Positions 1 to 64,000 of a stretch of 64,000 bases of DNA are shown here, in pieces. The translations under genes and the position numbers were made by a program. Positions within the stretch are counted from its first letter, which is position 1, and each line of letters begins with the position of its first letter. The stretch lies in IMG/VR virus record IMGVR_UViG_3300045136_000267; one strand, given 5' to 3'. The DNA comes from a virus. The notes beneath the pieces are model-generated. The model was not told the origin of the DNA, ran no database searches, and saw only the letters and a program-made list of their open reading frames with translations.

Positions 1-41
1 CTCCACAGATATTTGAAGAAGAATTATCTTATCTCAAATGT

Positions 42-629
42 GTGGATATTTGTTCTGACAAATATGTTGTCACTAAATCTGATTTAGTTACGTTTGTTTC
101 TTCTATTGGTGAGATGGAATTATTTGACGTGATTGGTAGGGAAGAATTTGATTCCAATAGAATTAAGAAAGAATTAGAGCATGTGGAAGCCACTACAATT
201 GCTGATCTAGTTCTAGATTATTTGAATTATGACTTTGATTCATATTTGCATGAATATGCGAAAGAACTTGGAAAAGAATTTGATGACTGCGTTGTTACTT
301 GTTCTGAGGAAACAGAATTTGCTGCCTCCGATATTTTAGATACTTGTAACACGCTACTTAGCGTAGAAGTTGCTATCAAACAATATTTTGATGGTGTAAA
401 TAAAGAATTATTTGGATTGTTTTGTGACAAACGTCGTCATTTTGATACCTTACTTCAGATGCAAGATAATTTGAATGTATTAGCTCGTTATGTAAATTTG
501 AATGAACTTAAAAATTGGCGTAAGCTTTGGAAGCCAAGGGTGAAGATTGATATCCCTTGGTGGCTTGATGGAACGCTGGAATTTCTGTGCAAGGATGCAC
601 AGAGAAAAGTTAAGAAAAAGAGTGAATAA
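42..629 (+). CDS. hypothetical acidic protein (may begin upstream of the window)
   Basis: 195-aa ORF; no recognisable motif. Confidence 0.65.
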   Translation: MDICSDKYVVTKSDLVTFVSSIGEMELFDVIGREEFDSNRIKKELEHVEATTIADLVLDYLNYDFDSYLHEYAKELGKEFDDCVVTCSEETEFAASDILDTCNTLLSVEVAIKQYFDGVNKELFGLFCDKRRHFDTLLQMQDNLNVLARYVNLNELKNWRKLWKPRVKIDIPWWLDGTLEFLCKDAQRKVKKKSE

Positions 630-652
630 ATAATTGGGTAGTTCCACCCAAG
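624..652 (+). promoter_or_regulatory. candidate phage promoter motif plus 5' hairpin
   Basis: gaataaataattggg overlapping hairpin ttgggt/acccaa, then RBS aggagg and ATG at 661. Confidence 0.5.
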
Positions 653-660
653 GAGGTGCT

Positions 661-960
661 ATGAAACGCTTTCCAGGTATTTGTTTCGTCTTCATTTTGT
701 TGATCCTGTCTGCTGGTAATTTGACGGTGTACGCTTCGAATAATGAATTGAACCAACCTCTTGAAAAGCAAGAGGTTATTAATATTTGCAAAGTGCTACT
801 TGATGGGTATATGACTTTTATGATTGAGAAGAATAATTGTGAGCGGCTTGCCGCTGAAGCACTTTATAAGCATTTGATCGAGCCTGCTAACGTTCTGTTG
901 AATCATTTGTTTCCAAAGTATGCGAGGAAAATGGAGTACAGATTTGTGCAGGATAAGTGA
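661..960 (+). CDS. small exported or membrane-anchored protein
   Basis: RBS aggagg precedes ATG 661; MKRFPGICFVFILLILSAGNLTVYA resembles a signal peptide. Confidence 0.7.
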   Translation: MKRFPGICFVFILLILSAGNLTVYASNNELNQPLEKQEVINICKVLLDGYMTFMIEKNNCERLAAEALYKHLIEPANVLLNHLFPKYARKMEYRFVQDK

Positions 961-966
961 ATTAAT

Positions 967-1008
967 AGCCCCAGGAAATTACTCCTGGGGCTTTATTTTA
1001 GCTAAAAC
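967..1008 (+). terminator. hairpin terminator with TTTTAGCTAAAA
   Basis: agccccagga/tcctggggct 10-bp stem then T-rich tail, right after stop at 960. Confidence 0.7.
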
Positions 1009-1024
1009 TGTTCAAGGAAGAACT

Positions 1025-1504
1025 ATGATTGATTCTGATTTCGAAATTATAGAACGAAATCTGAATAGTAGATTTATTTGTCGTAGTTCTTCTGTATATG
1101 GAGATTTAGCAAAAGTAATTTCTGTAGAGACTATACATAAATTGCATAACGGAGAACCTGTAACTATTTATGTTTGTCTCACCAGATACTTTTATCCTTG
1201 CATATTTATCTCTGATTCGAGAAAGGCTAAAGATTATTTATTAGATAAGAAAGCTAAATTAGAACTGACTATAGAGGAAAATGAATACTTTTCACAACGT
1301 GATGTATGCGTTTTTAATTCATTTATCATTTCTCTAAGCCCGCTTCATATGTCAGTTGATGATTTGATAGCCCATATTGGAGATATAATCAGCAATATTA
1401 CTGATTGTATAATTTATGTAATTAATAATAGAACTAAAGATACATTAGACTGGAGACTGGATTGTGTAACAAATGGAAAATATGGCATAAATAAGTGGAC
1501 GTGA
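1025..1504 (+). CDS. hypothetical protein
   Basis: ORF track 920..1504; ATG 1025 follows aaggaag and lies after the terminator. Confidence 0.6.
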   Translation: MIDSDFEIIERNLNSRFICRSSSVYGDLAKVISVETIHKLHNGEPVTIYVCLTRYFYPCIFISDSRKAKDYLLDKKAKLELTIEENEYFSQRDVCVFNSFIISLSPLHMSVDDLIAHIGDIISNITDCIIYVINNRTKDTLDWRLDCVTNGKYGINKWT

Positions 1505-1822
1505 GTCCACCCTCCTCCGGGAGGGTTTTAGGTTGGGTGCCAGAAACCCTGTAGCTGCGAGCACAGCTACATGGCGGAGGCTAACCGACGTGAGGGAGTC
1601 GGGGGTACATGCACAGCCCGGTATTCGACATGCTCGGGTCGAATACAAGGGATGCATGTGCCACGGGTTCGAGACCCAAAACCCCTCTTTTTAGACCTGC
1701 AGCGAATTGCCCTTTCTAGGGATGTCCCCGCGCTGCAGGTCGTTAACCTATCAAGGGAATCTCTGCCTTTTTTAGATAAAAAGGTAGGGATTGGGACGTC
1801 CCAGCCTGGCCGCTAGGCTTTA
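1495..1822 (+). ncRNA. candidate structured ncRNA or long structured leader
   Basis: GC-rich intergenic run of stems: gtggac-GTGA-gtccac, tgtagctg/cagctaca, gtattcgac/gtcgaatac, gacctgcagcg/cgctgcaggtc; starts at promoter-like ggcataaataagtgg (1484). Confidence 0.45.
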
Positions 1823-1838
1823 GTGGCAGGAGCTAGAT

Positions 1839-2531
1839 ATGAAGAACCTAAAAAACATTTGCACGCGAGTTGAAGCTCGGGAGTATTTGGAATCGCTTGA
1901 TTTGCCTGAGTCTGTAATTGAGGCGCTCTTGAAGGAGACCGCACTTGATCGACACAATTGGAGGACGAGTCGGGCACTTGAAGCAGCGAAAAATTGGGTC
2001 GTTAGTTGTTGGGGGATGGAGGAACATAAAATTGGGGAGTATGTTGTGGCGGCGCAGGTTAGCGCCGTCTTGCTTGCTGATTGCTTTGGTATTGGAGGTC
2101 ATTTGGGCGTTTCGGGTGCCGGCACTAAAAGACACCCGGCTTTGGTAGGCCTTGGAAAAGGCCGGAAGAATTGTAGTGATGGTCCAGCTTGGTCGGCGGC
2201 AATTCGCGCCGCCGTCGATAATTGTCGTGGATATTTTGCCCCGTCATATATGGATGGTATTTGCTTGGCTTATTATGTTGATTATTGGAATATGTTGACC
2301 CTGCTTAATTCGAAACTTATTCCATTTGAATGGCAATTGACGATTGCCCGTGAGGGGTTGAGGAGGTCCTTTGGGCTTGATCCTTGGTTCCCGGACTTGT
2401 TGGACTTTGTTAGGGCTGACGAGAACACTTGCACGGGTTGGGCTCAATTGGTTGACTACTTGACTGAGGAATTGGAAAAAGCAAGGCAACAAGCTGAAGA
2501 GGAGCAGCCTGAGGAGGCTGCTTCGACTTAA
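1839..2531 (+). CDS. hypothetical protein
   Basis: 230-aa ORF, RBS aggag, acidic C-tail. Confidence 0.75.
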   Translation: MKNLKNICTRVEAREYLESLDLPESVIEALLKETALDRHNWRTSRALEAAKNWVVSCWGMEEHKIGEYVVAAQVSAVLLADCFGIGGHLGVSGAGTKRHPALVGLGKGRKNCSDGPAWSAAIRAAVDNCRGYFAPSYMDGICLAYYVDYWNMLTLLNSKLIPFEWQLTIAREGLRRSFGLDPWFPDLLDFVRADENTCTGWAQLVDYLTEELEKARQQAEEEQPEEAAST

Positions 2532-2598
2532 TTGCTACGTATTATTTGTTTGGCTACTTGTTTTTTTAGCTCAAATATTTCGGAAAGGAGGGTTATTT

Positions 2599-3669
2599 AT
2601 GAAAATCTCTAGCATGCATCTCACTAATGTTGGTCCAATTAAGGATGCTCAAGTTAATTTTGGCGATTTAACGATATTATTAGGACCTAATGATCTAGGT
2701 AAAAGCATTTTTTTACAGCTATTTAGGCTAGCACTTGATTATGGATACATTAATGATGAATTAACAAAGTATGGAATAGATTGGAATGGTTCTTTATCTC
2801 TGTTTCTTGAATCGTATCTAGGAACTGGATTACAGAGCGTTTGGCAAAATGATAGTAGTATTAAACTAAATGGTAAGCCAATAAATTTGAAGCAAATGGT
2901 ACAAAAGCCAAGCAAAGCAATAGAACCCACTGTATTTTATATTCCCGCCCAGCGGCTTTTGATGTTCACCCACAACTGGATTAAACCTTTCACAGAATTT
3001 AGATATATGGATCCGTTTGCCATTAAAGATTTTAGCGAAACGCTCCGTAGGGCAGTAGATCATAGAATGATGAAGAAGAGAAATTATTTGAAGCCTTGGC
3101 TTTTGAAGGCAATTAGTAAGGATATTTTTGGAAATTTAAATTTAGATATTGCTATATATTCTTTTAGGAAAAGCATTGTGCTTGGAGATAGTAAGAAGGA
3201 TACTGTCATTCCTATTGATAATTGCTCTATAGGACAAAGAGCTTTTGTTCCTCTGCTTCTAGGAATTCAATGGTTATTGCATGAGGCAGCTGATAAGAAA
3301 GGTAATTCAATTAAGTGGGTAATTATTGAAGAACCTGAATTAGGTTTACAATTATGCACTCATTCTTCTCTCTTTTCTTCTATCTTTCATACATTATTTC
3401 TATTGATTACTGGGCTGCTTCAAAAGGGCTATAACGTTTGCATTAGTACACATTCTGAGCAGGTATTTGCTTTTGCTTGGTTAGCTCGTTACTTGAAGTC
3501 TTGCAGCAAATATCCGTCAGGATTGATTACCTGGCTTCAACCAAATAATTCAACGGAATTAGAGGATTCAGTTAAATATTTATGTAAAAGAAATGTTATG
3601 GTCTATGAATTTGACAATAGCGGGCTGGCTGCGGATATTTCACAAGAATATTGTCATAGTATGATGTAA
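2599..3669 (+). CDS. ABC-class ATPase (AAA_15/AAA_21, OLD/AbiEii-like)
   Basis: Walker A GPNDLGKS, signature-like SIGQR, Walker B/D-loop IIEEPELGL, H-loop STHS; RBS aaggagg. Confidence 0.85.
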   Translation: MKISSMHLTNVGPIKDAQVNFGDLTILLGPNDLGKSIFLQLFRLALDYGYINDELTKYGIDWNGSLSLFLESYLGTGLQSVWQNDSSIKLNGKPINLKQMVQKPSKAIEPTVFYIPAQRLLMFTHNWIKPFTEFRYMDPFAIKDFSETLRRAVDHRMMKKRNYLKPWLLKAISKDIFGNLNLDIAIYSFRKSIVLGDSKKDTVIPIDNCSIGQRAFVPLLLGIQWLLHEAADKKGNSIKWVIIEEPELGLQLCTHSSLFSSIFHTLFLLITGLLQKGYNVCISTHSEQVFAFAWLARYLKSCSKYPSGLITWLQPNNSTELEDSVKYLCKRNVMVYEFDNSGLAADISQEYCHSMM

Positions 3670-3700
3670 AACTGATTTTTTAGCATGGAGGTTTTGAGAA

Positions 3701-4012
3701 GTGAGCATTTATTTTCCGGTCGGCAAACCTAATATCATTAGATGGTATTCCCCTGACGGGAAGCACTCGGCGGTGCTACATGTGACGAGCACCACGAATC
3801 CGAGGGCTAATGATACCTTGACATTTTACTTCCGGGATTACAATGGTAACCCAGCGACAGCGCTTGATGGATTAGTTCTATCCTTAGATGGGGTCACCTC
3901 TGTCATTGGTACAGAGGTGCGGGCATACGTAGACAGGAATATATTAGCTACTGTATTTAGCCCTAAGATGACTTTGAAGGTAGGTAATGATATTTGGATT
4001 ATGAATAAATGA
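3701..4012 (+). CDS. hypothetical protein
   Basis: 103 aa, GTG start after ggagg. Confidence 0.65.
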   Translation: MSIYFPVGKPNIIRWYSPDGKHSAVLHVTSTTNPRANDTLTFYFRDYNGNPATALDGLVLSLDGVTSVIGTEVRAYVDRNILATVFSPKMTLKVGNDIWIMNK

Positions 4013-4141
4013 GATGAAGATAGTAGCAGGGGCCAGATGATCCCCTGACGGGGACAGGGGACACACGATTCAGCTGCATATAGTTTAGGCTTGATCGTAA
4101 TTCGATAATAAAATAAGATTATATCTAGCCCCCTCCTTGCG

Positions 4142-4185
4142 CCCCCGGTCGCGCCCTTGTGGCGTGGCCGGGGGTTTTTTATTTT
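4142..4185 (+). terminator. intrinsic terminator
   Basis: ccccggtcgcgcc/ggcgtggccgggg stem (G-U pairs) followed by tttttt. Confidence 0.75.
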
Positions 4186-4301
4186 CGCAGCTTCAAGCAT
4201 TTGCTTCTTTTTTAGCTCAATGAGAAAGAAGAAGAGGGGCTACTTGTTTTCGGGTGCCCGCATTCGGAAAGGCTTCTGGGGGCCAGACGAACGCGCTGCT
4301 A

Positions 4302-4341
4302 AGCTGGAATAAATAATTGGGAGGCCCCTGCTGTGGGGGCC
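4302..4341 (+). promoter_or_regulatory. candidate phage promoter motif plus 5' hairpin
   Basis: agctggaataaataattggg followed by ggcccct/gggggcc hairpin. Confidence 0.55.
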
Positions 4342-4373
4342 GATTTGAGTCCACGTACATAAGGAGCATAAGC

Positions 4374-4559
4374 ATGTACGTGGTTATCTTCTCGTATTCT
4401 GAACGGGGGCCGGTGCGGCGGCTCCCGTTCAAGGCTAAGAGCCGGGCTATTCGGGCGGCCCGGCTCCTTGAGAAGGCAGGCCTTCGGGCTTGCCTCATTA
4501 GCCCGTATCCCCTGCGGACTTCCCCGCAGGGGAACAAGGAAATGAAGCCCCGGGTTTGA
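4374..4559 (+). CDS. small basic protein
   Basis: ATG 4374 after aaggag; MYVVIFSY... resembles 4802..5014. Confidence 0.6.
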   Translation: MYVVIFSYSERGPVRRLPFKAKSRAIRAARLLEKAGLRACLISPYPLRTSPQGNKEMKPRV

Positions 4560-4570
4560 TCCTGGGGCGG

Positions 4571-4637
4571 CTCCTGGGAGGTCGGTCTCTACTCCCAGGA
4601 GTAAAAAGCATAGAGACCTTCTTTTTTAGCTAAAAAA
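4571..4637 (+). other. H-type pseudoknot followed by TTTTTTAGCTAAAAAA palindrome
   Basis: S1 ctcctgggag(4571-80)/ctcccaggag(4592-4601); S2 ggtctcta(4584-91)/tagagacc(4611-18); A-rich L3. Confidence 0.6.
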
Positions 4638-4732
4638 CAATGATTTTTTAGTTAATAATAAAAGCTAATTAGTTAGTAACAAAGCTAGTTTTTTTATAAG
4701 CAAGCTATAGCTGTATGGGCAAGGTAGGAAGT

Positions 4733-4772
4733 AGCAGGCATAAGTAATTGGAAGGCCTCCGCCGTGGAGGCC
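4733..4772 (+). promoter_or_regulatory. candidate phage promoter motif plus 5' hairpin
   Basis: agcaggcataagtaattgg followed by ggcctcc/ggaggcc hairpin. Confidence 0.55.
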
Positions 4773-4801
4773 GAATTCGTTCCGCGTCCGGGAGGGGAAA
4801 A

Positions 4802-5014
4802 ATGTACGCGGTGCTAATATACCATACGAAGGGCAGCGACCTGACAGGCCACGAGGTCGAGCGGGTGAACTTCACCACCCTCTCGGCGGCCGAGGAGGCC
4901 GCCGAGAAGGCTCAGCACGAGGGCAAGGATGCCATCGTGCTGCACATCATCCGCCAGCCCTACCGATTTACGGTAGGGCCCGACGGGATCATCCGGGACA
5001 TTGAGTGGTGCTAG
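4802..5014 (+). CDS. small protein encoded by high-GC DNA
   Basis: ATG 4802 after gggagggg; strongly G/C-ending codons. Confidence 0.7.
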   Translation: MYAVLIYHTKGSDLTGHEVERVNFTTLSAAEEAAEKAQHEGKDAIVLHIIRQPYRFTVGPDGIIRDIEWC

Positions 5015-5031
5015 CCGCTCGGTGTCCCACT

Positions 5032-5107
5032 AGCCCCAGCCGCGCCAGGACGGCGTTGCTGGGGCTTTCTTTTTTAGCACTAATCCCCTTACTTCTTTTT
5101 TAGCTAA
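5032..5107 (+). terminator. intrinsic terminator with two TTTTTTAGC motifs
   Basis: agccccagc...gctggggct stem, T-run, motif at ~5070 and ~5096. Confidence 0.75.
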
Positions 5108-5349
5108 AGAAAACAATATTTGCTTTTTAATTCATTACATTAACAACTGTTGTCATTATATAGCATACTTCCTTTCTTTATCGCTCTTTCATTTATAGCT
5201 ACCTCTCGCTCATTCTCTCTCTATCTTTACTGCTTTTATTCTATACTCGCATTCTATTAAAGGTAAGTAATAGTAACACATAATCGCCTATTGTATTATT
5301 GTTAATGTATATAGAGATGTATATTTATATTGTCTATGGATTATTCAAT

Positions 5350-5835
5350 TGCTTATTTATATATATCACTCTTCTAGAGTAGATCTTATATTTAAGCTAC
5401 TATGAATGACAAGCATGGATAAGCACTCCTTCGCTCTTCTATATATATAGCTCGCTTGTTTGTTATACATTGCTTATTTCTATGTTACTCTTTGAGAGTA
5501 AATATATCAGTCATTATTACTGAAATGATAAACAGAGATAAGCACTCCTTCGCTCTTCTACGTATACATATTCAGCTATAGCTATCGTCTTAATGTACTT
5601 AATATGCTTATCTATATATTACTCTTCGAGAGTAAATATGATATTCAATCTATTATGAATGATGGATATGGATAAGCATACACATACTCTCTCTTATATA
5701 TCTATATCTCCTTTTTAATATACTTAATTTGCTTATTCCTATGTTACTCTTTGAGAGTAAACATATCATTCATATTTCTGGAATGACAAACAAGTTTCTG
5801 GAATGACAAACAAGGATAAGTACTCACTCTCTTCT
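5350..5835 (+). repeat. four degenerate structured repeats
   Basis: units start at 5350, 5471, 5605, 5730: tgcttat...actct-NNN-agagta...aatga...gataag(c/t)a. Confidence 0.85.
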
Positions 5836-6249
5836 ATATATTCTCTCTCTTCTATCCATCGCTATTACCGCTCTCTCTTCTATATACTTCTACGATACAG
5901 CTTCCTCCCAGGAGTAATATCTCTCTTAGAAGCAGCTAATAGCTATGCAGTTGAATGCTATTACTTACTTAGTAATTATTATTGTTAATAACGATAGAAA
6001 TCTAATAAAAATGAGCAAAAAAGTCGTTTTATAGGAAGCCCGTTTTAGCCACGAAATTAAAAATAGGTATTAGAGATCGTTGAGTGCTAGCGGGCTCTAG
6101 AACGCTTCCTATTGCGTTTAAACGCATGCTTTGCTGTCTCAAAATGAGACTTCGCTCCTCGAAGGAAAATTTCCAGTCTCAATAAAAATCCTAATTTTCA
6201 CTAAAAATTTCCCAGAAAATTTGCCCTAACTTAGAATTGCTCTTGACTT

Positions 6250-6280
6250 TTGACACTTTTTCTGGGAGAAAAAGTGTCAA
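6250..6280. repeat. perfect 14-bp inverted repeat
   Basis: ttgacactttttct-ggg-agaaaaagtgtcaa. Confidence 0.9.
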
Positions 6281-6423
6281 CTTTTGATAATCAACACAAC
6301 TTACGTCAATTCCTCCTATCACTTTCCATCCTTTCCAGTCAGTCTCAATAAGAATTTTAGTTATTAATGTTAATCAACTTAGTAATGATTCATAATAATA
6401 GTACTCAAGATATCCCAGCACTA

Positions 6424-6540
6424 TTACTATTGTAAGCAGATTACTATCGTAAACTAATTACTATCGTAAACTATTATTGACGTAAACTAATTACTGACGT
6501 AAGCGATATTACTATCGTATACTATCGTATACTATTGCAT
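6424..6540 (+). repeat. tandem ~17-bp iteron-like repeats
   Basis: ttactatcgtaaacta(a)-like units, five near full-length plus shorter tactatcgta copies; one inverted core ttacgtcaat at 6301. Confidence 0.85.
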
Positions 6541-6656
6541 TAGCGATAAGTAGCAGCCTTTGAGTAGCTGCTTAAGTTATCTTAGGTCGGCTTAAGAGCG
6601 CCGCCAAAATTTTCACCTCCTGCATATGAAGACACCCCGCACGGGGGTAGAAGGGG

Positions 6657-6965
6657 GCTAGCCAAGAAGAGAGAAAAGAGTATCCATTTATTATTCTATA
6701 CAGATATCAATGTATATAAACAGCCAAAAGAAGAGAAGAGAGTATCTATTTATTCTATAGCCAGCTATAGAATAAAATAAGTATACAGTTAGCTACAAAC
6801 AGAATAAGAACAAAAGCTAGCCAAAAGAAGAGAGAAGAGAGTAGCTATCATCCTGTATAAAGATAGAAATGTATATAGGCAGCCAAAAGAAGAGAAGGTA
6901 GTATCTATTTATTCTATACAGCTAGTAATGTATATAGGCAGCTAAATATAAGAGAGAGCGACTAT
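6657..6965 (+). repeat. purine-rich ~60-bp degenerate direct repeats
   Basis: gccaa(aa)gaagag...agta units at 6661, 6723, 6820, 6882 and a weaker one at 6941. Confidence 0.8.
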
Positions 6966-7066
6966 AGAAAGAACAATTATTTTAGCTAACTATAAACAGA
7001 ATAGACATGCAGCTAATAGCTATTAGTAATGAAGTATAAAGCAAAGGCCAGGAATAAAAGCAAAAT

Positions 7067-7092
7067 AGCTGGCATAAATAATTGAAAAAAGA
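7067..7092 (+). promoter_or_regulatory. candidate phage promoter motif
   Basis: ggcataaataattgaaaaaaga; identical 22-mer at 9359. Confidence 0.5.
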
Positions 7093-7381
7093 AAAGAGAA
7101 TTATAGAAGCTAATAATAGTAGCTTCTTCTTTTTATAGCAGAGGGCTATAAAAAATTTTAATAATGTTGGCAGCCAAAGTTAATTGCTAGTAAGTTACTA
7201 TGAATTAGCACTGAATTTTATGTTAAAATAGTTAAATAAGGGAGCATAGGAAAGCTAATATTTATTAAATTTCACTTATCAAAGAGAGTAAGCATCCCTC
7301 ATAGGAAAAATTGGATTTTTGAATTTTGGGAATTGATTTTAATTTAAAAGAGTAAAGAACTGATTCTTTCGTTTATTTCGT

Positions 7382-7804
7382 TTAATCGAGATTTCTCTCG
7401 TTTTTATCCATTGCTTCAAGCAGCTTCTGTCTGAATAATTTGGAAAGCAATTTTGCTTGCTCTTTAGTAAGATCGACTCTAAGCTCTCTTCGGCCTTTAT
7501 TGCCTTTAGTGGGCGCTTTCTTGGCAGCGGCTTCTATAGCGGCTATAACTGGCTTGAGCTGCTGCTGTATCCTTGGATCGCCGTTAAAGATCTCACTTAG
7601 GAATTTAGCTGCCATTTCAGCAAAATTATTATTACCAACCGTTAAAGTTCTAGCAGCATTTCTGCCTCTTCTTCTAGCAATACCTGCTTCCCTTTCAGGT
7701 ATATCCAAATCTTCATCCTCAGTAAATAACAGATAGTTTTCATTACTAGCACGCTTAAGCATATGCGTACAATAAAGCAATAAAGGTTCGAGGTAGCTGC
7801 TCAT
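7382..7804 (-). CDS. basic hypothetical protein with K-x-A leader
   Basis: 140 aa; N-terminal ...MLKRAS; only Cys lies in the leader. Confidence 0.65.
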   Translation of the reverse strand: MSSYLEPLLLYCTHMLKRASNENYLLFTEDEDLDIPEREAGIARRRGRNAARTLTVGNNNFAEMAAKFLSEIFNGDPRIQQQLKPVIAAIEAAAKKAPTKGNKGRRELRVDLTKEQAKLLSKLFRQKLLEAMDKNERNLD

Positions 7805-7937
7805 TTAAAGTTACTCCGGACAGGTCGAAGGTCGAAGACATGAAGCCTCTTCGCAGGCATAAAGTACAGCTCAAATATTATGCTTTACTCCTTAGCAGTA
7901 TCTGATTTAGAATAATACGTAGCTTAGCATTAATACA

Positions 7938-7970
7938 GTCAACTACCCCCGACTGAAGTCGGGGGCTTCC
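7938..7970. mobile_element. orphan IS200/IS605-family (TnpB/IscB-type) terminal hairpin
   Basis: gtcaactacccccgactgaagtcgggggcttc matches the typical GTCAACTACCCC-hairpin-GGGGCTT end; no tnpA/tnpB/iscB nearby. Confidence 0.7.
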
Positions 7971-8044
7971 GCGCTGGTGATGCTGTGAAAGTAAATTGTA
8001 CCCCTTTGCTGCTATTGCTATAAAGAGCAAAAATCAGAAAAACT

Positions 8045-8296
8045 ATGCTAATGGATCCTGCTTTTTATGCGGAAGCTTTGCTTTGGGAGAAGCTAGCTTC
8101 TGAGGAGCTTAACCTCCCCGAAAGTATGGATAAAAATTTGGAGAAGGAAACAGCGGCAAAGAAGAAACCTAAAAAACCACTTTCCTGGTACGATCATCTA
8201 AATATCCAAACCTGGTCCTTAATAGGCATACTAATGGGGATAGCATTATCCCGAGCTTGGAGCAATGAATATGCTCGGCTAACTCAGAATCAATAA
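8045..8296 (+). CDS. small virion-candidate protein, K-x-A leader, one TM segment
   Basis: AFYAEALLWEKLAS leader; WSLIGILMGIAL. Confidence 0.65.
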   Translation: MLMDPAFYAEALLWEKLASEELNLPESMDKNLEKETAAKKKPKKPLSWYDHLNIQTWSLIGILMGIALSRAWSNEYARLTQNQ

Positions 8297-8339
8297 TTAA
8301 AATTTATGGCATAAACTAAAAAACAGGAGCAGTAATAAA

Positions 8340-8699
8340 ATGAATGCAAACACCAAAGCTTACATAGAAGCTTTATTAGCTAATGAATATTTAATTAAGC
8401 AAGCATCGGAAAGACGTTCCCGTAATCGTTCTGAAGATTCCGAAGAGTACGTAGATCCGGATTTTGAGCTTCCTAGAAAGATAAATGTTGGTAAGTCTCT
8501 GAATATTGGTTCTTTACTAGGTGTATTAGCAGGATTAACGCTTGGAGTGGTCTTTGGAGATAAAATAAAAGGCGGTTTGGGTTATCTACTGCCCAGAGCA
8601 TCTGGCGGTGGCGATGCGCCTCCAGCTCCTCCAACCACAGACGCCCCCGCAGGTATTTTAAACCCGGAGCAACCTATTGACGTTGATGCTTTTATCTAA
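8340..8699 (+). CDS. small virion-candidate protein, K-x-A leader, Gly-rich TM segment
   Basis: AYIEALLANEYLIKQAS; IGSLLGVLAGLTLGVVFG; RBS aggag. Confidence 0.7.
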   Translation: MNANTKAYIEALLANEYLIKQASERRSRNRSEDSEEYVDPDFELPRKINVGKSLNIGSLLGVLAGLTLGVVFGDKIKGGLGYLLPRASGGGDAPPAPPTTDAPAGILNPEQPIDVDAFI

Positions 8700-8777
8700 A
8701 TTTAAGTTCATCTGTAGCGTTGTAATATGATCGTTTCTCCTATTCTTTACAAAGAACTTTAGATAACTTGGTGTTTT

Positions 8778-9299
8778 ATGATAGGATTTAATAAGCAAGC
8801 TTTCCTAGAAGCATTAGTTTTTGACGAATTAATTAAAATGGCTGATGCGGCTACACAGCCAGAGGCTGCACCAGAGGTCCAGCCGGAGGCTCAGGCACCT
8901 GCTCCGCCTGCTGCCCAAGAAGCTGCCGCAAAAGATGCGCCGGCAGAAGGTGCAGCTAATGCTGACAATGCTGCGGATGCCGCGAAGGCTGATAATGTCG
9001 CGGATGCTAATAAGGCTGATAAAGCCCCTGATGCTAATAAGGCTCCTGCTGCTGATAAGGCTGAAACCACACAACCAGAGTCCGCCTCTCCTGGAGAAAT
9101 GGTTCCAGTTTATACTCCTACTAAAAGGGAAAATAATGCACAAGTACCATATCAAGATATTTTAGGTCGTACATATCATGGAGGAGATCAAGCAACTCCA
9201 CAGGTGGCATCTTACACGGGCCACGTTCCTGAGGTATCATATCTAGCAGCGCCCTTTGACGTAAGTTTTAATACAGGGCAAGTGAGGACGGTGGGATAA
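8778..9299 (+). CDS. Ala/Pro/Asp-rich virion-candidate protein, K-x-A leader
   Basis: KQAFLEALVFDELIKMAD; DANKA-type repeats. Confidence 0.7.
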   Translation: MIGFNKQAFLEALVFDELIKMADAATQPEAAPEVQPEAQAPAPPAAQEAAAKDAPAEGAANADNAADAAKADNVADANKADKAPDANKAPAADKAETTQPESASPGEMVPVYTPTKRENNAQVPYQDILGRTYHGGDQATPQVASYTGHVPEVSYLAAPFDVSFNTGQVRTVG

Positions 9300-9358
9300 T
9301 TCTGTCTTTTAATGCGCTACAATCCAGTCCTAATCTTTAAATTATGTAACAAATTTGA

Positions 9359-9462
9359 GGCATAAATAATTGAAAAAAGATAATAAAATAAAAAATCCTA
9401 CTAAATTTGTAGGATTTTTCCTATTCAGGATTTAGTCGTAAATATACGGCATAAATAGATGG
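9359..9462 (+). promoter_or_regulatory. two promoter-like motifs flanking a hairpin
   Basis: ggcataaataattg (9359), aaaaatcctac/gtaggattttt hairpin (9391-9419), ggcataaatagatgg (9448). Confidence 0.45.
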
Positions 9463-9676
9463 AATCTCTATGTTCACTACTTTTAGTAGGAGTGAAATTA
9501 AAATTTCTAGAAATCAAAGAATCTATAAAAGATAGAGAATATGATATCCGTCTTGTACCAGATATATTTTCTCCATTATTCCATCTATTTATTTCTAGAC
9601 AGAATATCAAACTACTTATATCATCGAACCAATATAATGTATGTAGGAAAGCTGTTCAAAATTCTAGTAATTAGCT

Positions 9677-9997
9677 TTGTTTTTTATGCAGGTATACTTA
9701 ATTGATCGCAATCTTTTTCAGAAAGCACTTGCTTGTTATGCCTATGGATCTGTTCTTTATTACGACCCATGTCCTAATGATTCTATTTCTGTAATCACTG
9801 CAGTAACATTATTAGGAACCAAAGTAGCTACTTACATGGTGAATACTCTTACTGTACAATTGAACTCTGATGGTAATTACGTTCTAAAAAGAGAATCTTG
9901 TGCTGCCAATAAATATAAGAATACTTTTGATAATTTAAAGAGATATAGAATAGTTATTTATCCAGAAAAGATAGAATTTTGTACTGAAACTAAGTAG
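9677..9997 (+). CDS. hypothetical protein
   Basis: ~106-aa ORF; ATG near 9686 is the likelier start. Confidence 0.55.
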   Translation: MFFMQVYLIDRNLFQKALACYAYGSVLYYDPCPNDSISVITAVTLLGTKVATYMVNTLTVQLNSDGNYVLKRESCAANKYKNTFDNLKRYRIVIYPEKIEFCTETK

Positions 9998-10034
9998 GCA
10001 ATCTCTCTGTTCTGTTCAAGCAAGGAGGCAATGG

Positions 10035-10292
10035 ATGCCTGCCAATATCATTCATAGGTTGCACAGGGACAAAAACATTCTGCTTAAAGATATTGTTCTT
10101 TGGTTAAGAAAACTAGGAGTGCCTTTAGACGTTATTGCTAAAGAACTTCTAGATAACAACGTACCTGGCTACCTGATAATTAGAGTCTTTGTGAATATCG
10201 GGCTTAGAGATGATGAGATAACAGAAACGTTATGGAAAATTGCAGATAAGAAGACTGTTAGAAAGTTTTGGTTTGATTTTCTTCGTTCCTAG
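10035..10292 (+). CDS. small helical hypothetical protein
   Basis: strong RBS aaggagg. Confidence 0.7.
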   Translation: MPANIIHRLHRDKNILLKDIVLWLRKLGVPLDVIAKELLDNNVPGYLIIRVFVNIGLRDDEITETLWKIADKKTVRKFWFDFLRS

Positions 10293-10303
10293 GAGCTGTA
10301 ACC

Positions 10304-10459
10304 GTGGCAAATTCTGAAGTCTACACTCTCATTGCTACTAAGAATAATCGCCAGAAAACGTTAAAATTACTCAATAAAAAGAGAGTGCAGCAAATTATGC
10401 TTGAGCTATCAGCCCGAGGCTGGGCTATCAAAGTACATTCATCTAAGAAGCTTCAATAG
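10304..10459 (+). CDS. 51-aa basic protein not in the ORF track
   Basis: RBS aggag at 10291, GTG start, MANSEVYTLIATKNNRQK...KKLQ; fills the gap between neighbours. Confidence 0.6.
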   Translation: MANSEVYTLIATKNNRQKTLKLLNKKRVQQIMLELSARGWAIKVHSSKKLQ

Positions 10460-10491
10460 GACACTTCTTTATATCATTAGGAGAGAATCTC

Positions 10492-12288
10492 ATGCGATCT
10501 TTCACCTACGAAGAACTCACTTTCTGTTCTGATTCTGCACTGGATTCTAAATTTAAAGAACTACTTTTCAAGAAACCAATAATTGTGACTTTCTACGATC
10601 TCTTACTAGAAACTATCTACGAACAAATCTATGCTATTGGTCCTGGTAGCCTTTTTTACCCAATAAAGGAACTTGTTTCAAAGAAAACAAAAACTAAACA
10701 AGAAGTAAGAGAAATTTTGGATAATCATCAATCTATCAATAAGTCTCTGGTACTATATGCAAACTTCCTACCAACTACTATGTGGAAAGATTCCTATTTC
10801 TTTACAGGATTTTATTGCAAAGATTATATAGTCAATATTAAAGGTAAAGGAGATGAAGACTTTTTATTATTTGACTTAGTGCGTTCTCCAACTACAAACG
10901 ACGTTTGTCTCCTTACTAAATTAAATGAAGGAGGTGAATTACAAAACAATCCCTCATTCATTCCTATTAGAACAATAGAACCCACAAAGAAATTTAAGAC
11001 TAGGTTAATTAAAATTTTAGATTTTATGAAGAAGGAGAATATTATCTTTCACGTTGCTTCTGTAAAAAATACTTTTACATTGGATCCAAATAAAGGTTAT
11101 AATTCCAAACGTTGGGAAATGAATGTTGATTTTAGACAAAGTATCTTATTTATCCTGAGAGTACCTAGTTGTCACAAAGATTGCTTTTTTATCGTCGAGC
11201 TTAATAATCCTCTTTTAAAAGAACGTAGAAATTTATCGTACTATTATTTATCTACTTCTCAGCATCAAATAGAGCAAATTATCTCTTCATTTATTATCAA
11301 CAATTTTGCTCTTCCTATTCATATCTCTGCTGTTCTAGATATTTTCTATAATAAGTATAAATCTAATATAGAATTTAACGATACAATTAAATATTCACCT
11401 CATGATAGTAACACGGTGACCAGTAACAATTCCTATTTTGTCGAGGATACTGGTAAGAGTTTAATGCAATATATAACTAGGATAGATGCGGCAAAAATGC
11501 TGGAATGGAATACTCATTTTCAGAGTATTTTTAATATTAATAGAATCTTTGGAGTCAAAGAAAAACGATCTGAAATTAGTTTTGAATTAAAAAGGAAAAT
11601 ACGGTCTGAAATTATCACTTTATTTCGACAATCGTTACTCAGTTTACAGAATGTTATACAACCAGAAGCAATACTAGAGCGAGATCTAATGAGTTCTGCT
11701 TTCGACTATGAAGTATCTTTTGAGGATTTATATGATCATGTGCTAGACCAGTTGAAAGAATATAATAATCAAGCGCTTACTTTGGAGACAGTTAAGCAGT
11801 TAATAGAAAGAGTAATGCTATTTCTAGTAGCGGCGCTTTCATCAAACGCTTTCTATTCTCTTTATTACCACGATAACGTTGGTATTCAAGATACATTCGA
11901 ATTACTTAATAAGTTTATTTCTACTTTTGGCCCCAGTGTTTTATCTAACATATTTCTGTCTGACAAATTTGAACTTGAAGGAAATTCTTTTTATGAATTT
12001 TCTATTCAACACCTTCCTATCTTATACGTGCATATCTCTAAAGATACTGCACGTATTTACATGTTGAATTATAAAGTAGTCGCTGACTTGGTTGTCAAAG
12101 GAAATCAGAAAGGTATTAAATTAGTATTAGGTACTAGATGGTATACTAGACCTAAGAATAAGTTTAACTCTTTCATTAAGAATACTATGACTATTTATAA
12201 ACAAGTATATGAAGGTACTTGTAATAAAAGCGACTTTGAGTCTGCAATACAGGCCTCTTCTGTAGCGTATCCAGCAGCTTTAACTTAG
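10492..12288 (+). CDS. hypothetical protein, paralog of 12326..14080
   Basis: 598 aa; FGPSVLSNIFLSDKFELEGNSFYEFSIQHLPILY block shared with the next gene. Confidence 0.8.
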   Translation: MRSFTYEELTFCSDSALDSKFKELLFKKPIIVTFYDLLLETIYEQIYAIGPGSLFYPIKELVSKKTKTKQEVREILDNHQSINKSLVLYANFLPTTMWKDSYFFTGFYCKDYIVNIKGKGDEDFLLFDLVRSPTTNDVCLLTKLNEGGELQNNPSFIPIRTIEPTKKFKTRLIKILDFMKKENIIFHVASVKNTFTLDPNKGYNSKRWEMNVDFRQSILFILRVPSCHKDCFFIVELNNPLLKERRNLSYYYLSTSQHQIEQIISSFIINNFALPIHISAVLDIFYNKYKSNIEFNDTIKYSPHDSNTVTSNNSYFVEDTGKSLMQYITRIDAAKMLEWNTHFQSIFNINRIFGVKEKRSEISFELKRKIRSEIITLFRQSLLSLQNVIQPEAILERDLMSSAFDYEVSFEDLYDHVLDQLKEYNNQALTLETVKQLIERVMLFLVAALSSNAFYSLYYHDNVGIQDTFELLNKFISTFGPSVLSNIFLSDKFELEGNSFYEFSIQHLPILYVHISKDTARIYMLNYKVVADLVVKGNQKGIKLVLGTRWYTRPKNKFNSFIKNTMTIYKQVYEGTCNKSDFESAIQASSVAYPAALT

Positions 12289-12325
12289 GTGAAGTTTTCC
12301 TAGCTCTCTGAAGAATGAGGTAAAT

Positions 12326-14080
12326 ATGACGAAGGAAAAAATCCATCCGTCACTAATAAAACTCTATTCGAACGATGATCCAACTTTACCAGAATTATTT
12401 TTCACAACACCTTTAGTACATAAACAATATCAGTTACTATATAAAGGTTTAAAAGAAGGAACATTAGGCTCTATTCTTTCTAAGACTGCTCTTTCTAAAA
12501 CTTCTTCAGACACTAAAGAAGTACCATATGAAGAGGAAGATCTCCCATTTTTCTCTGCTTTAAATTACGACAAAACTATCTGCATTTGTTTTAATATCAA
12601 ACGTCCAAGTTATTCATATATTTTAACTGGTTTTGAAACTGATAACTATATTTTTAATATCTTTTCTGAACTGAGTTATCACAAATTTAAGATACTAGAA
12701 TCTCAACGCCCGGTAACCACTTCTTGCGGTTCTTTATTACCTTCTGTAACTCTTTGTTCAATTAAACAAAGTTTTTATGAATCTCTGCTAGCAAGAGCAG
12801 ATATTCTTGAACAGAATGACATTAATATCACTACGATATGCACAAACAACTATCTAAAACTAGATATAAATGACATGAAATACGGGATTAACGCCAAGAA
12901 AACGTTCTTATCAGCGATACGCAGTAGTGCTCGTCCTTTTGTATTCAACGTCATTCGATTTAAAGGTCCTAGAAAAACGGTATTCTTCTTAAGTTCAATT
13001 ACAGATACAAGGGCACGTTCGCGCTATTTTTCTAATAAAGATGAATATTTAGTTAGTCTTTCAGAAGAAGAAAAGAAGAAGATTCTATCTTTAGTATGCA
13101 TGTTTTATACATTTGCCCCTTCCACTTTTTTCATTTCTATCGTAGATAGCATATTAAAGTATGTTGATCGTAATAAAGATATTATTAAAGAATGGAATTC
13201 TAACAATATTGCTAAGCCATATTTAACTCTAAATAGCTTATTTCATACTATTTTTCTTCCGATAGTTAGTCATAATACGTCAACATTAGATATTTTTATT
13301 GATACTAACTATATAGATGTAGTCTTTTACTTGACTTGTATTGCATTGGATCCAAAGGAACACAATCCTATTTATAAAATTGATCATCTAAAAGCATTAT
13401 TTAATATTTTGCTTAATCAAAATAATGTCATTAAACAGAGCACGAATTGCTTCTATCTTTACAATAAACTTTTTAAAGATGATACTTGCAACGAGATAAC
13501 TACGTACGATCTTTGGTTTCCTGATAACCTTAAGTCAAATCATACTAATTTAATGAAACGTGATCTAGCTTATGCTAGGAATATTTATGATACAGTGCTT
13601 TTTTATTTGACATATTATATAGCATCTAATACTACATGTTATACAAGTATTAAACATGTATTGGATATAGTGCGTATTATTGTAAGACGTTTTGGTACTT
13701 CCATTGTTTCTAAACACTATCTAAATGATGTATTTACTTATAACAGTGTTACAATCTATGAATATTCATTTGCCCATGTTCCATTTTTGTATATTTGCGT
13801 AGACAGAAAAGAAAATAAAACAAGTATATTCGTATTAGATGACATGTCTACCAAAATTTTATCTACTAATATGCATCAAGTAGCTCTGGGTACAAACGAG
13901 TTCTCTACATCAGAAAGGAAATGGACCAGATTTGCCAACTCTTGCTTGTCTTTGTTCAAAAAAGAATATGAAAAGGAAGGCTTGTTCACTCTAGATGAGT
14001 CGTCGGATCCTGTAGTATATCAACACGTACCACTATATCTAACCAGAATTCTCGGCACTTGGTGCAACTTTTATGAGTAA
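12326..14080 (+). CDS. hypothetical protein, paralog of 10492..12288
   Basis: 584 aa; FGTSIVSKHYLNDVFTYNSVTIYEYSFAHVPFLY. Confidence 0.8.
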   Translation: MTKEKIHPSLIKLYSNDDPTLPELFFTTPLVHKQYQLLYKGLKEGTLGSILSKTALSKTSSDTKEVPYEEEDLPFFSALNYDKTICICFNIKRPSYSYILTGFETDNYIFNIFSELSYHKFKILESQRPVTTSCGSLLPSVTLCSIKQSFYESLLARADILEQNDINITTICTNNYLKLDINDMKYGINAKKTFLSAIRSSARPFVFNVIRFKGPRKTVFFLSSITDTRARSRYFSNKDEYLVSLSEEEKKKILSLVCMFYTFAPSTFFISIVDSILKYVDRNKDIIKEWNSNNIAKPYLTLNSLFHTIFLPIVSHNTSTLDIFIDTNYIDVVFYLTCIALDPKEHNPIYKIDHLKALFNILLNQNNVIKQSTNCFYLYNKLFKDDTCNEITTYDLWFPDNLKSNHTNLMKRDLAYARNIYDTVLFYLTYYIASNTTCYTSIKHVLDIVRIIVRRFGTSIVSKHYLNDVFTYNSVTIYEYSFAHVPFLYICVDRKENKTSIFVLDDMSTKILSTNMHQVALGTNEFSTSERKWTRFANSCLSLFKKEYEKEGLFTLDESSDPVVYQHVPLYLTRILGTWCNFYE

Positions 14081-15095
14081 ATCAAGTCTCTTAATTGATA
14101 ATGATTATTTGGACGCGCTTTCTGATATAAAAGTTAGCCGACTAGTTAAATACATGGGTCGCTGCTATACTTCTTGGCTAACTATTTCTAAAACAGATAA
14201 TTCGGTAGTAAATGAATCAATAGTAAATGACTATCATGGATTACAAAGGTACCTTTCTTTATTTAATTCTGACTCGACGCTAAAAGATACGATTTTTGTT
14301 CATACTCCTGACAAATTATATTACTTGTTGAGTTTATTGAATATAATGGCTGATAGTAATAAGATAAATAATGCTAAGTATTTAACTAGAGTTTTTGTAA
14401 AAGGTATAGATAATGTTCTATCAGATATTGTTATTCCTGTAGTCTACATTAACCATTTCACAACAAAGGCTCGACTTAAAAAGAACGATAAGCTGGGGTT
14501 AGAAGAAAGTAGACTCAATCAAGTTTTAACATCTTTAACAAATGCTGCTGATGTCAGTCAAAAAATATCTGATACAATGACTAACTTACTTTCATTATTT
14601 AGTAAATATTTACCTTTTACCTCGGATTATACACCAGAACCTTATTTAGTACTAATTAATAAAGTTCTTACATCTGTTACAGTAGCTATCAAATCCTCAT
14701 CAATTCAATCTATTGATGCCGCCGTTCATTTCGATTTAATACCTTCTTATTCTTATCAGATTACTACTTCAGTGCGTAATTCTTCTAATAAAAGCAGGAA
14801 TAAGCTATCCTCTATTGCCCTTACTATGTATGGAGAATCAAAGGATAAGGGTTCACTAAATAGTTTGTATGCTTATTACAAATATCCCGACACCTATTTT
14901 TCTTCTATTGGTTGTAATGATAAAATACTACAGCAAATCTTTTATGCCTTGATTTCTATTATTTATCAAGATATAAAGACTATGATTCAGGCTAGAATAT
15001 CTCAGTTAGAGACTTCTACATCTCATAAAAAGAATATTACTAAGGGGGATCTTTACAGGGAAATTCTATTGTTCAAAACTAAAACCAAAGAATAG
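14073..15095 (+). CDS. hypothetical protein
   Basis: 340 aa, start overlaps the previous stop. Confidence 0.75.
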   Translation: MSKSSLLIDNDYLDALSDIKVSRLVKYMGRCYTSWLTISKTDNSVVNESIVNDYHGLQRYLSLFNSDSTLKDTIFVHTPDKLYYLLSLLNIMADSNKINNAKYLTRVFVKGIDNVLSDIVIPVVYINHFTTKARLKKNDKLGLEESRLNQVLTSLTNAADVSQKISDTMTNLLSLFSKYLPFTSDYTPEPYLVLINKVLTSVTVAIKSSSIQSIDAAVHFDLIPSYSYQITTSVRNSSNKSRNKLSSIALTMYGESKDKGSLNSLYAYYKYPDTYFSSIGCNDKILQQIFYALISIIYQDIKTMIQARISQLETSTSHKKNITKGDLYREILLFKTKTKE

Positions 15096-15200
15096 ATATT
15101 GCCGTATTACTACATAAGGAATAATCTATTTGTAAGGTCTCTCACGTGCGTTTCGTGAGTATCATTTTTACGGTTTATTATTTGTGAGGTTAACTTTCAG

Positions 15201-15968
15201 ATGCAAATGAATATTCAAATTGCACCGCTTGATGACATCAATAGTAAACTAAATTTCTCTATGCTATCTGAGGTAGGTTTAACCATCAGATTTACTACAG
15301 TTCCCGTAAAAGATAAGAGATTCGCTAAGCTAGCATTTGACGAGAACTGTAACTTCTGTGCTGTAAATGGTCCCAGTGCAAAATCTAAATGTAAATACTG
15401 TGGAGGTACTGGCTTCTGTAAAGTAGTTTCAGCTGCTAGAATCCGGTATAATCCTAACAATCTGTCTCATTTAGATGCACTGACTGACTTCCTTTACAAG
15501 CATGAATCTTTATTGTTAAATAGATATACTACGACCGTAGAACTTAAGGAATTTGGCGGTCTAGATAAAGATGGTACAGGAAGGGCTGTAGTTGTCTGTG
15601 GTACACACGGTGAAAAGTTACGGTGTGCCTATTCAGGCTCTCAGCCTAACGGCGTTCACGCTGTATTTTACGTAACTATCGCTTTAGTCGTGGACGATAG
15701 ATATAAGAATGATAAGCACGTAGGTAACGTATCTTTGGTGGCGGTAGAACGGTTACGGAAAGATCAGAAATTTAGATTGTCCAAAATATTCAGGCCATTA
15801 TTTAAATTTTATAGCTCTAATGGCGGGGCTATTGACTATGACGAAATGACCAACACAAAAATAGAATTTCCTGGTGAAGCTGTCAGGGCTGCAATGCAAA
15901 AAGCTATGACCCCTGACTGTACTACCAGTTTCTATTGCCTATGTTCGAAAGAACTTCCCAAAGAATAA
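15201..15968 (+). CDS. zinc-finger protein (DnaJ-like CxxCxGxG)
   Basis: CNFC...CKYCGGTG. Confidence 0.7.
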   Translation: MQMNIQIAPLDDINSKLNFSMLSEVGLTIRFTTVPVKDKRFAKLAFDENCNFCAVNGPSAKSKCKYCGGTGFCKVVSAARIRYNPNNLSHLDALTDFLYKHESLLLNRYTTTVELKEFGGLDKDGTGRAVVVCGTHGEKLRCAYSGSQPNGVHAVFYVTIALVVDDRYKNDKHVGNVSLVAVERLRKDQKFRLSKIFRPLFKFYSSNGGAIDYDEMTNTKIEFPGEAVRAAMQKAMTPDCTTSFYCLCSKELPKE

Positions 15969-15977
15969 AAAAAAGTA

Positions 15978-16047
15978 GCATTTTACTCTAAAGAGTAAGA
16001 TGCGGAGGCTAGCTTGATCATTTCAGGCTAGCCTCTTTTTTTTAGCT
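15978..16047 (+). terminator. TTACTCT/AGAGTAA hairpin, then intrinsic terminator with TTTTTTAGC
   Basis: gcattttactct-aa-agagtaagatgc; gaggctagcttga/tcaggctagcctc plus T8. Confidence 0.75.
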
Positions 16048-16124
16048 ACAACTTAAATAGCTATTTTTATTTAGTTCATGATGTTCTATAATTCAATAGA
16101 TTGTTTGGCTACAGGAGCAGTAAA

Positions 16125-16397
16125 ATGCAGATCGAAGGTTCTTTAGGTAAAGTCTTGCTAGTTCTTGGTTTAGTGACTGTTGGGTTACTTTCTTATTTAG
16201 TTTATCAACATGCAAAACACTGTGAGAATTGCGATTCTCGCAGTCCTATTTTCAATGGTACCCTTTTACCTTGGAGAAGGGATGTAGAGGATAGACTTGA
16301 TAAGTTAGATTGGGATACTAGAGCCCTTAAAGACAGAGTTAAATATATAGAGGGTAAATTAAGAATCGGGGATTCGGGTTCTACTGGCAATAAGTGA
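16125..16397 (+). CDS. single-TM coiled-coil protein
   Basis: ATG after aggag; VLLVLGLVTVGLLSYLVY then heptad pattern. Confidence 0.65.
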   Translation: MQIEGSLGKVLLVLGLVTVGLLSYLVYQHAKHCENCDSRSPIFNGTLLPWRRDVEDRLDKLDWDTRALKDRVKYIEGKLRIGDSGSTGNK

Positions 16398-16416
16398 TAA
16401 ATAACTGGGTATTTGT

Positions 16417-17412
16417 ATGAATAATGAACGTCCAATGGATATTTTAGATGCTATTATAAATAAAAAATTGTACAAGTCTGTTTATACTAAACAAGCAGAT
16501 TTTCTGGAATATAAAACTTCTCCTCCTACATCTAGTCAATTCTTAACTAGCATGGGGACTTTATATGACAAGAGTTTAGAGACTCCTGCTGCATCGAGTT
16601 CAAAATCTAGATACAGCGAACCGAGATCTAGTGCAACAGAAAAACTAGTATCAGAGTTACCAGAGACCCCTTCTAGAGAAAGAAGCTCAACCCCAACAAT
16701 AGCAGAAGGAGCATCTCCAGCAGTAGTAGGATCACCAGCTGGGCCCATAGGGTCAACTCCAGCAGCTGGAGGAGCAGCACCAGCAGCACCAGCAACGCCT
16801 GCAGTGGCGGCAGCACCAGCAGCTCCAGCTCCTGCTCCTGAGCCTGCTGAAGATGTGGCTGAAGCAAGAAGGGCTTCCCTATGGGAAGGGGCTAGATTTT
16901 ATACTGGTCCTGGACAAGAAACATTCGCTGTACTTACTACACATGATGCCGAACAATTGTTAAAAGAATTAGGCGTAAATCTTGGTGATCATAAATTAGC
17001 TGTTGATGAACATCCTGTATTACTAAATCTCAAGAACGGGTCTAGGGCCCTTGTATTTAAGGGTCCTGATGGTAGTGAGAATGTCGTAATTGGATCTCCT
17101 AATTTGCTAGGGGCTAAGATACCAGACGGCAATCTTGAACTCATTCATCCTTATTTATATAATATAATGACCAGCAAACCTTCTAATGGTACTAATGGCA
17201 GTACTAATGTTTTAGTACAATTACAAGGAGATCAATCAAGATCATATGATCCTACTATGCTACTACTACGTCTACTTATAGAATTGCTTAGGGAAAGTAG
17301 GAATGATGGTAATAGAAGTAATAATTCAGAAGCTAATCAACTGGCAAAATCAATTTTAGGTAACATTCAACATGTTCCTAAAATAGAACCAAGCTTGAGA
17401 AGGGTCTCATAA
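16417..17412 (+). CDS. Cys-free virion-candidate protein with K-x-A leader and Pro/Ala linker
   Basis: VYTKQAD; PAAPA-rich segment; no Cys. Confidence 0.7.
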   Translation: MNNERPMDILDAIINKKLYKSVYTKQADFLEYKTSPPTSSQFLTSMGTLYDKSLETPAASSSKSRYSEPRSSATEKLVSELPETPSRERSSTPTIAEGASPAVVGSPAGPIGSTPAAGGAAPAAPATPAVAAAPAAPAPAPEPAEDVAEARRASLWEGARFYTGPGQETFAVLTTHDAEQLLKELGVNLGDHKLAVDEHPVLLNLKNGSRALVFKGPDGSENVVIGSPNLLGAKIPDGNLELIHPYLYNIMTSKPSNGTNGSTNVLVQLQGDQSRSYDPTMLLLRLLIELLRESRNDGNRSNNSEANQLAKSILGNIQHVPKIEPSLRRVS

Positions 17413-17432
17413 TATTAATGGATTGAATTAGC

Positions 17433-19670
17433 ATGTATGTCTCGAATTTATTTAAACAAATTAATAAAATCATAAACGATACTGTAAAAGTCAATATTAC
17501 ACCTCCTTTCCAGGCTACTGCTCCTTTTTTATTGAAACAGGCCCAGTCTCTAGATAATGTAGGTAATGCTAGAAACTTTGGTACCTCACCTGTAGTAAAA
17601 TTAGCATCCTCAGGAGAATCGAACGAACAACAAAAAACTACTACTCCTACTACTAGTGAGCCACTCGCTTCTTTTTCATATGAAGAATGGCCTAAATTAA
17701 GACATAATTATTTAGGTTATGACCCTAATAAGCCTATTGATGATCAATTAGCAGAGGATAAAATCCCCTCAAATCCAAATGAAGCTTTTAAAAGGCCAGT
17801 TACTATAAGACAACTGCTTTCTCATTACAATACCTGGTTACCTCCATATCATGACTATGTAGTAGCTAACTCTCTAGCACCTATAAATACCGCTGGTAGA
17901 TCTATCATCGAAGATGCAAAAAAGCCTTTATCTCACTCTTTCTCTGATAGATATACTCGTTATCAAATAAATAACCTAGGACATACACCCGCCATTAATC
18001 CTGTATACGGTCTTAGTAGTAAAGACGCATTTATTAATTCATTGAGTCAGGCGGAAGCAGATTACAAAAGCGCAAAAGATAATTATATTAAGGCTCTTGA
18101 ATCAAATGCAACTAGTGAAGATATAACAAAAGCAAGAGCGGCATTTGATAAAGCGGAGAACTATTACGGGCATTTATTACATAGTTATCATAGTTTACTA
18201 AATAGGCCTTTTGGGCATAACTATATTCGGGAAGATGATGTTGAAGGTAATCCTCTTCGTATATTTTCTGAGTCAGACTTACGCCTAGATAATCATCCAG
18301 CAGCTTCCAACGCCCGTAATTTATTGCAACAATCGCCCGAAGTTAGATACATTTTAGCCGAGAAGATGGCAGACTTCTATAAAGATTTGATTAATTTACG
18401 CAATAGCCATCTTTTAGCAGGAAGTCCTATTTATCCACATGATTACGCTACTAAGATTAATGCTCTATTACATAGTAATGTATTTGCACGAGATGTGCTT
18501 GGATATGATTTTCCGGAGATACCTCTTCCAAAAAATGGTAACAAGGAGGAATTTGAAAATGCCTTAAGACTTTTTCAGGAATCGAATAAATTTTTCGACG
18601 CTTTCACGTTGAAGTCAAAGAATCAACCAATTGACCCAGAATATGAACTTAGAGATTTCCCCGCGATACCCTCTACAAATGATATTTCGTATAACTATCC
18701 ATCGTGGCTTAGACCCTGGGCCATATCCCACTCTGCACCTAAAGGAGAAGAAGTTGTAAAAGTAGATTCATATAATCCCGTTGGATTACCTGCTTTTTCG
18801 CCTATTAGAATTTCTACGTCTGAAGATGAGAACAAGGCTCCTACTGAAATTTACATTAGACCTCAAGCTTATAGGGAACTGCCACTTTTTACAGAACAAG
18901 ATACGGGAAGTCAGCAACGGGCTAGAACTTTAGTGCGCAATAAATCTAGAGATATAATACATGATTCGTTAAGTAGCCCTACTACATCTAGCTTAGCTCA
19001 ATTATCCCTACTAGCAAGAGCTGGCTTATTAGAGAAAAATAAATTTTATGCCGTACCTATCGGTGGAAAGCCAAATAATCCACTTTACATGAAAGTTCAA
19101 TATACTGAACCTACTGCTGGCTTTGGTGAAGAAAAGGTAAGTACAGGACCACCTAGCCTACAACCTTTAACTACTGAAACAAAAGACGGGCGTAAACTGC
19201 CCAAGCTCTATGCTCTTAGCCTTGTACCTGTACCAACTGAGAAAGGAATAGTTGTCCAGAGACAAGAAATTCCGATTTCAGAGTCGAGTGTTAAGAGACT
19301 AAATGAGTTCCAAGATAAGCTAGCAAACACGTTAGTAGATGCTAATACATCTACTATAATAAATCATTTGTCATCTGTAGTTCAAAAGCAGTTAAGGGAA
19401 CGTGGCTTGTATCATGAATACCTTGTTGACCAGTATATTTCTAACATACTAAAGGATTATAAGAATGAAATTTCCACTTATAAAGATATGGAAAATTTTA
19501 TTCAATTTGCATTTGATCATCCATCCTTTCCTGGTGGTCCAAATTTAAAAAATGCCGTCTTGGCTGAATTTGCTTCGCCTGGTAAAATTATAGTTGATCC
19601 TAATACTGGCAAACTGTATTTTAATAAAGGCAAAGTTCCTTCATCGTCAACTACTGGTATCGGTAAATAA
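17433..19670 (+). CDS. large Cys-free virion-candidate protein
   Basis: 745 aa; LLKQAQ and VVKLAS near the N-terminus; no Cys. Confidence 0.75.
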   Translation: MYVSNLFKQINKIINDTVKVNITPPFQATAPFLLKQAQSLDNVGNARNFGTSPVVKLASSGESNEQQKTTTPTTSEPLASFSYEEWPKLRHNYLGYDPNKPIDDQLAEDKIPSNPNEAFKRPVTIRQLLSHYNTWLPPYHDYVVANSLAPINTAGRSIIEDAKKPLSHSFSDRYTRYQINNLGHTPAINPVYGLSSKDAFINSLSQAEADYKSAKDNYIKALESNATSEDITKARAAFDKAENYYGHLLHSYHSLLNRPFGHNYIREDDVEGNPLRIFSESDLRLDNHPAASNARNLLQQSPEVRYILAEKMADFYKDLINLRNSHLLAGSPIYPHDYATKINALLHSNVFARDVLGYDFPEIPLPKNGNKEEFENALRLFQESNKFFDAFTLKSKNQPIDPEYELRDFPAIPSTNDISYNYPSWLRPWAISHSAPKGEEVVKVDSYNPVGLPAFSPIRISTSEDENKAPTEIYIRPQAYRELPLFTEQDTGSQQRARTLVRNKSRDIIHDSLSSPTTSSLAQLSLLARAGLLEKNKFYAVPIGGKPNNPLYMKVQYTEPTAGFGEEKVSTGPPSLQPLTTETKDGRKLPKLYALSLVPVPTEKGIVVQRQEIPISESSVKRLNEFQDKLANTLVDANTSTIINHLSSVVQKQLRERGLYHEYLVDQYISNILKDYKNEISTYKDMENFIQFAFDHPSFPGGPNLKNAVLAEFASPGKIIVDPNTGKLYFNKGKVPSSSTTGIGK

Positions 19671-19691
19671 TTAGCGAGGTTTATAATAATC

Positions 19692-20171
19692 ATGAGCAAC
19701 GAGTATTCTTTGGTAGATATAGTTAATCATTTAATTAAATCTAATTTAGAACCTAATCTCCCACTTTTAAAGAGGGCAGATGATCCTCCCGGCGGGAACA
19801 GCACTGGACCTAATACTCTGCCAACTGACGACCCACTAAATCGGTATATGAACTTCGGTATAGAGCAACAACGAGCTGACGCCGCTTTTCGCGAGAGGGT
19901 GCTTGAGAAATGGGGTCCGCTTTGGGACAAACTTGTTGACGCCAGAATTAAGCGTGATGAAACGTCTACCCAATTAGAATCTAAAAAAATCGAGGCAGAC
20001 AGTTGGGCAAAAGTGCTTAGTACTGTGACTCCTTTACTTCTTTTACTCATACAGTTGCGCAGCCTTCGTCAACAAGATCCTTACTTGGGTCCGCATAATA
20101 ATTATTATGATAGACTAGTATCTGGGTTAATGCCTTATGTTAGAAATGGATTTAATTGGTTTTCAGGATAA
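19692..20171 (+). CDS. virion-candidate protein with K-x-A leader
   Basis: LLKRADD; hydrophobic VTPLLLLLI; no Cys. Confidence 0.65.
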   Translation: MSNEYSLVDIVNHLIKSNLEPNLPLLKRADDPPGGNSTGPNTLPTDDPLNRYMNFGIEQQRADAAFRERVLEKWGPLWDKLVDARIKRDETSTQLESKKIEADSWAKVLSTVTPLLLLLIQLRSLRQQDPYLGPHNNYYDRLVSGLMPYVRNGFNWFSG

Positions 20172-20243
20172 AGTAGTATATTAATATTATTAAGTTTGAT
20201 TGAGTTGCCTCTCTCTATTTTTTTTCTATTCATTGGTGTTGGT

Positions 20244-20801
20244 ATGGAAAAAAACGCATATGGGATTGCTATTTCACAAGAAGAACATTCTGCTTGGAAT
20301 AAGCTAGATAAGCAAACTAGAGAATATCTAATTAATAAATATAAATTAGCAGAAATAGATGATGATAGACTCAATAGAGTTAAATTGGCTTACGAAGAAG
20401 CATTATCAATAATAAAACATGGAATTCAAGTTCAAGCACAAGCTACCCTAGTTCCTAGATCTGACTCAAGCCCTTCTACTCCTTTTACTCAAGAAAGTAA
20501 TCCAATTTTGTCAAATAATAAATCTATTAGGCTTAGTTTTTGTGTTGCCTTAGATTCTGAAAATGGTAAGAATATAGTTAATTTAGTAGATATTACTGTT
20601 CCATATTTAGATATTACTGAAGATGAGGATTGTATAGTACTCTCTTTTATGAAAGATATTAAAATTAAATTACCAGACTTTGTGTTGGTTAAATTTAAGC
20701 ATGATATTTTTGATGGTAAAGAACAGATCTTCCTGTTTAAAGCATCTTTTGAATCTAGTAACAAGTTTTTCTTAGTACTGACTACAATTAACCAAGATTA
20801 A
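20244..20801 (+). CDS. hypothetical protein
   Basis: ORF track 20196..20801; ATG 20244 is the likelier start. Confidence 0.6.
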   Translation: MEKNAYGIAISQEEHSAWNKLDKQTREYLINKYKLAEIDDDRLNRVKLAYEEALSIIKHGIQVQAQATLVPRSDSSPSTPFTQESNPILSNNKSIRLSFCVALDSENGKNIVNLVDITVPYLDITEDEDCIVLSFMKDIKIKLPDFVLVKFKHDIFDGKEQIFLFKASFESSNKFFLVLTTINQD

Positions 20802-20827
20802 GTGAATAATACTTGTAGGTAATAACA

Positions 20828-21430
20828 ATGCCGCTTTTTTTAACTACAGAAGCTAGAAATCGGGCCGTAGATGGGTTGACTTTTCCTATCCGTACTACCG
20901 GTGGTAATCAAGCTGGTACTTTGGAGATATTAGACAATATGTATGTTCCTCTTGTTACGTTTCAAAATGTAAAAATGTTTCCTGCTAGTGGTGGTGTAGC
21001 TAATTCAACAACCATCGCCGATACTCCAGCAACATTTGGAGGTACTGCTGTTGCATGGATGCTTAAAGAGGGTAATGGTACTCTCATAATCAGTGGAAAT
21101 GTAGGTCAAAGATATAAATTAATAGATGTAAATAAATCAGCAGGTACCGTTAAAGTAAAGGGAAATAAGACTGCAATCTTTACAGATAAAATTAATGTTA
21201 CATTACATAATAGTACAAATACTACATTGAATGTATATACTTTGCTAGGAGCGCCTGGATCCTCTTACAATTCTACTTTAGATGAAACTACTATTTTTAT
21301 AGGGGAGAATATTAGTCCATATACTGGTACATGGACTCACATTCATACTGGTGAAGCTGGCTTAGATAATGTTCTTATCGCAGAAGATCAGATAGTTAGA
21401 TTACCTGTTTTGAGAATAACGATAAGGTGA
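20828..21430 (+). CDS. beta-rich structural protein (fibre-associated candidate)
   Basis: Thr/Gly-rich; ARNRAVDGL...PASGGVA...GGTAVAW pattern recalled from phage structural modules. Confidence 0.5.
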   Translation: MPLFLTTEARNRAVDGLTFPIRTTGGNQAGTLEILDNMYVPLVTFQNVKMFPASGGVANSTTIADTPATFGGTAVAWMLKEGNGTLIISGNVGQRYKLIDVNKSAGTVKVKGNKTAIFTDKINVTLHNSTNTTLNVYTLLGAPGSSYNSTLDETTIFIGENISPYTGTWTHIHTGEAGLDNVLIAEDQIVRLPVLRITIR

Positions 21431-21439
21431 TAATAAGAT

Positions 21440-21859
21440 ATGGGTAGCATCTATACACATACTTCTGCAGAAAATAAAGGTCATATAATAGTTAATGCAA
21501 CTGCAACACCTAGTACAGCTTTATACTCTACTCCATTTGATAATTCTTCAGATCTGAATAAGTTTATGTATGCAGATTTTAAAATAACATATGTTCCTAC
21601 TTCTGGTGCACCAACATTGTCTCCTTTTTTAAATTTATACTTAATTTATTCTTTAGATGGTGGCGTAAGCTACGATAGCTACGAAGTATCGCCTGTTATA
21701 GATGTTGTACCAATTAGAGATAACATTGCAATCAAACTAGTAAAGAATATTTTTATCTTGCCTTATCCATTTAAATTAGTTGTGTTAAATATATCTAATC
21801 AGGAGTGCATAGTAAGTGCAGAACTATATACTAGACATATGGAGTTTAAGTTAGTGTAA
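21440..21859 (+). CDS. small beta-rich structural candidate
   Basis: LNLYLIYSLDGGVSYD...ILPYPFKLVVLN. Confidence 0.5.
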   Translation: MGSIYTHTSAENKGHIIVNATATPSTALYSTPFDNSSDLNKFMYADFKITYVPTSGAPTLSPFLNLYLIYSLDGGVSYDSYEVSPVIDVVPIRDNIAIKLVKNIFILPYPFKLVVLNISNQECIVSAELYTRHMEFKLV

Positions 21860-21877
21860 TCTATACTAGAATGAGTA

Positions 21878-23227
21878 ATGTTGGTTCCTCATATAGGGTT
21901 AAATTGGAGTCCAATAAGAAGTTTACACGGATATTCTACACATTTATTGATGGGGATAATTCCATCTGAAAGATTCTTCTCTTCTATAGGCTATAACCCT
22001 GTAACTTATTCTTTAGACTTTAGTGACGCTTCATTTAATGATTTCAAATTTGCTACTTCTACTTTAGATGCCCATCGCGGTATACCTGCTTTTCCTAAGC
22101 TGCCTCCAACTTCGACACTAAAATTTGAATCTGAAATTCCATTAACAAATGAATTTACGCTTCTTTTTGCTATTAGGCCTGTAATTATAGATAATTTTAA
22201 TCCAAGTGTAACTAAAGTACCTAAATTTACTTTATCTATCCCAGAATTAGACTTCTCTGTAACTGTAGATAATGAAATACCAAACAAAATTACTGCTACT
22301 AATCAGATACATACATTTTATTTAACTGGTTTTTTATCTAAGAATAATTGGAATTGGGTAGCTCTTTCTTCTGTTAGAAAGACTAGAAGGTTACATACAT
22401 TTCCACTTACAGTAAAACCTCCTTCTATTACACAAAGTACAACTATTGATTTTGATGCAGTTGAGTACGAAGGTCCTATTACGATAGAAATAAAATATGA
22501 GAGAAATTCTGCTCCAAACGATGATCCACCAGTAGAACCATATGATTCTACTTTACTTGGACCTGTTTTCTTACTAAACAAAGATCTTTCTTATGTCGAA
22601 ACATCAAATTTGATATCTATTATTCAACCAGAGAATCATAAGTTATTTAATCAGGCTGAAGGTACTAATTTACTATTCTTATCTTTTGCTGCTAATGAAC
22701 TTACAGTATCACCTGATCACTTTTTACGAAACCAAATTAAATTTGATGCATACATAGATAGTAATATTGAAAGTTCAACTATTGCTTATCTTGATCAATG
22801 GTTTGCTGCTGACGCTTCTCTTAATGTTGAGGTCACTACTGATATACAACACAGTCCTGATACTGAATTCTACAATTTTGTAACAGGATCTTTACCATTC
22901 ATTCTCGTTCCTACTAACTATACACATGAAGTAAATATTTCTGCTGATGTATTACTCGATTTCTATCCTACAATAGATTTTTATAATATCATTTATGTAC
23001 CTACTGAAAATCCAGTAGAACTTGATTATACGTATGCCCCGATGCTACGTATTCCTATCCATATGCAATTGACTATTACTTTTACTTCTTTTAGAATGGG
23101 CACTGTAAGTGTACCTATAGTACTTAAGCAGGCTAGTTGGTTGTCTATTTCCTCAGCAGAAGAAAGAGCTAGGTTTGCTAGAGATCCTAACAAAATTATT
23201 GTGTTTCCTTATCACAAGAGCAGGTAA
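21878..23227 (+). CDS. LamG/concanavalin-like fibre candidate
   Basis: EFTLLFAIRP...NNWNWVALS pattern resembling a degenerate LamG domain. Confidence 0.4.
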   Translation: MLVPHIGLNWSPIRSLHGYSTHLLMGIIPSERFFSSIGYNPVTYSLDFSDASFNDFKFATSTLDAHRGIPAFPKLPPTSTLKFESEIPLTNEFTLLFAIRPVIIDNFNPSVTKVPKFTLSIPELDFSVTVDNEIPNKITATNQIHTFYLTGFLSKNNWNWVALSSVRKTRRLHTFPLTVKPPSITQSTTIDFDAVEYEGPITIEIKYERNSAPNDDPPVEPYDSTLLGPVFLLNKDLSYVETSNLISIIQPENHKLFNQAEGTNLLFLSFAANELTVSPDHFLRNQIKFDAYIDSNIESSTIAYLDQWFAADASLNVEVTTDIQHSPDTEFYNFVTGSLPFILVPTNYTHEVNISADVLLDFYPTIDFYNIIYVPTENPVELDYTYAPMLRIPIHMQLTITFTSFRMGTVSVPIVLKQASWLSISSAEERARFARDPNKIIVFPYHKSR

Positions 23228-23230
23228 TAT

Positions 23231-25900
23231 ATGGCATTCCAAGAATTTGATGTAAGTCAACCTATAACCAATAGACTATCTCATCTAAATCCATTCTTGG
23301 ATTATTCTAGCCTATTCCAACCGTCAAACTGGACTAATGCTCTACGGTGGTGTCATCATCCTAATACTTGGATAGAATGCGATTCTAATATAAAGCCTAT
23401 TACACAACTTTCAGTAGGAGATAAAGTACTTGCAGATAACGGTAAATATTTAGAAGTTACTAATATAATCTCCAGAGAATATTCTGGGGATATGGTAAGA
23501 ATATATCCACATGGCGGTTTCCACTTAGATGTAACCGCAGACCACAAGGTTTATGTAATATTTGATAATTTCTCTGATGTACAACTTATCCCAGCAGTAG
23601 ATGTTACACCAGATCATTACATTTTAGTTCCATCTCGGAAAAGTAATTCTGCTGAAGTTAATGCTTCAGAAGGAATGTCTTTTATAAAGCTATCTAAAGA
23701 ATCTATTACTCTTCATAACGAATTGTTAAGAATAAATAATACCGACTTGATTCATAACTATCTACGCTTTTTAGTTGATAACTACAAAACTAGAGAAGAT
23801 TCTAATTGGTACTATCTTAAATTAGATGGAATTCCTGTATCAGATGCTTTTCCCGTAGTTTATTCATTAAATAGATTCTTAGACTCTATTGGAATGGTAT
23901 CTTATGTAGATGAATTATTTGAAATAAAGATAAAGAGAGATCTCCTATTTCCGATTCTTAACGACCCTTTTGTACCTAAACCTAGGACTACATTTTCTAA
24001 AGATGTTGTCTACAAAGACGGTTATATCTTTAGAAGGGTTAAACAAGTATTACATTATCACTACACTGGACCGGTATACAGTTTAACTATTGCAGATTTA
24101 CACAAATATGTAGCTAACGGCGTTCTCGTTGCCAATTGTGAGTACATTGTTATTAAGAGCGGAATTTTACGTTCTGCCATAGATAGAATTATCAGTTTCT
24201 TCATTACAGATATAGAAGTAGAGAACGCAGATAATTCTCTTAGAAAGAAATATTATGATTATCTTGTCAATGATCTGAGAATTAAGGAATTCTTAAGATA
24301 TTGTGCTTTTGATTACATAACTTATGGTAATTTCTTTGTTTCTGTTTTACCATCTATAAATAGAATAGCACGATGTCCCGAATGTAGTTTCACTAAATCT
24401 ATTAGTAAATTTAATAACAGAATTAAATATTCTAATGGTAAATTCCAAGGAATATGTGATAGTTGTGAAAAACATGTAGAGTTTAAAACCAAGGAATATA
24501 AAGATAAGAATAGTAAATTAATACTTAAAAGGTGGAAAATTTATGATATCAGATTATTTGAATTTGATGACTTTACTGGCAATTACGACATTCTATGGGT
24601 AATTCCTCAGGAATATAAAGAATTTATAAGAAATAAAGCTACTAATAGAACTATTGGATCAGTACCTAGAGAAGTGCTTGACGCTGTTGATACTAATTCT
24701 GATTTAAAATTTAACAGAGATACTATTTATCATGGGAAAGAAGAATCTTTGAGTGGAGTAAGACTCAAGGGTTGGGGATTAAGTAGAATCTTTTCTTGCA
24801 TCCAACAAGCATGGTACGTACAAGTGCTTCATAGAATGAATGAGGCTATTGCTTTAGACTATGTACTACCATTAAGAATTATTACTCCTATGCCTAGATC
24901 TTCTATGGAAGGTGGTGATCCTATTAGAGATATCAACTTCGGCGGTTTCTCTGCTAGATTAGCTTCTATTTTAGATATGCGTAGAAGGGATCCTACTTTG
25001 TGGCATATTTCTCCATATCCACTTGATTATAAATCTATTGGTGGAGATGGTAGAAATCTTGCTCCAAGAGAAATGTTTGAATTTGCAGTAGATCAGTTAT
25101 TAAATAGTCTGAGCATTCCAATTGAATTCTACAAAGGATCAATTCAAGTAAGCTCGGCCCCTTTTGCTATGAGAGTATTAAATTCTAACTGGAATCATTT
25201 AGTAGGAGCACTTAATGGTTTCTTATCTTGGTTATCAAATAGAATTTCTTCAGAATTAGATTGGGAACCTGTAAGAGTTAGACTAGCCTCTCCGACTCAC
25301 GTTGATGACATTAATACTCAGATGCTTAAGTCTAGACTTGCTATGAGTGGTCAGCTAAGTAAGGATGAAATGTTTAGCTCTATGGGTATGAACTATGAAG
25401 AAGATCTCAGGAGACAGTTAGAAGAGCAGATCCTGTCTGCTCAAGAGACTAATAAAGCTCAAGAAAGAATAGAAAAACTAAATCTAGGTAAAGACATGGC
25501 CTCTGGAGCTTACATGCAGCAAATGCAACAACAAGCTCCTCCAGGAGGCGTAGGAGGCGCTCCTGGTGGAGGAGGTGGTGCACCCCCACAACAGGGCGCT
25601 TCAATGGCTTATGATCCTGTATCTCAAATCTTGGCTAGCTTACCACAAGGTCCCATGCAAAATGTTAATCCTATGGAGCTAGATAATCTAGCTACACAGG
25701 TAGCTCTGTCTATTAGAGGTAGACCCGAGCCTGAGAAGGATTCCTTGTTGAGGCAGCTTAAGGTTAAGAATGAAATGCTATGGATGGTAGTTAAAGAGAA
25801 ATTGAATGATATGAGGGCTGCGGATAGCCGCCAAGGAGTAATTATGGGACAGCAACAAGCGGCTCAAGCAGCTGCCGGTTCTGTACAACCTCCTATGTAG
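23231..25900 (+). CDS. portal protein with intein, zinc-ribbon insert and Q/G/P-rich tail
   Basis: DYITYGNFFVSV, IYHGK...GWGLSRI...EAIA...PLRII portal-like blocks; CPEC...CDSC; 627 aa after splicing. Confidence 0.7.
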   Translation: MAFQEFDVSQPITNRLSHLNPFLDYSSLFQPSNWTNALRWCHHPNTWIECDSNIKPITQLSVGDKVLADNGKYLEVTNIISREYSGDMVRIYPHGGFHLDVTADHKVYVIFDNFSDVQLIPAVDVTPDHYILVPSRKSNSAEVNASEGMSFIKLSKESITLHNELLRINNTDLIHNYLRFLVDNYKTREDSNWYYLKLDGIPVSDAFPVVYSLNRFLDSIGMVSYVDELFEIKIKRDLLFPILNDPFVPKPRTTFSKDVVYKDGYIFRRVKQVLHYHYTGPVYSLTIADLHKYVANGVLVANCEYIVIKSGILRSAIDRIISFFITDIEVENADNSLRKKYYDYLVNDLRIKEFLRYCAFDYITYGNFFVSVLPSINRIARCPECSFTKSISKFNNRIKYSNGKFQGICDSCEKHVEFKTKEYKDKNSKLILKRWKIYDIRLFEFDDFTGNYDILWVIPQEYKEFIRNKATNRTIGSVPREVLDAVDTNSDLKFNRDTIYHGKEESLSGVRLKGWGLSRIFSCIQQAWYVQVLHRMNEAIALDYVLPLRIITPMPRSSMEGGDPIRDINFGGFSARLASILDMRRRDPTLWHISPYPLDYKSIGGDGRNLAPREMFEFAVDQLLNSLSIPIEFYKGSIQVSSAPFAMRVLNSNWNHLVGALNGFLSWLSNRISSELDWEPVRVRLASPTHVDDINTQMLKSRLAMSGQLSKDEMFSSMGMNYEEDLRRQLEEQILSAQETNKAQERIEKLNLGKDMASGAYMQQMQQQAPPGGVGGAPGGGGGAPPQQGASMAYDPVSQILASLPQGPMQNVNPMELDNLATQVALSIRGRPEPEKDSLLRQLKVKNEMLWMVVKEKLNDMRAADSRQGVIMGQQQAAQAAAGSVQPPM
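23351..24136 (+). mobile_element. intein (262 aa) with decayed endonuclease region
   Basis: N-term CHHPNT..., block B VTADHKV, block F VYSLTI, end YVANGVLVAN followed by +1 Cys. Confidence 0.92.
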
Positions 25901-26025
25901 TAAATTAATACTAACGACATAATGCAGACAAGATACTAGCTGTTGCTTTTTATTAAATTACTAGTTTATATTTAAATTTGTGAATTTGTTTCATACCCAC
26001 TATTTTTAATTGGAGAAATAAAGAA

Positions 26026-26313
26026 ATGGATGAAAATTATCTACTTCCTGACGGTTTTGTAGCTTTTGAACCAGACCCTGATGCTAAACCTATCATAGTA
26101 GAAGGTAATGAAAATGGACCTCAGCTTGATGGTTTCGTGCCTTTAAAGCCTGTACCTTCCAATCCAGTTAGATCTGGGGAACCTGAGGTAGTAGAAGTTA
26201 AAAGTGAAGATGTATCTGAACTTAAATCTGAAGATGCTCCTAGGAGACGTAGAAGGCGTACTGAAGAAGTTGTCCCAGAAAATTCTCCTGAAGAGAATGT
26301 AACAAATGAGTGA
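26026..26313 (+). CDS. acidic protein with an Arg run
   Basis: PRRRRRR; RBS ggag. Confidence 0.65.
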   Translation: MDENYLLPDGFVAFEPDPDAKPIIVEGNENGPQLDGFVPLKPVPSNPVRSGEPEVVEVKSEDVSELKSEDAPRRRRRRTEEVVPENSPEENVTNE

Positions 26314-26423
26314 TGACGATCATAAGATAGCCGCTTTTTTGTTTTCTATATCACCAGAAGTTGTGATAACTCTCATGACTCTAGTAGAAAGCGCTGTAGT
26401 TATTAAGAATCAAGAGGAAAGAA

Positions 26424-26831
26424 ATGCCTCTAAAGAGTAAAGCGCAGTTGAGGAAGCTATATGTACTAGAATCTGAAGGTAAAGTACCAAAGGGTACTGC
26501 AAAGAAATGGTTGAAACATACTAAGAATTATAAAGCTCTACCAGAAAGGAAGTCTAAAAAGAAAGCAAGTTTTGCTATCGACTTTTGTAAGTTTATGTTA
26601 AAATTATCAAGTTTAGAAACGAATCTTCCTAACAAAAAATTAGTACCATTACCTAAATTATCAATTACTCCTGGTACACCTAATATGGTTAAAGTATTAA
26701 ATACGATATCTAGAAATCCATATAGAAATGAAGTCAATATCGGTAGTATCATGGATTCGTTACGCGAAGGATTAGGTCCTTTTGCTAGCAAAATATTGAA
26801 AAAGCCACAATCACCTAAAAAACAAGTTTAA
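26424..26831 (+). CDS. basic protein, MPxKSKAQ-type small phage domain
   Basis: MPLKSKAQLRKLY...LPERK followed by KKAS. Confidence 0.65.
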   Translation: MPLKSKAQLRKLYVLESEGKVPKGTAKKWLKHTKNYKALPERKSKKKASFAIDFCKFMLKLSSLETNLPNKKLVPLPKLSITPGTPNMVKVLNTISRNPYRNEVNIGSIMDSLREGLGPFASKILKKPQSPKKQV

Positions 26832-26857
26832 ACGCATAGAGAACGAGGTAGCTAAAA

Positions 26858-28072
26858 ATGGATTTGCTACATTTGTATTTAACTAAATATGCTAAGAAAG
26901 CAGCGGATGGAGGTGAACGTAGTTTAGATGCTCTCTCGTCTTCTGTAGGAATGGAATCTGATTCGGATACTACTGATTCTGCTCCTGCGGCTGGAGGTCT
27001 CTCGACAGGTACTAGAGGCGCTACAGCAGCTACTACTGGAAGCACTGCTGTAGGGCCTGCTACTGGAAGTCCTGCTGCAGGTACTGCTGTAGGGCCTGCT
27101 ACTGGAAGTCCTGCTGCAGGTACTGCTGTAGGGCCTGCTACTGGAAGTACAACTGCAGGTACTGCTGCCGGTACTACTGGAAGTACAACTGCAGGTTTTA
27201 CACCTACCTCTGTAGCCGGAATTACTTCTCTTGAGCATATTCCTCCTTTTATTCTTTATGAATTAATTAATGAAGTTCTTCGTAGAGATTATAATAGTGG
27301 GTATAGAAACCCAATGCAATTTCGTCACGAAGAAATGAAGAAAGTAGACGAAGTGGCTAGAACAGCCTTAGATGAAGTCTTTAAGTCATTGCCTGAAATA
27401 GATAATCCAATAAACAACATATTAAAGGATGCACGGAGAGAACGGGAAGAACTTATGCGCCGTGGGGCACAAGCTGTGCTAGATTCTTATGCGGGTTATC
27501 GTACTTTGCAGGCAGCTCGTGGAATATATCCTAGAAATCCAGAAGCGGCTAATGTTCTTCAGAGTGAAAAACGTAGAAGGATCTTGGAACAAAGAATGTA
27601 CAATCATACTCTTGTTGCAAAGGAACGAGAAGCACACATTCAGGCTCTAGCACAGACTGTAAAAGGCTTAAAAGAGACAGCTCCTGTTCCATCTTTTGAC
27701 GAAGTATTTGACTATGCTAAGCTTATAGTTCCAAACACCTTTGGGATAACAGGTTATCCTAATAAAGCGAGAGCAAATGTAATACTAAAAGATTTAGCGC
27801 GTTATGCAGCACTTAGAGAAGATCCTGATTCTGAAGGAGTAGTTAATGGTGTAGCTGCTGCTCTTGATAGACTAAAGAGCGGGCCCGTATCTCAAGTAGG
27901 AAGAGCAAGAGATGAATATATTGTTGAAAGGGGCCTTAAGTATCTATCAGAGAAGTCTAACCTTAATGAAACTACCCTTATGAATGTATTTGGGGCTGGC
28001 AATTCTGAGTATAAGCATGTTGTAGCAAATGTCGTTCGTGATGCTGAAACGAGAAGGAAACTAGGCCTTTAG
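26858..28072 (+). CDS. Cys-free virion-candidate protein with K-x-A leader and repeats
   Basis: YAKKAAD; TAVGPATGSPAAG repeats; no Cys. Confidence 0.7.
   Translation: MDLLHLYLTKYAKKAADGGERSLDALSSSVGMESDSDTTDSAPAAGGLSTGTRGATAATTGSTAVGPATGSPAAGTAVGPATGSPAAGTAVGPATGSTTAGTAAGTTGSTTAGFTPTSVAGITSLEHIPPFILYELINEVLRRDYNSGYRNPMQFRHEEMKKVDEVARTALDEVFKSLPEIDNPINNILKDARREREELMRRGAQAVLDSYAGYRTLQAARGIYPRNPEAANVLQSEKRRRILEQRMYNHTLVAKEREAHIQALAQTVKGLKETAPVPSFDEVFDYAKLIVPNTFGITGYPNKARANVILKDLARYAALREDPDSEGVVNGVAAALDRLKSGPVSQVGRARDEYIVERGLKYLSEKSNLNETTLMNVFGAGNSEYKHVVANVVRDAETRRKLGL
27044..27196 (+). repeat. 39-bp coding tandem repeat
   Basis: actgctgtagggcctgctactggaagtcctgctgcaggt twice plus partial copies. 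Confidence 0.9.
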
Positions 28073-28096
28073 TACTAAACCTGCTTCTGACTAACA

Positions 28097-28597
28097 ATGG
28101 AGTCGATTATGGACACCTTGACTGATAAAATGTTAAACATCTATTGTACTAATACAAAAGAAGCTCCTTTCGTCAAAACAGCATACGGTCCCCTTCTCTA
28201 TGCGTTAGCTGGCGCTGCTCCTGTTCTTTTAGGTATGTTTGGAGATTATATTTCTTATGGAGTGAAACGCTGGCTTGGGGACCCAAATGTATGGGAAGCC
28301 GAACGTGTGGCTAATTCCTTAGAGGGTCTCCCAGAGCCTTATAAGAGAGCTGCTAGATCTTTTGCTGCTGCTGGAATCAATCCTTTGCAAGCCTTAGGCT
28401 CGGCAGGAATTAATATATTTGATCCAGAAGCATCAATGTTACAAAGTCAAATAGCAAAGGCACAAGGTCAAGCTGCTTTGGAGAATACGCGAATGAATAG
28501 CGCGCTTGCTAAACTGCAATTAGTTAGACAGCTCGCTCCCCAACGTACAGATCCTGTTTCTGAATTTATGACTCTTATGGAAAAGTTAGTGTCATAG
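28097..28597 (+). CDS. virion-candidate membrane protein with K-x-A leader
   Basis: FVKTAY directly followed by GPLLYALAGAAPVLLGMFG; only Cys lies in the leader. Confidence 0.65.
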   Translation: MESIMDTLTDKMLNIYCTNTKEAPFVKTAYGPLLYALAGAAPVLLGMFGDYISYGVKRWLGDPNVWEAERVANSLEGLPEPYKRAARSFAAAGINPLQALGSAGINIFDPEASMLQSQIAKAQGQAALENTRMNSALAKLQLVRQLAPQRTDPVSEFMTLMEKLVS

Positions 28598-28611
28598 AAG
28601 GTAAAAAAATT

Positions 28612-29262
28612 ATGGATAGACATCTGTTAGATAAAATTGACAATGGATGGAAATCTAGTAGATTATTATTTTTTCTCAGCTCTAAGCTGAATCCAGATAA
28701 AGTAGTTAAAACCGCCAGTCTTGTTTCTGACTCTGACGCTGCTAATTCTAAATATATTTGTGAAAAGATATTTGAGCGCTGTGATACTATCGGTGAATTC
28801 TTATTTAGTCATTATATGACTAAAAATGCTGAATACGTAACAATACCAGACTGCGATGATTATGTTAGAAAATCTTTTGCTCATTATATTAAGAACGTTA
28901 AAGAAGCAGGAGGATCCCTAGTCAATGATCCCTTTATCTCTGCTGTCTTGGGTGAGAAGAATGCTAAATACCTGGATAATAGGGTAGACTCTGAAATCAA
29001 GAATAATGAATATGATGGAATGTATCCTGCTTCTGTCTCTAAACTTGCTATGATTAAAGGTGCTTCTGAATCTTTTATTGATGAATGGAAGAAATTAGAG
29101 CCTGCAGATAAACTTGCTACTTTGCTAGGACTGCCTCCTAAGACTTTTCAAAAGAAGGCAGAGGATGAAATACTGCAAGATTTGTTAACTACTGTGGGTA
29201 AATTCTCTAATATTTTAGCTTTCAGTCTAATAGGTACTAAACCTCAAGCAGAAGAGAAATGA
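28612..29262 (+). CDS. K-x-A-rich head-core candidate
   Basis: VKTAS, TKNAE, VKEAG, SKLAM, QKKAE. Confidence 0.6.
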   Translation: MDRHLLDKIDNGWKSSRLLFFLSSKLNPDKVVKTASLVSDSDAANSKYICEKIFERCDTIGEFLFSHYMTKNAEYVTIPDCDDYVRKSFAHYIKNVKEAGGSLVNDPFISAVLGEKNAKYLDNRVDSEIKNNEYDGMYPASVSKLAMIKGASESFIDEWKKLEPADKLATLLGLPPKTFQKKAEDEILQDLLTTVGKFSNILAFSLIGTKPQAEEK

Positions 29263-29798
29263 AGAAATTATCTGAATTAGATTTAAGTCAACTCTTAGCT
29301 GGTACCACTGATGACTCTATAACGATCTCGGAAGGATTGGATATGAAATCCTTTCCTAATGAGAAGATACAATCTCAGTTTCTTTTAGTGCTAATGGATG
29401 CAATTGCAGATAGACTATTTTCTTTGAAAACTAGATATTCAGAAAATGCTATTTTAGCGGCTATCAAGTCAATATTTGAAGATGATCCTAATGAATTGGC
29501 TAAATCATTAATAGAAGAAAACCTAAGTAAAATTCAGGTTGATAGCGAAGGTTCTAATACATCCATTACAAACTATGAAACTTGGGAACAAGTTGATAAA
29601 CCTGGTAAATGGGATAAATTCCTTTTATTTCTAGGAATAGCTCCTTGGTACGCTCCGTCGTTAGAAACTTATTTCGGGGAAGATGAAGATTCCCTAGGTT
29701 TGTTACTGAAATCTATAAATACAGGCTATTTAGATCCACTTGTTTTGAAAGATGAATTAAAAGGCAAATCAGAAGATAATGATTCGAGACTTCAATGA
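29259..29798 (+). CDS. acidic hypothetical protein
   Basis: 179 aa, overlapping start/stop; no Cys. Confidence 0.65.
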   Translation: MKKLSELDLSQLLAGTTDDSITISEGLDMKSFPNEKIQSQFLLVLMDAIADRLFSLKTRYSENAILAAIKSIFEDDPNELAKSLIEENLSKIQVDSEGSNTSITNYETWEQVDKPGKWDKFLLFLGIAPWYAPSLETYFGEDEDSLGLLLKSINTGYLDPLVLKDELKGKSEDNDSRLQ

Positions 29799-29991
29799 GT
29801 TAGAAGAGACGTTGACTGATATTAAATCTAAACTATTGTATACCTATAATTTTAAGAAGTATGGTGGCGATACTTATCTAGCCATAAAAGAAACGTTGAA
29901 GACGTTAAATGATAAGTCTCCAGAAGAAGTTACATCAGAATTAGCTGAAGCATATTGTTATTCCAAAAATGTTAGGAACAATAAGAGCTAG
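29779..29991 (+). CDS. hypothetical protein
   Basis: 70 aa, overlaps both neighbours. Confidence 0.55.
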   Translation: MIRDFNELEETLTDIKSKLLYTYNFKKYGGDTYLAIKETLKTLNDKSPEEVTSELAEAYCYSKNVRNNKS

Positions 29992-30652
29992 GCCCAAAAG
30001 TTCAATTATTATTGTTATCCCTAACTCAGAATTATCCAATTCCTTCTCTGGAATTACGGAGGGTCTTGAAGGTATCTCTGATCTCTGTTCTTGTGACGAT
30101 CCCTTTTCTTCTTTACGTTTATTAGATGAACTAGTAAAAGTAAGACCAGCAACCAGCCTGCTATCAGATCCGTTTGGAAGATTAGGCTTCTTTGGAGATA
30201 TTATTGAACATCCTCCGGAACTATTTAATATATTTCCTAAGATATCTCCTAGGATTAAAGTAATTATTTCCAAGAAGAGACATTTTACTCCTGAGAGTAT
30301 AATTAAAAACCTACTTCCTTTCCCAGATATTATTCCTCCTGTCTTAGCTGATAATGTAAATGCTTCTTTACGTAGTACTACCTTCAAAAATATAAATGGT
30401 AAGAAAGTTTATATTGAGAAAGTAGAAAATGGCAAAGTTTGTGCTGATTTAATTCTAGGAAATGAAGATTCTAAGACTGCTTATCTTGGCATGAAATATG
30501 ATCACGGGAAGCTTTACTTAGCTATTCTCTTAGATATAGCTTCTCCTAAAGATGTCTTATCTAGATTGTCTGTTGACAATGTTAAACTTAAGAAAGTATC
30601 TAAAGAATCTCTTCTTGCTGTACTTAGCAAGTTTTTAAAAGCCAAAACATAA
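29969..30652 (+). CDS. hypothetical protein
   Basis: 227-aa ORF within operon. Confidence 0.65.
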   Translation: MLGTIRARPKSSIIIVIPNSELSNSFSGITEGLEGISDLCSCDDPFSSLRLLDELVKVRPATSLLSDPFGRLGFFGDIIEHPPELFNIFPKISPRIKVIISKKRHFTPESIIKNLLPFPDIIPPVLADNVNASLRSTTFKNINGKKVYIEKVENGKVCADLILGNEDSKTAYLGMKYDHGKLYLAILLDIASPKDVLSRLSVDNVKLKKVSKESLLAVLSKFLKAKT

Positions 30653-30690
30653 ACTAGAAATTTAATATCTTTTGGAATAATATATTACGT

Positions 30691-32427
30691 ATGCCTACCC
30701 CTGAGTCTTTAATCACACTAGGTACACCATCTACTTTAGGAACACCTTCTACTACAGGAATAGGTGTACTAGACTCTTTGTATTCTCTCTATAGAGCAGT
30801 AGCACCCTTGGCTAGCGTATTTCTGTCTGGTCAAGGGATGATGCATGTAGCACCAGATCAATCTGTAGGGGATCAAATCCAAAGACTTACTGCTCATAGA
30901 AGATCTTATGAATCTATAAAAAGGCTTCTCCCCAGTGAAATCGATGATATGAAAAATGCCATTAGAGGATTATTGATTTCCTCTGGAGTTGATAGATCAA
31001 CACTTGTACCAGGTTCTCCCGTTGAAGAGCACATAGATAGACTAGCAAGATTATTTGAAAAAGTATATCCGTTACTATTTTTCGCATATCCTAGTGCTAT
31101 TAAAGTTATAAATCCTAGATCTAAATTATTTTTAGCTAATTCATTAAATAAAGTCTTTGAAAGACTCACACCTTTCGCTTCACCAGAAGAATTAGCAGAT
31201 TTAGCAGCATCTGCTGCCACTAAAATTCTTTCAAATCCTAAATATCATCAAGGATTAGATGCTCACGAAATAGCAGAAGTTGCAGAAAAGGCTGTTAAAT
31301 TCGGTTTAGTAAGACTTGGTTCCGGTCAGCAATTTACAGATGATTTAATAGATACTATTGCAATAGTAGCTCCTGTCAGAGAAGAAGCTCTGCGTCGTGG
31401 TGGTCAGTTTTCTATTGAGAATGCTTTATCTCTAGCTAATCAAGTAGCACAGCAATTTCCTTCTGCTTCTCTTAGAGATATTGCTGTAGAAATTAGACGT
31501 AGATTTGAACTAGATGCTGCTGGAGGTGAATATAGATCTTTGACCTTAGATCCACAAGCAGCCTCCTATATTCGCCAATCTGGTGTACCAGTAGAAAAGC
31601 TGGAAAAGCAGCATGAAGAACTCAAGGAAAATGCAGTAAATTCTTACATGGGTTCTGCTATAGGGGCTATTGCTAAGGCTGTAAGAACTGGAATGGTATC
31701 TCCGAATAGTCCTGCTGGTAGGATATATCAAAATATTCAAGCTGGAGGAGTTCCTCCTATGATCTATCCACAGCATGCTTTTGAAGTTCTTGTTTCTTCT
31801 GGAATTGCCCCTGGTGTAGCTTCTATTATGTTATCGTCTCCAGAAGAAAATTCTCATTGGTTAACACCTAATGATGTCCAAGCTATAAGAAGAATGCAGA
31901 TGCAAGTAGATTGGATGCCTAGATTTCAAGCTATAGCAGCCTCTTTCCCTGGTAACGATCCCCAATCCAGAGCAGTGAGAGAAGCGATGCTATCAAAAGT
32001 AGTAGCAGATGGTGGTTATAAAAACATATACCATTTCTTAGCTCTACACGGTCCTGTATTGCAATCTATGCCACAGATCAGAGAGGTAGTAACTAGATCT
32101 GCAGTAAATAAAATGGAGCTAGCTGGTTATGATAATGCTAGCTGGGGTGGACCTGCCCGTGGAATGGCAGCATTACAAGATATCGGCTCCGGTAAGCGAG
32201 AACAGAAATTCTCCGTAGGGGATTTGGCTAGTACTGTATTCCAATTTTACAGACAACCCAAAGGACTAGATATAAACCTAGGATTGGCGACTCCTACTCC
32301 AGCTACGGAAATTAAACCTATAGATGTAATGGAAAGAAGAGATAGTATTTCTATAAGAGAAGATTCAATGCCAGAACCTGTTCTGTCAGATTTTTCTTCT
32401 ATAGGGAGATCCTTGAGTAGCGATTAA
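30691..32427 (+). CDS. Cys-free helical virion-candidate protein
   Basis: 578 aa, Ala-rich, no Cys; directly upstream of the ligase. Confidence 0.7.
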   Translation: MPTPESLITLGTPSTLGTPSTTGIGVLDSLYSLYRAVAPLASVFLSGQGMMHVAPDQSVGDQIQRLTAHRRSYESIKRLLPSEIDDMKNAIRGLLISSGVDRSTLVPGSPVEEHIDRLARLFEKVYPLLFFAYPSAIKVINPRSKLFLANSLNKVFERLTPFASPEELADLAASAATKILSNPKYHQGLDAHEIAEVAEKAVKFGLVRLGSGQQFTDDLIDTIAIVAPVREEALRRGGQFSIENALSLANQVAQQFPSASLRDIAVEIRRRFELDAAGGEYRSLTLDPQAASYIRQSGVPVEKLEKQHEELKENAVNSYMGSAIGAIAKAVRTGMVSPNSPAGRIYQNIQAGGVPPMIYPQHAFEVLVSSGIAPGVASIMLSSPEENSHWLTPNDVQAIRRMQMQVDWMPRFQAIAASFPGNDPQSRAVREAMLSKVVADGGYKNIYHFLALHGPVLQSMPQIREVVTRSAVNKMELAGYDNASWGGPARGMAALQDIGSGKREQKFSVGDLASTVFQFYRQPKGLDINLGLATPTPATEIKPIDVMERRDSISIREDSMPEPVLSDFSSIGRSLSSD

Positions 32428-32429
32428 TT

Positions 32430-34724
32430 ATGCCTCCATTTGCTGTTGGTATCCCAGATAAAGCAAATTATGGAAATATTAAAGCATTACAAGAAGGAAA
32501 CTTCTACGATCTAGTATTACAAGAACATGACGCTGAACGCGCCGGCAAACATTATGACTTTAGATTAGGAAATTCTGATATTGGTTTATTATCTTGGGCT
32601 ATACCTTCTGCAAAATTACCGGCGCCTGGGGAAAAAGTATTAGCTATCCAGCAACCTCTTCATTCCTACGATTACAGAACCTTTGTAGGAGAAATACCTT
32701 CTGGTTATGGTAAAGGTAACGTATCTCTAGCTTATTCTGGTAATGCTCTCGTTACGGCCATAGATCCTGATAAAAAGAGAATTTACTTCACCATTGCTTC
32801 TGATAGACATCCACGTAAATTCATATTACTAAAACCTGATACAGATAAATACGGTAAGGATGCTTGGCTATTAATTAATATCACTCCAAATAAGCCACTT
32901 CCTTATGCCAAGGTAAAATACCCCGTTATTGACAAAAAGAAGTTACAACAACTATTAGAGAAAGAAGACTATTTAGTTGCAGAACCTAAGATTGACGGTG
33001 CTCTTGGTTTAGTTCAACTAGGCGACAAAGGATTAGAAATCTTTGGGCATAGAATTTCCAGAGTTACAGGATACCCTATCCAATATACGGATAAGATATT
33101 CAAGACTAAACCTACTCTGAACCTTCCATTAAAGTATGCAGGAAGTATTCTGCGGGGTGAAGTTTATGCCGTAAAGACTTTACCAGACGGCTCAGAAGTA
33201 GTTGTAGAACCACAAATACTTAGTGCAGTATTAAATTCTTCTGTAAAGAATGCTTGGGATAGATTAAGAGATCTCGGTCTTAAACTTAAGATAGGATTAT
33301 TTGATATCACAAATTATGGTGGAAATCATTTAGATCCAGAAACAGTTGACTATCCCGCTAGACGTAAGATGTTACTAGAAATCTTACAATATTTACCTAA
33401 AGATACTTTTACAGTAATTCCTTATGTAGATAAGAAAGAGGACATCCTGAAATTACTCCAGGAAATAGAATCTGGGCAACATCCTCTTACAAAAGAGGGA
33501 ATAGTTGTCTACAGAAGGTATGGTTATCCATACAAATATAAAATAAGACCTGAAGAAGATGTATATATAAAAAGAATTATTCCAGGACTAGGGAAATATT
33601 CAGATTCTGCTGGTGCTTTTGAATATAGCTACACCCCTGACGGCCCTGTAGTAGGTACAGTAGGAACTGGATTTTCTGATGAATTCAGAAAATTCATGAT
33701 GGAAAATGTTGAATCTCTAGTAGGAAGACGAGCTAGGGTAACTTATCAAGAGAAGTTTCCTTCTGGCGCCTTGAGAGCCCCTTCTTTCATTGCTTTGCAC
33801 GAAGACTATCCTACAGTTCAAGAAAAGCAGGCAAGTTTTGTTCTACCAGAAGAAGATGAGAAATGGTTATTAGCCATAGACATTCTAAAGAAAGTAGATA
33901 ATTTTATTAAGAAAGGAGATGCTTCTTCTTATCTAGATATCCCTGTTTTAGAATTACCTGTTAAAGTCTATAACAATATTCAGAAGATATTAGGTGGACC
34001 TAATCCATTAACTGCTATGGCTTTAGATGCTCTTATCGGAATGGCATTAGGAGATCTAGCTGGTAGAACTTTGGAATTTGCTTTTCCTAGATTCTTTGCA
34101 GATAGCAAATTCAGAAAAAGGCTTTGGTTAGCTGGTTCTCTATTAGGTGCTTCTTTACCATTTTATATCCACGGAATTCAAAATCTCAGTACACACGGAT
34201 TAAAAGGTCTTTTAACTCCTTCTCCAATCCAAGAGGCACTGACTAAATCTGCTATTGATTATCATGCTAAGAAACTTCGAGTACTTGCTGAAGATTTAAC
34301 AGGAAAGAAAATAATAGATGATATAAATCCTGAATTCATAAAAGAAGCTTCTGTTAAATTAGCTGCTAAATTTGATGTATCTGAATGGGGTAAGACAGTA
34401 TTAGATACTGATTTATCTCCCTGGGAGAAAACTCTGTTAGTAACTGTGCCATTAACAGCTTCTATGTATAGAGGTTCTGATTGGGTAACTCCTGTTGATG
34501 TTGCTAAAGTATCTGCTAATATGGAATTAGGATCATTGTTCGGTAGGCTATTAGGTGATTTAGCCGTACCTATACTAGGTTTACCCAGGGATGTTAAAGA
34601 AGATCTACAAAGAACAGGTCGCCTTACTGGATTATTAAAAGGTTTTACTGGATCTGTTAAGAACGTATTATTAAATACTGGAGATAAGACTTATGACGAA
34701 ATCGGGAAAGCGCTACAAATTTAG
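32430..34724 (+). CDS. LigD-type 3'-phosphoesterase + ATP-dependent DNA ligase + C-terminal K-x-A/hydrophobic extension
   Basis: PE: QEHDAERAGKHYDFRL, SWAIP, LAIQQPLHSYDY, GEIPSGYGKG; ligase: EPKIDG, LRGEVY, LFDI, EGIVV, YKYK, VGTGFSD, LRAPSF. Confidence 0.9.
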   Translation: MPPFAVGIPDKANYGNIKALQEGNFYDLVLQEHDAERAGKHYDFRLGNSDIGLLSWAIPSAKLPAPGEKVLAIQQPLHSYDYRTFVGEIPSGYGKGNVSLAYSGNALVTAIDPDKKRIYFTIASDRHPRKFILLKPDTDKYGKDAWLLINITPNKPLPYAKVKYPVIDKKKLQQLLEKEDYLVAEPKIDGALGLVQLGDKGLEIFGHRISRVTGYPIQYTDKIFKTKPTLNLPLKYAGSILRGEVYAVKTLPDGSEVVVEPQILSAVLNSSVKNAWDRLRDLGLKLKIGLFDITNYGGNHLDPETVDYPARRKMLLEILQYLPKDTFTVIPYVDKKEDILKLLQEIESGQHPLTKEGIVVYRRYGYPYKYKIRPEEDVYIKRIIPGLGKYSDSAGAFEYSYTPDGPVVGTVGTGFSDEFRKFMMENVESLVGRRARVTYQEKFPSGALRAPSFIALHEDYPTVQEKQASFVLPEEDEKWLLAIDILKKVDNFIKKGDASSYLDIPVLELPVKVYNNIQKILGGPNPLTAMALDALIGMALGDLAGRTLEFAFPRFFADSKFRKRLWLAGSLLGASLPFYIHGIQNLSTHGLKGLLTPSPIQEALTKSAIDYHAKKLRVLAEDLTGKKIIDDINPEFIKEASVKLAAKFDVSEWGKTVLDTDLSPWEKTLLVTVPLTASMYRGSDWVTPVDVAKVSANMELGSLFGRLLGDLAVPILGLPRDVKEDLQRTGRLTGLLKGFTGSVKNVLLNTGDKTYDEIGKALQI

Positions 34725-35202
34725 AAATTATGAATTTTGGGCTGCTGATGGTGTTATTGCTATCCTAGATACATCTAAAGCTGGTAGTTCTAGGGAAAGC
34801 GTAGAGAATGCTACTAAATATGTATTTATCAGTGATTTTATCAAAAATGTGATAGCAGCCTACGGTATTCATTCAGCTATTGATCGGCGAGAAGCTAAGA
34901 AGATGTTAGAAGACGCTATGGAATGTGTTAAAGAAGCTAATAAGAAAGGGGATATTTCCAATCCCAAGATTTTACAGCAGAAACTAGAAGATAGTAGACC
35001 AGTTAAACTTTCTATGGCTAATTACGGTCCTAGTAGAATCTTTCCTTCTGCTAGTCCTAGACCTTTGTTTGAAAGTAATTTGCTAGGACCTTCTGGCAAA
35101 GCTTTCATGAGAAAAATATACGAATTAAGAGCATCGAATTCTGCTAACGTAGATGATATTTTTCTAAATGGAATAGATTACAATACGGTAATTACGGAGT
35201 AA
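34693..35202 (+). CDS. hypothetical protein
   Basis: 169 aa in operon. Confidence 0.65.
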   Translation: MTKSGKRYKFRNYEFWAADGVIAILDTSKAGSSRESVENATKYVFISDFIKNVIAAYGIHSAIDRREAKKMLEDAMECVKEANKKGDISNPKILQQKLEDSRPVKLSMANYGPSRIFPSASPRPLFESNLLGPSGKAFMRKIYELRASNSANVDDIFLNGIDYNTVITE

Positions 35203-35205
35203 TAC

Positions 35206-35586
35206 ATGCCTAATCCTACGAATACGCCCACCCCTGTTATAGATCATATTAGTAACTTCCTATATACTGCTATTCCAACGTCAGCTAGCTATGTAGCGAG
35301 CTACTTTCCCATAATTCATAATTTATCTGGTACCGCAATCGGTAATGCATTAGCTAATATCAGGAATACTTTTGGTTTAAGTTTTCCTTCTGTAAAGAGA
35401 AGCAAAATAATAGCCAAGGAAGTAGCACTTGCACAAAACAAGGCGAGTCTAGAAACAGCTAAAAAGCTACTTAGAGAAGAGATAAATAAATCATTAGAGT
35501 TGATAAGAAATAATAAGACCTCTGACGAAGAAGAGCAACAGACTAAATCTGCTAGTTTCTATATTAAACAGAACAAATACTTGTAA
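35206..35586 (+). CDS. virion-candidate protein
   Basis: C-terminal QTKSASF; no Cys. Confidence 0.6.
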   Translation: MPNPTNTPTPVIDHISNFLYTAIPTSASYVASYFPIIHNLSGTAIGNALANIRNTFGLSFPSVKRSKIIAKEVALAQNKASLETAKKLLREEINKSLELIRNNKTSDEEEQQTKSASFYIKQNKYL

Positions 35587-35588
35587 TC

Positions 35589-35984
35589 ATGGATGAAAAC
35601 TTCCTGAATATGCCTTTTGACCCCACTTTAGGGGGCAAGGATATATTACCTCCTTCTTTTGACACCAAATTTAAAGGTGAGCAGGATCCTAGACATGGTG
35701 GTGTATTATCTTGGCCTGGTATAGAAGGAATACCATTTAGAGGTCCAGTAGTTGACTTAAAAGAAGAAGAACGAAATAGACTCGTATTAGTCAATGATTT
35801 TAAATGTCAAACTTTTGACTTGAGTCAGCCAGAAGATAAAGAATATTATAATTGGGTTATGGATAGAATTTGTAATGGTTTATTTAAATGTCTGTATATC
35901 AATAGAATGTGGAATAATGAACATAAAACTATGTTAGTATATGTAGAATGGGTTCAATCCTACTACGAGCACAGGGATAAATAA
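35589..35984 (+). CDS. hypothetical protein
   Basis: 131 aa; Trp/Tyr-rich C-half. Confidence 0.65.
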   Translation: MDENFLNMPFDPTLGGKDILPPSFDTKFKGEQDPRHGGVLSWPGIEGIPFRGPVVDLKEEERNRLVLVNDFKCQTFDLSQPEDKEYYNWVMDRICNGLFKCLYINRMWNNEHKTMLVYVEWVQSYYEHRDK

Positions 35985-36929
35985 ATGTTAGGTGGTCTTA
36001 GTTTTACAGCTAAAAACTTGGTTCCACTAATAATTACAGGTGGACTCTTTACATACGTTCTTAACGACTATCAAAAGCGTAAAAGAAAATCTAGTATAAG
36101 TAAAGAAGTATCTTACGATATTGATGCAGAATATCTTGAAGACTTATACGGAGTCGATATTCCTACTATTGATGAATTTACTAATATAGAAACTAATTCT
36201 TTATCCAAGAAAGGGTCATTTGATTTTTGGCCGTTTAGAAAGCCCAGTCTGTTTGAGAGTCTATTATCTAATGCAGACAGTTATGTTCTTAAAATGATTT
36301 TACCTATAACTATAGTAGGTGGAGCTGCCGCTTTATTCGGTTATTTCAAGAATAAAAAAGATTACGAGAATATTAAAGCAGAATCTAAGGAAGTAGAAAA
36401 AGAATTAGATGAAGTATTAACTAATACTTGGCTTCTAGCTAAAGAACGTCAAAAGTTATCTAAGAAAGCTACTTGGCAAGCAGCATTACTTCCGCTAGCT
36501 ACTATAGCAAGTGTTATCGCATCTCCTTTTATAACTTCTAAGATTATGGATTGGACTGGAGGATACGGTGCTTTATTAAGAATGTATCTCTTAGGTAATA
36601 CTATAGGCAAAGCGCAAGAAACTTATGCTGCTAAGACTAAAGAAGTGGAATCTGATGAAGATATGATTGAAAGCTATGCTCAGATTGCTGGTACTAGACT
36701 AAGTGATGTGCAAGCTCTAAACAAATTCTCTATTAGCTTGATGAAGAAATTGAATAGATTAGCAGCAATGGAATCTTCTCCACAGAAAAATACCAGAAGA
36801 ACTCCTATAGTCAAGAATTTTACTCCCGAGAATAAACTCGAATCTGAGCATAAGCTAGAAGAAACTGCTACTAAAGAACATAAATCTTCTGTCAGCCTTG
36901 AAGAATTATTTAATGAACAGAAAATTTAA
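35985..36929 (+). CDS. Cys-free virion candidate with several hydrophobic segments
   Basis: three hydrophobic segments; SKKGSF and SKKATW. Confidence 0.65.
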   Translation: MLGGLSFTAKNLVPLIITGGLFTYVLNDYQKRKRKSSISKEVSYDIDAEYLEDLYGVDIPTIDEFTNIETNSLSKKGSFDFWPFRKPSLFESLLSNADSYVLKMILPITIVGGAAALFGYFKNKKDYENIKAESKEVEKELDEVLTNTWLLAKERQKLSKKATWQAALLPLATIASVIASPFITSKIMDWTGGYGALLRMYLLGNTIGKAQETYAAKTKEVESDEDMIESYAQIAGTRLSDVQALNKFSISLMKKLNRLAAMESSPQKNTRRTPIVKNFTPENKLESEHKLEETATKEHKSSVSLEELFNEQKI

Positions 36930-36931
36930 TT

Positions 36932-39900
36932 ATGCAGACATTAGCTAGGCCTGTTCAAGAACTTGAAGAATTGAATCCTGATACCTTTAAGTCTGTAGAT
37001 ACATCTCCAACGTTACCTACTATTACTGACATTCCCAAGAATTCTATAGCAGTAGATGACATTCAAGCAATCAGACATAAAATCTTTGATAATGTACTTA
37101 AAACATTATCTTCTGCTCCAGCACACGCTTATGGTAATTATGTTCTTAAATTAGAGAATCTTAAATATGCTGACCCTGATAAGTTTTCTATTCAAGACGA
37201 AAGAGATGCAATTATTAAAGGTAATTCTCTTACTAGAAGACTAGTAGGCGATTATGTTCTTATTGATGCCAAGACTGGGAAAGAGATAGCTAGAAGAAAG
37301 CAGTTAGTAGCTAGAGTACCTTATCTTACTAGTCATGGATCCTTCATTTTCAATGGAAATGCTTACAGTATTGCCAATCAACTACGTTTAAAGCCTGGCG
37401 TCTTCATACGTCTCCGTGGTGATGGTAATGCAGATACTTTCGTAAATACTGTCAAAGGATTGACTCATCATTATACCCTTGACCCTGAAAAGGGTATATT
37501 CTACATGTCCTTTGGTAATGTAAATATTCCACTATTTACCGTTCTAAAAGCACTCAACGTCCCTGATGAAAAGATTCTAAGTGCTTGGGGTCAGAAACTA
37601 TATGCTTCTAACGCCGCTGCCGGAGCTAAAGCTAACATTGCTAAATTATTTAAGAACAGATTATCTCCAGAACAGATAAATCAAGCTCTTCCTAAACTAT
37701 TAGAGAGCATGAAGTTAGATCCAACAGCTACCCAGCTAACTATTGGTATTCCTGCTACCCATGTCACTCCAGACGTAATGCTTGAAGCTACTAAGAAAAT
37801 GCTAAAAGTATGGAAGGGAGAAGCAGAAGCTGATGAGCGTGATGCTTTACACTTCCAGAAAATAGCAGGAGTAGAACATTTAATTCCAGAATATGTATTC
37901 AGAGCACATCAAGGATTACGTAAGTTCATTCCTAGAGCTGTAAGAAAGAATTTCGATTTAAGCGTTATCCCTAGTAATTATTATTGGACAGGCATCTCAG
38001 ATTTACTTCTCGGTAGTGGCTTAGCCGAGATTTTGGAAGAAATTAATCCCACTGAGACCCTCGATAGACTATACAGAGTTACTAAGTTAGGCGCCGGTGG
38101 TATTGAACAAGTAGAAGCCGTACCAGAGGAAGCTAGATCTGTACATCAGACCCACATGGGTTTTATAGATCCAGCAGTAACAGGTAAGTTAAAGCGAGTA
38201 GGCGTAGATTTAAGACTTGCATATCTTACTAGGAGAGATGAGAACGGTAAACTTTATACAGTATTTAAAGATGTAAAGTCCGGTAAATTCGTATGGCGTT
38301 CTCCAGAAGATCTCATTAATGCCGTAGTAGTTTATCCTGGTGAAATGGATAATAAAGATAATTATGTATTGGGATCTAAGAACGGCAGAATTAGATATTT
38401 CAACAGAGAAGAAGTAGATTACGAACTACCTTATGGGGAACAATATTTCAATACAATTACTAATTTTCTACCTGCACAAGGAACAACCTTCCCCCAACGT
38501 ATCATGATGGGTCAGCAAATGCATTTGCAGGCCCTTCCATTAATTAATGCTGAAGAACCTCTAGTTCAGGGGAAGCTACCTAATCAAGATAACTCTTTCC
38601 AAAGAGCTGCATATAAATATTACGGTGTAGTTAAAAGTGATGTAGATGGAATAGTAGAATCTGTAAGTCCTAATAGAATAGTTGTCAGAGACAAAAGATC
38701 TAATAAGAAAACTGTATACGAATTATACAATAATTTCCCTTTCAATAGAAAGACGTTCATTCATAACACCCCAGTAGTTAAAACAGGGGATGAAGTATAC
38801 AAGAACCAATTATTAGCGACTTCTAATTTCTCCGATAAGAATGGCAATCCCGCTTTCGGATTAAATGCTTACATAGCATTTTTACCTTATCGTGGTTACA
38901 ACTATGAAGATGCTTACGTGGTATCTGAATCTTTTGCTAAAAGATTAAACTCTGAACATATGTATCAAGAAACTCTGGATATAGCTCCAAACATAATCAC
39001 TGGAAAAGATGCTTATAAAGCGGCGTTTCCAGGTAAGTATTCAGAGGAATTTTACAATAACTATGATGAAAATGGATTCTTAAAACCAGGTAGAAAAGCT
39101 ATTAAAGGACAACCATTAATTTTAGCTGTAAAATCTGCAGATCCGGGTAGAATAGGAGCAAAAAAGAAGATACTTTCTGATGCATCTATTATTTGGGATC
39201 ATGAAAATCCTGGTGTAGTAATAGATACTCATAAAGGAAGAGACAATCTTTATATCAACATTAAGTCTAATTCTTTAGCAATTGAAGGAGACAAGTTAAC
39301 CGGTAGATTTGGTGACAAGGGTGTAATCGCTAGGATCATTCCTGATAGTGAAATGCCTAGAGATAGTCTAGGCAGACCCTTTGATTTACTAGTTAATCCT
39401 CTAGGACTAGCTACTAGAGGTAATATGGGGCAAATCTATGAGGCTGTTCTAGGTAAAATTGCCGCTAAAAATAAGAAACCTGTATTTGTTCCAGCCTTCA
39501 TGAGCGACTATTACGTTTTTGCTGATAATATGTTGAAGGCCAATAGGGTTTCCCCCACAGATACTGTTTATGACCCAAAATTTGGCACATATATTCCTAA
39601 TGTTTTAACTGGATATAAATATGTGATGAAATTGCATCACATGGCAGAATCTAAGTTGCAAGAAAGAGAGACTGCTGAATATACAGCAGAAGACATGCCT
39701 GCTAGAGGAGGTAAGACAGGGGCAAAATATATAGGTTTCTTGGAATTGATGGGTATCTTAGGTCACAATGCTTTCAATGTTATTAGAGATGCCAAGTTTG
39801 TTAGAGGACAAAGAAATGACAGATTTTGGCTAGATTTCATGCGTGGTGCTACTCCCACAGTCAATACATCAACATTGGTTTATGATAAATTTGTAAACCT

Positions 39901-41335
39901 ATTAAAAGCTGCAGGTATAAATATAGAAAGTAACAACGACACTTTGAATCTTTTCGCCCTTACAAACTCTGATATCGCTAACCTGACTGCAGATAGGGTA
40001 ATTAGAAATCCAAATACTGTTAAAGTATTACGTGATGATGTTAAGCCAATAACAGGCGGTTTATTTGATCCGACTATTACTGGAGGTCTAGATGGTAGGC
40101 ATTGGAGCTATTTTGAATTATCTGAACCATTTCCAAATCCAGTAATGGAAGATGTAATTCGTACATTATTGGATTTAACAGAGAAAGATTACATTGACAT
40201 TCTAATAGGAAAGAAAACTCTTGAAGGTTCAAATAAATTAGGGCCAGAAGCCCTTAAGGAAGTCTTATCAGAATTTAATGTTGATAAAGAACTAGATACA
40301 GCTATTCGCAATTACAAAGTAGCTCCTGCTAGCAAAAAAAGTGCTTTGATAAAGAAGATTAGATATCTACGGGCTATAAAGCAAACTAATCAAAAGCCAG
40401 AAGAATGGTTCTGGACGAGAATGCCTATTATTCCACCAATCTTTCGTCCAGTCTCCTTAACTAATAAAGTAATAACGGTAGCTGATGTTAATGCTTTGTA
40501 TCAAGATTTGTATGAAGCTAATGAAATATTAAATTCTCAGAAGAAATTCATGGAAAATCCATCAGAAGCTAGACTTGCTGTCTACAACGGCATGAAGGCT
40601 GTAGCAGGAATAGGTGATCCTATTCAAGTTAAACATAAGCAGCAGGGGTTAAGGGGTTTATTACAGCAGATAGTAGGTACCAGGTCTAAAACAAGCTATG
40701 TAATGCGTAAGCTTATTGGTATAACTACTGACTTGGTAGGTAGAGCTGTAATCATTCCAAATCCTGCCTTGGATATAGATCATGTAGGTATTCCCATAGA
40801 AATGGCCTGGACTTTATTCAGGCCAGTAATAATAAGAAATCTGACTAAACGCGGACTTTCTCTAGTAGATGCAATAAAAGCATATAATGATAAATCTAAA
40901 TATGCAGTAGATGCGTTACTAGAAGAGATAAATAACAGGGTAGTTATAGTAAATAGAGCGCCAGTACTGCATAGATATGGTGTAATGGCATTTAAGCCAG
41001 TTCTTACAAAGAATAAAGTAGTAGAATTCAATCCTCAAATAACGTCAGCTTTTGGAGCAGACTTTGATGGTGATGCTGTTCAAGTACATCTTCCCATACT
41101 TGATGAAGCTCAAAAAGAAGCTAAGATGAAAATGCTACCATCAAAGAATTTATTCTCTTCTGCTAATTTTGGACTGTTATATCCTCCGATTAGAGAGTAT
41201 GCTTTAGGTTTATGGCTGGCAACAGCTTACGAAGATAAAACTAAAAAACCTGTAAGGTTTAAATCTATTGGCGACCTACTTAAAGCATATAATAGAGGTG
41301 AAATTACAATAAATACGCCAGTAGAAATTGGTTAG
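36932..41335 (+). CDS. phage multisubunit RNA polymerase: beta fused to N-terminal half of beta'
   Basis: beta: GSFIFNG..QLRLKPGVF, GYNYEDA, GDKLTGRFGDKGVI, KLHHMAESK; beta': GGLFDP, PIIPPIFRP, NRAPVLHR, catalytic GADFDGD (41054-41074). Confidence 0.95.
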   Translation: MQTLARPVQELEELNPDTFKSVDTSPTLPTITDIPKNSIAVDDIQAIRHKIFDNVLKTLSSAPAHAYGNYVLKLENLKYADPDKFSIQDERDAIIKGNSLTRRLVGDYVLIDAKTGKEIARRKQLVARVPYLTSHGSFIFNGNAYSIANQLRLKPGVFIRLRGDGNADTFVNTVKGLTHHYTLDPEKGIFYMSFGNVNIPLFTVLKALNVPDEKILSAWGQKLYASNAAAGAKANIAKLFKNRLSPEQINQALPKLLESMKLDPTATQLTIGIPATHVTPDVMLEATKKMLKVWKGEAEADERDALHFQKIAGVEHLIPEYVFRAHQGLRKFIPRAVRKNFDLSVIPSNYYWTGISDLLLGSGLAEILEEINPTETLDRLYRVTKLGAGGIEQVEAVPEEARSVHQTHMGFIDPAVTGKLKRVGVDLRLAYLTRRDENGKLYTVFKDVKSGKFVWRSPEDLINAVVVYPGEMDNKDNYVLGSKNGRIRYFNREEVDYELPYGEQYFNTITNFLPAQGTTFPQRIMMGQQMHLQALPLINAEEPLVQGKLPNQDNSFQRAAYKYYGVVKSDVDGIVESVSPNRIVVRDKRSNKKTVYELYNNFPFNRKTFIHNTPVVKTGDEVYKNQLLATSNFSDKNGNPAFGLNAYIAFLPYRGYNYEDAYVVSESFAKRLNSEHMYQETLDIAPNIITGKDAYKAAFPGKYSEEFYNNYDENGFLKPGRKAIKGQPLILAVKSADPGRIGAKKKILSDASIIWDHENPGVVIDTHKGRDNLYINIKSNSLAIEGDKLTGRFGDKGVIARIIPDSEMPRDSLGRPFDLLVNPLGLATRGNMGQIYEAVLGKIAAKNKKPVFVPAFMSDYYVFADNMLKANRVSPTDTVYDPKFGTYIPNVLTGYKYVMKLHHMAESKLQERETAEYTAEDMPARGGKTGAKYIGFLELMGILGHNAFNVIRDAKFVRGQRNDRFWLDFMRGATPTVNTSTLVYDKFVNLLKAAGINIESNNDTLNLFALTNSDIANLTADRVIRNPNTVKVLRDDVKPITGGLFDPTITGGLDGRHWSYFELSEPFPNPVMEDVIRTLLDLTEKDYIDILIGKKTLEGSNKLGPEALKEVLSEFNVDKELDTAIRNYKVAPASKKSALIKKIRYLRAIKQTNQKPEEWFWTRMPIIPPIFRPVSLTNKVITVADVNALYQDLYEANEILNSQKKFMENPSEARLAVYNGMKAVAGIGDPIQVKHKQQGLRGLLQQIVGTRSKTSYVMRKLIGITTDLVGRAVIIPNPALDIDHVGIPIEMAWTLFRPVIIRNLTKRGLSLVDAIKAYNDKSKYAVDALLEEINNRVVIVNRAPVLHRYGVMAFKPVLTKNKVVEFNPQITSAFGADFDGDAVQVHLPILDEAQKEAKMKMLPSKNLFSSANFGLLYPPIREYALGLWLATAYEDKTKKPVRFKSIGDLLKAYNRGEITINTPVEIG

Positions 41336-41358
41336 TCTTTTTTATTAGGAGAGTTTGA

Positions 41359-41952
41359 ATGAAAGGTTCTCATTTATTTCAATTAGATCCTAATGCTTTC
41401 ATGAAGGCTTTAGCTAAATTAGCTTCCGAAAAGAACGCCTTTGTTCCTCCTGGTGGCGGTGCTCCTCCTGGTGCTCCTCCTGGAGGTATGCCTATGGATC
41501 CTGCCATGATGGGTATGGCAGCTCCTCCCGGTGGTGGTGCTACTCCAATGGATCCTGCCATGATGGGTATGGCTCCTCCGCCTGGAGGTATGCCTATGGA
41601 TCCATCAATGATGGGTGGCGGGGCTCCTCCTGGTGGAGGCGCTCCTCCTCCGATGGGCGGTGGGCTTCCTCCGGAATTGATGCAGTTATTAGCTTCTCCG
41701 CCCGGCGGTGCTCCTGAGTCCACTGATAATTCTGGCGCTCCTGGCTCTGAAGTCGGTGAGGAGCAAGGTACCGGTACTTCTACCAGTACTCTAATGGAAA
41801 TGAAACCCGAAGAGTTCAAAACCTTAGTGATTGATGCTGTAGAAAAAGGTTTCGCTAATTCTGCAGATTCAATGTTAAGGGTACTAGAAGATATTAGAGA
41901 TGCTTTAACTAATAAGGCTGGTACTTCTAGAGGCGAGAACGAGAACCTCTAA
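41359..41952 (+). CDS. Gly/Pro/Met low-complexity protein between the RNAP genes
   Basis: PMDP(A/S)MMG repeats; N-terminal AKLASEKNAF. Confidence 0.75.
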   Translation: MKGSHLFQLDPNAFMKALAKLASEKNAFVPPGGGAPPGAPPGGMPMDPAMMGMAAPPGGGATPMDPAMMGMAPPPGGMPMDPSMMGGGAPPGGGAPPPMGGGLPPELMQLLASPPGGAPESTDNSGAPGSEVGEEQGTGTSTSTLMEMKPEEFKTLVIDAVEKGFANSADSMLRVLEDIRDALTNKAGTSRGENENL

Positions 41953-41959
41953 TTAATTA

Positions 41960-43810
41960 ATGACTACAGCAGGTGCTGTTTTAATAAATGCAATATTACC
42001 AGAGGATATAAAAGTATCTGGTACTTTAGACGTAAAAGAGATAAGGGCTCTTTTGTCTAAAGTAGCTCAGAAGTATCCAGATAAATTTCCAGAGATTTCT
42101 TTGAAGTTAGGGAACTTGGGTGCCGATTTTGCATATCGGCACCCAAAGTCTTCTTTTTCTTGGGAGGAATTAGCTCCTACATACGAATTAGATAATCTAA
42201 GAAAAGATTTATATTCTAAAGTTAGAGAAATAATTTCCGATTCCACTACAGACTGGGATAAAAAGTCTAGTAAAATAATAGATATAGTATCTAAATATGA
42301 TGATCTCTTCTTGGAAAAAACCAAAGAGATATTGAAACAGAGAGGTGGGGCTCTTTACGGTCAGTCTTCTTCTGGTACTAGAGGTAAACCTGTAGATATT
42401 AGAAGACTTCTAACGGGTGATATTCTCTACGTAGATCATAAGAATCGACCTATTCCTGTTCCAGTATTACGCGGTTATTCAATGGGTCTAAGACCAAGCG
42501 AATACTGGCTAGCAACTTTCGGCGCCAGAAAAGGATTCGTGACTACGAATCTTGGAACAGCAGATGCTGGGTACCTAAGCAAACAATTAACTAATGCTGC
42601 TCATAGACTTATAGTCACTGCTGTTGATTATAAAGGTAAGGATCCACTACCTATTGGATTACCAGTAGATACTTCAGATCCTGATAATGCTGGTAGCTTT
42701 CTTGCCGCAGATGTAGGCGGCTATAAACGAAATACTTTATTAACTCCAGAGATATTAGCTGATTTGAAAAATAAAGGTTTTAACCAGATTCTTGTCAGAA
42801 GCGTTTTAACCAAAAGACTACCAGGTGGTGGAGTAACTGCTAAAGATGTTGGATTAATGGAAAACGGTAGAATGTTAAGCCCAGGGGATATGATTGGAAT
42901 AATTGCTTCTCAATCTCTAGGTGAACCTGTAACACAAATGGTTATTGGGGCTAAACATTCTGGTGGTACTTCTAAGACTAAGATAGACATTGGTTCTTTG
43001 ATTCTAGCTTTGCAAGTACCCAAACAATATAGGGGAGCTGTACATACCGACAATGCAGGTACTGTTAAAAACATTACGGATGCTTCTGCTGGTGGTAAGA
43101 TTGTTACCATTGATAATGAACAGTATTACGTACCTCCGCAAGAAGAAGTAAATGTAAAAATTGGTGACTTTGTAGAAGCTGGTGATCCTATTAGTTCTGG
43201 AATTCCAAATATTTCTAAGTTAGTACAGCATAAAGGCATTGGAGAAGGTAGAAGGAAATATGTAGAATTATTAAGAGATATTTATAAGCAAACAGGTTTT
43301 AATATAATAAGAAGAAACTTTGAAATATTAGTTTCTGGATTAATAGATCATGTAAAATTAACTCAACCCATAGGGAATTACATTCCTGGAGATGTGGTAT
43401 CTTACACGTGGTTAGAATCTAAGTGGACACCACGGGAAGGTAGTAAATGGATATCAGTAGATAAAGCTGCAGGAAAATATCTAGAATTGCCAGTTTTACA
43501 TTATACTATCGGAACAGCTATTGCACCATCTATGGTGAAAATATTAAAACAATTTAATATTGACAATGTTTTAGTACATGACGATCCTCCGCCATTTGAA
43601 CCTTACATGGTTCCGGCTGCTAAAGTTATTGATTATGATCCAGATTGGTTAGTACGATTTTTAGGTGGTACCTTTGGACAGAAGAGAAGCTTAATAAAAG
43701 CTGTTAGTGAGGGACATAAGAGTGAGATTTTCTCTACTTCTTATGTACCTCCTTTCGTTACCGGGAAAGCATTTGCCACGGAGTGGCCTAAAAAGATTCT
43801 GCAAAGTTGA
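41960..43810 (+). CDS. phage RNA polymerase beta' C-terminal half
   Basis: SGTRG, bridge helix GARKGFVTTNLGTADAGYL, trigger loop SQSLGEPVTQM..KHSGG, RNFEILV. Confidence 0.93.
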   Translation: MTTAGAVLINAILPEDIKVSGTLDVKEIRALLSKVAQKYPDKFPEISLKLGNLGADFAYRHPKSSFSWEELAPTYELDNLRKDLYSKVREIISDSTTDWDKKSSKIIDIVSKYDDLFLEKTKEILKQRGGALYGQSSSGTRGKPVDIRRLLTGDILYVDHKNRPIPVPVLRGYSMGLRPSEYWLATFGARKGFVTTNLGTADAGYLSKQLTNAAHRLIVTAVDYKGKDPLPIGLPVDTSDPDNAGSFLAADVGGYKRNTLLTPEILADLKNKGFNQILVRSVLTKRLPGGGVTAKDVGLMENGRMLSPGDMIGIIASQSLGEPVTQMVIGAKHSGGTSKTKIDIGSLILALQVPKQYRGAVHTDNAGTVKNITDASAGGKIVTIDNEQYYVPPQEEVNVKIGDFVEAGDPISSGIPNISKLVQHKGIGEGRRKYVELLRDIYKQTGFNIIRRNFEILVSGLIDHVKLTQPIGNYIPGDVVSYTWLESKWTPREGSKWISVDKAAGKYLELPVLHYTIGTAIAPSMVKILKQFNIDNVLVHDDPPPFEPYMVPAAKVIDYDPDWLVRFLGGTFGQKRSLIKAVSEGHKSEIFSTSYVPPFVTGKAFATEWPKKILQS

Positions 43811-43830
43811 TGCAAATGAGTTTTTGAATT

Positions 43831-46167
43831 ATGACTTCTAGCTTAAGTACTAGTTTTTCTGTCTTAAGAAAATTACCTGAAAAGAGGTTTCTGGGTAATT
43901 ATAAATTTGCAGCCGCAGAGGGGGATGAAGGTAATTATGAAGCTGCTTTGAGCAACATTGCTCATGCTTATATACAAGACGTAGCCCCAGATCTACTTCC
44001 TTATGAATTGGGATTTCAGTTAGTTGAAAAGAACAGAGACGCTAATAGAGCCCTTGGTGTATTTGGTTTTAAGATAAACAACTTAGTTTGTTATATTCCT
44101 ATTTTCTTTATTGATGGAGACATTTTTGGCCTAGATCTTCTCTTTGTTCATAATTTTAAGCGCTGGATTCCTCTTGAGAGAGAATTTGTAAAGAAATTAA
44201 TTAATTCTTCTAAAGCAGCTGTAGGTAGTCCAGTAGATGCTCTATCTAAATCGTTATTATCTGAATTACCTAATTTAATGCAATTTAAGCCTTATACGCT
44301 CAAGTGGGCTATGGACCTACCTGAATGGCTAAGACCTTTCTCTGTAGAACTAGTAAATAACAAAAGAGCACCTAAAGTAGAGAGAAAAGAGAGATTATTA
44401 GATTTACTTTCTAAATCCGCTTCTGCCGCAAGGAAATTTAGTGAATTTTTACTTGAGCATCCTATTTACATTAAATCTTTTGACAAAGCCTATGGTTTGA
44501 ATCGTATTAAAGAAGCTATTAAAACAGCGGCTGATACTGACAAAAAACCAGTAATTCCTTCATTGGAGGAATCTGGTAAACCTGCTGATGTAGAGATTTA
44601 TACTAATATCCATTCAGACGCTATTCATAAACTTACTGAGACAGAATTGGCCACCCTTAGAAGACAAGGATATTATGTAAAGGATAAGAGAAATAAAACT
44701 ACTATTATAAAACCGTATGAATTTAACAATAAGAAAGCACAGACGGTAGATAAAGCAGGTTTTTATCATCTATTACTTGCCGATCTATCTAGAGTGTGTG
44801 CTTTTGTAGTACCTATCGTAGCTGAATTTGATGAAGATGTTTATTCGTCTTCTAATGAGAACGAAAGAAAGCGTCGTGATAAGCATATTAAGCATTCTTA
44901 TTTAGTAGTTCCTATTTATAGAATGGCAGAAGATGGTGAAATCTTAAAGACTTATTCTGGTGACCTTGGCTTTGTCGCTTATTCTGATAGCTTAGTGGCT
45001 ATTAATACTCCAAAAGACTATGATAAACATTCTATTAATGACTTTAAGTCATTAAGAAATATCGAAGGTAATAAAGATTATTACAGCAGATATATAGTAT
45101 TTACAGCAAATAATGCTACTCCTCCTATTAGGCAGTTAAAGAAATTAGATAAACAACATAGAGGTAGGACACTATTCTCTGTAGACTTAGACTGTGGTTG
45201 TGTATCTGAGGGACCAATCGAGCCATATCCTACCCATCTTGTATTAGATCCTGTTCTAACTAATGAAATTAAGTTCCATAAGAGATTTGATAATAATGCT
45301 AAATGGAATGAAAAGTCTATAAGATTACATGTTCCTGTCAATGCTAAATATGTGAAACTAATAAACGATTATGTAGACTCTGATTCTGAAGAGGCAGAAA
45401 TAAATAGTATTAGGCATGGTCTTGTTAGTTCTAATGACATTTTACGTACTCTTCTTAAGAGTGCAGATGGTGAATTAAAGGCATTTGAAATATCTAACGA
45501 TGAGGTAATCATTAATAACAAACCCTTGAATAAGAAAGCTGCCTTTCAACATCTAATTCTAGACTATGGCTTGAGTGAAGCTGACGCTAAAGAAGTATTG
45601 AAGAAAGTTGCATATAAGAAGGAAGCTAGATACGTCTATAAAAAAGCAGATGATATGAATTTTCCAAATGCTCCTCCGCCTCCAGGAGGACCTGCATTGG
45701 AAAAGATGCAGCCTTATCTAGGTTCGTTTGGACAAGCTCCTGCAACTAGTCCTCTTTACTCTATTCTAGTAAATCAAATTCCAGGCCTCCCATTGCCTGA
45801 TAATCCTTATTCTGATCTCAAAGGTACTATTGATTTTGATAAGATTGTCAATCAAGCGATTCAATCCGGGGAAAAAGAAATTCTGGACACTAGCGTATTT
45901 ACTGGTTTGATCCATGCTACTGATGAGAGAGAATTAATAGATAAATATTTTGATGACATAGTAGATGGTCTAAATGCTATTGGACAACTATTATTTAATA
46001 TTTACATGCATAAAGACAAAATTGAAGAAGTATATGGTAAAGAATCTTATAAAGAGATAGAAAATCTAGTTAGAAATAATTTCAGAAATTTAGGAAAGAT
46101 GGTAGTAAGGTTATTCAATAGACCTAATACTTCTAACTTCAAACCATTAACTTCTTTAGAGGTGTAA
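43831..46167 (+). CDS. large K-x-A-rich prohead core candidate
   Basis: YKFAA, LKWAM, SKSAS, IKTAA, LKSAD, NKKAA, KKVAYKKEA, YKKAD. Confidence 0.65.
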   Translation: MTSSLSTSFSVLRKLPEKRFLGNYKFAAAEGDEGNYEAALSNIAHAYIQDVAPDLLPYELGFQLVEKNRDANRALGVFGFKINNLVCYIPIFFIDGDIFGLDLLFVHNFKRWIPLEREFVKKLINSSKAAVGSPVDALSKSLLSELPNLMQFKPYTLKWAMDLPEWLRPFSVELVNNKRAPKVERKERLLDLLSKSASAARKFSEFLLEHPIYIKSFDKAYGLNRIKEAIKTAADTDKKPVIPSLEESGKPADVEIYTNIHSDAIHKLTETELATLRRQGYYVKDKRNKTTIIKPYEFNNKKAQTVDKAGFYHLLLADLSRVCAFVVPIVAEFDEDVYSSSNENERKRRDKHIKHSYLVVPIYRMAEDGEILKTYSGDLGFVAYSDSLVAINTPKDYDKHSINDFKSLRNIEGNKDYYSRYIVFTANNATPPIRQLKKLDKQHRGRTLFSVDLDCGCVSEGPIEPYPTHLVLDPVLTNEIKFHKRFDNNAKWNEKSIRLHVPVNAKYVKLINDYVDSDSEEAEINSIRHGLVSSNDILRTLLKSADGELKAFEISNDEVIINNKPLNKKAAFQHLILDYGLSEADAKEVLKKVAYKKEARYVYKKADDMNFPNAPPPPGGPALEKMQPYLGSFGQAPATSPLYSILVNQIPGLPLPDNPYSDLKGTIDFDKIVNQAIQSGEKEILDTSVFTGLIHATDERELIDKYFDDIVDGLNAIGQLLFNIYMHKDKIEEVYGKESYKEIENLVRNNFRNLGKMVVRLFNRPNTSNFKPLTSLEV

Positions 46168-46170
46168 TAA

Positions 46171-46626
46171 ATGTTTACATATGAACGTACAATAGGCGAT
46201 TTACAGATACCTGATAATGAAACGGAATATGGTTTTGCTATTTCCGTGCCGTTCTACGGAAAAGTTAAGAAATTAGTAGTAAAACAAACGGGTGGTACTT
46301 CGGTACCATTTACAGTTAATCTCTATAGCGCTAGAGTAGTAAAAACGGCTAACAATCCAACTCCAGCTATTAACCTCAGTGTTACACCAAAAGAATTATA
46401 CAAAATAATTCCGACTCAAGCGCAGGTATCTGCTGGTGGAACCTATACTCTAATAACTGACAATGATGGTTATGCTTATATGAATATTGATGTTTCTCCT
46501 ATTACTTCAGCACCGTCTATGGCAAATCCAACACGCAATATTTATGTAGCTATTACTCTTGGATCCGCTGCGCCAAATGTAACAACGTGGTCTGTTGGTA
46601 TTGCTCTTTGCACTGAAGGTAATTGA
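46171..46626 (+). CDS. beta-rich structural candidate
   Basis: 151 aa, Thr/Val/Pro-rich. Confidence 0.6.
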   Translation: MFTYERTIGDLQIPDNETEYGFAISVPFYGKVKKLVVKQTGGTSVPFTVNLYSARVVKTANNPTPAINLSVTPKELYKIIPTQAQVSAGGTYTLITDNDGYAYMNIDVSPITSAPSMANPTRNIYVAITLGSAAPNVTTWSVGIALCTEGN

Positions 46627-47552
46627 TGATTCAGGATAAATTGAATCTAAATATAGACAAAACACTATTAAAGTTATCCAAGGATCATCCATCTCGTCCT
46701 GTAAACTGGAGATGGCTATTAGCGCTCAGGGTAGTAGACAATAACTCTTTAGAAATACTAGTTGACAAAGAAGATAAATATTTATCCATTGCCATAGAAC
46801 TAGCTTCTAGAATAAAGCAAGCTAATTCATTGCAAGAATATTTAGCTATAAAAAGAGATCTACCCCATGCTTTCAGAGCATGGGAACTCTATGAAGAAGA
46901 TTCTAATGCTTTTTCTAAAGAAATAGAGGCAAGAATATTAGCAAGAGAACAGATACTCACTATTGCTAGCAGATTTAATCTGGAACCACAAGTAGTAAAA
47001 ACATATGAAGCTTTATTTTTTAATGTTTTAGATAGAATAGAGAATAAATCTTATATCTCCTCTATAATATATAATACTTATCTTGACGACGCTTTTGATA
47101 CTTATAAATTGTGGAAACACGTAGCTTACTTTGGATCTCCAGAAGCTTTGGAATTCATTATTAATAAAAGTCCGTCAGAAGATCTTTTAAATTCAGCGGA
47201 TTCACTATCTAATATAGACGGTATTTCCTATGCTAAGCAGTTATTAACTGTCGAATTATTAAAGAACAAAACTAGTGATATGGATACTTTTTCTAATATT
47301 CTTGGTCAGTTTGTAGAGATTGCTAAGCTTTCTAAAGATTTGGATGTCGGGGACGTTAATAAAGATATTACAGAAAGAATTCATGATGTTATTAAGAAGA
47401 TCAATTGGACTGTAGGTAGTCGTTTTGTTAAATTAGAAGAATTGCCAAACGTTTCTGGTTTAAGTATATTAGATTGCGATACTAATAATAAAGAGAGTTC
47501 GATTTATGGCACAGGTGCCGATAATAACCGAGAGAACAGTAGAGAAACTTAG
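46623..47552 (+). CDS. hypothetical protein
   Basis: 309 aa, helical; RPVNWRW, YEALFFNV. Confidence 0.7.
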   Translation: MMIQDKLNLNIDKTLLKLSKDHPSRPVNWRWLLALRVVDNNSLEILVDKEDKYLSIAIELASRIKQANSLQEYLAIKRDLPHAFRAWELYEEDSNAFSKEIEARILAREQILTIASRFNLEPQVVKTYEALFFNVLDRIENKSYISSIIYNTYLDDAFDTYKLWKHVAYFGSPEALEFIINKSPSEDLLNSADSLSNIDGISYAKQLLTVELLKNKTSDMDTFSNILGQFVEIAKLSKDLDVGDVNKDITERIHDVIKKINWTVGSRFVKLEELPNVSGLSILDCDTNNKESSIYGTGADNNRENSRET

Positions 47553-48804
47553 TAAATATCTTGATAGTGTCAATAATCTAGTAGATCAAGGTCATTCTCC
47601 AACTGAGGCTTTGAAGAAGGTAGCCGAGGAGAATAATCTATCCCCAGAATACATTCGTTCAGTTGGAATTGCTTACAATAGTGGACTTACGAACTATTAT
47701 ATTCATCATGAGAAGAGAGCTACTGCATTATATGACACAGAACTTTGTGAGCCTGAGAAAGTTATAAAAGAGCTTTTTACTCCTAGAAGTAAGAAGGCAG
47801 AAGACGTAGATCCTTTCTATCTATATTCTCCTGCCTTTCATGACATCGGTAGATATCGTCCGCCCGAGCCAGTAGTTAAAGCTGCTGAGTTCAGATCTGT
47901 AGAATCTATCTCTAAAGAGATAAATACGCTTATTCAATACAAACGTAAAGAAAAAGAGATTTTAGAATCTGAACTTAAAATGATATATGAATTAGTAGAT
48001 GCTGATCTGAGAAAGATAGCAAGCTACTACGAACGTGATGGTGCTATTGATCCTCATATAGTAAATGAAACTTGCAAGACTTTGAATATAGTGTCAGGAC
48101 CAATATTAAAGGCAGCAGAAGTTCCTGATAATAAACAGTATTATTCTAAGAATACTACCTTCTCTAATAAATTGGAACCTTATAGATATATTATAAGAAT
48201 AAATGAGTTCACTAAGAAAGCTAATATAATTAGAGATAAAATCCAAGTATTAGATAATGAATTAGCTATTATTGACAAGAAATTAGAAGGATTTAAAAAA
48301 AAACTACCTAACCAGTCAGAAAACGAATTAAATTCAGATAAACAAACAAAAACGGCACAAGCAACACCCCCTTCATCACAAATAAAACCTCCTTCATTAG
48401 AAGAAACATATTCTAAATTTGAAGAATCTCGTAAAAAAATATTTGATTTCGCGGCTTCAACTTTCGATCAAGAATCTATATCCTATCCTGGTAGTTTTAC
48501 TCCAGTAGATAAAGCTCAACCAGAGCATAGTAAAGATATATTAAAAGCCAATGCAAATGTAGTTAAAGTTATTTTAACTAATTTAATGTTAAACGATCCT
48601 ATAATCTCAAAATATGAACCAGAAAAAGTACTAGATGCTTATTCAAAATTAGCTGCTCTAGCCCCAGCCGCCATGACTCGCGAAGTTATCATGGTTCCTT
48701 TACTACAGAAGATATTAGAAACTGGTACATTAGATCCGCTAGATGTAGCTAATCTTATTAAGTTTAACCTCCAGATTGCAAAGCACATTGAGAACGTATC
48801 TTGA
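47506..48804 (+). CDS. K-x-A-rich coiled-coil prohead core candidate
   Basis: KKVAE, EKRAT, SKKAE, VKAAE, RKIAS, LKAAE, TKTAQ. Confidence 0.65.
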   Translation: MAQVPIITERTVEKLSKYLDSVNNLVDQGHSPTEALKKVAEENNLSPEYIRSVGIAYNSGLTNYYIHHEKRATALYDTELCEPEKVIKELFTPRSKKAEDVDPFYLYSPAFHDIGRYRPPEPVVKAAEFRSVESISKEINTLIQYKRKEKEILESELKMIYELVDADLRKIASYYERDGAIDPHIVNETCKTLNIVSGPILKAAEVPDNKQYYSKNTTFSNKLEPYRYIIRINEFTKKANIIRDKIQVLDNELAIIDKKLEGFKKKLPNQSENELNSDKQTKTAQATPPSSQIKPPSLEETYSKFEESRKKIFDFAASTFDQESISYPGSFTPVDKAQPEHSKDILKANANVVKVILTNLMLNDPIISKYEPEKVLDAYSKLAALAPAAMTREVIMVPLLQKILETGTLDPLDVANLIKFNLQIAKHIENVS

Positions 48805-48805
48805 T

Positions 48806-49405
48806 ATGCCGATAACAGCACAACCAGATAACCAAGAACTCGAATATATCCTCTCTAATTTTGATGAAATAATTAACAATTATCAGAATGCCAATCTCCC
48901 AGAAGATTTATTTCAACGAATATTAAGTGGTATTTTTATTGGATACATTATTTCAGGAGAGACTCTGAAGAATGTACCAGAAGAAAACAAATATATGGAA
49001 TTACTGAATCTACTTATTTATGCAGGGTTAGCCGGAGTTACTACTACTATTAATAATGAAAATAAAGAAACTCATGGAGGTAGCCCCTACAAAGATTTAG
49101 CAGAAAGAATTACTTATGTATGTTCTAGTATTCACCCGGAATGGACTACATTACTAGAACTTTGCTCTGTAACATCTAAGGTGATGTTAAGCAAAGCAAA
49201 ATCAATATTGACTCAATATAATAAATATGAAATATTGATTGGGTTGTCTTGTTTAATTAATTTATTATTGACAAGTACAATCCTGGACAAAGCAGATAAT
49301 AAGGATGCAATTATAGAGTTGATGCTAGTCTTTGGAGCCAGTGTTGGACTAGCTATTGCATTCTTAAGAGACTTAGGCCTTAGTTTTAAACAACAACAGG
49401 AATGA
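48806..49405 (+). CDS. hydrophobic helical protein
   Basis: ORF track 48776..49405; ATG 48806; several hydrophobic helices. Confidence 0.6.
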   Translation: MPITAQPDNQELEYILSNFDEIINNYQNANLPEDLFQRILSGIFIGYIISGETLKNVPEENKYMELLNLLIYAGLAGVTTTINNENKETHGGSPYKDLAERITYVCSSIHPEWTTLLELCSVTSKVMLSKAKSILTQYNKYEILIGLSCLINLLLTSTILDKADNKDAIIELMLVFGASVGLAIAFLRDLGLSFKQQQE

Positions 49406-49431
49406 TTTAATAGTTACTTAAGGAGTAAAAG

Positions 49432-49998
49432 ATGACTCAGCTAACTAATGAAGGTTTAGCTTTTGTATTACAATCGTATTCTAAAGAACTTGAATCTGCT
49501 CAAAAGAAGGTTAAGAAATTAGCTTCTGCAAAAAAGAATAATATTAAGACAGCTGGTAGCAGATTTAGTATTAATGAATTAGAAGGCGTAAGTCCTGGTG
49601 GTCTAGGTGATTTGCTATTAAATCCCCTAGTTTTAGGTGGTCTTATAGCTGCACTTTATGGTGCCGGTAAGCACGGTCTGATTCCTGGATTAGATACTGT
49701 AAGAGAGAAAATTAATCCTGTGACAGAGGCTGCCACGGGTGCTTTTAGTAATCCAGGGGCTACAGCAAAGAGTCTCAAGAATGTACTTGCTTCCGCCTTA
49801 TCTGATTATGGACCTGCTGCTGGGGTAGGTGCTCTTGCTTCTATTTTGGGTCAGATCCTTAAAGGTGATGGTATCAGTCTGTTAAGCGCAGGCGGTACTG
49901 GTTTAGTTACTGGTGGTGGTCTAGCTGTAATTGATGCGTTAGCTAAAGCCTTAGGTACTAATACGCAAGGCAGTGGATCAGGCGGCGGTAGGGCTTGA
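49432..49998 (+). CDS. glycine-zipper-like virion membrane protein with K-x-A leader
   Basis: KKLAS...IKTAG then GxxxG-rich hydrophobic segments; no Cys. Confidence 0.65.
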   Translation: MTQLTNEGLAFVLQSYSKELESAQKKVKKLASAKKNNIKTAGSRFSINELEGVSPGGLGDLLLNPLVLGGLIAALYGAGKHGLIPGLDTVREKINPVTEAATGAFSNPGATAKSLKNVLASALSDYGPAAGVGALASILGQILKGDGISLLSAGGTGLVTGGGLAVIDALAKALGTNTQGSGSGGGRA

Positions 49999-50121
49999 GC
50001 ACCTACCATTGTCATTAAATAACCATTGATGCCGTTGCTAATAAAAGCAAAAAGCATTGCTTAATATCTTATTTATTAGAATATAAGGATAACAGCATTG
50101 TTTTAAAAATGAACTTTAAAC

Positions 50122-50595
50122 ATGAACATTAACGATGTTAACCCATACACAGAAGAATTTCTCAAGCAAGCTGAATTAGATGTAGGAAAGTTATTATCGG
50201 ATCCTCATGTTTTATATCCTTCTATCGGCATAGCTATCTCTCTAGCTACTAACACTAATCCTTTGATCCCCGCTCTTATAGGTCTAGCCGCTGCAGAATA
50301 TCAAGATCCAAAGATACTAAATGCTATTAACCCAGAAAGTTACGCTAAAGCAAAAATCAAAGAAGAAGTTAGTAAGGCTATATGGCATCCTTTATCCGTA
50401 GCAGGCGCAACAGCCGCCGGCACGTACGCAGGCTCAAGAGTTGCAAATGCTATTGCTACTCAAGGCCCTGGCACAGCTTTAAAGAATATGGCTGCTAGTT
50501 CAGGCAAATTTATTGGACCAGCTGCAGGTGCTACTGCTGCTCTCTCAATCCCAGTTCTATTAAACTTTTTAGCAGATAAAATAATTGGTAAATAG
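50122..50595 (+). CDS. glycine-zipper-like virion membrane protein with K-x-A leader
   Basis: EEFLKQAEL; AGATAAGTYAG, GPAAGATAAL; no Cys. Confidence 0.65.
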   Translation: MNINDVNPYTEEFLKQAELDVGKLLSDPHVLYPSIGIAISLATNTNPLIPALIGLAAAEYQDPKILNAINPESYAKAKIKEEVSKAIWHPLSVAGATAAGTYAGSRVANAIATQGPGTALKNMAASSGKFIGPAAGATAALSIPVLLNFLADKIIGK

Positions 50596-50611
50596 AACTG
50601 GTAACTACGAC

Positions 50612-51706
50612 ATGAAACCAGAATTAGTATTTCCAGTAGTTCTTGCGTCTTATTCTGAAGATAAGATAGCTAGAGAATTATTAAATAATGATTCTATGAT
50701 AAAAATAGCTGGCCCGGGTGATTTTTTAAGAAATGTTCTTAAATGGTTAAGATTTCGAAGAGGAACATCAGTAATGCCTCCAAGCGCAAGATCAACAGCA
50801 GCTCCAAAAGCAGCTCCAAAAGCAGCTCCAACAGCAGCACAAAAAAATCTACCTGATATTAAACCCACAGATGTGCCTGGTGCAGCTAAAGTCGAGCAAT
50901 CTGCTGAGAGAGGCTTAAATGTACTTAAAGAAATTATACAAACTAATAAGCTTGATATAGGAGAAGTGGAAAAGGCACTACCACTAGTATCAGAGTTTGT
51001 GGAAAACGAAAAAAATATCGTTAAACTACCTAGGTCTCCACAATATAAAAAGCAGTTAGTTGAACTCCTCAAGAGACAGTCTGAACTTAGTAGTAAACTG
51101 CAAGATATAGGATTTACTTCTGATAATTTAAAAAAGATTAAGAGCCTCGATCCGGATGAGTTAAAACAAGTTGTAGCAAAGGGAATACAAGAAGCAAAAA
51201 CTGATCAAGCAGCAAAAACTAATCAACCAGCAGATACTGCTCAACTAGCAAATGCTGCTCAAGCAACAAAAACCGATCAACCACTTGATACGACTCAAAA
51301 TAGTAATAAAGAGTCAACCTGGATAAGCGATTTGATAAATAGTTTAATTATAGGTGGTTCTGTACTAGGCTCAGGACACCAAATATCACAATCTCTGACA
51401 AAGGGTGAAAATACTAATAGACAGATTTTAAGAGGCTTAGAACAAAACGCTAGAGGACCAAGCGCTAGTTTAACGGCCCCTACAGATCAAAGAACGGAAT
51501 CAGATCAAGGAGATGGTCCACCGAAACAACAAATACCTCCATTACTAGCTGCAGGCTTAGGTGCTTTACTAATTGGTGGTTTAGCACAACGTAGATATGG
51601 TAACGAGGAAGGCCGATACGATTCATTAGGAGATTCATTATTGCCAATGCTAGCAGGTGGCTTAGTAGGATATGGTGGTGCTGAAGCGATTAATAGGTAT
51701 GTTTAA
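50612..51706 (+). CDS. virion candidate with K-x-A leader and C-terminal Gly-rich hydrophobic segments
   Basis: MIKIAG; LAAGLGALLIGG, LAGGLVGYGG; no Cys. Confidence 0.65.
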   Translation: MKPELVFPVVLASYSEDKIARELLNNDSMIKIAGPGDFLRNVLKWLRFRRGTSVMPPSARSTAAPKAAPKAAPTAAQKNLPDIKPTDVPGAAKVEQSAERGLNVLKEIIQTNKLDIGEVEKALPLVSEFVENEKNIVKLPRSPQYKKQLVELLKRQSELSSKLQDIGFTSDNLKKIKSLDPDELKQVVAKGIQEAKTDQAAKTNQPADTAQLANAAQATKTDQPLDTTQNSNKESTWISDLINSLIIGGSVLGSGHQISQSLTKGENTNRQILRGLEQNARGPSASLTAPTDQRTESDQGDGPPKQQIPPLLAAGLGALLIGGLAQRRYGNEEGRYDSLGDSLLPMLAGGLVGYGGAEAINRYV

Positions 51707-51722
51707 TAAATTTTAATTTAAC

Positions 51723-53123
51723 ATGCTAAAGTTAGTAGAACCATCCTGGAATTTTGGATCTCAAGTAGTTTCCCACGTAAAGATAGCTAGTACTGGAATT
51801 AAAGGAATTGACTATAAGAATCTTGCCAAAGAAACTAGCGAAGAATTTGCTCATGATGTAAAGAATCTTATTAAACCTGCTTCTGGTGAAGAATATGTTC
51901 ATGTAATAGCACTTGGTTCTTTAGAATATTACGGTTGCAACCGTGTAGGTGATGCTTTTGAAGTAGAAGTTTGCAAGAAATATCATCCTACTTTTACTAA
52001 GAAAGCCAAGTGGTATAGAAACCATATTCATCACGATCCTAGCCGTTCTTATGGGGTTGTTAAGTTATCTCATTTTGATCCTAAATTAAATAGAATAGAT
52101 CTTATTGCTGCTTTAAATGCAACTAAAACCGCTGCAGATAGAAACGGTGGTCTAATAGCAGACAAGGAGCTAGAAAAGCTATATTCTGGAGAGACTATTC
52201 CAGTAAGCATGGCTTGCTATGTAAGCTATGACATTTGCTCTGGCTGTGGTCATAAAGCTAAGAACGTATATGAAAGATGTACTCCTAATATTTGTGTAAA
52301 ATATGGAGGTTGTAAAGACAATCTAGGGAAGACATTTGATGATGGTCATACTCTTCATGTGAAGAACCCCGATCCTGTCTTCTTTGATATCAGTTATGTA
52401 ACTATACCTGCCGATAGAATTGCATTTAGTATTGGATTAGTTAAAGATCCTAATGTTTCTATCAAGAAATTAGCAGATGTAGGTCTTAGAAATATTCTGT
52501 ATAAAACTATTGATAAGCCTAAGCATAGATATGAGTTAGTATCAAAGAAAGTAGAACCTAATTCTATAACTCTAACTATTGTTGCTAAAATGGCAGCTCT
52601 GGAAAGACATGGAATTCTTCCAGAGTACAATAAATATACTAGCGCCCTCGCTTCCAGACCTATAGTTCAACTCAATGAACATGTACCTACAGTAATATCT
52701 ACACTTAATAAATATGCTTGTGTGGCTCCTCCATTAGTATTCTTCCGTGAGATATATCCAGTTATTAGAAAGAAAAATCCAGTAAATGCTCATATTGATG
52801 TATCTACTTGTTTCAGAGATTTGTTAAAATCTGCAAGTAGAGATATTGATTTAGAAACTAATCCATATCTACATTATACTTCAGGTGAACTTAATAGGAT
52901 TAAAGTAAACTGGTTAAAGGAAAATTGGTCACTGAATTTAGAAAAGTTGAATAAAGATATTGCTTTTTTGAAAAAACAGGCTAACTTTAGAAGAATACAG
53001 GAAGTAAGAAATCCAGAATTGGCAAAAGAATATGCTCTTTATCAATTAGGTTTCTTACTGGAAAATACAAGAGACGATTTAAAACAAGTACTTGTTCTTG
53101 CTAATCAAATCGGAGATAAATGA
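51723..53123 (+). CDS. prohead maturation serine protease (SH clan) with Cys-rich insert
   Basis: NRVGDAF, WYRNH (His), PVSMAC (Ser), CSGC..C, FFDISYVTIPAD; upstream of scaffold and capsid. Confidence 0.8.
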   Translation: MLKLVEPSWNFGSQVVSHVKIASTGIKGIDYKNLAKETSEEFAHDVKNLIKPASGEEYVHVIALGSLEYYGCNRVGDAFEVEVCKKYHPTFTKKAKWYRNHIHHDPSRSYGVVKLSHFDPKLNRIDLIAALNATKTAADRNGGLIADKELEKLYSGETIPVSMACYVSYDICSGCGHKAKNVYERCTPNICVKYGGCKDNLGKTFDDGHTLHVKNPDPVFFDISYVTIPADRIAFSIGLVKDPNVSIKKLADVGLRNILYKTIDKPKHRYELVSKKVEPNSITLTIVAKMAALERHGILPEYNKYTSALASRPIVQLNEHVPTVISTLNKYACVAPPLVFFREIYPVIRKKNPVNAHIDVSTCFRDLLKSASRDIDLETNPYLHYTSGELNRIKVNWLKENWSLNLEKLNKDIAFLKKQANFRRIQEVRNPELAKEYALYQLGFLLENTRDDLKQVLVLANQIGDK

Positions 53124-54343
53124 TGAACAACGATCATGTTTTTAACAGAATCATTAAATTACTGGATGATATCGCATCCGTAAAAGAGGCCTCGGATACT
53201 AATATGGCTGACAAGAGTTCTGTCAGCAAAACTAAGCCTACGGCTGATCCGCTTGCTAGCGTTGGTTCTTTAGACCTGCCGGATCCGGACGACGCTATTT
53301 CTTATGCTTCTGTCGGGCAAGCTGGTGCTTCTCCAAATCCTGATGCTACCTTTGTAGGAGAAGATCCTAAGAACGAGAAGCCTTCTAAAACTGTAGGCAG
53401 ACTAGACTTTCCTTTGGAAAAGTATAAGAAACATGCTTCTGCAGTTTCAACAGAAGAGTTATTGAGAGATGCTGTCAGCCTTGGCAACTCTATTCTTTTT
53501 GACATTATACAAGAAGAGGAACAGCCTGTAAAACAAGCTCATGTTCCTGCACAAGCTCAAAATACTAATGAAAAGAAAGAAGCTGTAGTAGATACCTCTA
53601 AGTTTGAGCATGTAAAGACTGCTGAAGACGTAGTTCAATTGTCTTCGGGCGTGCTTGATGCTGTTAAGAAGCAAGCTGAATTTCACGCTCAGTTAGTAGG
53701 TGAATATTTATACGGAAACTTGCTATCTAAAAGCATTGTAAAGGCTGCTGAAGAGGAGAAAGTTGACGAAGAGACAGAAAAAGAAGAGGATTCAGAGCCA
53801 GCCGATGATACAGATAACCCAGCTCCGAACCTTCAAGAAGATAAAGAACCTGTAGATGCTTTAGTTGAAGCAGAGGAAAAAAAAAATAGCAACTCCACTG
53901 GAGATTCTGAGGGGTCTGAGGAGGAAACCGAAAAAAGATTGAAGGAGGAGATAGCTGCTGCTGCAGCGGAAAATGCTGCCCAAGAAGCTGCTGAAAAGAC
54001 AGTTGAAGAAGGGTCTGCTCCTGATACTGATTCTTTAGATCTTGAAGAAGCTCTTGGTGCGCTTAATGAAATGAATTCTGCGGAAGGAAGTAATGAGAAA
54101 GAAATCCTTGAAATGCTAGCAACAGCTTTGAGTCAGATTGCTGGCGAGCAAGGACTTCCTCAGTTAGAAGGATTGGGAGAAGGAGGTGCTAAGTTAGCTT
54201 CGGCAATTAAGAAAGCTTCTGCTGAAGGTAAACTTAAGCCATTTAAGCCCAATACATTAGCTAAGAAATTAGCATTAGATTACATGAAATCTTATGTATC
54301 CGAATTACTGACTAGAAGTACTAGAAAGAGAGTAAAGGTATAA
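53120..54343 (+). CDS. acidic scaffold protein
   Basis: Glu-rich; about ten K-x-A sites; between protease and capsid genes. Confidence 0.65.
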   Translation: MMNNDHVFNRIIKLLDDIASVKEASDTNMADKSSVSKTKPTADPLASVGSLDLPDPDDAISYASVGQAGASPNPDATFVGEDPKNEKPSKTVGRLDFPLEKYKKHASAVSTEELLRDAVSLGNSILFDIIQEEEQPVKQAHVPAQAQNTNEKKEAVVDTSKFEHVKTAEDVVQLSSGVLDAVKKQAEFHAQLVGEYLYGNLLSKSIVKAAEEEKVDEETEKEEDSEPADDTDNPAPNLQEDKEPVDALVEAEEKKNSNSTGDSEGSEEETEKRLKEEIAAAAAENAAQEAAEKTVEEGSAPDTDSLDLEEALGALNEMNSAEGSNEKEILEMLATALSQIAGEQGLPQLEGLGEGGAKLASAIKKASAEGKLKPFKPNTLAKKLALDYMKSYVSELLTRSTRKRVKV

Positions 54344-54360
54344 CTTGGAGATCCTAAACC

Positions 54361-54744
54361 ATGAAACAGTTAGATAATGAGAAGCTCATTGCTTTGATGA
54401 ATATCTACAATGAGCTTACTAAAAGAGTAGGTGATTATTATACGAAGGAAGCTCAATATAAAGAGCATGCTTCGTCTTTAGCAGATCAAATTATTAATGA
54501 TTTGCGAGAAGCGAACTTGATTAATGAAGATCAATCTAATAAATTGAAAGAGAATTTATTGAAAAGTGCTACTGCTGCTTTGACTACTTTAAGTGAAGTA
54601 GCAAAGAATGTAGCCAACTCTAATATTAATTCTCTTGGAACTCCATATTCCGTTGCTGGTGATAGATTCTCTGGTAAGAATGTATTCTCTAGCAGATATG
54701 TGGAGTTTGATGGTTTGACTTTAGACAAGACTAGATACTTGTAA
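54361..54744 (+). CDS. small scaffold/core candidate
   Basis: TKEAQ, LKSAT; helical. Confidence 0.6.
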   Translation: MKQLDNEKLIALMNIYNELTKRVGDYYTKEAQYKEHASSLADQIINDLREANLINEDQSNKLKENLLKSATAALTTLSEVAKNVANSNINSLGTPYSVAGDRFSGKNVFSSRYVEFDGLTLDKTRYL

Positions 54745-54764
54745 TAAATAGTAGGAGATAAAAA

Positions 54765-55373
54765 ATGCCGGTAACTCAAGTATTCACTAATCAACTTAAT
54801 TTCGTGGCCGGTTATTTCGGTCGCGGGATGTTACAGAAGGTTGTATTACCTGCTGATACTAGCAAAGCCTTTGCCGTTGCAGGTCGCTGCGGTTATTTAG
54901 ATAACAACGGCAAATGGGTTCACGGTCCTTGTCCGATTGGTAAAGGCGTTCCGTTCTTTGTATGGCGCGGTGTTAATAACTTTGACACTACTAATGACGG
55001 TACTGATTCTGGTGACTCTTCTCTGAGACACTGGATTTCTAGCAACGCTAGAGGCTTCATCACTTGCTTTGCTGGTACTGGAGGGTATGAATTCCAAACC
55101 ACCGAATTCGTATCTGGCACCTATAACAATGGTGATGCCCTGACTGTAGGTACTGCTTCTGGGGAAGAGGGTAAGTTAAAAGCCTTATCTGGAACTTTAT
55201 ATGCTGCTAACACGCCTGCTGTAGTGGGTTTTGCTAGCCCGTTCCACCAGACTCCTGAAAACTTCTTGACTAGCAGCGTTGCCAATCAAGCTAATGCTGT
55301 TCCTATTGGGACTAATGCACATGGTAAGTCTGTGTTAAACTTCCATACCTGGTTTATTCCGAGATCGGCTTAA
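54765..55373 (+). CDS. capsid decoration/cement protein candidate
   Basis: Gly-rich beta protein directly before the MCP; RBS aggag. Confidence 0.55.
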   Translation: MPVTQVFTNQLNFVAGYFGRGMLQKVVLPADTSKAFAVAGRCGYLDNNGKWVHGPCPIGKGVPFFVWRGVNNFDTTNDGTDSGDSSLRHWISSNARGFITCFAGTGGYEFQTTEFVSGTYNNGDALTVGTASGEEGKLKALSGTLYAANTPAVVGFASPFHQTPENFLTSSVANQANAVPIGTNAHGKSVLNFHTWFIPRSA

Positions 55374-55408
55374 TAATTAACATTTAAAATAGATAGGAGC
55401 TATAGAAA

Positions 55409-56335
55409 ATGGCCATAAAGACTACGTTACGTAATGAAGCATTTCTTAATGAAGTGCAATCTGGTTCGCCTCAGCTAGTTAAGCAGGCCCAGGAGAGAAT
55501 GACCTCTATGGTCCGCTTAATGGTGCGTGAAGGTGCTGTAGATAGACAGGTACTCGTTCCAGAGTACATCACGTATAGCGATCTTGATCGTCAGGTTGAT
55601 ACTGATGTTATGGTCAAGATCGTGGATGTGGAACCGAATAGCCCTGCTGCTTTCAGCGTAGGCTTTGGTTCTGCTTCTCCGATGTTCTGGATCGCGGCTA
55701 GACGTGTTCGTGCTACGTTTAACCGCATCAAGACTAATGAAGCTCTGTATGATATTGAACTTCTTGGTACCTGGGAGATGGATATCCAGGAAGTCATCGC
55801 TAATAACATGATTCGCGATATCTTGGCTAGAGAAGACGGTGGCTTCTTTAATGCTGTAAATGACTTCGTTGGTGCTGCTGACGCTGTTAATAGCGTAACC
55901 CAGTCCGTTACTTATGCCACTATTTATGGTGGTTATACTAGAGAAACTCTTCAGGAAGCGGCTGCCGTTATGTTGAAATCGGCATATCGTCTGCAGCCTG
56001 TAACTGTAGTAATTAATACAGTTACTGCTAGAAGATTGATGTCACTTGGTCGTGAAGAGTTGGGTGACGATTCTGCTGGTAGAATCTTCCGTGAAGGGTT
56101 CTCGCAGTGGAAGTTCGATAACCTCAACTGGGTAGTCACTAGCAAGCGTCATATCGTGGCTGACGATGAAATGTATTTCTTTGCCGACCCGCGTGCGGTA
56201 GGTAAGTTCTACATTCTGAATGATACCACTACCCATCTGACCGTTGACGGTCATGACCTGAGATTCTATTCGTCTCAGACTTACTCGCAAGTTGTTGTGA
56301 ACGTTGCCGGTTTAGCCAAAGTACGCTTCGCGTAA
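55409..56335 (+). CDS. major capsid protein (HK97 fold)
   Basis: 308 aa; DILAREDGGFF spine-helix-like segment, position after protease/scaffold, biased codons, N-terminal LVKQAQ. Confidence 0.8.
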   Translation: MAIKTTLRNEAFLNEVQSGSPQLVKQAQERMTSMVRLMVREGAVDRQVLVPEYITYSDLDRQVDTDVMVKIVDVEPNSPAAFSVGFGSASPMFWIAARRVRATFNRIKTNEALYDIELLGTWEMDIQEVIANNMIRDILAREDGGFFNAVNDFVGAADAVNSVTQSVTYATIYGGYTRETLQEAAAVMLKSAYRLQPVTVVINTVTARRLMSLGREELGDDSAGRIFREGFSQWKFDNLNWVVTSKRHIVADDEMYFFADPRAVGKFYILNDTTTHLTVDGHDLRFYSSQTYSQVVVNVAGLAKVRFA

Positions 56336-56353
56336 TGGCAGGAGGATAATTAT

Positions 56354-56749
56354 ATGGAACTTAATACTAAGATGGCTTCTGATGCCGTTCAGAAGCTTAT
56401 CAAAGATTGGTATGTGCCTGCCTTTATGACTAAATTGGCGGAGTATGGAATCAAGACTGATGATCCTGAGACTGTACAGAAGCTGTTTAGTATGGCGGCA
56501 ACTTTAGCTACTCTGAATGAATATGGCAGAATTCAGAAAGAGAATGCTGAGGCTAATGCTCTGAAAGCTGCCGTAAAGACTGCTGCTGATGATCTTGCTG
56601 CTCTTGTCAGTGGTAAGACTGTTCAGAAGCAGAATAAAGAGTTAGTAGATGCTGCTGTTTGCCGCAATGCGGTCGTGGATGATCCAGAGCTTAGAAAAGC
56701 CGCTTTGATTTATGGCTATCTAACCTCTGGTGGTAAAGTAGGAGACTAG
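56354..56749 (+). CDS. K-x-A-rich head protein
   Basis: TKMAS, TKLAE, LKAAVKTAA, RKAAL; RBS aggagg. Confidence 0.65.
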   Translation: MELNTKMASDAVQKLIKDWYVPAFMTKLAEYGIKTDDPETVQKLFSMAATLATLNEYGRIQKENAEANALKAAVKTAADDLAALVSGKTVQKQNKELVDAAVCRNAVVDDPELRKAALIYGYLTSGGKVGD

Positions 56750-56753
56750 ATAA

Positions 56754-57134
56754 ATGCAATATACATATAATAGTTCCATTTTTCAAATATCTACTAGCTC
56801 TAAAATGGTCTGTTTATGCACTATCATAAAGAATACTTCGTCTAGCAGTGTTTTTGTTCTGGTACCACGGCATGGTAAAACTGTAGCTCCTAATGAGCAA
56901 GTTGTATTTGTTGGTAGTATTGCCGACTGGCTTCAGTCTAAAAGGTACAGAACTAGAAACTCTGTATTGAGACTATTTGATGCATCTACCGGTAATGAAA
57001 ACTTTAATAAATGTGTTATCCAACAGACTCCTGTTCCACACTTGTTCAACTCTGGGGGTACTGGTAATACTAAGATTATTGCTATATCTGGTGGTACCGA
57101 TACTTTCGGTATAGCTAACCCTTGCTGGGCTTAG
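56754..57134 (+). CDS. small virion structural candidate
   Basis: last ORF before the capsid-operon terminator; start may be internal (MVCLCT). Confidence 0.55.
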   Translation: MQYTYNSSIFQISTSSKMVCLCTIIKNTSSSSVFVLVPRHGKTVAPNEQVVFVGSIADWLQSKRYRTRNSVLRLFDASTGNENFNKCVIQQTPVPHLFNSGGTGNTKIIAISGGTDTFGIANPCWA

Positions 57135-57190
57135 TTTTAATACTTTACTTTATTTAATCTTTGTAGACTCATATTTTTATTGTATACTTT

Positions 57191-57224
57191 GGGGAGTGAT
57201 TTAAGGATCACTCCCCTCTTTTTA
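57191..57224 (+). terminator. intrinsic terminator of the capsid operon
   Basis: ggggagtgat/atcactcccc stem followed by tcttttt. Confidence 0.8.
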
Positions 57225-57238
57225 TTTAGGGATTCGTT

Positions 57239-57823
57239 ATGGTTGGAAAGAGACAAAGAAAGAAAAATGTTTCTAATAGATCTAAGAAAACAGTAGCTAA
57301 AGAAGAGATAAAAGAACAATTAACGCAAGTAGATTTAAATAAAGAACAATTATCTGAAATTACTCCTGAGATTAAAATTGAACTTACTCAGGAACAGCCT
57401 ACTGTCAAAATAGAAGAAGCTCAACCTAGTGTAGAAAATGTAACTCCAGAATCTATTACAGAAGAGGCTAAAGATAATGTAGAAAAGGTAACTTCAGAGG
57501 AAGCTGCTATCCTTGATTCTATTTATGAAGAGATACATGCTCTGTTAGAGGAAGACAATAAAACAAAAGAAGAAGTCAAGCCAGAAGAAAAAATAGATTT
57601 TGTAGAAGTTAAAGATACTGTAAAAGAGAATGAAGAATATAAAGAAGCTGTCAATGCATTCATAAATACTATCAAAGACAAGAAAGAGCCAGTAACAGAA
57701 TGGCTTAGAGATAAAACATTAAACTTTATAGACTCTTTTGCATTAGAAGTAACTTTGATGTTTATAATACTTTTAGTGATCCTTGTCACCAGCATAGTTG
57801 GTTTATTCAACTTGATACATTGA
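57239..57823 (+). CDS. acidic protein with C-terminal TM anchor
   Basis: Glu-rich body; VTLMFIILLVILVTSIVGLF. Confidence 0.7.
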   Translation: MVGKRQRKKNVSNRSKKTVAKEEIKEQLTQVDLNKEQLSEITPEIKIELTQEQPTVKIEEAQPSVENVTPESITEEAKDNVEKVTSEEAAILDSIYEEIHALLEEDNKTKEEVKPEEKIDFVEVKDTVKENEEYKEAVNAFINTIKDKKEPVTEWLRDKTLNFIDSFALEVTLMFIILLVILVTSIVGLFNLIH

Positions 57824-57833
57824 GAATGTCACT

Positions 57834-58157
57834 ATGCCAAGACCATCTGTTATCAGAATTAATTGTACTGAAATTATTCAAGTAGATATCTTCGATAAAA
57901 TATCTGGACTACCAATTACAAATGGAATGGTCACGTGTAAATTATTAGACAAAAATAGAAATTTGATTGATGGTAGTTTAGTAGAATTAACGCATATAAA
58001 TGATCAGCCAGGTACGTGGAGGGGAATATTTTCAGAAACTGTTACTGGATCTCTTACTAAAGGAGATAGGTATATACTCGTATTTGATATAATATCTCCA
58101 TTAGGTAGAAGTTATGCAGAAAGTAAAATAGAAGCCATAGTAAGCGATTTAGAATAG
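57834..58157 (+). CDS. Ig-like/BppU-like small structural protein
   Basis: beta pattern; PGTWRGIF...LTKGDRY. Confidence 0.45.
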   Translation: MPRPSVIRINCTEIIQVDIFDKISGLPITNGMVTCKLLDKNRNLIDGSLVELTHINDQPGTWRGIFSETVTGSLTKGDRYILVFDIISPLGRSYAESKIEAIVSDLE

Positions 58158-58158
58158 C

Positions 58159-59016
58159 ATGCCTAATGTAATTAAACCGCATACCTACTACAACGAAGAA
58201 GTATTAACTAAAACACATGGCTTTCATTCTAGACAGAATTTAATAACTTCTTTCGTTCACAATCTAAAAGGCTTCAATGGAGAACTTGTAAATATCAATG
58301 ATTTACAATCAGAACATGGGAAAACATTCATTCCTAAAATTGCATATAGAGAAGCTTCTTTTGCCGATCCGACGGTAATCATAGATCAAGATAATTGCTC
58401 TATTACAGACAAACCATCTGGCGAAATTGCCTTCAAATTACCAGATGAAATAAGAAAAGTACCAGGAATATATACTGTAGAGATAGCTCTTTTTGATGGT
58501 AGCTCGAATAAACTCGACGATATATATTTCTCTAATGTTTTATATTTATATAACGAGCCTAGCAATTGGACAGAAGTAAATTATACATTACCTAGTTTAG
58601 GTGATATAAGGCTATCTGTCAGAGATTCATCTCCTATTGAGAATGAACTATTAGGAAATGTAGACTTTGATATTGCTGAAATCTGTTTTGCTATGGCTAG
58701 AGTTATCCAGTATTGGAATACCATTCCTCCGCATATCAGCGTATTTACTACTAGAAATTTCCCATTTAGAAATTTATGGATTAATGGAACACAGTTGTTC
58801 TTATTTGAAATTGCTCAAGAGCATTACAGAAGAAATCAATTAGCATACTCTGCTGGTGGTCTATCTATAGACGATAAGAATAAAATGAATCTTTATAGAG
58901 CAGCATTCCAGGATAAATTACAACTATTCTTGGCTGAAATTAAACATCAGAAGTACGTAATGAACGTAAATGTATCTACTACAATTACAGGACCTTTTTC
59001 TACAGGCTTGTTATAG
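58159..59016 (+). CDS. head-tail adaptor (neck) candidate with N-terminal Ig-like domain
   Basis: IRLSVRD..P.ENELL, WNTIPP, RNQLAYSAGGLSIDDK; position after capsid. Confidence 0.55.
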   Translation: MPNVIKPHTYYNEEVLTKTHGFHSRQNLITSFVHNLKGFNGELVNINDLQSEHGKTFIPKIAYREASFADPTVIIDQDNCSITDKPSGEIAFKLPDEIRKVPGIYTVEIALFDGSSNKLDDIYFSNVLYLYNEPSNWTEVNYTLPSLGDIRLSVRDSSPIENELLGNVDFDIAEICFAMARVIQYWNTIPPHISVFTTRNFPFRNLWINGTQLFLFEIAQEHYRRNQLAYSAGGLSIDDKNKMNLYRAAFQDKLQLFLAEIKHQKYVMNVNVSTTITGPFSTGLL

Positions 59017-59018
59017 AG

Positions 59019-59828
59019 ATGTTTAATTTCTATAAAATAGACTCAAGTCCTGTATTTAAAAGAGTAGTAATAGATTTCAATATAGAAGGGCTCTCTACTA
59101 TCTATTGGGAATTAAAGCCATCATTCAAAGATGTTTTACCTTATCAATATTACATAGATTTCAATCCAGAATTCAATAATCCAGACGAATGGATAACTAT
59201 TGCTGGTCCATTAGTTAATGCAACGTCTTATTCATTCAGTAATATCAGAACTCCTGGAAGAATAAGAACCTTTGGATTTAAAATAAGATTAGAAACTCCA
59301 GCTAATTCTTATGAATCAGAAATTTACAGTAATCAAGGATTATTAACATATAAACAACAAGTACAATATAAAACTATCACAAGAAGAGTCAGTATGGTTT
59401 TAATACCAATAAAAGCTAAACTGTTGAAAAGAAAATGGTTTGGTCCAAGATGTGGTAAATGTATCAACTCTGAAACTGGAGAAGTTACTGATTCACATTG
59501 TACAACATGCTATGGAACTGGTTATGTAGGAGGATATTGGAAAGCAGCAGATATTAGACTACTAGATATTTCAACCGCTTCTTATACTGATAGATTAGAT
59601 CCAAGTTTAGTAGCAGGACAAACTGGTCATCAAATAGTGAAAGCCGCTACGGTAGGTATTCCATTTGCTGAAGCATACGATGTTATCGTGCGGGAAGATG
59701 TAGATAGAAGATATTATGTCAGACAGACATCTACTAGAGCCGAGATGGCTGGAATTCCTGTCATTACAGATCTGGACATGGGCGTAGCTGATTTTGATGA
59801 CATAATTTATAGTTTTCCAGTAGAATAA
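59019..59828 (+). CDS. head closure/neck candidate with Zn finger
   Basis: RCGKC...CTTCYGTGYVGGY; DVIVRE.VDRRYYV. Confidence 0.5.
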   Translation: MFNFYKIDSSPVFKRVVIDFNIEGLSTIYWELKPSFKDVLPYQYYIDFNPEFNNPDEWITIAGPLVNATSYSFSNIRTPGRIRTFGFKIRLETPANSYESEIYSNQGLLTYKQQVQYKTITRRVSMVLIPIKAKLLKRKWFGPRCGKCINSETGEVTDSHCTTCYGTGYVGGYWKAADIRLLDISTASYTDRLDPSLVAGQTGHQIVKAATVGIPFAEAYDVIVREDVDRRYYVRQTSTRAEMAGIPVITDLDMGVADFDDIIYSFPVE

Positions 59829-60490
59829 TGGGTGACATTTCTGCAAATCCGATTGATCTACTAGATATTAAGTATCTATATAGATACCCCATTAGACCTA
59901 ATCTCATGAATGCTACACTTCTCAATTTAACACGTCATTATTTTACCAAACCAGAATATTTGGTCACTCCTAGATTTAAAGGAAAGCCAAATAGAGGAAT
60001 AACTCCATCAGAGCAAGATAGCGTAAAAATTGTATCTGTTGCAGCTAGAGAGAAAGTAACTACAGATAAAATCCCTTTAATCGCTCTACGAAGACTGGAA
60101 TGGGTTCCAGTTCAACTAGGACTAGGTGATGGAATAATTAATTCTAGTACAAAAAACACCTTTACTACTTCTTTCCAAGGCGGACATGCATTTTTCTGTA
60201 GATCAACAGAAATGGGAGAAGTAGAATATTTAGTTGAAGAAGTAATGAATTTACTAATAAGATATCAGACTGTGATCAGAAGACTACTCAATTTAGCTCA
60301 ATTCAATGTTTCTCTTGTAGAAAAAGTATCAATGTCTGTTTACCATAAAGAATATTATACCTGCCCTGTCACAGTTAAATATACATGGGTAGAAAGCTGG
60401 TCTTACGATAAATCTATTGATGACATAGTTGGGGTAATAGACAGAACATTAATGGAGATAGGTTGGCCTCCGCCAGTTATAGATAAATAG
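59828..60490 (+). CDS. tail terminator/neck candidate
   Basis: position and alternating beta/alpha pattern. Confidence 0.45.
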   Translation: MGDISANPIDLLDIKYLYRYPIRPNLMNATLLNLTRHYFTKPEYLVTPRFKGKPNRGITPSEQDSVKIVSVAAREKVTTDKIPLIALRRLEWVPVQLGLGDGIINSSTKNTFTTSFQGGHAFFCRSTEMGEVEYLVEEVMNLLIRYQTVIRRLLNLAQFNVSLVEKVSMSVYHKEYYTCPVTVKYTWVESWSYDKSIDDIVGVIDRTLMEIGWPPPVIDK

Positions 60491-60501
60491 AGGATAATTA
60501 C

Positions 60502-60918
60502 ATGTCTACGTATTCAAGCTCATGTACTACAGTAAATGATATCACGATAACTGCATTTGGGAATTTAGGTGTTGCTAGAGCTTTTGTATTTAAATATGAA
60601 TTTAAACCAGCTATAGTTACGGGATTAAATCTCAAAAATAGTTTCCTAGTATATGCTAGGCCTATTGGTATTGGAGAAGTAGTACATGTATTGTTTTTGG
60701 AAGGTAGTCCTACTGGAGGCGGAAATAGCTTTACAAAATTAGATCCTTGTAGGGAAGGCTCTGTAGAAGTTCGAAGAGATGGAAGTTCAAGCGCACTGGC
60801 GTTTAGAGCAGGTAAAGCATACTTGGTCGGAGTAGAAGGAAGAATAACAGTAGAACAATATTTATTTATAGAGTCTTTGAGATTTTACTTTTTTGATTAT
60901 GATGTAGGACAAAAATGA
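60502..60918 (+). CDS. tail-tube-like protein candidate
   Basis: 138 aa beta-rich; position only. Confidence 0.35.
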   Translation: MSTYSSSCTTVNDITITAFGNLGVARAFVFKYEFKPAIVTGLNLKNSFLVYARPIGIGEVVHVLFLEGSPTGGGNSFTKLDPCREGSVEVRRDGSSSALAFRAGKAYLVGVEGRITVEQYLFIESLRFYFFDYDVGQK

Positions 60919-63482
60919 AAAGAGCTTTTCACGAAGAAAAACAAGGGCAGGCTAATGCCCTTCCAACTTCTTATCTAAATGCTTCTCTTAAGCAAGAAGT
61001 ACATAATAAATATACAAAAGCGTTTGACTCTCATCTTAAAGCTAACAGAATATACGAACCTCCGACATTAAGAAAAGGATTAGTAATCTTCTCTAATCCA
61101 ATGCTACGTGTCTACTATGTAGCAACTGAAAACGGAGGGCCTGTAAAAGAATGTCTCTACTTAATGAGAGGTTCTGGAAATATTTTGGGTGTATATGACG
61201 CCAGTACTATTTCTGTAAATACAAAAGTCTGGTATATAGACGATCCCTCTAGTAGATATGGAATAATCATAGGCGCTGAGCCTAAGTATAATATAAATCC
61301 CACTACGGCAATCAATGAAATAATAGGTCAAGAATCTGAAATAGGACCTTTGCATCAAAATGCATATAAACTATTAACCCCACAATTCAATAATAATAGA
61401 AGGACAGCGCTAGCCGACTATTCAGGTAGGACTCCAGAAGATAGTACTGAAGTAGGTGAACATACACTAATTTCCGAATCTGGTTCTGCTATTCATCTAG
61501 ATCCTTTCATGGCAATGATTAGAGCATCAGACATTAGCGGTGTCTGGTGCTTCTATATTGACTCTTTAACTAGAGTATCTGGTCAACATCTAGAGTTATG
61601 GTCTGGTGTTTCTGAATTCAGAGCACATTCTGACTTTCACTATAGCTTTATCTATGAAGGGGTAGCCCGAAATGTAGCTGAACAAGCTGGGCTTCCAACT
61701 AAAATGGATACTCGGGCTAGACTCCAGGAAGTTCTGAAAATAGACAGCGCTAGAAAAAGGAAGCCTCTTCATTATGATAAAAGATTCAGTGGTTCTCTAT
61801 TCAATGGCGACAGACGTTTAATGATTGCTGTTGGAGATCAGGAATGGAAATATGGTGATACTAAGAACGTCAAAGGATTATCAGATTTTTATAGATGTAA
61901 ATTTGGTCAAATAGGAATTAAATCTGCTACAGGAATTCATCTCGTAAAATCTCCACATATTCGTTTTGTTGAAGAAAAAGCAGTTGGAGGTTTTGATGAA
62001 AGTGTAGAGAATTACAATCCTAACAGCTTTAGATATGAAATTCTTCAAGCAGAAACTGCGGTACCTAAGCCATTTGTAATTCATGATATACATGCTTTTC
62101 TATTTGATTATTTACCTAATAACTATCCTAGCAGTAACAATAAAAGATTTTATGTAAACGATAATAACCGGAGCCAAAATACATCAGGACCCTCTCTTTC
62201 TGGTTTTAGTCAGAATTATGAGCTTTTACAAGAACCTTCTTCTGAAGAGGTCACGGTAGGTAGTGATGAAAAAATAAGAGTCTATAAAAATAATTCATAC
62301 ATTAGCATGACTGCAGACGGTTCTATAATATTAGGAGACGGGTATGGCGCTACTATAACTATGACAAGAGGAAAAATTCAAATAGATGCACCTTTAGGAA
62401 TTGAATTCATAAGCGGTAGAAACTTCATTGTCCATGCCGGCAGAGACGTAATTCTTAGAGCTAAGAATTGTGTAGACGTATCTACTACTGAGGGTTCCAT
62501 ACGTAATATTTCTGGTGCCAACTTCTATGTTAGAGCAGCACACAAGAAAAATAATAGTGGAATAGTATTAGAGGCAGACAGTGAAGCGGACCCAGGAGAT
62601 TCTACACCAGGAATAGGGGATGATGCTTTTTATCCAGGTATAAATTTGAAATCAAGTAACGCTTGTATTGCTATTCAATCTAAATCTGTCTTTTTAAATG
62701 GAACTAGAGGAATATTGGAATACGCCGACTCTGGTAATATCGTTAGGGCAGGTAACAATTTAATAGATGTATCAAAAGAATATGTTCACCAGATTTTTGG
62801 CGATCTGTCCGGGTCTGGTGATAGCTCTAACAGTGGATCTGGTAGTGGATCAGGCAGCGGATCGGGTAGTAGATCAGGTAGCGGATCAGGTAGCGGGTCT
62901 GAAGAATGTAATCCAGTATCTAGTACATCCGACATCCAATGTAATACCTTTTCTGCCTCTGGCAATTATTTAGGACATGATCTTTTTGTTAGAGGTAGGA
63001 TTATAGGAGGATCTTCTGGTCACTTTAAATGCAAAGTAAAATGTGATGATGCCAGTACAGCCAATAATGCTAATAGTGAAAAATCAAATCTAGAAATAAA
63101 TGCAAGGACGGCTAAAAACGCTGCTGAAGATCTTTTAGAAAATAATCAGACTTTACTAGAAGATATGTCTATCACTTTTAGAAATTCCGAGCAGTATAAG
63201 AGTTCTGGATACACGATAATAGCTCCTAGATGGAAGGACTGGGGAACTAGTGAATGGAAAGAAGACGGTCTTTGGTCAACGACTGATAGTACAGCGTCTA
63301 TTACCTATCCATTCCCAGGGGAAGCAGCTTTTGATGGGAATGTACAACCTATCATTTGGGTTAATCCGAAGTTTTCTGATAAGTATGGAAATGTAACAAC
63401 AACTATAAATAATATCGGCAATACTAATTATTCAGTGCAGATTCAACGAAGTAATATGCATAAATTCAAAATAGTAGGATAA
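60915..63482 (+). CDS. baseplate hub/spike protein (gp5/VgrG-like)
   Basis: N-terminal OB-like NTKVWY...GIIIG; beta-helix-like DGSIILGDGYGATITMTRGKIQIDAP...HAGRDVILRAK. Confidence 0.6.
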   Translation: MKRAFHEEKQGQANALPTSYLNASLKQEVHNKYTKAFDSHLKANRIYEPPTLRKGLVIFSNPMLRVYYVATENGGPVKECLYLMRGSGNILGVYDASTISVNTKVWYIDDPSSRYGIIIGAEPKYNINPTTAINEIIGQESEIGPLHQNAYKLLTPQFNNNRRTALADYSGRTPEDSTEVGEHTLISESGSAIHLDPFMAMIRASDISGVWCFYIDSLTRVSGQHLELWSGVSEFRAHSDFHYSFIYEGVARNVAEQAGLPTKMDTRARLQEVLKIDSARKRKPLHYDKRFSGSLFNGDRRLMIAVGDQEWKYGDTKNVKGLSDFYRCKFGQIGIKSATGIHLVKSPHIRFVEEKAVGGFDESVENYNPNSFRYEILQAETAVPKPFVIHDIHAFLFDYLPNNYPSSNNKRFYVNDNNRSQNTSGPSLSGFSQNYELLQEPSSEEVTVGSDEKIRVYKNNSYISMTADGSIILGDGYGATITMTRGKIQIDAPLGIEFISGRNFIVHAGRDVILRAKNCVDVSTTEGSIRNISGANFYVRAAHKKNNSGIVLEADSEADPGDSTPGIGDDAFYPGINLKSSNACIAIQSKSVFLNGTRGILEYADSGNIVRAGNNLIDVSKEYVHQIFGDLSGSGDSSNSGSGSGSGSGSGSRSGSGSGSGSEECNPVSSTSDIQCNTFSASGNYLGHDLFVRGRIIGGSSGHFKCKVKCDDASTANNANSEKSNLEINARTAKNAAEDLLENNQTLLEDMSITFRNSEQYKSSGYTIIAPRWKDWGTSEWKEDGLWSTTDSTASITYPFPGEAAFDGNVQPIIWVNPKFSDKYGNVTTTINNIGNTNYSVQIQRSNMHKFKIVG
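62805..62900 (+). repeat. Gly-Ser coding repeat
   Basis: SGSGDSSNSGSGSGSGSGSGSRSGSGSGSGS. Confidence 0.9.
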
Positions 63483-63485
63483 ATT

Positions 63486-63941
63486 ATGTCAACTATCTTC
63501 ACTCAAAAAGAAATAGAAAATTTCCTGATCGCAATATTTACTGATCCTTCTTCTTTCCAGAAGGAATATTCTTTAATAGATGATCTTAAAGTATCTTTCT
63601 GTTTGTTATCTAGTAATGAACATTTGTTAATAGAGAATTACATAGATGAATTAATTTCTAATTCCAAAATAACTAATAATGTCCAAGCTATTAAGGAAAA
63701 GAAGAAATTACAAATGTTATTATCCGTATATTCTTTATCTTCTACTAAACATAAGATTTTCTATAAGAAAACAAATAATTTGAATATAGATTTTTCCAGT
63801 ATATGTAATAATCTGAAAAGTCAAGTACTTTATTCTCTGTTTATTGCAAGGTGGAAAGAATTCAATAATTATATCAAAGCTATAGTAAAGGAGGCGACTG
63901 CCCCGGATTTTTTTCAAGGTACAAGGGAATCTACTTCTTAA
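63486..63941 (+). CDS. tail/baseplate assembly chaperone candidate
   Basis: 151 aa ending ...PDFF; follows the hub gene. Confidence 0.4.
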   Translation: MSTIFTQKEIENFLIAIFTDPSSFQKEYSLIDDLKVSFCLLSSNEHLLIENYIDELISNSKITNNVQAIKEKKKLQMLLSVYSLSSTKHKIFYKKTNNLNIDFSSICNNLKSQVLYSLFIARWKEFNNYIKAIVKEATAPDFFQGTRESTS

Positions 63942-64000
63942 TAGATTCCCTTTTAGATATTATAGATAACAAATCTTTAACATTAAAATATCTCCCAGGA

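Follow-up and report, generated by a model that had tools for sequence, protein, structure and literature searches.

The gene-free hub and its surroundings

The window analysed here, the whole stretch of 64,000 nucleotides given above, belongs to the IMG/VR virus record IMGVR_UViG_3300045136_000267. It has a GC content of ~33% and contains 60 long open reading frames (ORFs), all of them on the plus strand save a few overlaps; the sole minus-strand gene lies at 7382-7804. Two ORFs of 1467 and 616 aa match phage multisubunit RNA-polymerase (RNAP) beta-type PHROGs (beta/beta'-like), and the 1467-aa protein shares 31% identity, in an alignment that covers 95% of it, with proteins of Salmonella phage Arash and Vibrio phage D69. 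Its nearest cultured relative, Gp206 of phage Arash (31% identity), is the most abundant protein of the Arash virion (PMC10585845); the phage of the window probably packages its own RNAP. The longest public contig carrying proteins of this phage measures 164,580 nt. A blastn search of INPHARED with 5000-7400 returned zero matches, a 70-aa upstream protein used as bait for relatives matched only itself, and a 598-aa protein recovered one cluster among 1.8 billion representatives and none in IMG/VR. Together, the ORF layout, the RNAP matches, the likeness to Arash and the negative database results identify the source as a large uncultured AT-rich phage of virulent type.

A scan of metagenomes yielded a single true relative, the contig L080, the other 27 matches being conserved gut coding sequence or chance. 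L080 is syntenic with the window from 1846 to 8323, with an identity of ~85% across the upstream ATPase gene and ~75% across 4208-6718. Searches with the 140-aa product of the minus-strand gene recovered the same phage in four further contigs (L048-L051, 99.9% identical), as well as two other contigs (L046 and L052), which end before the array. Over 2.4 kb, the sole difference among four independent samples of the phage is the length of a (TA)n run at 5439 (one extra TA).

The genes upstream of this region have features of their own. The ATPase encoded at 2599-3669 (AAA_15/AAA_21) has an OLD/AbiEii-like N-terminus and may be a phage-carried defence-type gene; its nearest non-phage kin are widespread bacterial proteins at 35-40% identity, and as bait it recovered two short phage contigs, the remainder being these bacterial proteins. 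Two GC-rich islands (1400-2400 and 3700-5070) reach 50-58% GC, and the second holds two small genes, at 4374-4559 and 4802-5014, each with a promoter-like motif and a terminator.

Following a strong terminator at 5032-5075, the window contains a 2.3-kb ORF-free stretch (5070-7380; 30% GC), which we call the hub, and whose left part is occupied by the array of repeated units analysed in this work. Beyond the array, no credible ORF was found on either strand before the minus-strand gene at 7382, which adjoins the hub. Its 140-aa product is basic and has homologues only in the clade of the window phage; it has no Pfam or PHROG match and no usable match in the protein atlas, and Foldseek found no match for its poor AlphaFold model (pLDDT 63). 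The elements of the hub outside the array are as follows.

5302-5329, plus strand: conserved TTAATGTATATAG box, 36 nt upstream of unit 1
5985-6420, unstranded: hub core, ~95% identical to L080, with flanking genes at 75-85%
6423-6535, plus strand: 17-nt iterons ATTACTATCGTAAACTA, 5.7 copies, then 10-nt repeats; L080 has only ~three copies
6657-6946, plus strand: purine-rich repeats GCCAAAAGAAGAGA... and then AATGTATATAGGCA, mirroring the CT-rich linkers of the array

At ~95% identity, the hub core therefore exceeds the genes in conservation. A perfect 14-bp hairpin lies within it at 6250-6280, as does a further hairpin (6137-6151) with the loop AAA here and TTT in L080. The folding energy of the core is -94.4 kcal/mol on the minus strand (z -2.9) and -73.3 kcal/mol on the plus strand (z -1.95), and we regard it as a candidate non-coding RNA (ncRNA) or dense cis element. 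GC and AT skews reverse sign near 6600, and a 20-nt inverted repeat (5119-5138 / 7026-7045; 90% complementary), both arms of which are kept in L080, brackets the hub.

Two promoter-like motifs were encountered in the region. Boxes similar to TTAATGTATATAG, all on the plus strand, precede units 3 and 4 by 16 nt and recur at 6709, 6868 and 6927; on sequence grounds the box is a possible promoter, and the pattern is only a lead since it was derived from the sites listed. A scan for sigma-70 promoters did not rise above shuffled sequences (27 vs 19.6 +/- 5). A second motif resembling GGCATAAATAATTGG occurs on the plus strand only and at gene boundaries (623, 1484, 4306, 4737, 7071, 9359 and 9448), with 15 matches at <=3 mismatches against 3.1 expected. 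It probably represents the early promoter class of the phage, a kind of class that is usual in large RNAP-encoding phages (PMC7598289). The notion that the array itself is the recurrent promoter-like motif of the phage was rejected, as GGCATAAATAATTGG is present 7 times on the plus strand (623 to 9462) and never in the array.

Architecture and conservation of the four units

Four tandem modules of ~75 bases each, all on the plus strand, occupy 5350-5822 in the gene-free stretch. Each is built from an outer inverted repeat TGCTTAT/ATAAGCA, a hairpin ACTCT-3-nt loop-AGAGT and a second hairpin based on TGAATGA, and is followed by a CT-rich linker. The bit scores listed below are those of a covariance model (CM) derived from the units.

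5350-5425, plus strand: unit 1; arms 5350-5356 / 5419-5425; hairpin ACTCT-TCT-AGAGT at 5368-5380; second hairpin ATTTA/TGAAT; CM 88 bits
5426-5470, plus strand: linker 1, CT-rich, with the (TA)n run
5471-5544, plus strand: unit 2; outer arms extended to 11 bp; hairpin ACTCT-TTG-AGAGT at 5487-5499; second hairpin GTCATT/AATGAT in shifted register; CM 89.5 bits
5545-5604, plus strand: linker 2, CT-rich, unalignable with L080
5605-5678, plus strand: unit 3; outer stem extended to 13 bp with one U.G; hairpin ACTCT-TCG-AGAGT at 5621-5633; second hairpin ATTCA/TGAAT; CM 95.6 bits
5679-5729, plus strand: linker 3, CT-rich
5730-5822, plus strand: unit 4; arms TGCTTAT/ATAAGTA with one G.U; hairpin ACTCT-TTG-AGAGT at 5746-5758; second hairpin TCATTC/GAATGA; CM 82.4 bits
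5823-5900, plus strand: CT-rich tail 3' of unit 4, with CTCTCTTCTATAT repeats

A sequence check located all four units where the original prediction had placed them, with the arms TGCTTAT/(G)ATAAG(C/T)A starting at 5350/5419, 5471/5538, 5605/5672 and 5730/5816, and the inner hairpins ACTCT-(TCT/TTG/TCG/TTG)-AGAGT at 5368, 5487, 5621 and 5746; the pyrimidine-rich linkers said to follow the units were likewise found. A third stem had been described as clear in units 2 and 4, partial in unit 3 and not evident in unit 1. The first part of this description holds, but the stem is in fact present in all four units, as the second hairpin listed above (in unit 1 with one U.G), and it uses two registers on the conserved 3' word TGAATGA. 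Measured by their outer arms, the units span 73-76 nt, except for unit 4, where an exact tandem duplication of 20 nt (5775-5814) brings the length to 93 nt. Linkers measure 44-60 nt, and the spacing between units (119, 134 and 125 nt here; 122, 162 and 128 in L080) shows no helical phasing.

The hairpin motif ACTCTT-NN-AGAGT, allowing <=1 mismatch, has 10 matches in the 64 kb against 2.4 expected, a count of >=10 being reached in 0 of 100 shuffles, and 8 of the 10 are the four array hairpins counted on both strands. The covariance model detects no further copy of the unit in the window; across the window, its relatives and every fetched locus it finds eight copies only, four here and four in L080, and pattern scans of IMG/VR gave chance matches alone, none of which the model scores. 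Two phages carry the module so far.

In L080 the four units (R1 to R4) keep their order and place. When the two phages are compared, their linkers defy alignment almost entirely, and the blocks that are kept are TTGCTTAT, TTACTCTT-NN-AGAGTAAAT, TGAATGATAAACA and GATAAGCA. Units 1 and 3 have their nearest match in the positional counterpart in L080 (81% and 88%). Unit 2 is 83% identical to unit 4, and R1-R3 are 83-84% identical to one another, so some concerted evolution has taken place. Two units of L080 depart from the common form: in R3 the 5' arm word (TTGCTTATCTATA) is tandemly expanded to ~4 copies with a 13-bp period, and in R4 the outer stem is degraded and has two A.C mismatches, with an alternative 7-bp pairing GCTGTTT/AAACAGC being possible.

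When the eight units were submitted to RNAalifold, the consensus was a three-helix junction of 24 pairs. Standard pairs fill 93.8% of its 192 cells, against 32-48% when the partners are slid by 1-3 columns, which shows the complementarity to be real. Between orthologous units, 25 of 192 paired positions differ (13%), as do 34 of 103 unpaired ones (33%; Fisher p=1e-4), the stems evolving 2.5 times slower than the loops. Invariant columns make up 30 of the 48 paired and 5 of the 25 unpaired columns, and eleven pairs, including all five of the ACTCT/AGAGT stem, show no variation at all. The triloop and the loop of hairpin 2 are variable, three small indels fall in the junction and in the hairpin-2 loop, and in unit 2 and R4 a displaced 5' arm preserves the complementarity of hairpin 2. 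The nested layout A [P P'] [B B'] A' that a three-way junction requires occurs 8 times in the two phages. The multi-stem architecture originally proposed is real and retained in a second phage, and its stems are clearly under purifying selection.

Variation within the stems had also been described as G-U-compatible, and this does not amount to covariation. A two-sided change, as expected of a covariation-proven structured RNA, occurs in 1 of the 24 pairs, and every measure matches the shuffled control, the values observed for the eight units being reached by 249-327 of 500 shuffles. Covariation is absent because the stems are conserved as sequence, and the alignment, whose data points are few and not independent (two phages, with concerted evolution visible), is unable to separate an RNA fold from conserved palindromes.

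The strand of the fold was assessed through folding energies and through the mismatches that the stems tolerate. Single units fold better than shuffled RNA about equally on both strands (z -2.3 to -3.6 on the plus strand; -1.2 to -3.4 on the minus strand). The consensus energy is -10.85 kcal/mol on the plus strand against -6.34 kcal/mol on the minus strand, the latter including a covariation penalty, and the z-score of the whole array is -4.3 against -1.5. The G.U deviations quoted for the outer stems of units 3 and 4 were correct, and the leaning of such deviations towards the plus strand is seen both in the non-Watson-Crick cells (21 G.U vs 4 A.C, read on the plus strand) and in the orthologue changes that keep pairing on one strand only (10 plus vs 2 minus), counts that carry the bias of a 24-pair set obtained by folding the plus strand. 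On pairs with a Watson-Crick majority, which were chosen without strand bias, the G.U excess falls to 7 vs 3 (p=0.34). The internal pair 20/39 occurs as A-U, G.U and G-C among units. We take the data as weak to moderate backing for folding of the plus strand. Folded as DNA, the units have energies of -8 to -11 kcal/mol; units 2 and 3 outperform shuffled sequences (z -3.0 and -4.0), and for units 1 and 4 no significant difference is seen (z -1.7 and -1.6).

Comparison with known elements

The original prediction had suggested a comparison with Rfam, and no such family is present there: at the gathering threshold, Rfam 15 has 0 matches in the whole window, and in permissive mode 5000-7450 gives only a chance match to DnaX (E 0.51) outside the array. 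ARAGORN predicts 0 tRNA or tmRNA genes in the window; the units share with tRNAs their size and a 7-bp closing stem, but have two internal arms only.

Several phage and plasmid systems bear a partial likeness to the array, which qualifies as a member of none of them. The promoters of the N4 virion RNAP have a 5-7-bp stem and a 3-nt loop with a purine at its centre on the template strand, and this shape is found in 8 of 8 units as ACTCT-NNN-AGAGT, the centre loop base being C or T on the plus strand and a purine on the minus strand. N4 hairpin promoters are, however, read by a giant single-subunit polymerase, whereas the polymerase genes of this phage are beta/beta'-like; no N4-type giant virion RNAP is present in the 64 kb examined of a contig of at least 164 kb, where the largest ORF (1467 aa) is of the multisubunit beta type. 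The hairpin is here, moreover, embedded in a larger closed module and has no gene downstream. The pRNA of phi29 is a small phage RNA in which pairing of the 5' with the 3' end closes a three-way junction that carries two hairpins, and it acts as a multimeric protein-binding scaffold. It is the product of a single gene of small phi29-like podoviruses and multimerises via complementary loops, whereas the array has four copies in cis, and no consistent pRNA-like complementarity between triloop and hairpin-2 loop was seen by eye. CsrB/RsmZ sponges and ToxI arrays also consist of tandem short structured RNA units that each bind one protein copy. The GGA loop motif of the former is not conserved in the units (by eye). 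A type III array like ToxI was rejected: repeats of ~34-45 nt (~36 nt for ToxI) would be expected upstream of an endoribonuclease toxin gene, and here the period is 119-162 nt with no ORF following, and no toxin family was matched among the neighbouring genes (Pfam, PHROG).

Among DNA elements, the single-strand initiation signals (the ssi of G4 and phiX type, ssiA/ssiB of RSF1010 and the sso of rolling-circle plasmids) resemble the units in being orientation-specific multi-stem structures of one DNA strand, beside iterons and tolerant of G.T. They are single, or paired on opposite strands, whereas the array has four same-strand copies with no mirrored partner and weak DNA-fold energies. An iteron origin would combine tandem direct repeats of ~17-22 bp, an AT-rich region and an adjacent initiator gene. 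The hub has iterons at 6423-6535, 600 bp from the array, and a GC content of 30%; no initiator was recognised, the 140-aa neighbour being uncharacterised, and the four units are not iterons themselves. DnaA boxes (TT(A/T)TNCACA), sought by eye in the units, reach at best 8/9 (TATGGATAA in unit 3) and 7/9 (TTATCTATA), and none is conserved across units; nor were Fur, IHF or DnaA boxes seen in the units by eye. In T5, Repeat Regions 1-3 (the injection-stop region) are untranslated repeats of the early region that are more conserved than genes (Davison, bioRxiv 10.1101/866236). They share with the hub the setting of a kilobase-scale gene-free stretch in the early region of a large virulent phage. 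Their elements, though, are read as duplex sites, with paired DnaA boxes at a fixed 52-bp spacing (bioRxiv 10.1101/866236), while the array is a regular tandem of nested three-stem modules without sequence similarity to them.

An origin as a host look-alike (CRISPR repeat or host site) was also considered. In GTDB the palindrome has 108 matches, mostly in one conserved coding region of Chitinophagaceae/Saprospiraceae, the 3' motif has none and the combined motif has 3 chance matches; among GTDB sequences, a copy of host sequence is ruled out. Judged by sequence and structure, the element forms a new family; examples of its kind, conserved non-coding hubs rich in repeats in large lytic phages, have been known before.

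Interpretation of the array

The explanation that we tentatively prefer, at somewhat less than even odds, is that the units are tandem three-way-junction RNAs that would provide repeated docking sites for a sequence-specific protein. Under this model, four tandem modules of 73-93 nt would act as a folded plus strand, most likely as RNA. The two ends of each module would pair into a closing helix of 8-13 bp (GCUUAU/AUAAGC), which would carry a 7-10-bp hairpin with an invariant ACUCU/AGAGU stem and a free triloop, and a second hairpin of 5-6 bp pairing onto the conserved UGAAUGA; the junction would hold the conserved unpaired AUGAUAAACA, and single-stranded CU-rich linkers of free length would space the modules. 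Each module would be read by a sequence-specific protein of the phage or the host, and the array would thus form a multivalent docking platform (a scaffold or a sponge) produced from the early region of a phage equipped with a multisubunit RNAP of its own. A folded single strand, and in the first place an RNA platform, is favoured by the nested layout, by an inner geometry that stays fixed (73-76 nt) while the spacing floats (119-162 nt), by the positions of the indels, by the shifted register of hairpin 2 and by the strand asymmetry; the conservation of the stems in sequence rather than by compensation points to likely recognition by a sequence-specific protein. From these patterns we infer the strand, the RNA nature, the transcription and the protein partner of the platform. 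The upstream terminator, which isolates the hub, also fits an RNA, as does the beta/beta'-like RNAP of the phage. Against it stand the two A.C mismatches in the outer stem of R4 and the nil covariation, as well as the iterons, the bounding inverted repeat and the skew switch, which resemble a cis-acting DNA region; no promoter or terminator was established for an array RNA, the early-type motif being absent from the array. It is rather unlikely that the array represents a previously undescribed class of phage ncRNA in a narrower sense, four cis-linked three-way-junction modules made early, which would form a multivalent viral sponge or scaffold RNA by titrating or organising a nucleic-acid-binding protein of host or phage.

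A duplex-DNA function is the main rival and only a little less probable: the units would be protein-binding modules of double-stranded DNA (a nucleoprotein of ~75 bp) in a cis-acting hub serving as an origin, a packaging or terminal region, an injection region or a regulatory region. A dimer would bind the 17-bp palindrome TTACTCT-N3-AGAGTAA, and the further sites would be the inverted words TTGCTTATC / GATAAGCAA as well as the TGAATGATAAACA box. Stems that are invariant in sequence around a free 3-bp centre are what classical operators look like, and the nil covariation also fits them; the 2.3-kb ORF-free hub, with its 17-nt iterons, mirrored purine/pyrimidine repeats, GC/AT-skew switch and 20-nt bounding inverted repeat, has a core that outconserves the flanking genes as do the untranslated repeat regions of T5 (bioRxiv 10.1101/866236), and the only minus-strand gene of the window abuts it. 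The tandem expansion of the TTGCTTATCTATA word in L080, with its 13-bp period, would be no less compatible with a DNA-binding site than with an RNA. On the other hand, to explain three inverted repeats per unit, nested or adjacent, one would have to invoke several distinct dimeric binders, or coincidence. The spacing of the units is unphased, indels of 1-2 bp fall between the supposed sites, hairpin 2 keeps its complementarity by shifting the 5' arm and not by keeping the word, and a strand-asymmetric tolerance of G.U type (10:2) is meaningless for a duplex; in the adjacent 140-aa protein, no DNA-binding family or fold could be recognised. Stem invariance, the hub context and the word expansion in L080 are the reasons why duplex modules come close behind the RNA platform. 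The duplex-operator reading, against which the original prediction had argued, is weakened by the nested repeat layout but keeps an appreciable, if minor, probability.

The same single-strand evidence would serve plus-strand DNA structures in an unwound hub, acting in priming or single-strand initiation or as extruded hairpins for a polymerase or terminase, and we consider these improbable. Strand asymmetry and stem conservation count equally for them, iterons lie 600 bp away, units 2 and 3 fold better than shuffles as DNA, and the stem of 5-7 bp with its loop of 3 nt is shaped like the N4 promoters; yet the DNA energies are low and not significant in units 1 and 4, there is no mirrored opposite-strand copy across the iterons, unlike in origins of RSF1010 type, the RNAP encoded in the window is multisubunit and not of the N4 single-subunit giant type, and four tandem copies are unexpected for a priming signal. 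More improbable still are selfish or decaying small repeats, MITE- or REP-like with terminal inverted repeats and without function for the phage. The units do have terminal inverted repeats of short length, a tandem arrangement, duplications nearby and traces of gene conversion, as such repeats would, but L080 shares their number (4), their order and their position despite linkers beyond alignment, and the stems evolve 2.5 times slower than the loops; the marks of a MITE/REP-like mobile repeat were not found, there being only four tandem copies and no others in the 64 kb, no target-site duplications in the flanks and no transposase family among the neighbours. That the units encode minus-strand micro-peptides is scarcely credible. 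A minus-strand open stretch of 25-31 codons runs through 8 of 8 units, unit 1 has AAGGAG followed after 9 nt by ATG, and every unit's frame ends in ...TL(K/E)E-stop inside the hairpin; the start codon is nevertheless confined to unit 1 (elsewhere CTG, ATA or none), a Shine-Dalgarno-like word is seen in 2 of 8 units, the orthologous unit 3 and R3 are frame-shifted relative to each other, and stops are as frequent on the minus strand as elsewhere. The unconserved start codons and Shine-Dalgarno words and the frameshift led us to reject such mini-ORFs.

In large lytic RNAP-carrying phages, gene-free hubs are better conserved than genes, and the function is known for almost none of them. What the present case contributes is a repeated module that is well defined, whose stems are clearly under selection and for which a strand is predicted. 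If the tandem three-way junctions act as RNA, as we tentatively prefer, they would constitute a new viral multivalent RNA; if they act as DNA, they would mark the origin, terminus or control region of a phage lineage without a cultured member. Either way, the analysis supplies exact coordinates and motifs for mapping and binding work.

Follow-up and report, generated by a model that had tools for sequence, protein, structure and literature searches.

A cysteine-free multisubunit RNA polymerase and a LigD-like ligase encoded in the head gene block of an uncultured phage

Cysteine suppression in the proteins that phages eject into their hosts has already been published for the N4-like phages (PMC11445570; PMC2784036; Kazmierczak 2002 as cited there). 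N4 gp50 and the other ejection proteins of the Schitoviridae lack Cys, which the literature (PMC11445570, PMC2784036) explains by their transit across the periplasm. In N4-like virion RNA polymerases (RNAPs) and ejection proteins, Cys content is 0.00075% vs. 0.865% (PMC11445570). A first, sequence-only reading of the locus described below had cited the Cys-free N4 enzyme and its explanation, and the literature states both. N4 gp50-52 and DEV gp71-73 are large enzymes and ejection proteins of late synthesis that are packaged in the virion and enter the cell along with the DNA to serve early transcription; Cys suppression is near-total across the family. Multisubunit virion RNAPs have been described as well. 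That of phiKZ (gp80, gp149, gp178 and gp180) is packaged in the head, injected, and transcribes early genes independently of the host. In Salmonella phage Arash, virion mass spectrometry detected Gp206 (a β subunit fused to the N-terminal half of β', or β::β'N) more than any other protein (3516 spectra), while Gp216 (the C-terminal half of β', or β'C) gave 1210 spectra vs. 1333 for the capsid protein (PMC10585845). The list includes 116 of 272 proteins, RNR and NAMPT among them (PMC10585845), so that detection by itself is a loose criterion. The Arash paper does not remark on the Cys trait (PMC10585845). Phage polyvalent proteins have also been predicted to be injected (Iyer, Burroughs and Aravind 2017, PMC5512222).

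The locus considered here lies in a 64,000-nucleotide stretch of viral DNA, IMG/VR record IMGVR_UViG_3300045136_000267 (the window). It encodes an RNAP in two chains. The larger, 1467 aa long (36932..41335, on the + strand, as are all genes given below with both ends), is a β::β'N fusion with the catalytic DFDGD of the Mg-binding loop at residue 1377. It matches Pfam Rpb2_6 (E 9e-52) and Rpb1_2 (E 2e-25), as well as Rpb2_3 and Rpb1_1, and is 31% identical to Arash gp206 across 95% of its length. The smaller, 616 aa long (41960..43810), is a β'C chain matching Rpb1_5 (E 5.5e-29) and Arash gp216 (E 1e-53). Both carry domains of the multisubunit (double-psi β-barrel) RNAPs, and the two form the complete catalytic core of such an enzyme. 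The two β' Cys4 zinc-binding sites of cellular RNAPs are absent, neither chain having any Cys; in this the phage RNAP differs from its cellular counterparts while staying within the RNAP fold family. The Rpb1_1 match is restricted to profile positions 168-253, consistent with a lost N-terminal Zn-binding part. Pfam and PHROG place the chains solely in the Rpb1/Rpb2 families, with no homology to N4 gp50, gp51 or gp52, and the likeness to the N4 ejection proteins is one of behavior, not of descent.

The RNAP genes are co-oriented with structural genes in a head module that has the portal gene as its upstream edge (889 aa, 23231..25900; phmmer to Arash gp204 portal, E 2.7e-56) and the major capsid gene as its downstream end (308 aa, 55409..56335; phmmer to Arash gp226, E 9.7e-20). 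The capsid protein has K25-Q-A close to its N-terminus and no Cys; Arash gp226 likewise has K27-E-A and no Cys. The portal protein contains an intein at about residues 41-302 (Pfam Intein_splicing and Hint; junctions W|CHHPN and VAN|CEY) with Cys303 as the +1 residue, and its mature part retains Cys, including two CxxC pairs. Within the module a 764-aa LigD-like ligase (32430..34724) is preceded by a Cys-free, all-α protein of 578 aa (30691..32427), whose homologs lie directly 5' of the ligase on three contigs (L002, L003 and L013); a fold search with its AlphaFold core (pLDDT 70-89) gave no significant match. Four small ORFs follow the ligase (34693..36929), of 169 aa (1 Cys), 126 aa (no Cys), 131 aa (3 Cys, conserved in relatives) and 314 aa (no Cys, with hydrophobic segments at 100-118 and 166-184). 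Between the RNAP chains is a Cys-free protein of 197 aa (41359..41952), in which alignment shows an invariant K-x-A-F-x-P and then a low-complexity region rich in Pro, Gly, Ala and Met. It is encoded beside β'N in every case, with homologs in L002, L004 and, 3' of a ligase::β'N fusion, L012; it may be RNAP-associated or head-targeted. Next to β'C is a 778-aa protein with 4 Cys (43831..46167), homologous to the Arash virion protein gp218 (phmmer E 2.3e-9), so virion proteins with Cys directly flank the RNAP. Genes at 25.9-45.9 kb are closely packed on a single strand with no intergenic terminator, and the RNAP is apparently co-transcribed with the head block. A VgrG-like ORF is found at 60915. 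The source phage is large and probably contractile-tailed.

The two RNAP chains and the ligase contain no Cys in 2847 residues, where the window mean is 0.72-0.75%; taken alone, the 1467-aa chain would be Cys-free with a probability of 2.4e-5, and all three proteins jointly with one of 1.1e-9. Recounting bore out what had been noticed from the letters. Each of the three proteins has 0 Cys, as do ORFs 8045, 8340, 8778, 16417, 17433, 19692, 26858, 30691, 35985, 49432, 50122 and 50612; to these can be added ORFs 20828, 21878, 29259, 35206, 41359, 53120, 54361 and 57239. The major capsid ORF 55409 and a likely scaffold are Cys-free too, so the original caveat that the trait is not exclusive to cargo was well placed. 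The single Cys of ORF 7382(-) is at residue 12, before K17-R-A, and that of ORF 28097 at residue 17, before K21-E-A, both ahead of the K-x-A site as described. Cys is present where it had been reported, in the portal (9), ORFs 43831 (4) and 47506 (2), and the genes at 10-15 kb (6, 13, 2 and 10). Against background, the excess of Cys-free ORFs is far past chance: 12 of the 22 ORFs that reach 300 aa lack Cys vs. 0.93 expected, and in 20,000 multinomial simulations the count never rose above its maximum of 6. An origin in chance, composition or annotation (low genome-wide Cys, a wrong frame or a wrong genetic code) is refuted by these simulations, which never approached the observed number, by the Cys counts of homologs given below and by the distribution of TGT/TGC in the three genes (frame 1, 0; frame 2, 33; frame 3, 171; 204 out of frame in total). 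The window mean and a protein with 13 Cys in 584 aa also speak against it, as do the long ORFs, the end-to-end Pfam matches and the hundreds of full-length homologs; its probability is vanishingly small. The RNAP chains and ligase have normal amounts of Met, His and Trp.

Cys absence in the RNAP is conserved in homologous phages. Large-chain homologs at 41-58% identity have no Cys in 102 of 120 cases. For β'C, aligned Cys account for 54 of 92,037 residues (0.059%) in 150 representatives, 116 of which have none. Local Cys backgrounds are 0.45-0.9%, and homologs with a normal Cys content, the finding that had been named as fatal to the idea, are not what is seen for the RNAP. Inteins provide a natural control. 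Seven RNAP homologs have 10-17 Cys, and 83 of these 87 Cys sit inside an intein/endonuclease insert that is spliced out, which indicates that the target of selection is the mature protein. Six of the seven have Ser or Thr as the +1 splice nucleophile, in contrast to the +1 Cys of the portal intein of the source phage. These comparisons support the reading that the RNAP lacks Cys through conservation and selection, and not by an accident of the genome.

Such a trait could also arise in ordinary intracellular enzymes that are never packaged, with Cys lost along with the two β' zinc sites and otherwise kept low by oxidative or thiol-directed host stress or by lineage habit. Cellular β and β' are Cys-poor already beyond their Zn sites, which fits this explanation, as do the truncated Rpb1_1 match, the permissive Arash mass spectrometry and the many helicase, NUDIX and GNAT fusions in the ligase family, typical of intracellular counter-defense enzymes. 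However, the loss of eight Zn ligands leaves unexplained the zero Cys in about 2100 residues of over 100 lineages that are 40-58% identical, and it does not account for the Ser/Thr +1 residues at intein junctions. An RNAP within the portal-capsid block, apparently co-transcribed with it, is also hard to explain unless packaged, and the Arash RNAP chains equal the capsid protein in spectral counts. We regard unpackaged enzymes as unlikely.

Packaging of the RNAP in the virion of the source phage is plausible, since its placement between the portal (23231) and capsid (55409) genes is conserved in Arash and Vibrio phage D69 and the Arash orthologs are abundant in virion mass spectrometry; the measurement itself comes from Arash, a distant relative at 31% identity. 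Of the earlier proposal that the RNAP is packaged and then injected into a diderm host, the packaging half is backed by this placement and the Arash data. The idea that membrane proteins are part of the set is weakly based, ORF 35985 being the only one in the span with clear hydrophobic segments. As a rule, the proposal that Cys absence marks the ejected set fails. The virion RNAP that phiKZ injects into its diderm host contains 16 Cys in 2614 aa, so packaging does not require Cys loss; the β'C chains of Arash and D69 have 4 Cys each; and the capsid protein is Cys-free. Given the phiKZ enzyme and the Cys-free capsid, ejected cargo cannot in general be recognized by a lack of Cys.

The capsid protein raises another explanation, in which Cys is avoided by anything inside or forming a dense, long-lived, extracellular and oxidizing capsid, and not on account of ejection or the periplasm. 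The RNAP, perhaps with the ligase, would then be a virion part, and its lack of Cys would be uninformative about injection or a diderm host. For example, the capsid protein is Cys-free in the source phage, Arash and D69, the products of several small ORFs in the head module that have an N-terminal K-x-A leader lack Cys as well, and the abundant proteins of the Arash virion are collectively poor in it (the top six hold 7 Cys in 6522 aa, vs. 1.2-2.4% in Arash replication enzymes). The source phage also has the look of a myovirus (Arash is one, and ORF 60915 is VgrG-like), and a contractile tail lessens exposure to the periplasm. Virion location is nevertheless insufficient for Cys loss: the portal and the Arash virion-protein homologs 43831, 51723, 58159 and 59019, together with 60915, hold 2-10 Cys, and phiKZ head proteins have Cys. 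A general capsid constraint is given a rather low probability. Counting against delivery of the RNAP in the virion, a conserved K-x-A leader is missing from the N-terminus of both chains (K34 of β'C is not conserved).

The ligase combines a 3'-phosphoesterase (PE) domain (about aa 28-148), an ATP-dependent ligase nucleotidyltransferase domain (about 171-373; motif I KIDG, K187) and an OB fold (about 385-458), the arrangement of a LigD-like PE-ligase (PE-LIG). The PE domain matches LigD_N (Pfam E 2.3e-13) with its catalytic His/Asp/Arg motif intact and aligns to that of P. aeruginosa LigD (3n9b), with HDA..HYDFRL..SWA.P..H..Y conserved. The protein matches the ATP-dependent DNA ligases of PHROG_114 (E 2e-23) and its OB domain that of the Chlorella virus ligase; the Pfam ligase and OB scores fall under the curated cut-offs. 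A conserved K-Q-A-S-F junction joins this core to a helical C-terminal domain of 300 aa (aa 461-764), rich in Gly-zipper segments and found in close relatives only. Cys is absent from 88 of 120 ligase homologs, and at about 0.05% in the PE-LIG core (0.028% in short PE-LIG forms) normal Cys content is not the state of this core either. The nearest orthologs have 1-4 Cys, mostly in the C-terminal domain past residue 500. Near-zero Cys conserved against a normal background, as in the Schitoviridae, is thus a property of both the RNAP and the ligase core. Unrelated contigs carry Cys-free forms of the PE-ligase and of its large neighbors (a 986-aa SNF2 helicase and proteins of 961 and 582 aa) against a 0.8-0.9% background. 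The core partners with SNF2, NUDIX, GNAT, UDG, SET and RNAP β'N C-terminal modules on phage contigs; in P0182 it is fused to a β'N module (E 9e-63) that keeps NADFDGD, with a homolog of the 197-aa ORF next to it. In L013 the portal is followed by the ligase with its 578-aa partner, and no RNAP is present. No member of the PE-ligase family was found in cultured phages. A virion location for the ligase is suggested indirectly, by its head-module position and the one β'N fusion.

On the evidence of the alignments, purifying selection removes Cys from the mature RNAP chains and the ligase core across a very large clade of uncultured phages, with hundreds of relatives having the trait. Neighboring replication-type proteins and some tail and portal proteins retain normal Cys. 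The reading we prefer, with a probability of roughly 0.6, is that the Cys-free RNAP and LigD-type ligase of the head block are virion-loaded, tail-delivered enzymes, the ligase part being the weaker. Both would be late products that enter the capsid and reach the cell through the tail along with the DNA. Cys would be removed because storage in an oxidizing environment, unfolded passage and refolding would all be hampered by thiols, disulfides and Zn sites. The RNAP would then perform the first transcription of the incoming genome. The ligase may travel and work with it, healing and sealing ends on the incoming genome or RNA. More tentatively, the clade might inject a start-up kit made up of a zinc- and thiol-free two-chain RNAP and a physically coupled, sometimes fused ligase, with Cys suppression as a sequence-only signature of tail-translocated enzymes, SNF2 helicases included, in any phage genome; this broader version is possible but doubtful.

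If true, conserved Cys suppression of the mature protein would be a cheap sequence-only finder of tail-delivered phage proteins, otherwise knowable only via virion proteomics, which is unreachable for uncultured phages. It would widen the rule, drawn from single-subunit enzymes of the N4 type, to multisubunit RNAPs of the bacterial type and imply that a multisubunit RNAP can function without zinc sites or thiols. A LigD-like repair ligase, accompanied by SNF2 helicases, would also be a new type of injected cargo, with a bearing on how the incoming phage genome survives host nucleases. The phiKZ counter-example limits the rule, and learning what sets those limits (tail type, host envelope, vesicle formation) is informative in itself.

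The known systems each share part of this picture. N4 gp50 is a single polypeptide of 3500 aa with a T7-like single-subunit core, from a podovirus. The source phage, a probable myovirus, instead has a two-chain, bacterial-type double-psi β-barrel RNAP without sequence relation to gp50, and its ejection would be by analogy. The phiKZ virion RNAP is split into 4-5 polypeptides and accompanied by a second, non-virion RNAP set; its Cys content (0.61%) compares with 33 in 2850 aa in that set. Arash has a single RNAP locus. Bacterial LigD shares the PE catalytic motif, ATP-ligase motif I and OB fold with the phage ligase, which differs in having no polymerase (AEP) domain and no Ku nearby (neither Pfam domain occurs in the ligase or its neighbors). 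Like the polyvalent proteins, the PE-LIG core pairs with many alternative C-terminal modules. Arash and Vibrio phages D69, D148 and D181 have the same re-cut RNAP (β::β'N and β'C) in the same gene position. Their large chain is nearly Cys-free (1 Cys in 1525 aa in Arash, 2 in 1527 in D69), at an identity of only about 31%; this group has no PE-ligase, and just one small ORF separates portal and RNAP.

Cysteine is absent from three large enzymes encoded in this DNA. The first, a 1467-aa chain (36932-41335), is RNA polymerase (RNAP) β (Rpb2_6, E 9e-52) joined to the N-terminal half of β' (Rpb1_1 and Rpb1_2), with the catalytic DFDGD at residue 1377; the second, of 616 aa (41960-43810), is the C-terminal half of β' (Rpb1_5, here β'C); the third is a 764-aa LigD-like ligase (32430-34724). 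Twelve other ORFs, named by start coordinate (8045, 8340, 8778, 16417, 17433, 19692, 26858, 30691, 35985, 49432, 50122 and 50612), also have no Cys. The residue is present in the portal (9), in ORFs 43831 (4) and 47506 (2), and in the genes at 10-15 kb (6, 13, 2 and 10). All of the counts in the sequence-only reading were reproduced, and the observation is not only confirmed but considerably strengthened. The mean Cys content of the window is 0.72-0.75%, from which 0.93 of its 22 ORFs of 300 aa or more would be expected to lack the residue; 12 do, and 20,000 multinomial simulations never gave more than 6. For the three enzymes (2847 residues) the probability of finding no Cys is ~1e-9. Their Met, His and Trp contents are normal, and TGT or TGC, never found in frame, turns up 204 times in the two other frames of their genes; the depletion thus concerns Cys alone and operates on the protein.

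The window (~36% GC) comes from a large and highly divergent tailed phage; the plus strand carries nearly all genes from ~16.4 kb to the end, with very few gaps. Outside the span of the enzymes Pfam and PHROGs identify next to nothing. Since about 40 neighbouring ORFs had no match in either collection, landmarks of the head module were obtained by running phmmer against the ORF set of the nearest relative in culture, Salmonella phage Arash. These are an intein-bearing portal (23231-25900, E 2.7e-56), matches to the Arash virion protein gp218 (43831-46167) and to gp222 (51723-53123), the major capsid protein, which matches gp226 (55409-56335, E 9.7e-20), and matches to gp233 and gp234 (58159 and 59019, respectively). 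Portal and capsid genes flank the ligase and RNAP genes, which places the latter inside the head-morphogenesis block. A scan of IMG/VR queried with the RNAP gave no match. No intergenic terminator was found between 25.9 and 45.9 kb, and no enrichment of sigma-70-like sites was found. Strong hairpin-plus-T-run sequences occur at ~16000-16045 and 57180-57225, and they flank a 41-kb block that runs from the pre-portal genes to just beyond the capsid gene. The sequence TTTTTTAGCT comes after the hairpin at ~16.0 kb, and the same 10-mer is seen again at 2562, 4208, 4622 and 5096. Within the β'C coding sequence there is a perfect 12-bp stem (42116-42146, plus strand; 7 GC pairs, 7-nt loop) followed by a weak T-run. 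The 3.4 kb at 4013-7381 yielded neither an ORF of at least 100 aa nor a tRNA.

Homologs of the RNAP chains and of the ligase core do not retain a normal Cys content. For the large chain, among the best 120 of 829 matches (41-58% identity, mostly on metagenomic contigs of 100-230 kb), 102 are Cys-free and another 11 contain just one Cys or two. Seven others, with 10-17 Cys, are long homologs bearing an intein or homing-endonuclease insert, and this insert holds 83 of their 87 Cys. Six of the seven have Ser or Thr, not Cys, at the +1 splice position; the portal intein of this phage has Cys there. What selection acts on is thus the polymerase after splicing, in its mature form, and neither the gene nor the genome. 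The portal intein itself (approximately residues 41-302, W/CHHPN ... VAN/CEY) does not account for the portal Cys: it contains only Cys41 and Cys50, and the mature portal retains 7, with two CxxC pairs (382/385 and 409/412) that suggest a zinc-ribbon insert. For β'C, an exhaustive profile-free search provided 150 representatives (38-53% identity), 116 of them without any Cys; overall there are 54 Cys in 92,037 aligned residues (0.059%). Among the β'C representatives (P0244-P0392), most of the distant ones carry C-terminal tails of 400-1100 aa, which the β'C of the window lacks. The tails sampled are of low complexity (rich in P/S/T/N/Q/G), almost Cys-free, mostly unrelated to one another and devoid of Pfam domains; they correspond neither to the ligase tail nor to the 778-aa neighbour, ORF 43831.

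The first domain of the ligase is a LigD-type 3'-phosphoesterase (PE), which aligns with its P. aeruginosa LigD counterpart and has an intact catalytic motif. An ATP-dependent nucleotidyltransferase (motif I KIDG at K187) and an OB domain resembling that of the Chlorella virus ligase complete the PE-LIG core, which a conserved K-Q-A-S-F links to a 300-aa helical tail with Gly-zipper-like hydrophobic stretches. The AlphaFold model of the tail (pLDDT 57) was too poor for a structure search. The 578-aa product of the upstream ORF 30691 (core pLDDT 70-89) had no significant counterpart among PDB or viral structures; weak tape-measure-like hits were dismissed (E of at least 1e-3, TM 0.1-0.2). Of 120 PE-ligase homologs, 88 are Cys-free and the overall Cys content is 0.11%, with 0.028% in short forms consisting of the core only. 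The closest orthologs have 1-4 Cys each, mostly past residue 500 in the C-terminal domain, which leaves the PE-LIG core at ~0.05% Cys across the family.

This PE-ligase was found in no cultured phage. Metagenomic loci connect it to the polymerase. In one of them (L012, 4280-6796) a natural fusion, P0182, joins the PE-LIG core straight onto a β'N module (32% identity over 414 aligned columns, E 9e-63, NADFDGD retained). The junction bears the same K-Q-A-S motif as the ligase of the window, a homolog of the 197-aa ORF that separates the RNAP genes of the window follows the fusion, and β is not fused to β'N in that phage. On a 135-kb contig (L013) the portal is still followed by a 582-aa homolog of ORF 30691 and then by the ligase, with no adjacent RNAP; the 961-, 582- and 750-aa proteins there are all Cys-free against a background of 0.9%. 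In an unrelated 196-kb phage contig (L014), a Cys-free 986-aa SNF2 helicase is followed by a Cys-free short PE-LIG (together 7038-11380), and the ligase tail domain occurs as a separate 254-aa Cys-free protein (13981-14745) where the local background is 0.82%. We read these comparisons of sequence and gene order as a real functional link between ligase and RNAP, and also as large Cys-free enzymes that recur together in one block. Co-packaging of the ligase is a more tentative proposal, to which we give somewhat less than an even chance. The PE-LIG core is also paired with SNF2, NUDIX, GNAT, UDG and SET modules, and in this variety of partners it resembles the polyvalent proteins, which are predicted to be injected (PMC5512222).

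The 197-aa Cys-free protein (41359-41952) is encoded between both RNAP genes and is always found beside β'N. Its family has an invariant K-x-A-F-x-P followed by Pro/Gly-rich low complexity with (G/A)PP(G)MDP-like repeats, and it may be a disordered factor that is associated with RNAP or targeted to the head. K-x-A occurs 143 times in the window (95 ± 9 in shuffles), and in 25 of 59 ORFs it falls between residues 9 and 45 (10 ± 2.7 expected). A hydrophobic residue followed by K-x-A, at about residues 15-40, marks for example 55409, 8340, 8778, 17433, 19692 and 53120. The capsid proteins of both phages have it in the same place (K25-Q-A in 55409, K27-E-A in Arash gp226), and it is also seen in Arash gp97 and gp220-gp223. 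The lone Cys of two ORFs, 7382 (minus strand; residue 12) and 28097 (residue 17), comes right before K-R-A and K-E-A, respectively; neither protein has a signal peptide or lipobox, so that a lipobox role for these residues was ruled out. A processing or targeting signal is a credible role for K-x-A, as a candidate for the whole clade. Its conservation at the junction of ligase core and tail would be a second, independent tie of the ligase to the head, with cleavage there putative. The RNAP chains have no conserved leader or junction site of this kind: conserved columns fall inside the catalytic domains, and K34 of β'C is not conserved.

Virion RNAPs and the suppression of Cys in ejected proteins are both already known. 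The sequence-only reading pointed to the Cys-free virion RNAP of coliphage N4, and the idea is well founded for N4-like phages: homologs of DEV/N4 gp71/gp50 have 0.00075% Cys against 0.865% in their proteomes, which is ascribed to transit through the periplasm (PMC11445570, PMC2784036). Cysteine goes unmentioned in three reviews on the RNAPs of jumbo phages. The proposal that a lack of Cys identifies the proteins ejected into a diderm host goes too far as a general rule. In phiKZ, 16 Cys occur among the 2614 aa of the virion RNAP, fewer than in the non-virion set (33 in 2850) and far above zero, and β'C of Arash and of Vibrio phage D69 has 4 Cys each. In the window the capsid protein is Cys-free, and the residue is present in the portal, in homologs of Arash virion proteins and in the VgrG-like ORF 60915. 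Absence of Cys is thus neither required for injection nor exclusive to cargo. The sole relatives in culture are phages of Salmonella and Vibrio. Periplasmic transit is a weaker argument here because this is probably a myovirus; dense storage in an oxidising particle and unfolded passage with zinc-free refolding are at least as plausible as drivers of Cys loss.

The ejected-cargo interpretation is partly supported, best for a probable packaging of the RNAP. In this phage, in Arash and in D69 alike, the RNAP genes follow the portal and precede the capsid gene, and the local gene order is kept in three metagenomic relatives closer than those two. Expression of an RNAP among head genes makes most sense as packaging for the next infection. 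In mass spectrometry of Arash virions, Gp206 (β::β'N) was the top protein with 3516 spectra and Gp216 (β'C) had 1210, comparable to the capsid protein (1333), and the virions also yielded a sigma factor and a helicase (PMC10585845). Because detection was permissive there (116 of 272 proteins; PMC10585845), abundance was weighed and not bare detection. Among the 6522 aa of the six most abundant Arash virion proteins there are 7 Cys; in the same phage Cys makes up 1.2-2.4% of terminase, RNR, primase, methyltransferase and UDG. From gene position and these spectra, the RNAP is probably a virion enzyme (a probability of roughly three in four). What is new is the family-wide loss of thiols in a multisubunit RNAP, its intein control and the coupling of ligase to RNAP. 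The Arash genome has a single RNAP locus, so that a packaged enzyme would be the sole polymerase of the phage, unlike phiKZ, which has two RNAP sets.

Follow-up and report, generated by a model that had tools for sequence, protein, structure and literature searches.

Why does a phage carry, among its head genes, a DNA ligase that is fused on one side to a 3'-end-cleaning domain and on the other to a long glycine-rich tail? The question is raised by one gene in virus record IMGVR_UViG_3300045136_000267, of which a stretch of 64,000 nucleotides (the window) was analysed. The gene starts with ATG, has no internal stop and encodes 764 aa, and its start codon is confirmed because the N-termini of the homologs align at M1. 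It contains the following parts.

32430-34724, plus strand: open reading frame P0001 (764 aa), fusion of a phosphoesterase (PE)-ligase with a Gly-zipper protein.
32511-32873, plus strand: LigD-type 3'-PE domain, residues ~28-148 (Pfam LigD_N, PDB matches, conserved residues).
32931-33548, plus strand: ligase nucleotidyltransferase domain, residues ~168-373, motifs I-V with K187 in KIDG (Pfam, PHROG 114).
33564-33812, plus strand: OB domain with motif VI (LRAPSFIALHEDYP), residues 379-461 (Pfam DNA_ligase_OB_2, Chlorella virus ligase match).
33822-33839, plus strand: junction E465-K466-Q467-A468 / S469-F470, candidate processing site (K-x-A statistics).
33834-34721, plus strand: tail, residues 469-764, homolog of stand-alone Gly-zipper proteins of ~300 aa (phmmer, alignment, AF2).
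33984-34199, plus strand: GGPNPLT Gly-zipper helical hairpin, residues ~519-590 (family alignment, pLDDT, hydropathy).
34485-34664, plus strand: C-terminal Gly-rich helices, residues ~686-745 (VTPVDVAKV...LGSLFGRLLGDLAVPILGL...LTGLLKG; family conservation, hydropathy).

An earlier note, made from the letters of the window, had described a 3'-phosphoesterase fused to an ATP-dependent ligase, and this was confirmed with the catalytic residues intact. In the Pfam scan, LigD_N passed the cut-off at residues 31-134 with E 2e-13. The PE domain also matched PDB 3n9b (Pseudomonas LigD PE, E 5e-10), 3p43 and 3p4h, with E values from 5e-10 to 4e-8, and HDA..HYDFRL and H-x-x-D-Y are visible in the alignment to 3n9b. 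In homolog alignments H33, H41, D43, R45 and H78 are invariant and Y82 is at least nearly invariant. PHROG 114 ('ATP-dependent DNA ligase') matched the open reading frame with E 2e-23. DNA_ligase_A_M, the second profile that the note had suggested besides LigD_N, also matched (residues 171-373), but weakly. The ligase motifs K187 in KIDG, E244, FD291-292, EG356-357, K369-x-K371 and LRAPSF..HEDY are present; K187, R208, E356-G357, K369 and K371 are invariant among homologs and E244 is nearly so. The DNA_ligase_OB_2 match spans residues 385-454, and the OB domain matches that of Chlorella virus ligase. No primase-polymerase domain was matched by Pfam in the 764 aa, as the note had said.

The pairing of PE and ligase is otherwise known from bacterial LigD, and some mycobacteriophages circularise using Ku with host LigD. 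The enzyme could by this precedent act in LigD-style end joining with a host or phage Ku, rejoining double-strand breaks or circularising the genome. We consider this very improbable, because the polymerase domain is absent and Ku was found neither in the window ORFs scanned, in agreement with the earlier note, nor in the complete relatives G001 and G002, whereas Ku was recovered in the control, Bacillus subtilis. The same two genomes bear on another reading, that of an ordinary replicative (Okazaki-fragment) ligase lying in the structural region by chance. No second ligase was found in the window, which would suit a replicative role, but each complete relative has, besides a single RNA polymerase set, a LigA-type NAD+ ligase as a separate gene elsewhere in the genome, which makes the PE-ligase a second, specialised ligase. 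Fusions to phosphoesterase, membrane-type proteins and conflict-related domains are also not replisome-like, and we give the replicative role hardly any credence.

A different protein family accounts for the last 296 residues. The note had reported a tail of about 300 aa with Gly-rich hydrophobic helices; three Gly/Ala-rich segments of moderate hydrophobicity were indeed found (Kyte-Doolittle 19-residue maxima 1.4-2.1), and the AF2 model of the tail is helical with pLDDT 76.6. Searching with the tail by phmmer returned 180 representatives. Most of them are stand-alone proteins, 250-450 aa long, and these align from their own Met to the tail start. The GGPNPLT hairpin is the most conserved block of the family, with pLDDT >90 and borderline transmembrane hydropathy. 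The family has no Pfam or PHROG family of its own, and the Gly-zipper_Omp profile matched weakly in only one of 28 members. Foldseek against PDB gave no match for the tail model, and the Atlas shape search gave TM <=0.30. VIA-align listed only helical hairpins of membrane subunits with Z <=6.4, which is within noise for helical models. No tail paralog was found in the window. A complex prediction of the ligase core with the tail, run without controls, gave no verdict (score 0.00) and counts neither for nor against an interaction.

A dedicated virion-targeting tail, as worded in the note, is not supported. The tail is a whole conserved protein, which in other phages is a separate gene beside the ligase. 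Many ligase relatives lack such a tail or have quite different C-terminal modules, so it cannot be a general packaging signal.

The gene just upstream of the ligase also belongs to this arrangement.

30691-32427, plus strand: all-helical conserved partner of 578 aa (synteny in L001 and L003, tblastn, AF2).

Its stop lies 2 nt ahead of the ligase start, and the partner and the PE-ligase form one ORF in two relatives, L008 (1350 aa) and L009 (1201 aa). In all Gly-zipper gene loci with upstream DNA (L005, L007, L008, L009, L010 and the P0130 contig), a PE-ligase gene precedes the Gly-zipper gene by 0.1-3 kb in the same orientation. By gene order and fusion, the 578-aa partner, the PE-ligase and the Gly-zipper protein are one conserved three-part module. 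The AF2 model of the partner is all-helical (pLDDT 70.8), and PDB Foldseek found nothing for it at E 0.001 or better. BFVD showed a weak likeness to long helical virion proteins, tape-measure proteins among them, which at E >=1e-3 and TM <=0.27 was not counted as evidence. Protein Atlas look-ups gave no usable match for the tail or the partner, and in the fold searches neither resembled any solved virion or ejection protein. The partner was considered as a portal because the portal of Salmonella phage Arash has 579 residues and the same position; this was ruled out, as it has no similarity to the Arash portal and the portal homolog is another ORF (23231-25900). The Gly-zipper and 578-aa helical families are unannotated, widespread phage families, now with a defined genomic partner. 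The 764-aa ORF by tblastn and 20 kb of the window by megablast had no match among 50,697 phage records, and no cultured phage with the module was identified.

Motif VI ends with HEDYP461, and EKQASF follows at residues 465-470 with the K466 codon at nt 33825, exactly where the note had placed it. We found a K-x-A within 14 residues past motif VI in 38 of 61 homologs with a C-terminal extension, whereas none of 56 unextended homologs had one; the chance level was 4.5 +/- 1.9 in random windows and 12 in shuffled junctions. Ser most often follows the K-x-A at these junctions. At the N-terminal border of the PE-ligase, K-x-A is present in 36 of 43 fused forms. The stand-alone Gly-zipper proteins mostly have it 8-35 residues ahead of GGPNPLT (59 of 80 members), and in the tail of the 764-aa protein this internal K-x-A is degenerate (PVKVY). 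All these counts are drawn from related sequences and hence are not independent events. Within the window, the 16-58 kb block contained 123 K-x-A against 76 expected, and elsewhere there were 19 against 19. The further K-x-A sites mentioned in the note exist in the tail (residues 606, 638 and 643), but they are not an enrichment, with 7 in the whole protein against ~4.6 expected. Across more than 100 relatives the K-x-A signature marks module borders.

An internal translation start for the tail was ruled out, since the ligase-tail junction contains no in-frame ATG, GTG or TTG. Only proteolysis could then separate ligase and tail. EKQA/SF sits exactly on the family-wide border signature and is best read as a processing site. 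We found no publication on PE-ligase polyproteins with a Lys-x-Ala signature, and know of no description of a cleavage specificity for K-x-A, often followed by Ser. If K-x-A is a cleavage code, mature protein ends would be predictable across hundreds of uncultured phage genomes.

The gene is located among virion genes, as stated in the note; this is supported by homology to phage Arash (OQ632216), the closest cultured relative of the neighbouring genes.

23231-25900, plus strand: portal gene with intein (residues 305-749 match Arash portal gp204, E 4e-52; intein and Hint domains).
36932-43810, plus strand: RNA polymerase homologous to that of the Arash virion, as fused beta-beta' (1467 aa) and the remainder of beta' (616 aa).
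55409-56335, plus strand: major capsid protein (homolog of Arash gp226, E 3e-20).

The ligase gene thus has the portal homolog 6.5 kb upstream, in the same orientation, and the virion RNA polymerase homologs on its other side. The RNA polymerase showed 31% identity with that of Arash over 95% of the length, and RNA polymerase, portal, capsid protein and one structural protein are shared in conserved order. Pfam and PHROG revealed almost nothing else in about 40 window ORFs beyond RNA polymerase, the intein and one AAA ATPase. A MuF domain was not among the matches, and the scan for promoters and terminators around the ligase gene gave nothing above chance. Arash contains no homolog of the PE-ligase, the Gly-zipper protein or the 578-aa partner, so its particle data speak to the neighbour genes and not directly to the PE-ligase. 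Mass spectrometry of Arash particles detected the RNA polymerase more than any other protein, along with two ligases that are annotated as RNA ligases (PMC10585845). This proteome, the only one of particles from a cultured relative, is permissive, with 116 proteins detected.

The PE-ligase homologs are fused to many different domains, including SNF2, UDG, Nudix, GNAT, SET, InPase, 2H-SAK, HD, DUF192, zinc peptidase and RNA polymerase beta'. In one relative (P0063), KQAS links the PE-ligase with the N-terminal portion of RNA polymerase beta'.

Some of these fusions may point to RNA repair, in which the enzyme, packaged or not, would heal and seal tRNA or mRNA that host anticodon nucleases or RNase toxins have cut. 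Relatives carry in addition the 2H phosphoesterase, whose substrate is 2',3'-cyclic phosphate, and one of them, P0121, has a P-loop kinase-like domain; some relatives' ligase domains match Pfam RNA_ligase PF09414. LigD PE acts on 3'-ribonucleotide ends, and the RNA ligases in Arash particles would agree with this reading. However, the OB domain with motif VI is typical of DNA ligases, the best family matches are DNA ligases, UDG and SNF2 act on DNA, and the 764-aa protein contains no 5'-kinase. Domains that travel together in polyvalent proteins also need not share a pathway. We regard RNA repair as doubtful.

The hydrophobic tail could have another meaning. The full-length enzyme might stay unpackaged inside the cell, anchored by its tail to the inner membrane close to where DNA enters or is replicated, and K-x-A would be a habit of flexible linkers or be cut by a non-capsid protease, for example the HExxH module of a relative. 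The tail segments are borderline transmembrane, and the weak resemblance of the hairpin to small membrane-protein hairpins (Z <=6.4) agrees with such an anchor. A HELTH motif lies between modules of the L008 polyprotein, and no protease family of Pfam or PHROG matched any head-module ORF in the window. Against this stand the gene position between portal and virion RNA polymerase genes, the K-x-A enrichment confined to the head-module block, and domain partners typical of packaged polyvalent proteins. The almost Cys-free family also argues against it: the 764-aa protein has zero Cys and 89 of 121 members are Cys-free, which fits exposure outside the cell. We consider the membrane-anchored enzyme unlikely, though a somewhat better candidate than RNA repair.

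The source is a large hot-spring phage, and a compact, Cys-free, thermophile-derived PE-ligase of this kind could be a useful enzyme.

The reading we prefer, and to which we give an even chance, is that the 764-aa product is a two-part polyprotein from a head-operon module of the polyvalent type, which would be loaded into the capsid, cut after K-x-A, ejected and used in early genome repair. The K-x-A borders of the relatives suggest that the fusion of PE-ligase and membrane-type protein probably travels in the virus particle as a repair kit that is cut into its parts. Residues 1-468 would form the 'heal-and-seal' enzyme, predicted to be active: the Mn-dependent LigD-type PE would clean 3'-phosphate or 3'-ribonucleotide ends, and the minimal DNA-type ATP ligase would then seal the nick. 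Residues 469-764 would be released as the helical glycine-zipper protein, which in most related phages is encoded by a separate gene beside the ligase. The three-part module may be loaded into the capsid and processed behind K-x-A, in this protein behind A468; the head maturation protease is the likeliest enzyme for this. The processed module would be ejected with the phage DNA. The ligase part might mend nicks or 3'-blocked breaks of the incoming genome ahead of phage gene expression, and the Gly-zipper part might enter or contact the host membrane.

A wider proposal, which we put forward only tentatively, is that a large and mostly uncultured clade of big phages shares a capsid-borne kit for early infection. 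The kit would include multisubunit RNA polymerase, 3'-end cleaner and DNA ligase, 2H phosphoesterase, pyrophosphatase and a membrane-inserting Gly-zipper protein, arranged as interchangeable polyprotein modules and cut by a head protease of previously undescribed K-x-A/S specificity. If this is true, it would be the first case of phages known to inject a DNA ligase with the genome. To our knowledge, comparable cases of a ligase delivered with DNA exist only in eukaryotic giant viruses. Delivery of this kind, new for phages, could, ahead of all gene expression, repair the genome or reverse damage by host nucleases, as a counter-defence or genome-maintenance step.

Compared with known systems, the phage enzyme resembles bacterial LigD in having the 3'-PE fold signature, complete in its catalytic His, Asp, Arg and Tyr residues, and an ATP-dependent ligase in one chain. 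The structures used for comparison were the P. aeruginosa LigD PE (PDB 3n9b/2lj6) and the stand-alone archaeal PE (3p43, 3p4h). It differs from LigD by the missing primase-polymerase domain and Ku partner, by a minimal ligase (NTase and OB) that is closer to Chlorella virus or T7-like enzymes, and by its gene position in the head module, its Gly-zipper fusion and its K-x-A-marked borders.

The polyvalent proteins described by Iyer, Burroughs, Anand, de Souza and Aravind in 2017 were proposed to be processed and delivered with DNA (PMC5512222). The processing enzyme proposed there is a zincin peptidase (MPTase) and not a K-x-A code; that paper describes no LigD-type PE or DNA-type ligase module ('LigD' occurs 0 times), nor the Gly-zipper and 578-aa helical families (PMC5512222). 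The likeness lies in the beads-on-a-string enzymes, with shuffled conflict-related domains (InPase, 2H, SNF2, Nudix, GNAT, zinc peptidase) in the PE-ligase homologs, and in the position of the PE-ligase gene beside portal and head genes.

Among capsid-packaged enzymes and internal proteins, Alt and IPI-III of phage T4 are cut by gp21 at L/I-x-E, and in phiKZ, gp175 cuts the inner-body proteins and the virion RNA polymerase at S/A/G-x-E. A short tripeptide code repeated at module borders and in head-module proteins is common to these phages and the present one, where it is a statistical pattern. The motif differs, being K-x-A and often followed by Ser, and the putative cargo here is a repair ligase. 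In all three cases, enzymes would travel with the genome.

The ORF at 32430-34724 (+) starts with ATG and is stop-free over 764 codons. In its product, P0001, Pfam recovered three domains:

P0001 residues 31-134, LigD-type 3'-phosphoesterase (PE), E 2e-13
P0001 residues 171-373, ATP-dependent ligase nucleotidyltransferase domain
P0001 residues 385-454, ligase OB domain

P0001 also matched PHROG 114 'ATP-dependent DNA ligase' (E 2e-23). Among solved structures, the PE matched that of Pseudomonas LigD (3n9b, E 5e-10; HDA..HYDFRL and H-x-x-D-Y kept), and the OB domain aligned with Chlorella virus DNA ligase. That the PE-ligase repairs RNA, not DNA, is one of two main rival explanations. We found no polymerase domain in P0001 and no Ku among the scanned window ORFs. 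The earlier note, which had proposed the HMM check for LigD_N and ligase domains, was thus right about a LigD-like PE and ATP-dependent ligase lacking a polymerase domain, about the missing Ku, and about EKQASF with K466 directly after motif VI (HEDYP461, then T-V-Q-E-K466-Q-A468-S-F). In two alignments, of 11 and 32 homologs, PE residues H33, H41, D43, R45 and H78 and ligase residues K187 (KIDG), R208, E356-G357, K369 and K371 were invariant, with Y82 and E244 nearly so, and the enzyme part looks catalytically competent.

Two complete IMG/VR relatives (226 kb and 195 kb) contained the module. Each encodes a single RNA polymerase beta set and, at a separate locus, a LigA-type NAD+ ligase, and Ku was found in neither, which counts against a replicative role and Ku-dependent end joining. 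Judged by gene content, the PE-ligase appears to be a second, specialised ligase.

The following window ORFs matched genes of Arash, a cultured Salmonella phage:

23231-25900 (+), portal homolog with intein (Intein and Hint domains at residues about 41-302); Arash portal gp204, E 4e-52 over residues 305-749
36932-41335 (+), adjoining RNA polymerase beta fused to N-terminal part of beta', 1467 aa; homolog of Arash gp206, its nearest cultured relative (31% identity over 95% of length)
41960-43810 (+), rest of beta', separate 616-aa protein; Arash beta' gp216
51723-53123, structural protein homolog; Arash gp222
55409-56335, major capsid protein homolog; Arash capsid protein, E 3e-20

Because the flanking ORFs match Arash genes, the ligase gene can be placed, by homology, with the portal gene on one side and, on the other, the genes of a polymerase packaged in a relative. 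Particle mass spectrometry of Arash gave a long list of 116 proteins, with gp206 the most detected and two RNA ligases and a pyrophosphatase also present (PMC10585845). The head-module setting is real, as the earlier claim of a place among virion genes had it; since the Arash genome lacks both the PE-ligase and the Gly-zipper protein, the Arash setting is context, not proof.

No Cys occurs in the 764 residues of P0001, and 89/121 PE-ligase family members and both window RNA polymerase proteins (1467 and 616 aa) are likewise Cys-free. Mean Cys of window ORFs was 0.75%, with 1.9% in the leftmost 16 kb and 0.41% across the 16-58 kb block. Low Cys fits time spent outside the cell, of which it is only a correlate. 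The Cys-rich left part encodes a 356-aa AAA_15/AAA_21 ABC-type ATPase (2599-3669, +), from a family to which AbiEii and OLD-like proteins belong.

A HMMER search with P0001 residues 468-764 gave 180 representatives, the majority stand-alone proteins of 250-450 aa, whose Met-proximal W-L-x-V-P... aligns with E-D-E-K-W-L-L-A-I-D of the tail, directly after the EKQA|S junction. This Gly-zipper family shares GGPNPLTxMLLGGALGAGLGYGGG, another Gly-rich helix and a C-terminal VSPxDV...LGLxPxAQxxLQxAGxLAGxLK; it has no Pfam or PHROG entry. The AF2 model of the tail was helical (pLDDT 76.6, >90 across the GGPNPLT hairpin), and structural searches with it gave no convincing relative. Its hydrophobicity is borderline transmembrane, and the other main rival explanation is an intracellular, membrane-anchored enzyme. 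The tail is a neighbour gene in fused form, a whole partner protein joined to the enzyme in this lineage.

In all related phage loci that have a stand-alone Gly-zipper gene and sufficient DNA ahead of it (L005, L007, L008, L009 and L010), tblastn located a same-strand PE-ligase at a distance of 0.1-3 kb upstream of that gene (38-41% identity to P0001 residues 7-460); on a further contig a 1346-aa 2H-SAK + LigD_N protein is encoded immediately ahead of the Gly-zipper gene. A third partner is the 578-aa protein (30691-32427, +), whose stop sits 2 nt ahead of the ligase ATG. It is all-helical by prediction (pLDDT 70.8), had no significant match in a structure search, is conserved ahead of the ligase in both L001 and L003, and shares one polypeptide with the PE-ligase in L008 and L009 (ORFs of 1350 and 1201 aa, respectively). 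That the three proteins are joined differently from phage to phage is the textbook mark of a single functional unit. The L008 polyprotein (3215-7267 of IMG/VR UViG_3300017991_000049) runs from the 578-aa helical domain through Gly-rich hydrophobic segments and HELTH (HExxH), which may mark a built-in metallopeptidase, to the PE-ligase; the gene just before it encodes a 2H-SAK + InPase protein.

The motif VI end was located in 117 PE-ligase homologs, of which 61 extend 15 or more residues beyond it and 56 end there. K-x-A occurred no more than 14 residues past motif VI in 38/61 extended homologs, with Lys mostly 1-5 residues past HEDYP and Ser commonest after Ala, compared with 4.5 +/- 1.9 in random windows of the same proteins, 12 (maximum 20) in shuffled junction windows, 10 for the reversed A-x-K, and 0/56 in homologs ending at motif VI. 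On the N-terminal side it lay within 30 residues upstream in 36/43 homologs with fusions, usually 1-5 residues ahead of the conserved (D/E)(F/Y)A-P-G-(I/L)-P-D start, at which P0001 itself begins, and in stand-alone Gly-zipper proteins 8-35 residues before GGPNPLT (59/80). These counts come from related sequences and are not independent events, though the linkers around K-x-A differ in length and sequence. Within the window, only the block at 16-58 kb had more K-x-A than expected (123 vs 76; elsewhere 19 vs 19), and this excess was concentrated in six ORFs with 2-4 times over-representation:

28612-29262
43831-46167, 15 K-x-A vs 5.0 expected
47506-48804
51723-53123
53120-54343
56354-56749

Their products may be scaffold or core components that are processed at many positions. 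The P0001 junction contains no start codon in frame, so the halves are separable only by proteolysis, and the simplest reading of K-x-A is a processing site. Among the head-module ORFs scanned, none matched a protease family. From the cleavable virion-targeting tail proposed earlier, the EKQA|S junction is retained, very probably as a functional border and plausibly as a cleavage site; the disposable targeting peptide is not, since the tail is itself a whole partner protein.

Similar motifs were seen nearby. A 126-aa ORF (35206-35586, +) ends ...QQTKSASFYIKQNKYL, its K-S-A-S-F closely like the ligase EKQASF junction, and a 404-aa Cys-free protein (26858-28072, +) shows both K-Y-A and K-K-A among its 15 N-terminal residues, followed by a long Gly/Thr/Ala-rich repeat (GPATGSPAAGTAV twice). 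Many homologous PE-ligases that are otherwise unfused (P0013, P0016, P0018, P0019, P0023, P0087 and P0095) have only ~20 extra residues past K-x-A, which look like a single amphipathic helix (for example GLVDELINIAKE, LLGFVDELQKEI, SGLLDELMHIFSA), resemble the first tail helix (WLLAIDILKKV) and may serve as a short peptide for docking or recognition.

Metagenomes contain numerous homologs of the PE-ligase core (about 450-470 aa), frequently on 100-230 kb contigs, and their extra domains are very varied (SNF2 helicase, UDG, Nudix, GNAT, SET, HD, DUF192, zinc peptidase, 2H-SAK, InPase); in P0063 the added piece is an N-terminal portion of RNA polymerase beta'. Our literature search found no paper on PE-ligase polyproteins with K-x-A between modules. 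The LigD-type PE and this ligase are absent from the text on polyvalent proteins (Iyer et al.) and unmentioned in a jumbo-phage survey (PMC7824862). Packaging, cleavage and substrate are what we infer: P0001 would be processed at the module border and the heal-and-seal enzyme delivered by the capsid. Our preferred model, to which we give roughly even chances, is that P0001 is such a processed, capsid-delivered enzyme of the polyvalent-protein kind.

Follow-up and report, generated by a model that had tools for sequence, protein, structure and literature searches.

A probable two-chain RNA polymerase core with a fused beta and a split beta-prime subunit in an uncultured phage

Introduction

An alpha dimer normally serves as the platform on which multisubunit RNA polymerases (RNAPs) assemble, and few known proteins are as conserved as the large subunits of these enzymes. 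Beta and beta-prime nevertheless tolerate end-to-end joining, as in the fusions of Helicobacter and Wolbachia, and a break in beta-prime beyond the active-site domain is also tolerated, as in cyanobacteria and plastids. The virus record IMGVR_UViG_3300045136_000267 (64,000 nucleotides, the whole of which was analysed and is called the window below) belongs to an uncultured tailed phage and combines both rearrangements. The questions raised by this locus are whether it encodes a genuine polymerase, to whom the enzyme belongs, how the two rearrangements arose, and where the enzyme acts.

Results

A fused chain and a separate beta-prime C-terminal chain

The two RNAP genes and their main features are as follows.

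36932..41335, plus strand: chain 1 gene P0001 (beta plus beta-prime-N), a single ORF of 1467 aa without Cys
39287..39325, plus strand: beta active-site lysine motif GDKLTGRFGDKGV (P0001 aa 786-798), aligned to E. coli GDKMAGRHGNKGV
39899..39976, plus strand: beta/beta-prime joint, LLKAAGINIES, then NNDT, then LNLFALTNSDI
41054..41074, plus strand: catalytic Mg-binding motif GADFDGD (P0001 aa 1375-1381), from sequence motif and alignment
41312..41335, plus strand: conserved chain 1 end NTPVEIG with its TAG stop, the split point
41960..43810, plus strand: chain 2 gene P0003 (beta-prime-C), an ORF of 616 aa without Cys, with Pfam domain Rpb1_5
42518..42610, plus strand: bridge helix (P0003 aa 187-217), aligned to E. 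coli beta-prime
42884..42967, plus strand: trigger-loop N-arm (P0003 aa 309-336), aligned to E. coli

P0001 is free of interruption from its start to its TAG stop codon (41333-41335). Its Pfam domains follow the order Rpb2_2, Rpb2_3 and Rpb2_6 (aa 180-918), then Rpb1_1 and Rpb1_2 (aa 1120-1399), and in the alignment E. coli beta 113-1294 corresponds to aa 115-958 and beta-prime 160-514 to aa 1082-1431. A sequence-only reading of this DNA had proposed that beta runs in frame into beta-prime at about 39930, and this is borne out by the single 1467-aa ORF: LLKAAGINIES (aa 990-1000, nt 39899-39931) is followed by the four-residue linker NNDT (nt 39932-39943) and by LNLFALTNSDI from nt 39944. The joint column is the one at which beta-prime-only sequences start in the alignment. 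The split forms and the phage forms with a full fusion (see below) have it at an identical position, and both groups lack a linker as well as the ~12 residues with which E. coli beta-prime begins.

The chain then continues through GADFDGD and stops, and the remainder of beta-prime begins as a new gene at MTTAGAVLIN, as the same reading had stated. The split point aligns with the E. coli beta-prime loop 549-571; chain 1 ends at NTP-x-x-IG and chain 2 starts separately at TT-x-G-x-x-L. P0003 is matched by E. coli beta-prime 719-966 and 1187-1284 and, over aa 2-486, by PDB beta-prime chains; the SI3 insert is absent, the E. coli match skipping from 966 to 1187. Chain 1 is thus a complete compact beta plus the first part of beta-prime, so that it bears the two double-psi barrels and the entire catalytic centre, while the bridge helix and trigger loop are on chain 2. 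This division, too, had been proposed beforehand, and it agrees with the E. coli alignments and with the HMM domain mapping (Rpb2 then Rpb1 families on chain 1, Rpb1_5 on chain 2).

The core motifs are those of a bacterial-type RNAP, as is the domain order: the enzyme has DFDGD, two lysines in beta, a bridge helix and, in the trigger loop, the His counterpart of E. coli H936. Both lysines of the E. coli motif GDKMAGRHGNKGV (beta residues 1063-1075) occur in every phage row aligned, and GADFDGD is found in 95 of 120 homologues, with NADFDGD in 18 of the 120. The best PDB matches are bacterial (beta, 1e-59; beta-prime, 5e-48 and 3.9e-31), and the similarity to Ralstonia phage RP13, which is phiKZ-like, is weaker (E 1e-29 and 1e-13, versus 1e-59 for bacterial chains).

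A widespread family with cultured members

The 1467-aa ORF is common to five independent assemblies, the window's own included; the other four sequences (Logan, JGI and ENA assemblies) are 99.0-99.6% identical to it and agree with it in both joint and end. Among more distant homologues, the best 120 clusters at 90% identity all contain Rpb2_6 and Rpb1_2, on contigs of up to 235 kb. When a 231-aa query across the joint was used, 416 clusters (50% identity, E <= 1e-30) were retrieved. The top 150 all span the joint, and 138 of these 150 representatives reach the P0001 end; all 138 stop at most 19 aa (median 4) past the split point, and none of the 150 carries beta-prime-C on chain 1. Relatives are in part filed under bacterial or archaeal bins (Betaproteobacteria, Nitrososphaerota).

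The layout also occurs in cultured phages, namely Salmonella phage Arash (OQ632216.1; gp206, 1525 aa, and gp216, 606 aa) and Vibrio phages D69, D148 and D181. Arash has the joint and the cut of the window (NTPIKIG, then MMTQIITPGALL), and in P0001 as in Arash the in-frame joint falls in the homologous column, with neither a linker nor the zinc ribbon; the cut site of D69 is that of the window. Arash gp206 and D69 0261 are 31% identical to P0001 across 95% of its length, and gp216 matches P0003 aa 3-606 at E 6e-56; the Arash and Vibrio set shows only 31% and 26% identity to the window. Nine genes separate the two RNAP genes in Arash and two do so in D69, whereas the window has one, which is Pro/Gly-rich; a helicase follows beta-prime-C in Arash, and nothing in the window matches that helicase. 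The layout is not peculiar to the window genome: the same fused-and-split architecture is found in Arash, in three Vibrio phages and across several hundred protein clusters at 50% identity, a very large group of phages most of which are uncultured. In the literature searched, no description of this layout was found; the Arash paper and records name the proteins 'beta' and 'beta-prime' and leave the fusion unmentioned (PMC10585845).

Probable order of events: fusion first, split second

Full beta-beta-prime fusions are encoded by uncultured large phages (P0214, 2087 aa; P0327, 2102 aa; P0336, 'uncultured Caudovirales phage'); no cultured member of this single-chain group was found in the phage collection. 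They resemble the split forms in having a homologous joint and the same deletion of the N-terminal zinc ribbon and in belonging to one clade apart from bacteria, but their beta-prime is uncut and most keep the second zinc site. In unsplit relatives the equivalents of P0001 residue 1466 and P0003 residue 2 lie 4-10 residues apart (P0217, 1505/1510; P0212, 1830/1840; P0213, 820/824). Because these sister forms leave just 4-10 residues between the chain ends, the cut in beta-prime is a clean one.

In a careful beta-prime tree (31 rows x 995 columns), the fused phage forms are separated from bacteria with support of 100/100 and are nested in no sampled phylum. The split clade (window, Arash and D69, with the unsplit forms excluded) is supported at 99/95 and arises once in 99% of bootstrap trees. 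The full fusions form a group sister to it, with support for their monophyly of only 86/92, and they were paraphyletic in one quick tree; in a quick tree, Carin-5 and RHph_Y65, which have separate beta and beta-prime genes, fall on long branches elsewhere. By parsimony with the bacterial outgroup, the fusion probably came first and the split second. The sequence-only reading had favoured capture from a bacterial lineage over a phiKZ-type enzyme: the closeness to bacterial RNAP holds, but capture from a particular lineage is not supported, as the clade lies outside all sampled bacteria.

Relation to known fused or split polymerases

Like the window enzyme, phiKZ/AR9-type RNAPs are phage-encoded and multisubunit, lack alpha and omega, and have beta-prime cut shortly after the double-psi barrel; in RP13, beta-prime-N ends ~35 residues before the window cut. 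Their genomes carry two RNAP sets, one of them packed in the virion (a non-virion set also exists in phiKZ), and their beta is cut in two to three pieces and never fused to beta-prime (PMC7598289). The window enzyme, in contrast, has a whole and fused beta, and there is one set in the window, in Arash and in D69, so that it does not belong to the phiKZ type. The mReC phages are likewise uncultured and tailed, and their RNAP is bacterial-like and branches deeply (Weinheimer and Aylward 2020, PMC7481178). In all rows covered of their Supplementary Data 2, beta (~900-1560 aa) and beta-prime (~900-1390 aa) are separate genes, there is no pair of ~1467 + 616 aa, and a fusion is unmentioned (PMC7481178). 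In gene architecture the window RNAP differs from the mReC enzymes of these rows.

The precedents invoked in the sequence-only reading hold in part. The Helicobacter fusion exists, but it is an independent event, nesting with E. coli in the tree and keeping a linker and both zinc sites, the N-terminal ribbon included. The beta-prime cut is near the cyanobacterial one and yet not at the gamma/beta-prime boundary: the last residue of P0001 corresponds to about residue 559 of gamma (624-625 aa), as estimated from match coordinates only, and gamma therefore extends ~65 residues further. Cyanobacterial beta is moreover a separate gene, whereas that of the window is fused. A split of the cyanobacterial or plastid type was accordingly rejected.

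Zinc sites and cysteines

P0001, P0003 and the gene between them, P0002, together contain no cysteine in 2280 residues, the window mean being 0.73%. Among homologues, 98 of 120 are Cys-free; the Cys-rich ones are long forms, which carry inteins wherever their domains are on record. The N-terminal zinc site (Zn1, E. coli C70/72/85/88) is deleted in 32/32 fused phage rows and present in 13/13 bacterial rows. The second, four-Cys site (Zn2, E. coli C814/888/895/898) persists in Arash and D69 and in most of the full fusions; only the window clade has lost it, with Y, K, T and D in place of its cysteines in P0003.

Gene neighbourhood and possible packaging in the virion

The genes around and between the RNAP genes are the following.

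35985..36929, plus strand: upstream gene, 314 aa, Cys-free, its stop 2 nt before the RNAP start
41359..41952, plus strand: intervening gene P0002, an ORF of 197 aa without Cys, with an AGGAG ribosome site 7 nt upstream
43831..46167, plus strand: downstream gene, 778 aa, a homologue of Arash virion structural protein gp218

The two RNAP genes are not adjacent, and P0002, which separates them, was overlooked in the sequence-only reading. Its product is rich in Pro (15%), Gly (17%) and Met (10%), has MDPAMMGM-like repeats and matches neither Pfam nor PHROG; homologues stand at the same place in three relatives (L006, L008 and L009; 38-43% identity), and two others (L012 and L013) have proteins of like composition there. 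The 314-aa upstream gene keeps its position among relatives with poorly conserved sequence (16-24% identity). The 778-aa downstream gene is syntenic in five relatives (24-40% identity), with phmmer E-values of 1.6e-9 to Arash gp218 and 1.9e-5 to D69 0266. The RNAP genes are thus flanked by a portal homologue on one side (23231-25900, E 3e-56) and, beyond the other, by the gp218-like gene and a candidate capsid protein gene (55409-56335), the latter a lead; in Arash and the Vibrio relatives, too, the portal lies upstream of the RNAP and a gp218-like protein downstream.

In Arash particle preparations, Gp206 was the most detected protein (3516 spectra), ahead of the capsid protein, Gp216 was the fifth (1210 spectra), gp218 gave 1149 spectra, and the sigma-like Gp10 was also found (PMC10585845). 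By analogy, the RNAP of the window phage is probably packaged in its virion. A two-chain enzyme made only after infection and used for middle or late transcription in the cell seems unlikely, although it has points in its favour: the particle record is that of Arash alone, its authors allow for mere carry-over of abundant enzymes into such preparations (PMC10585845), and many phage RNAPs are not packaged, the non-virion enzyme of phiKZ being one. Against it stand the rank of Gp206 in those particles together with Gp216 and a sigma-like protein, the presence of one Rpb1_2 and a single RNAP set in each of the complete Arash and D69 genomes, the position of the window genes among portal, gp218-like and capsid-lead genes, and the purging of cysteine and zinc sites from the window clade.

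No alpha or omega gene occurs among the window ORFs, and none of the 66 ORFs of at least 90 aa matches an alpha or sigma Pfam family at E <= 0.01, as the sequence-only reading had noticed. The alpha and omega families PF01000, PF01193 and PF01192 are likewise absent from the complete Arash and D69 genomes (controls positive, 14/14). Sigma70_r2 is found in both genomes, and comparison of their sigma-like ORFs with the window gave no match; as judged from the 64-kb window, promoter recognition by a phage sigma-like factor is unsupported.

A probably active enzyme of two chains

That the polymerase is a decayed, catalytically dead relic retained for a different function, such as a structural one in the head, is very unlikely. 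The loss of both zinc sites and all cysteines, the replacement of the E. coli M932 and R933 equivalents in the trigger loop by Ile and Gly, and a flap region ~11 residues shorter than that of E. coli in the alignment would fit such decay, but DFDGD, the pair of beta lysines, bridge helix and trigger-loop His have stayed intact in the window and family-wide, and full length without internal stops is held over very deep divergence (31% to Arash).

Splicing that restores one full chain across the 624-nt gap, whether the gap is taken as an intron, as an intein remnant or as the site of split-intein halves, is also very unlikely. P0001 and P0003 do share a reading frame (both starts, 36932 and 41960, being 2 mod 3), and mobile elements are present in RNAP genes of the family (inteins in many homologues, and in D181 a group I intron plus a homing endonuclease, 100.7 bits). 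The gap, however, is occupied by a conserved gene that codes for a protein and has a ribosome site of its own, and it shows no intron signal (no Rfam family at E <= 1). Relatives are out of frame (5240 nt from start to start in L006), and the gap contents vary widely, some of the nine Arash genes being on the other strand. Nor would intein halves fit, since the end of chain 1 and the start of chain 2 abut in unsplit relatives.

Contigs from metagenomes may be chimeric and some relatives sit in bacterial or archaeal bins, yet an assembly or frameshift artefact at ~39930, or genes of a reduced bacterium, can be dismissed almost entirely, given the five concordant assemblies, the joint kept in several hundred diverged clusters and in cultured phages, and a window with a portal homologue and capsid lead, without a tRNA gene and, as no Rfam family reaches the gathering score in it, without rRNA.

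Discussion

Taken together, these features make it very probable that the window genes encode the phage's own two-chain multisubunit RNAP core, working as outlined here. Chain 2, with the rim helices, bridge helix, trigger loop and C-terminal part of beta-prime, would dock onto chain 1 to form the active enzyme, and the covalent link of beta to beta-prime may replace the alpha-dimer assembly platform. In this lineage beta and beta-prime would first have been fused, with deletion of the N-terminal zinc ribbon, and beta-prime would then have been cut once in a surface loop (E. coli 549-571). The enzyme may be packed in the capsid, ejected with the DNA and start transcription, a phage sigma-like factor encoded outside the window perhaps guiding the start.

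New here are the clean cut shown by the full-fusion sister group, the probable order of fusion then split, the zinc-site losses, and the lack of alpha and omega in complete relatives. Tentatively, this could be the most pared-down cellular-type RNAP core found in this analysis: two chains and 2083 residues without alpha, omega, zinc or cysteine, in which the link replaces the platform, built for storage in the capsid and threading through the tail into the host, and arisen by a phage-specific fusion and then a single fission, now in several hundred large-phage lineages.

The family redraws the borders of the RNAP subunits, parting the active-site barrels, which share one chain, from the mobile bridge helix and trigger loop, which lie on the second, and is a natural test of what a minimal RNAP core needs for assembly. 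Fusion, zinc loss and fission can be traced in it one after another, which makes it suitable for studying the re-cutting of RNAP genes. Arash and Vibrio phage D69 are cultured entry points to the structure of the enzyme, and to whether and how a 2000-residue polymerase leaves the capsid.

Organization of the RNA polymerase genes

Three closely packed genes on the plus strand of the window encode chain 1 (P0001, beta fused to beta-prime-N), an intervening protein (P0002) and chain 2 (P0003, beta-prime-C), as follows.

36932-41335, plus strand: P0001, chain 1, 1467 aa
39931, plus strand: end of the beta tail LLKAAGINIES, followed by the four residues NNDT
39944, plus strand: start of beta-prime in P0001, directly after NNDT
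41359-41952, plus strand: P0002, 197 aa, rich in Pro, Gly and Met, Cys-free; AGGAG 7 nt upstream of the start
41960-43810, plus strand: P0003, chain 2, 616 aa
P0001 residues 786-798: beta lysine motif
P0001 residues 1375-1381: GADFDGD
P0003 residues 187-217: bridge helix
P0003 residues 309-336: first arm of the trigger loop

Pfam placed Rpb2 domains 2, 3 and 6 at residues 180-918 of P0001, Rpb1 domains 1 and 2 at residues 1120-1399 of the same chain, and Rpb1 domain 5 in P0003; P0002 had no Pfam match. When aligned with E. coli, P0001 corresponds to beta 113-1294 (residues 115-958) and beta-prime 160-514 (residues 1082-1431), and P0003 to beta-prime 719-966 (residues 129-369) and 1187-1284 (residues 388-484). 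At the flap, the chain has about 11 residues fewer than E. coli beta. Domain mapping and alignment agree with the sequence-only reading, which had described a beta::beta-prime-N fusion with a separate beta-prime-C and had assigned both double-psi barrels to one chain, the bridge helix and trigger loop to the other; P0002, lying between the two genes, had been overlooked. There is no linker at the joint, where the first 12 or so residues of E. coli beta-prime are missing, and the joint column is identical in this split form and in the single-chain full fusions of beta and beta-prime.

Occurrence of the fused chain

Joint and chain end recur unchanged in four more 1467-aa sequences, 99.0-99.6% identical. 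These were assembled separately (Logan, JGI and ENA), so the junction first read from the sequence is not an artefact. Among the 120 best clusters of a 5.8-billion-protein collection, most homologues were 1443-1492 aa long; a minority were longer with inserts or, on short contigs, were fragments of some 915-1000 aa. Both Rpb2_6 and Rpb1_2 were present in all 120, with 43-61% identity across the joint and contigs of up to 235 kb.

A query of 231 aa with the joint at its centre was compared with one representative per 50%-identity cluster; 1041 proteins matched at E <= 1e-3, of which 989 also passed <= 1e-10 and 416 passed <= 1e-30. Because E. coli beta scores just 17 bits with the beta half of this query, we take essentially all of the 416 to be fused forms. 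The joint was crossed, in one stretch or two adjoining ones, by every one of the 150 listed matches, none of which contained the beta-prime-C part. The end of P0001 was reached by 138 of these 150, all stopping no more than 19 residues later (median 4). An exact-peptide-pattern search of viral contigs with P0001 found no related locus, the patterns being too strict. P0001 and P0003 are a real, conserved two-chain phage RNA polymerase, which is probably active.

Unsplit relatives and position of the cut

A search for longer relatives with P0003 recovered single chains of about 2000-2130 aa (more with inteins) that carry Rpb2_6, Rpb1_2 and Rpb1_5 together. These full fusions come from phage-like contigs as long as 215 kb, one labelled 'uncultured Caudovirales phage', and are 27-34% identical to P0001 and P0003. 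In them, the position of P0001 residue 1466 falls 4-10 residues before that of P0003 residue 2 (residues 1505 and 1510 in P0217, 1830 and 1840 in P0212, 820 and 824 in P0213). Since the chain ends come so close together, the split enzyme lacks nothing, and the cut is clean.

The cut lies in a variable loop, E. coli beta-prime 549-571, directly ahead of TTVGRAIL at 572. In the phiKZ-like phage RP13, beta-prime-N ends about 35 residues earlier than P0001. The sequence-only reading had placed the split near the cyanobacterial one; it is near, but cyanobacterial gamma (PDB, 624-625 aa) continues about 65 residues beyond the end of P0001, which falls at about gamma residue 559, going by match coordinates only.

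Mobile elements target RNAP genes of this family: many homologues contain inteins, and Vibrio phage D181 has a group I intron. An intron or intein in the gap between P0001 and P0003 of the window is excluded: nothing was found there by Rfam, the gap encodes a conserved protein (P0002), the end of chain 1 and the start of chain 2 abut in the unsplit relatives, and the common reading frame of the window's two chains is not kept in the related metagenomic locus L006. In D181 (L018), the intron (4916-5196; Rfam RF00028, 100.7 bits) lies inside the chain 1 gene with a homing-endonuclease ORF, and the record annotates the interrupted beta::beta-prime-N gene as two hypothetical proteins of 514 and 1006 aa. 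Gene fission was rejected for this case, as the intron interrupts the gene and the protein is not split.

In many relatives of P0003 (P0138-P0211), chain 2 is 1085-2250 aa long. Some of these chains contain inteins, and other long ones are fused to PF18905, to AAA_33/AAA_18-type kinase domains or to PF14091. The beta-prime-C subunit is thus often a fusion partner in this clade.

Gene neighbourhood

Five metagenomic relatives (L006, L008, L009, L012 and L013) have a common gene order. Chain 1 follows a gene for about 250-350 aa and is itself followed by a Pro/Gly-rich gene; after a further small gene, present in all but one of the five, come chain 2 and a gene for about 780-825 aa. P0002 is homologous to the Pro/Gly-rich protein of the three closest relatives (38-43% identity) and similar by composition to that of the other two. 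The small gene, conserved and of about 85 aa (80-106 aa across the four), directly precedes chain 2 (L006 14981-15241, L008 15033-15353, L009 14989-15246, L012 15194-15436). It is absent from the window, where P0002 and P0003 are just 7 nt apart (41953-41959). Other genes of the window are as follows.

23231-25900, plus strand: portal gene; matches the portal gp204 of Salmonella phage Arash (E 3e-56) and the portal of Vibrio phage D69 (2e-60)
32430-34724, plus strand: LigD-like protein, 764 aa, Cys-free; LigD 3'-phosphoesterase and ATP-dependent ligase with OB domain
55409-56335, plus strand: major-capsid-protein lead, 308 aa, Cys-free; ESM feature search score 0.98, 200 of 256 features

The LigD-like ligase lies upstream of the RNAP genes in the window and, at the same position, in the three closest relatives (L006, L008, L009); about 300 aa at its tail are unmatched. 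The 778-aa protein encoded downstream of the RNAP genes matches the Arash virion protein gp218 (E 1.6e-9); a profile against PDB gave no match and ESM Atlas no usable one. The portal product is 889 aa long, against 579-593 aa in relatives, because some 257 extra residues, with intein and Hint matches, are inserted behind portal residue 45 or so. The clusters found with the capsid lead are Uroviricota capsid proteins, and the lead had no Pfam or PHROG match. No tRNA gene was found in the window, nor any Rfam family at gathering score. The gp218-like protein, the portal match, the capsid lead and this lack of tRNA and Rfam matches are evidence that the RNAP genes belong to a tailed phage's head region.

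As the sequence-only reading had noted, the window has no recognizable alpha or sigma gene: these families matched none of its 66 ORFs of at least 90 aa (64 kb of a 164.6-kb contig), and the sigma-like ORFs of Arash and D69, used as queries, found no match in the same 64 kb. Most neighbouring genes gave nothing by PHROGs or Pfam. Among the ORFs of at least 90 aa, there is one with matches to AAA_15/AAA_21/AAA_23 (ATPases; best E 2.7e-14) and one with a DUF2345 match (6e-4).

The motif GGCATAAATA-NN-TGG occurs 14 times in the window at no more than 2 mismatches, against 2.3 expected, and none of 100 shuffles reached 14. Seven plus-strand copies cluster in the first 10 kb (within 623-9462, at 623, 1484, 4306, 4737, 7071, 9359 and 9448). 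The phage RNAP may use this motif as a promoter or another kind of signal.

Cultured relatives and the virion

In a tblastn search of 50,697 phage records, at least 80% of P0001 was covered in four, Salmonella phage Arash and Vibrio phages D69, D148 and D181, at 31% identity. Arash gp206 (1525 aa) ends in NTPIKIG and gp216 (606 aa) begins with MMTQIITPGALL; chain 1 of the window ends in NTPVEIG and chain 2 opens with MTTAGAVLIN. Because these ends and starts correspond, the cut is at the same residue in both phages. The complete Arash and D69 genomes each have one Rpb1_2 match, as well as Sigma70_r2 matches. No alpha (PF01000, PF01193) or omega (PF01192) match was found in either, control genomes being positive in 14 of 14 cases.

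In the Arash particle preparation, Gp206 was the top detected protein (3516 spectra), and Gp216 (1210 spectra) and the sigma-like Gp10 were also detected; the two RNAP proteins are named beta and beta-prime, with the fusion unmentioned (PMC10585845). It is plausible that the window's phage packs the polymerase in its virion. That its enzyme is not packed into particles is a serious alternative, and the Arash authors themselves warned that particle preparations might contain abundant enzymes as carry-over (PMC10585845).

Zinc sites and cysteine content

Across 45 aligned sequences, every one of the 13 bacterial rows has the beta-prime N-terminal zinc ribbon (E. coli C70, C72, C85, C88), and every one of the 32 fused phage rows shows it deleted. 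Arash, D69 and most full fusions retain the second site (C814, C888, C895, C898); in the window, its five metagenomic relatives and some full-fusion lineages it is replaced. Not one of the 2280 residues of P0001, P0002 and P0003 is a cysteine, the mean for the window being 0.73%; the chance of this is below 1e-7 by a simple Poisson estimate. Chain 1 is Cys-free in 98 of the 120 best homologues, and those with at least 8 cysteines are longer or insert-bearing forms, with inteins wherever domains are on record. In Arash and D69, chain 1 has 1-2 cysteines, and the 4 of chain 2 make up the second zinc site.

Of the window's 54 larger ORFs, about 23 are Cys-free, and these cluster around the head and RNAP region (for example 16417-19670, 21878-23227, 26858-28072, 30691-36929, 49432-51706, 53120-54744 and 55409-56335). 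ORFs in the first 16 kb have 1-4% Cys.

Phylogeny and order of events

In a careful tree (IQ-TREE, LG+C20+F+G4 by PMSF; 31 rows, 995 beta-prime columns), the fused phage enzymes were separated from bacteria with support 100/100. The window, its five relatives, Arash and D69 formed a split clade (99/95), with a single origin in 99% of bootstrap trees and the full fusions as its sister (86/92). Quick trees agreed, except that one with fewer full fusions made these paraphyletic; Carin-5 and RHph_Y65, phages with separate beta and beta-prime genes, and RP13 were on long branches elsewhere in a quick tree. The Helicobacter fusion fell beside E. coli and, unlike the phage joint, keeps a linker. The sequence-only reading had proposed capture from a bacterial lineage; no particular donor is supported, since the phage clade nests in no sampled bacterial group.

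Fusion and loss of the zinc ribbon would have come first, and a single fission would then have taken place on the split clade's stem. This order is the most parsimonious, because joint and ribbon deletion are common to both phage groups and bacterial beta-prime is uncut.

Relation to described polymerases

The fused-and-split layout is not described in the Arash paper (PMC10585845), in a review of jumbo-phage RNAPs (PMC7598289) or in a comparative study of jumbo phages (PMC7824862), and no description of it was found by wider full-text searching, with most subscription journals outside its reach. For the mReC phages, beta and beta-prime are separate in all supplement rows examined and the layout is undescribed in that material (PMC7481178), which was rejected as a description of it on account of the separate subunits. 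The 'moraphage' lineage (PMC12619734) was likewise rejected as a description of the window's clade, as moraphages lack an RNAP.

New here are the sister group of full fusions, with the evidence it gives for a clean cut, the placing of the cut to the residue against E. coli and the phiKZ-type and cyanobacterial splits (the last by match coordinates only), the stepwise zinc-site pattern, the bootstrapped tree and the comparison with the mReC supplement. The two-chain layout is a variant of the phage multisubunit RNAP that is common in nature and has been present, unremarked, in deposited phage genomes.
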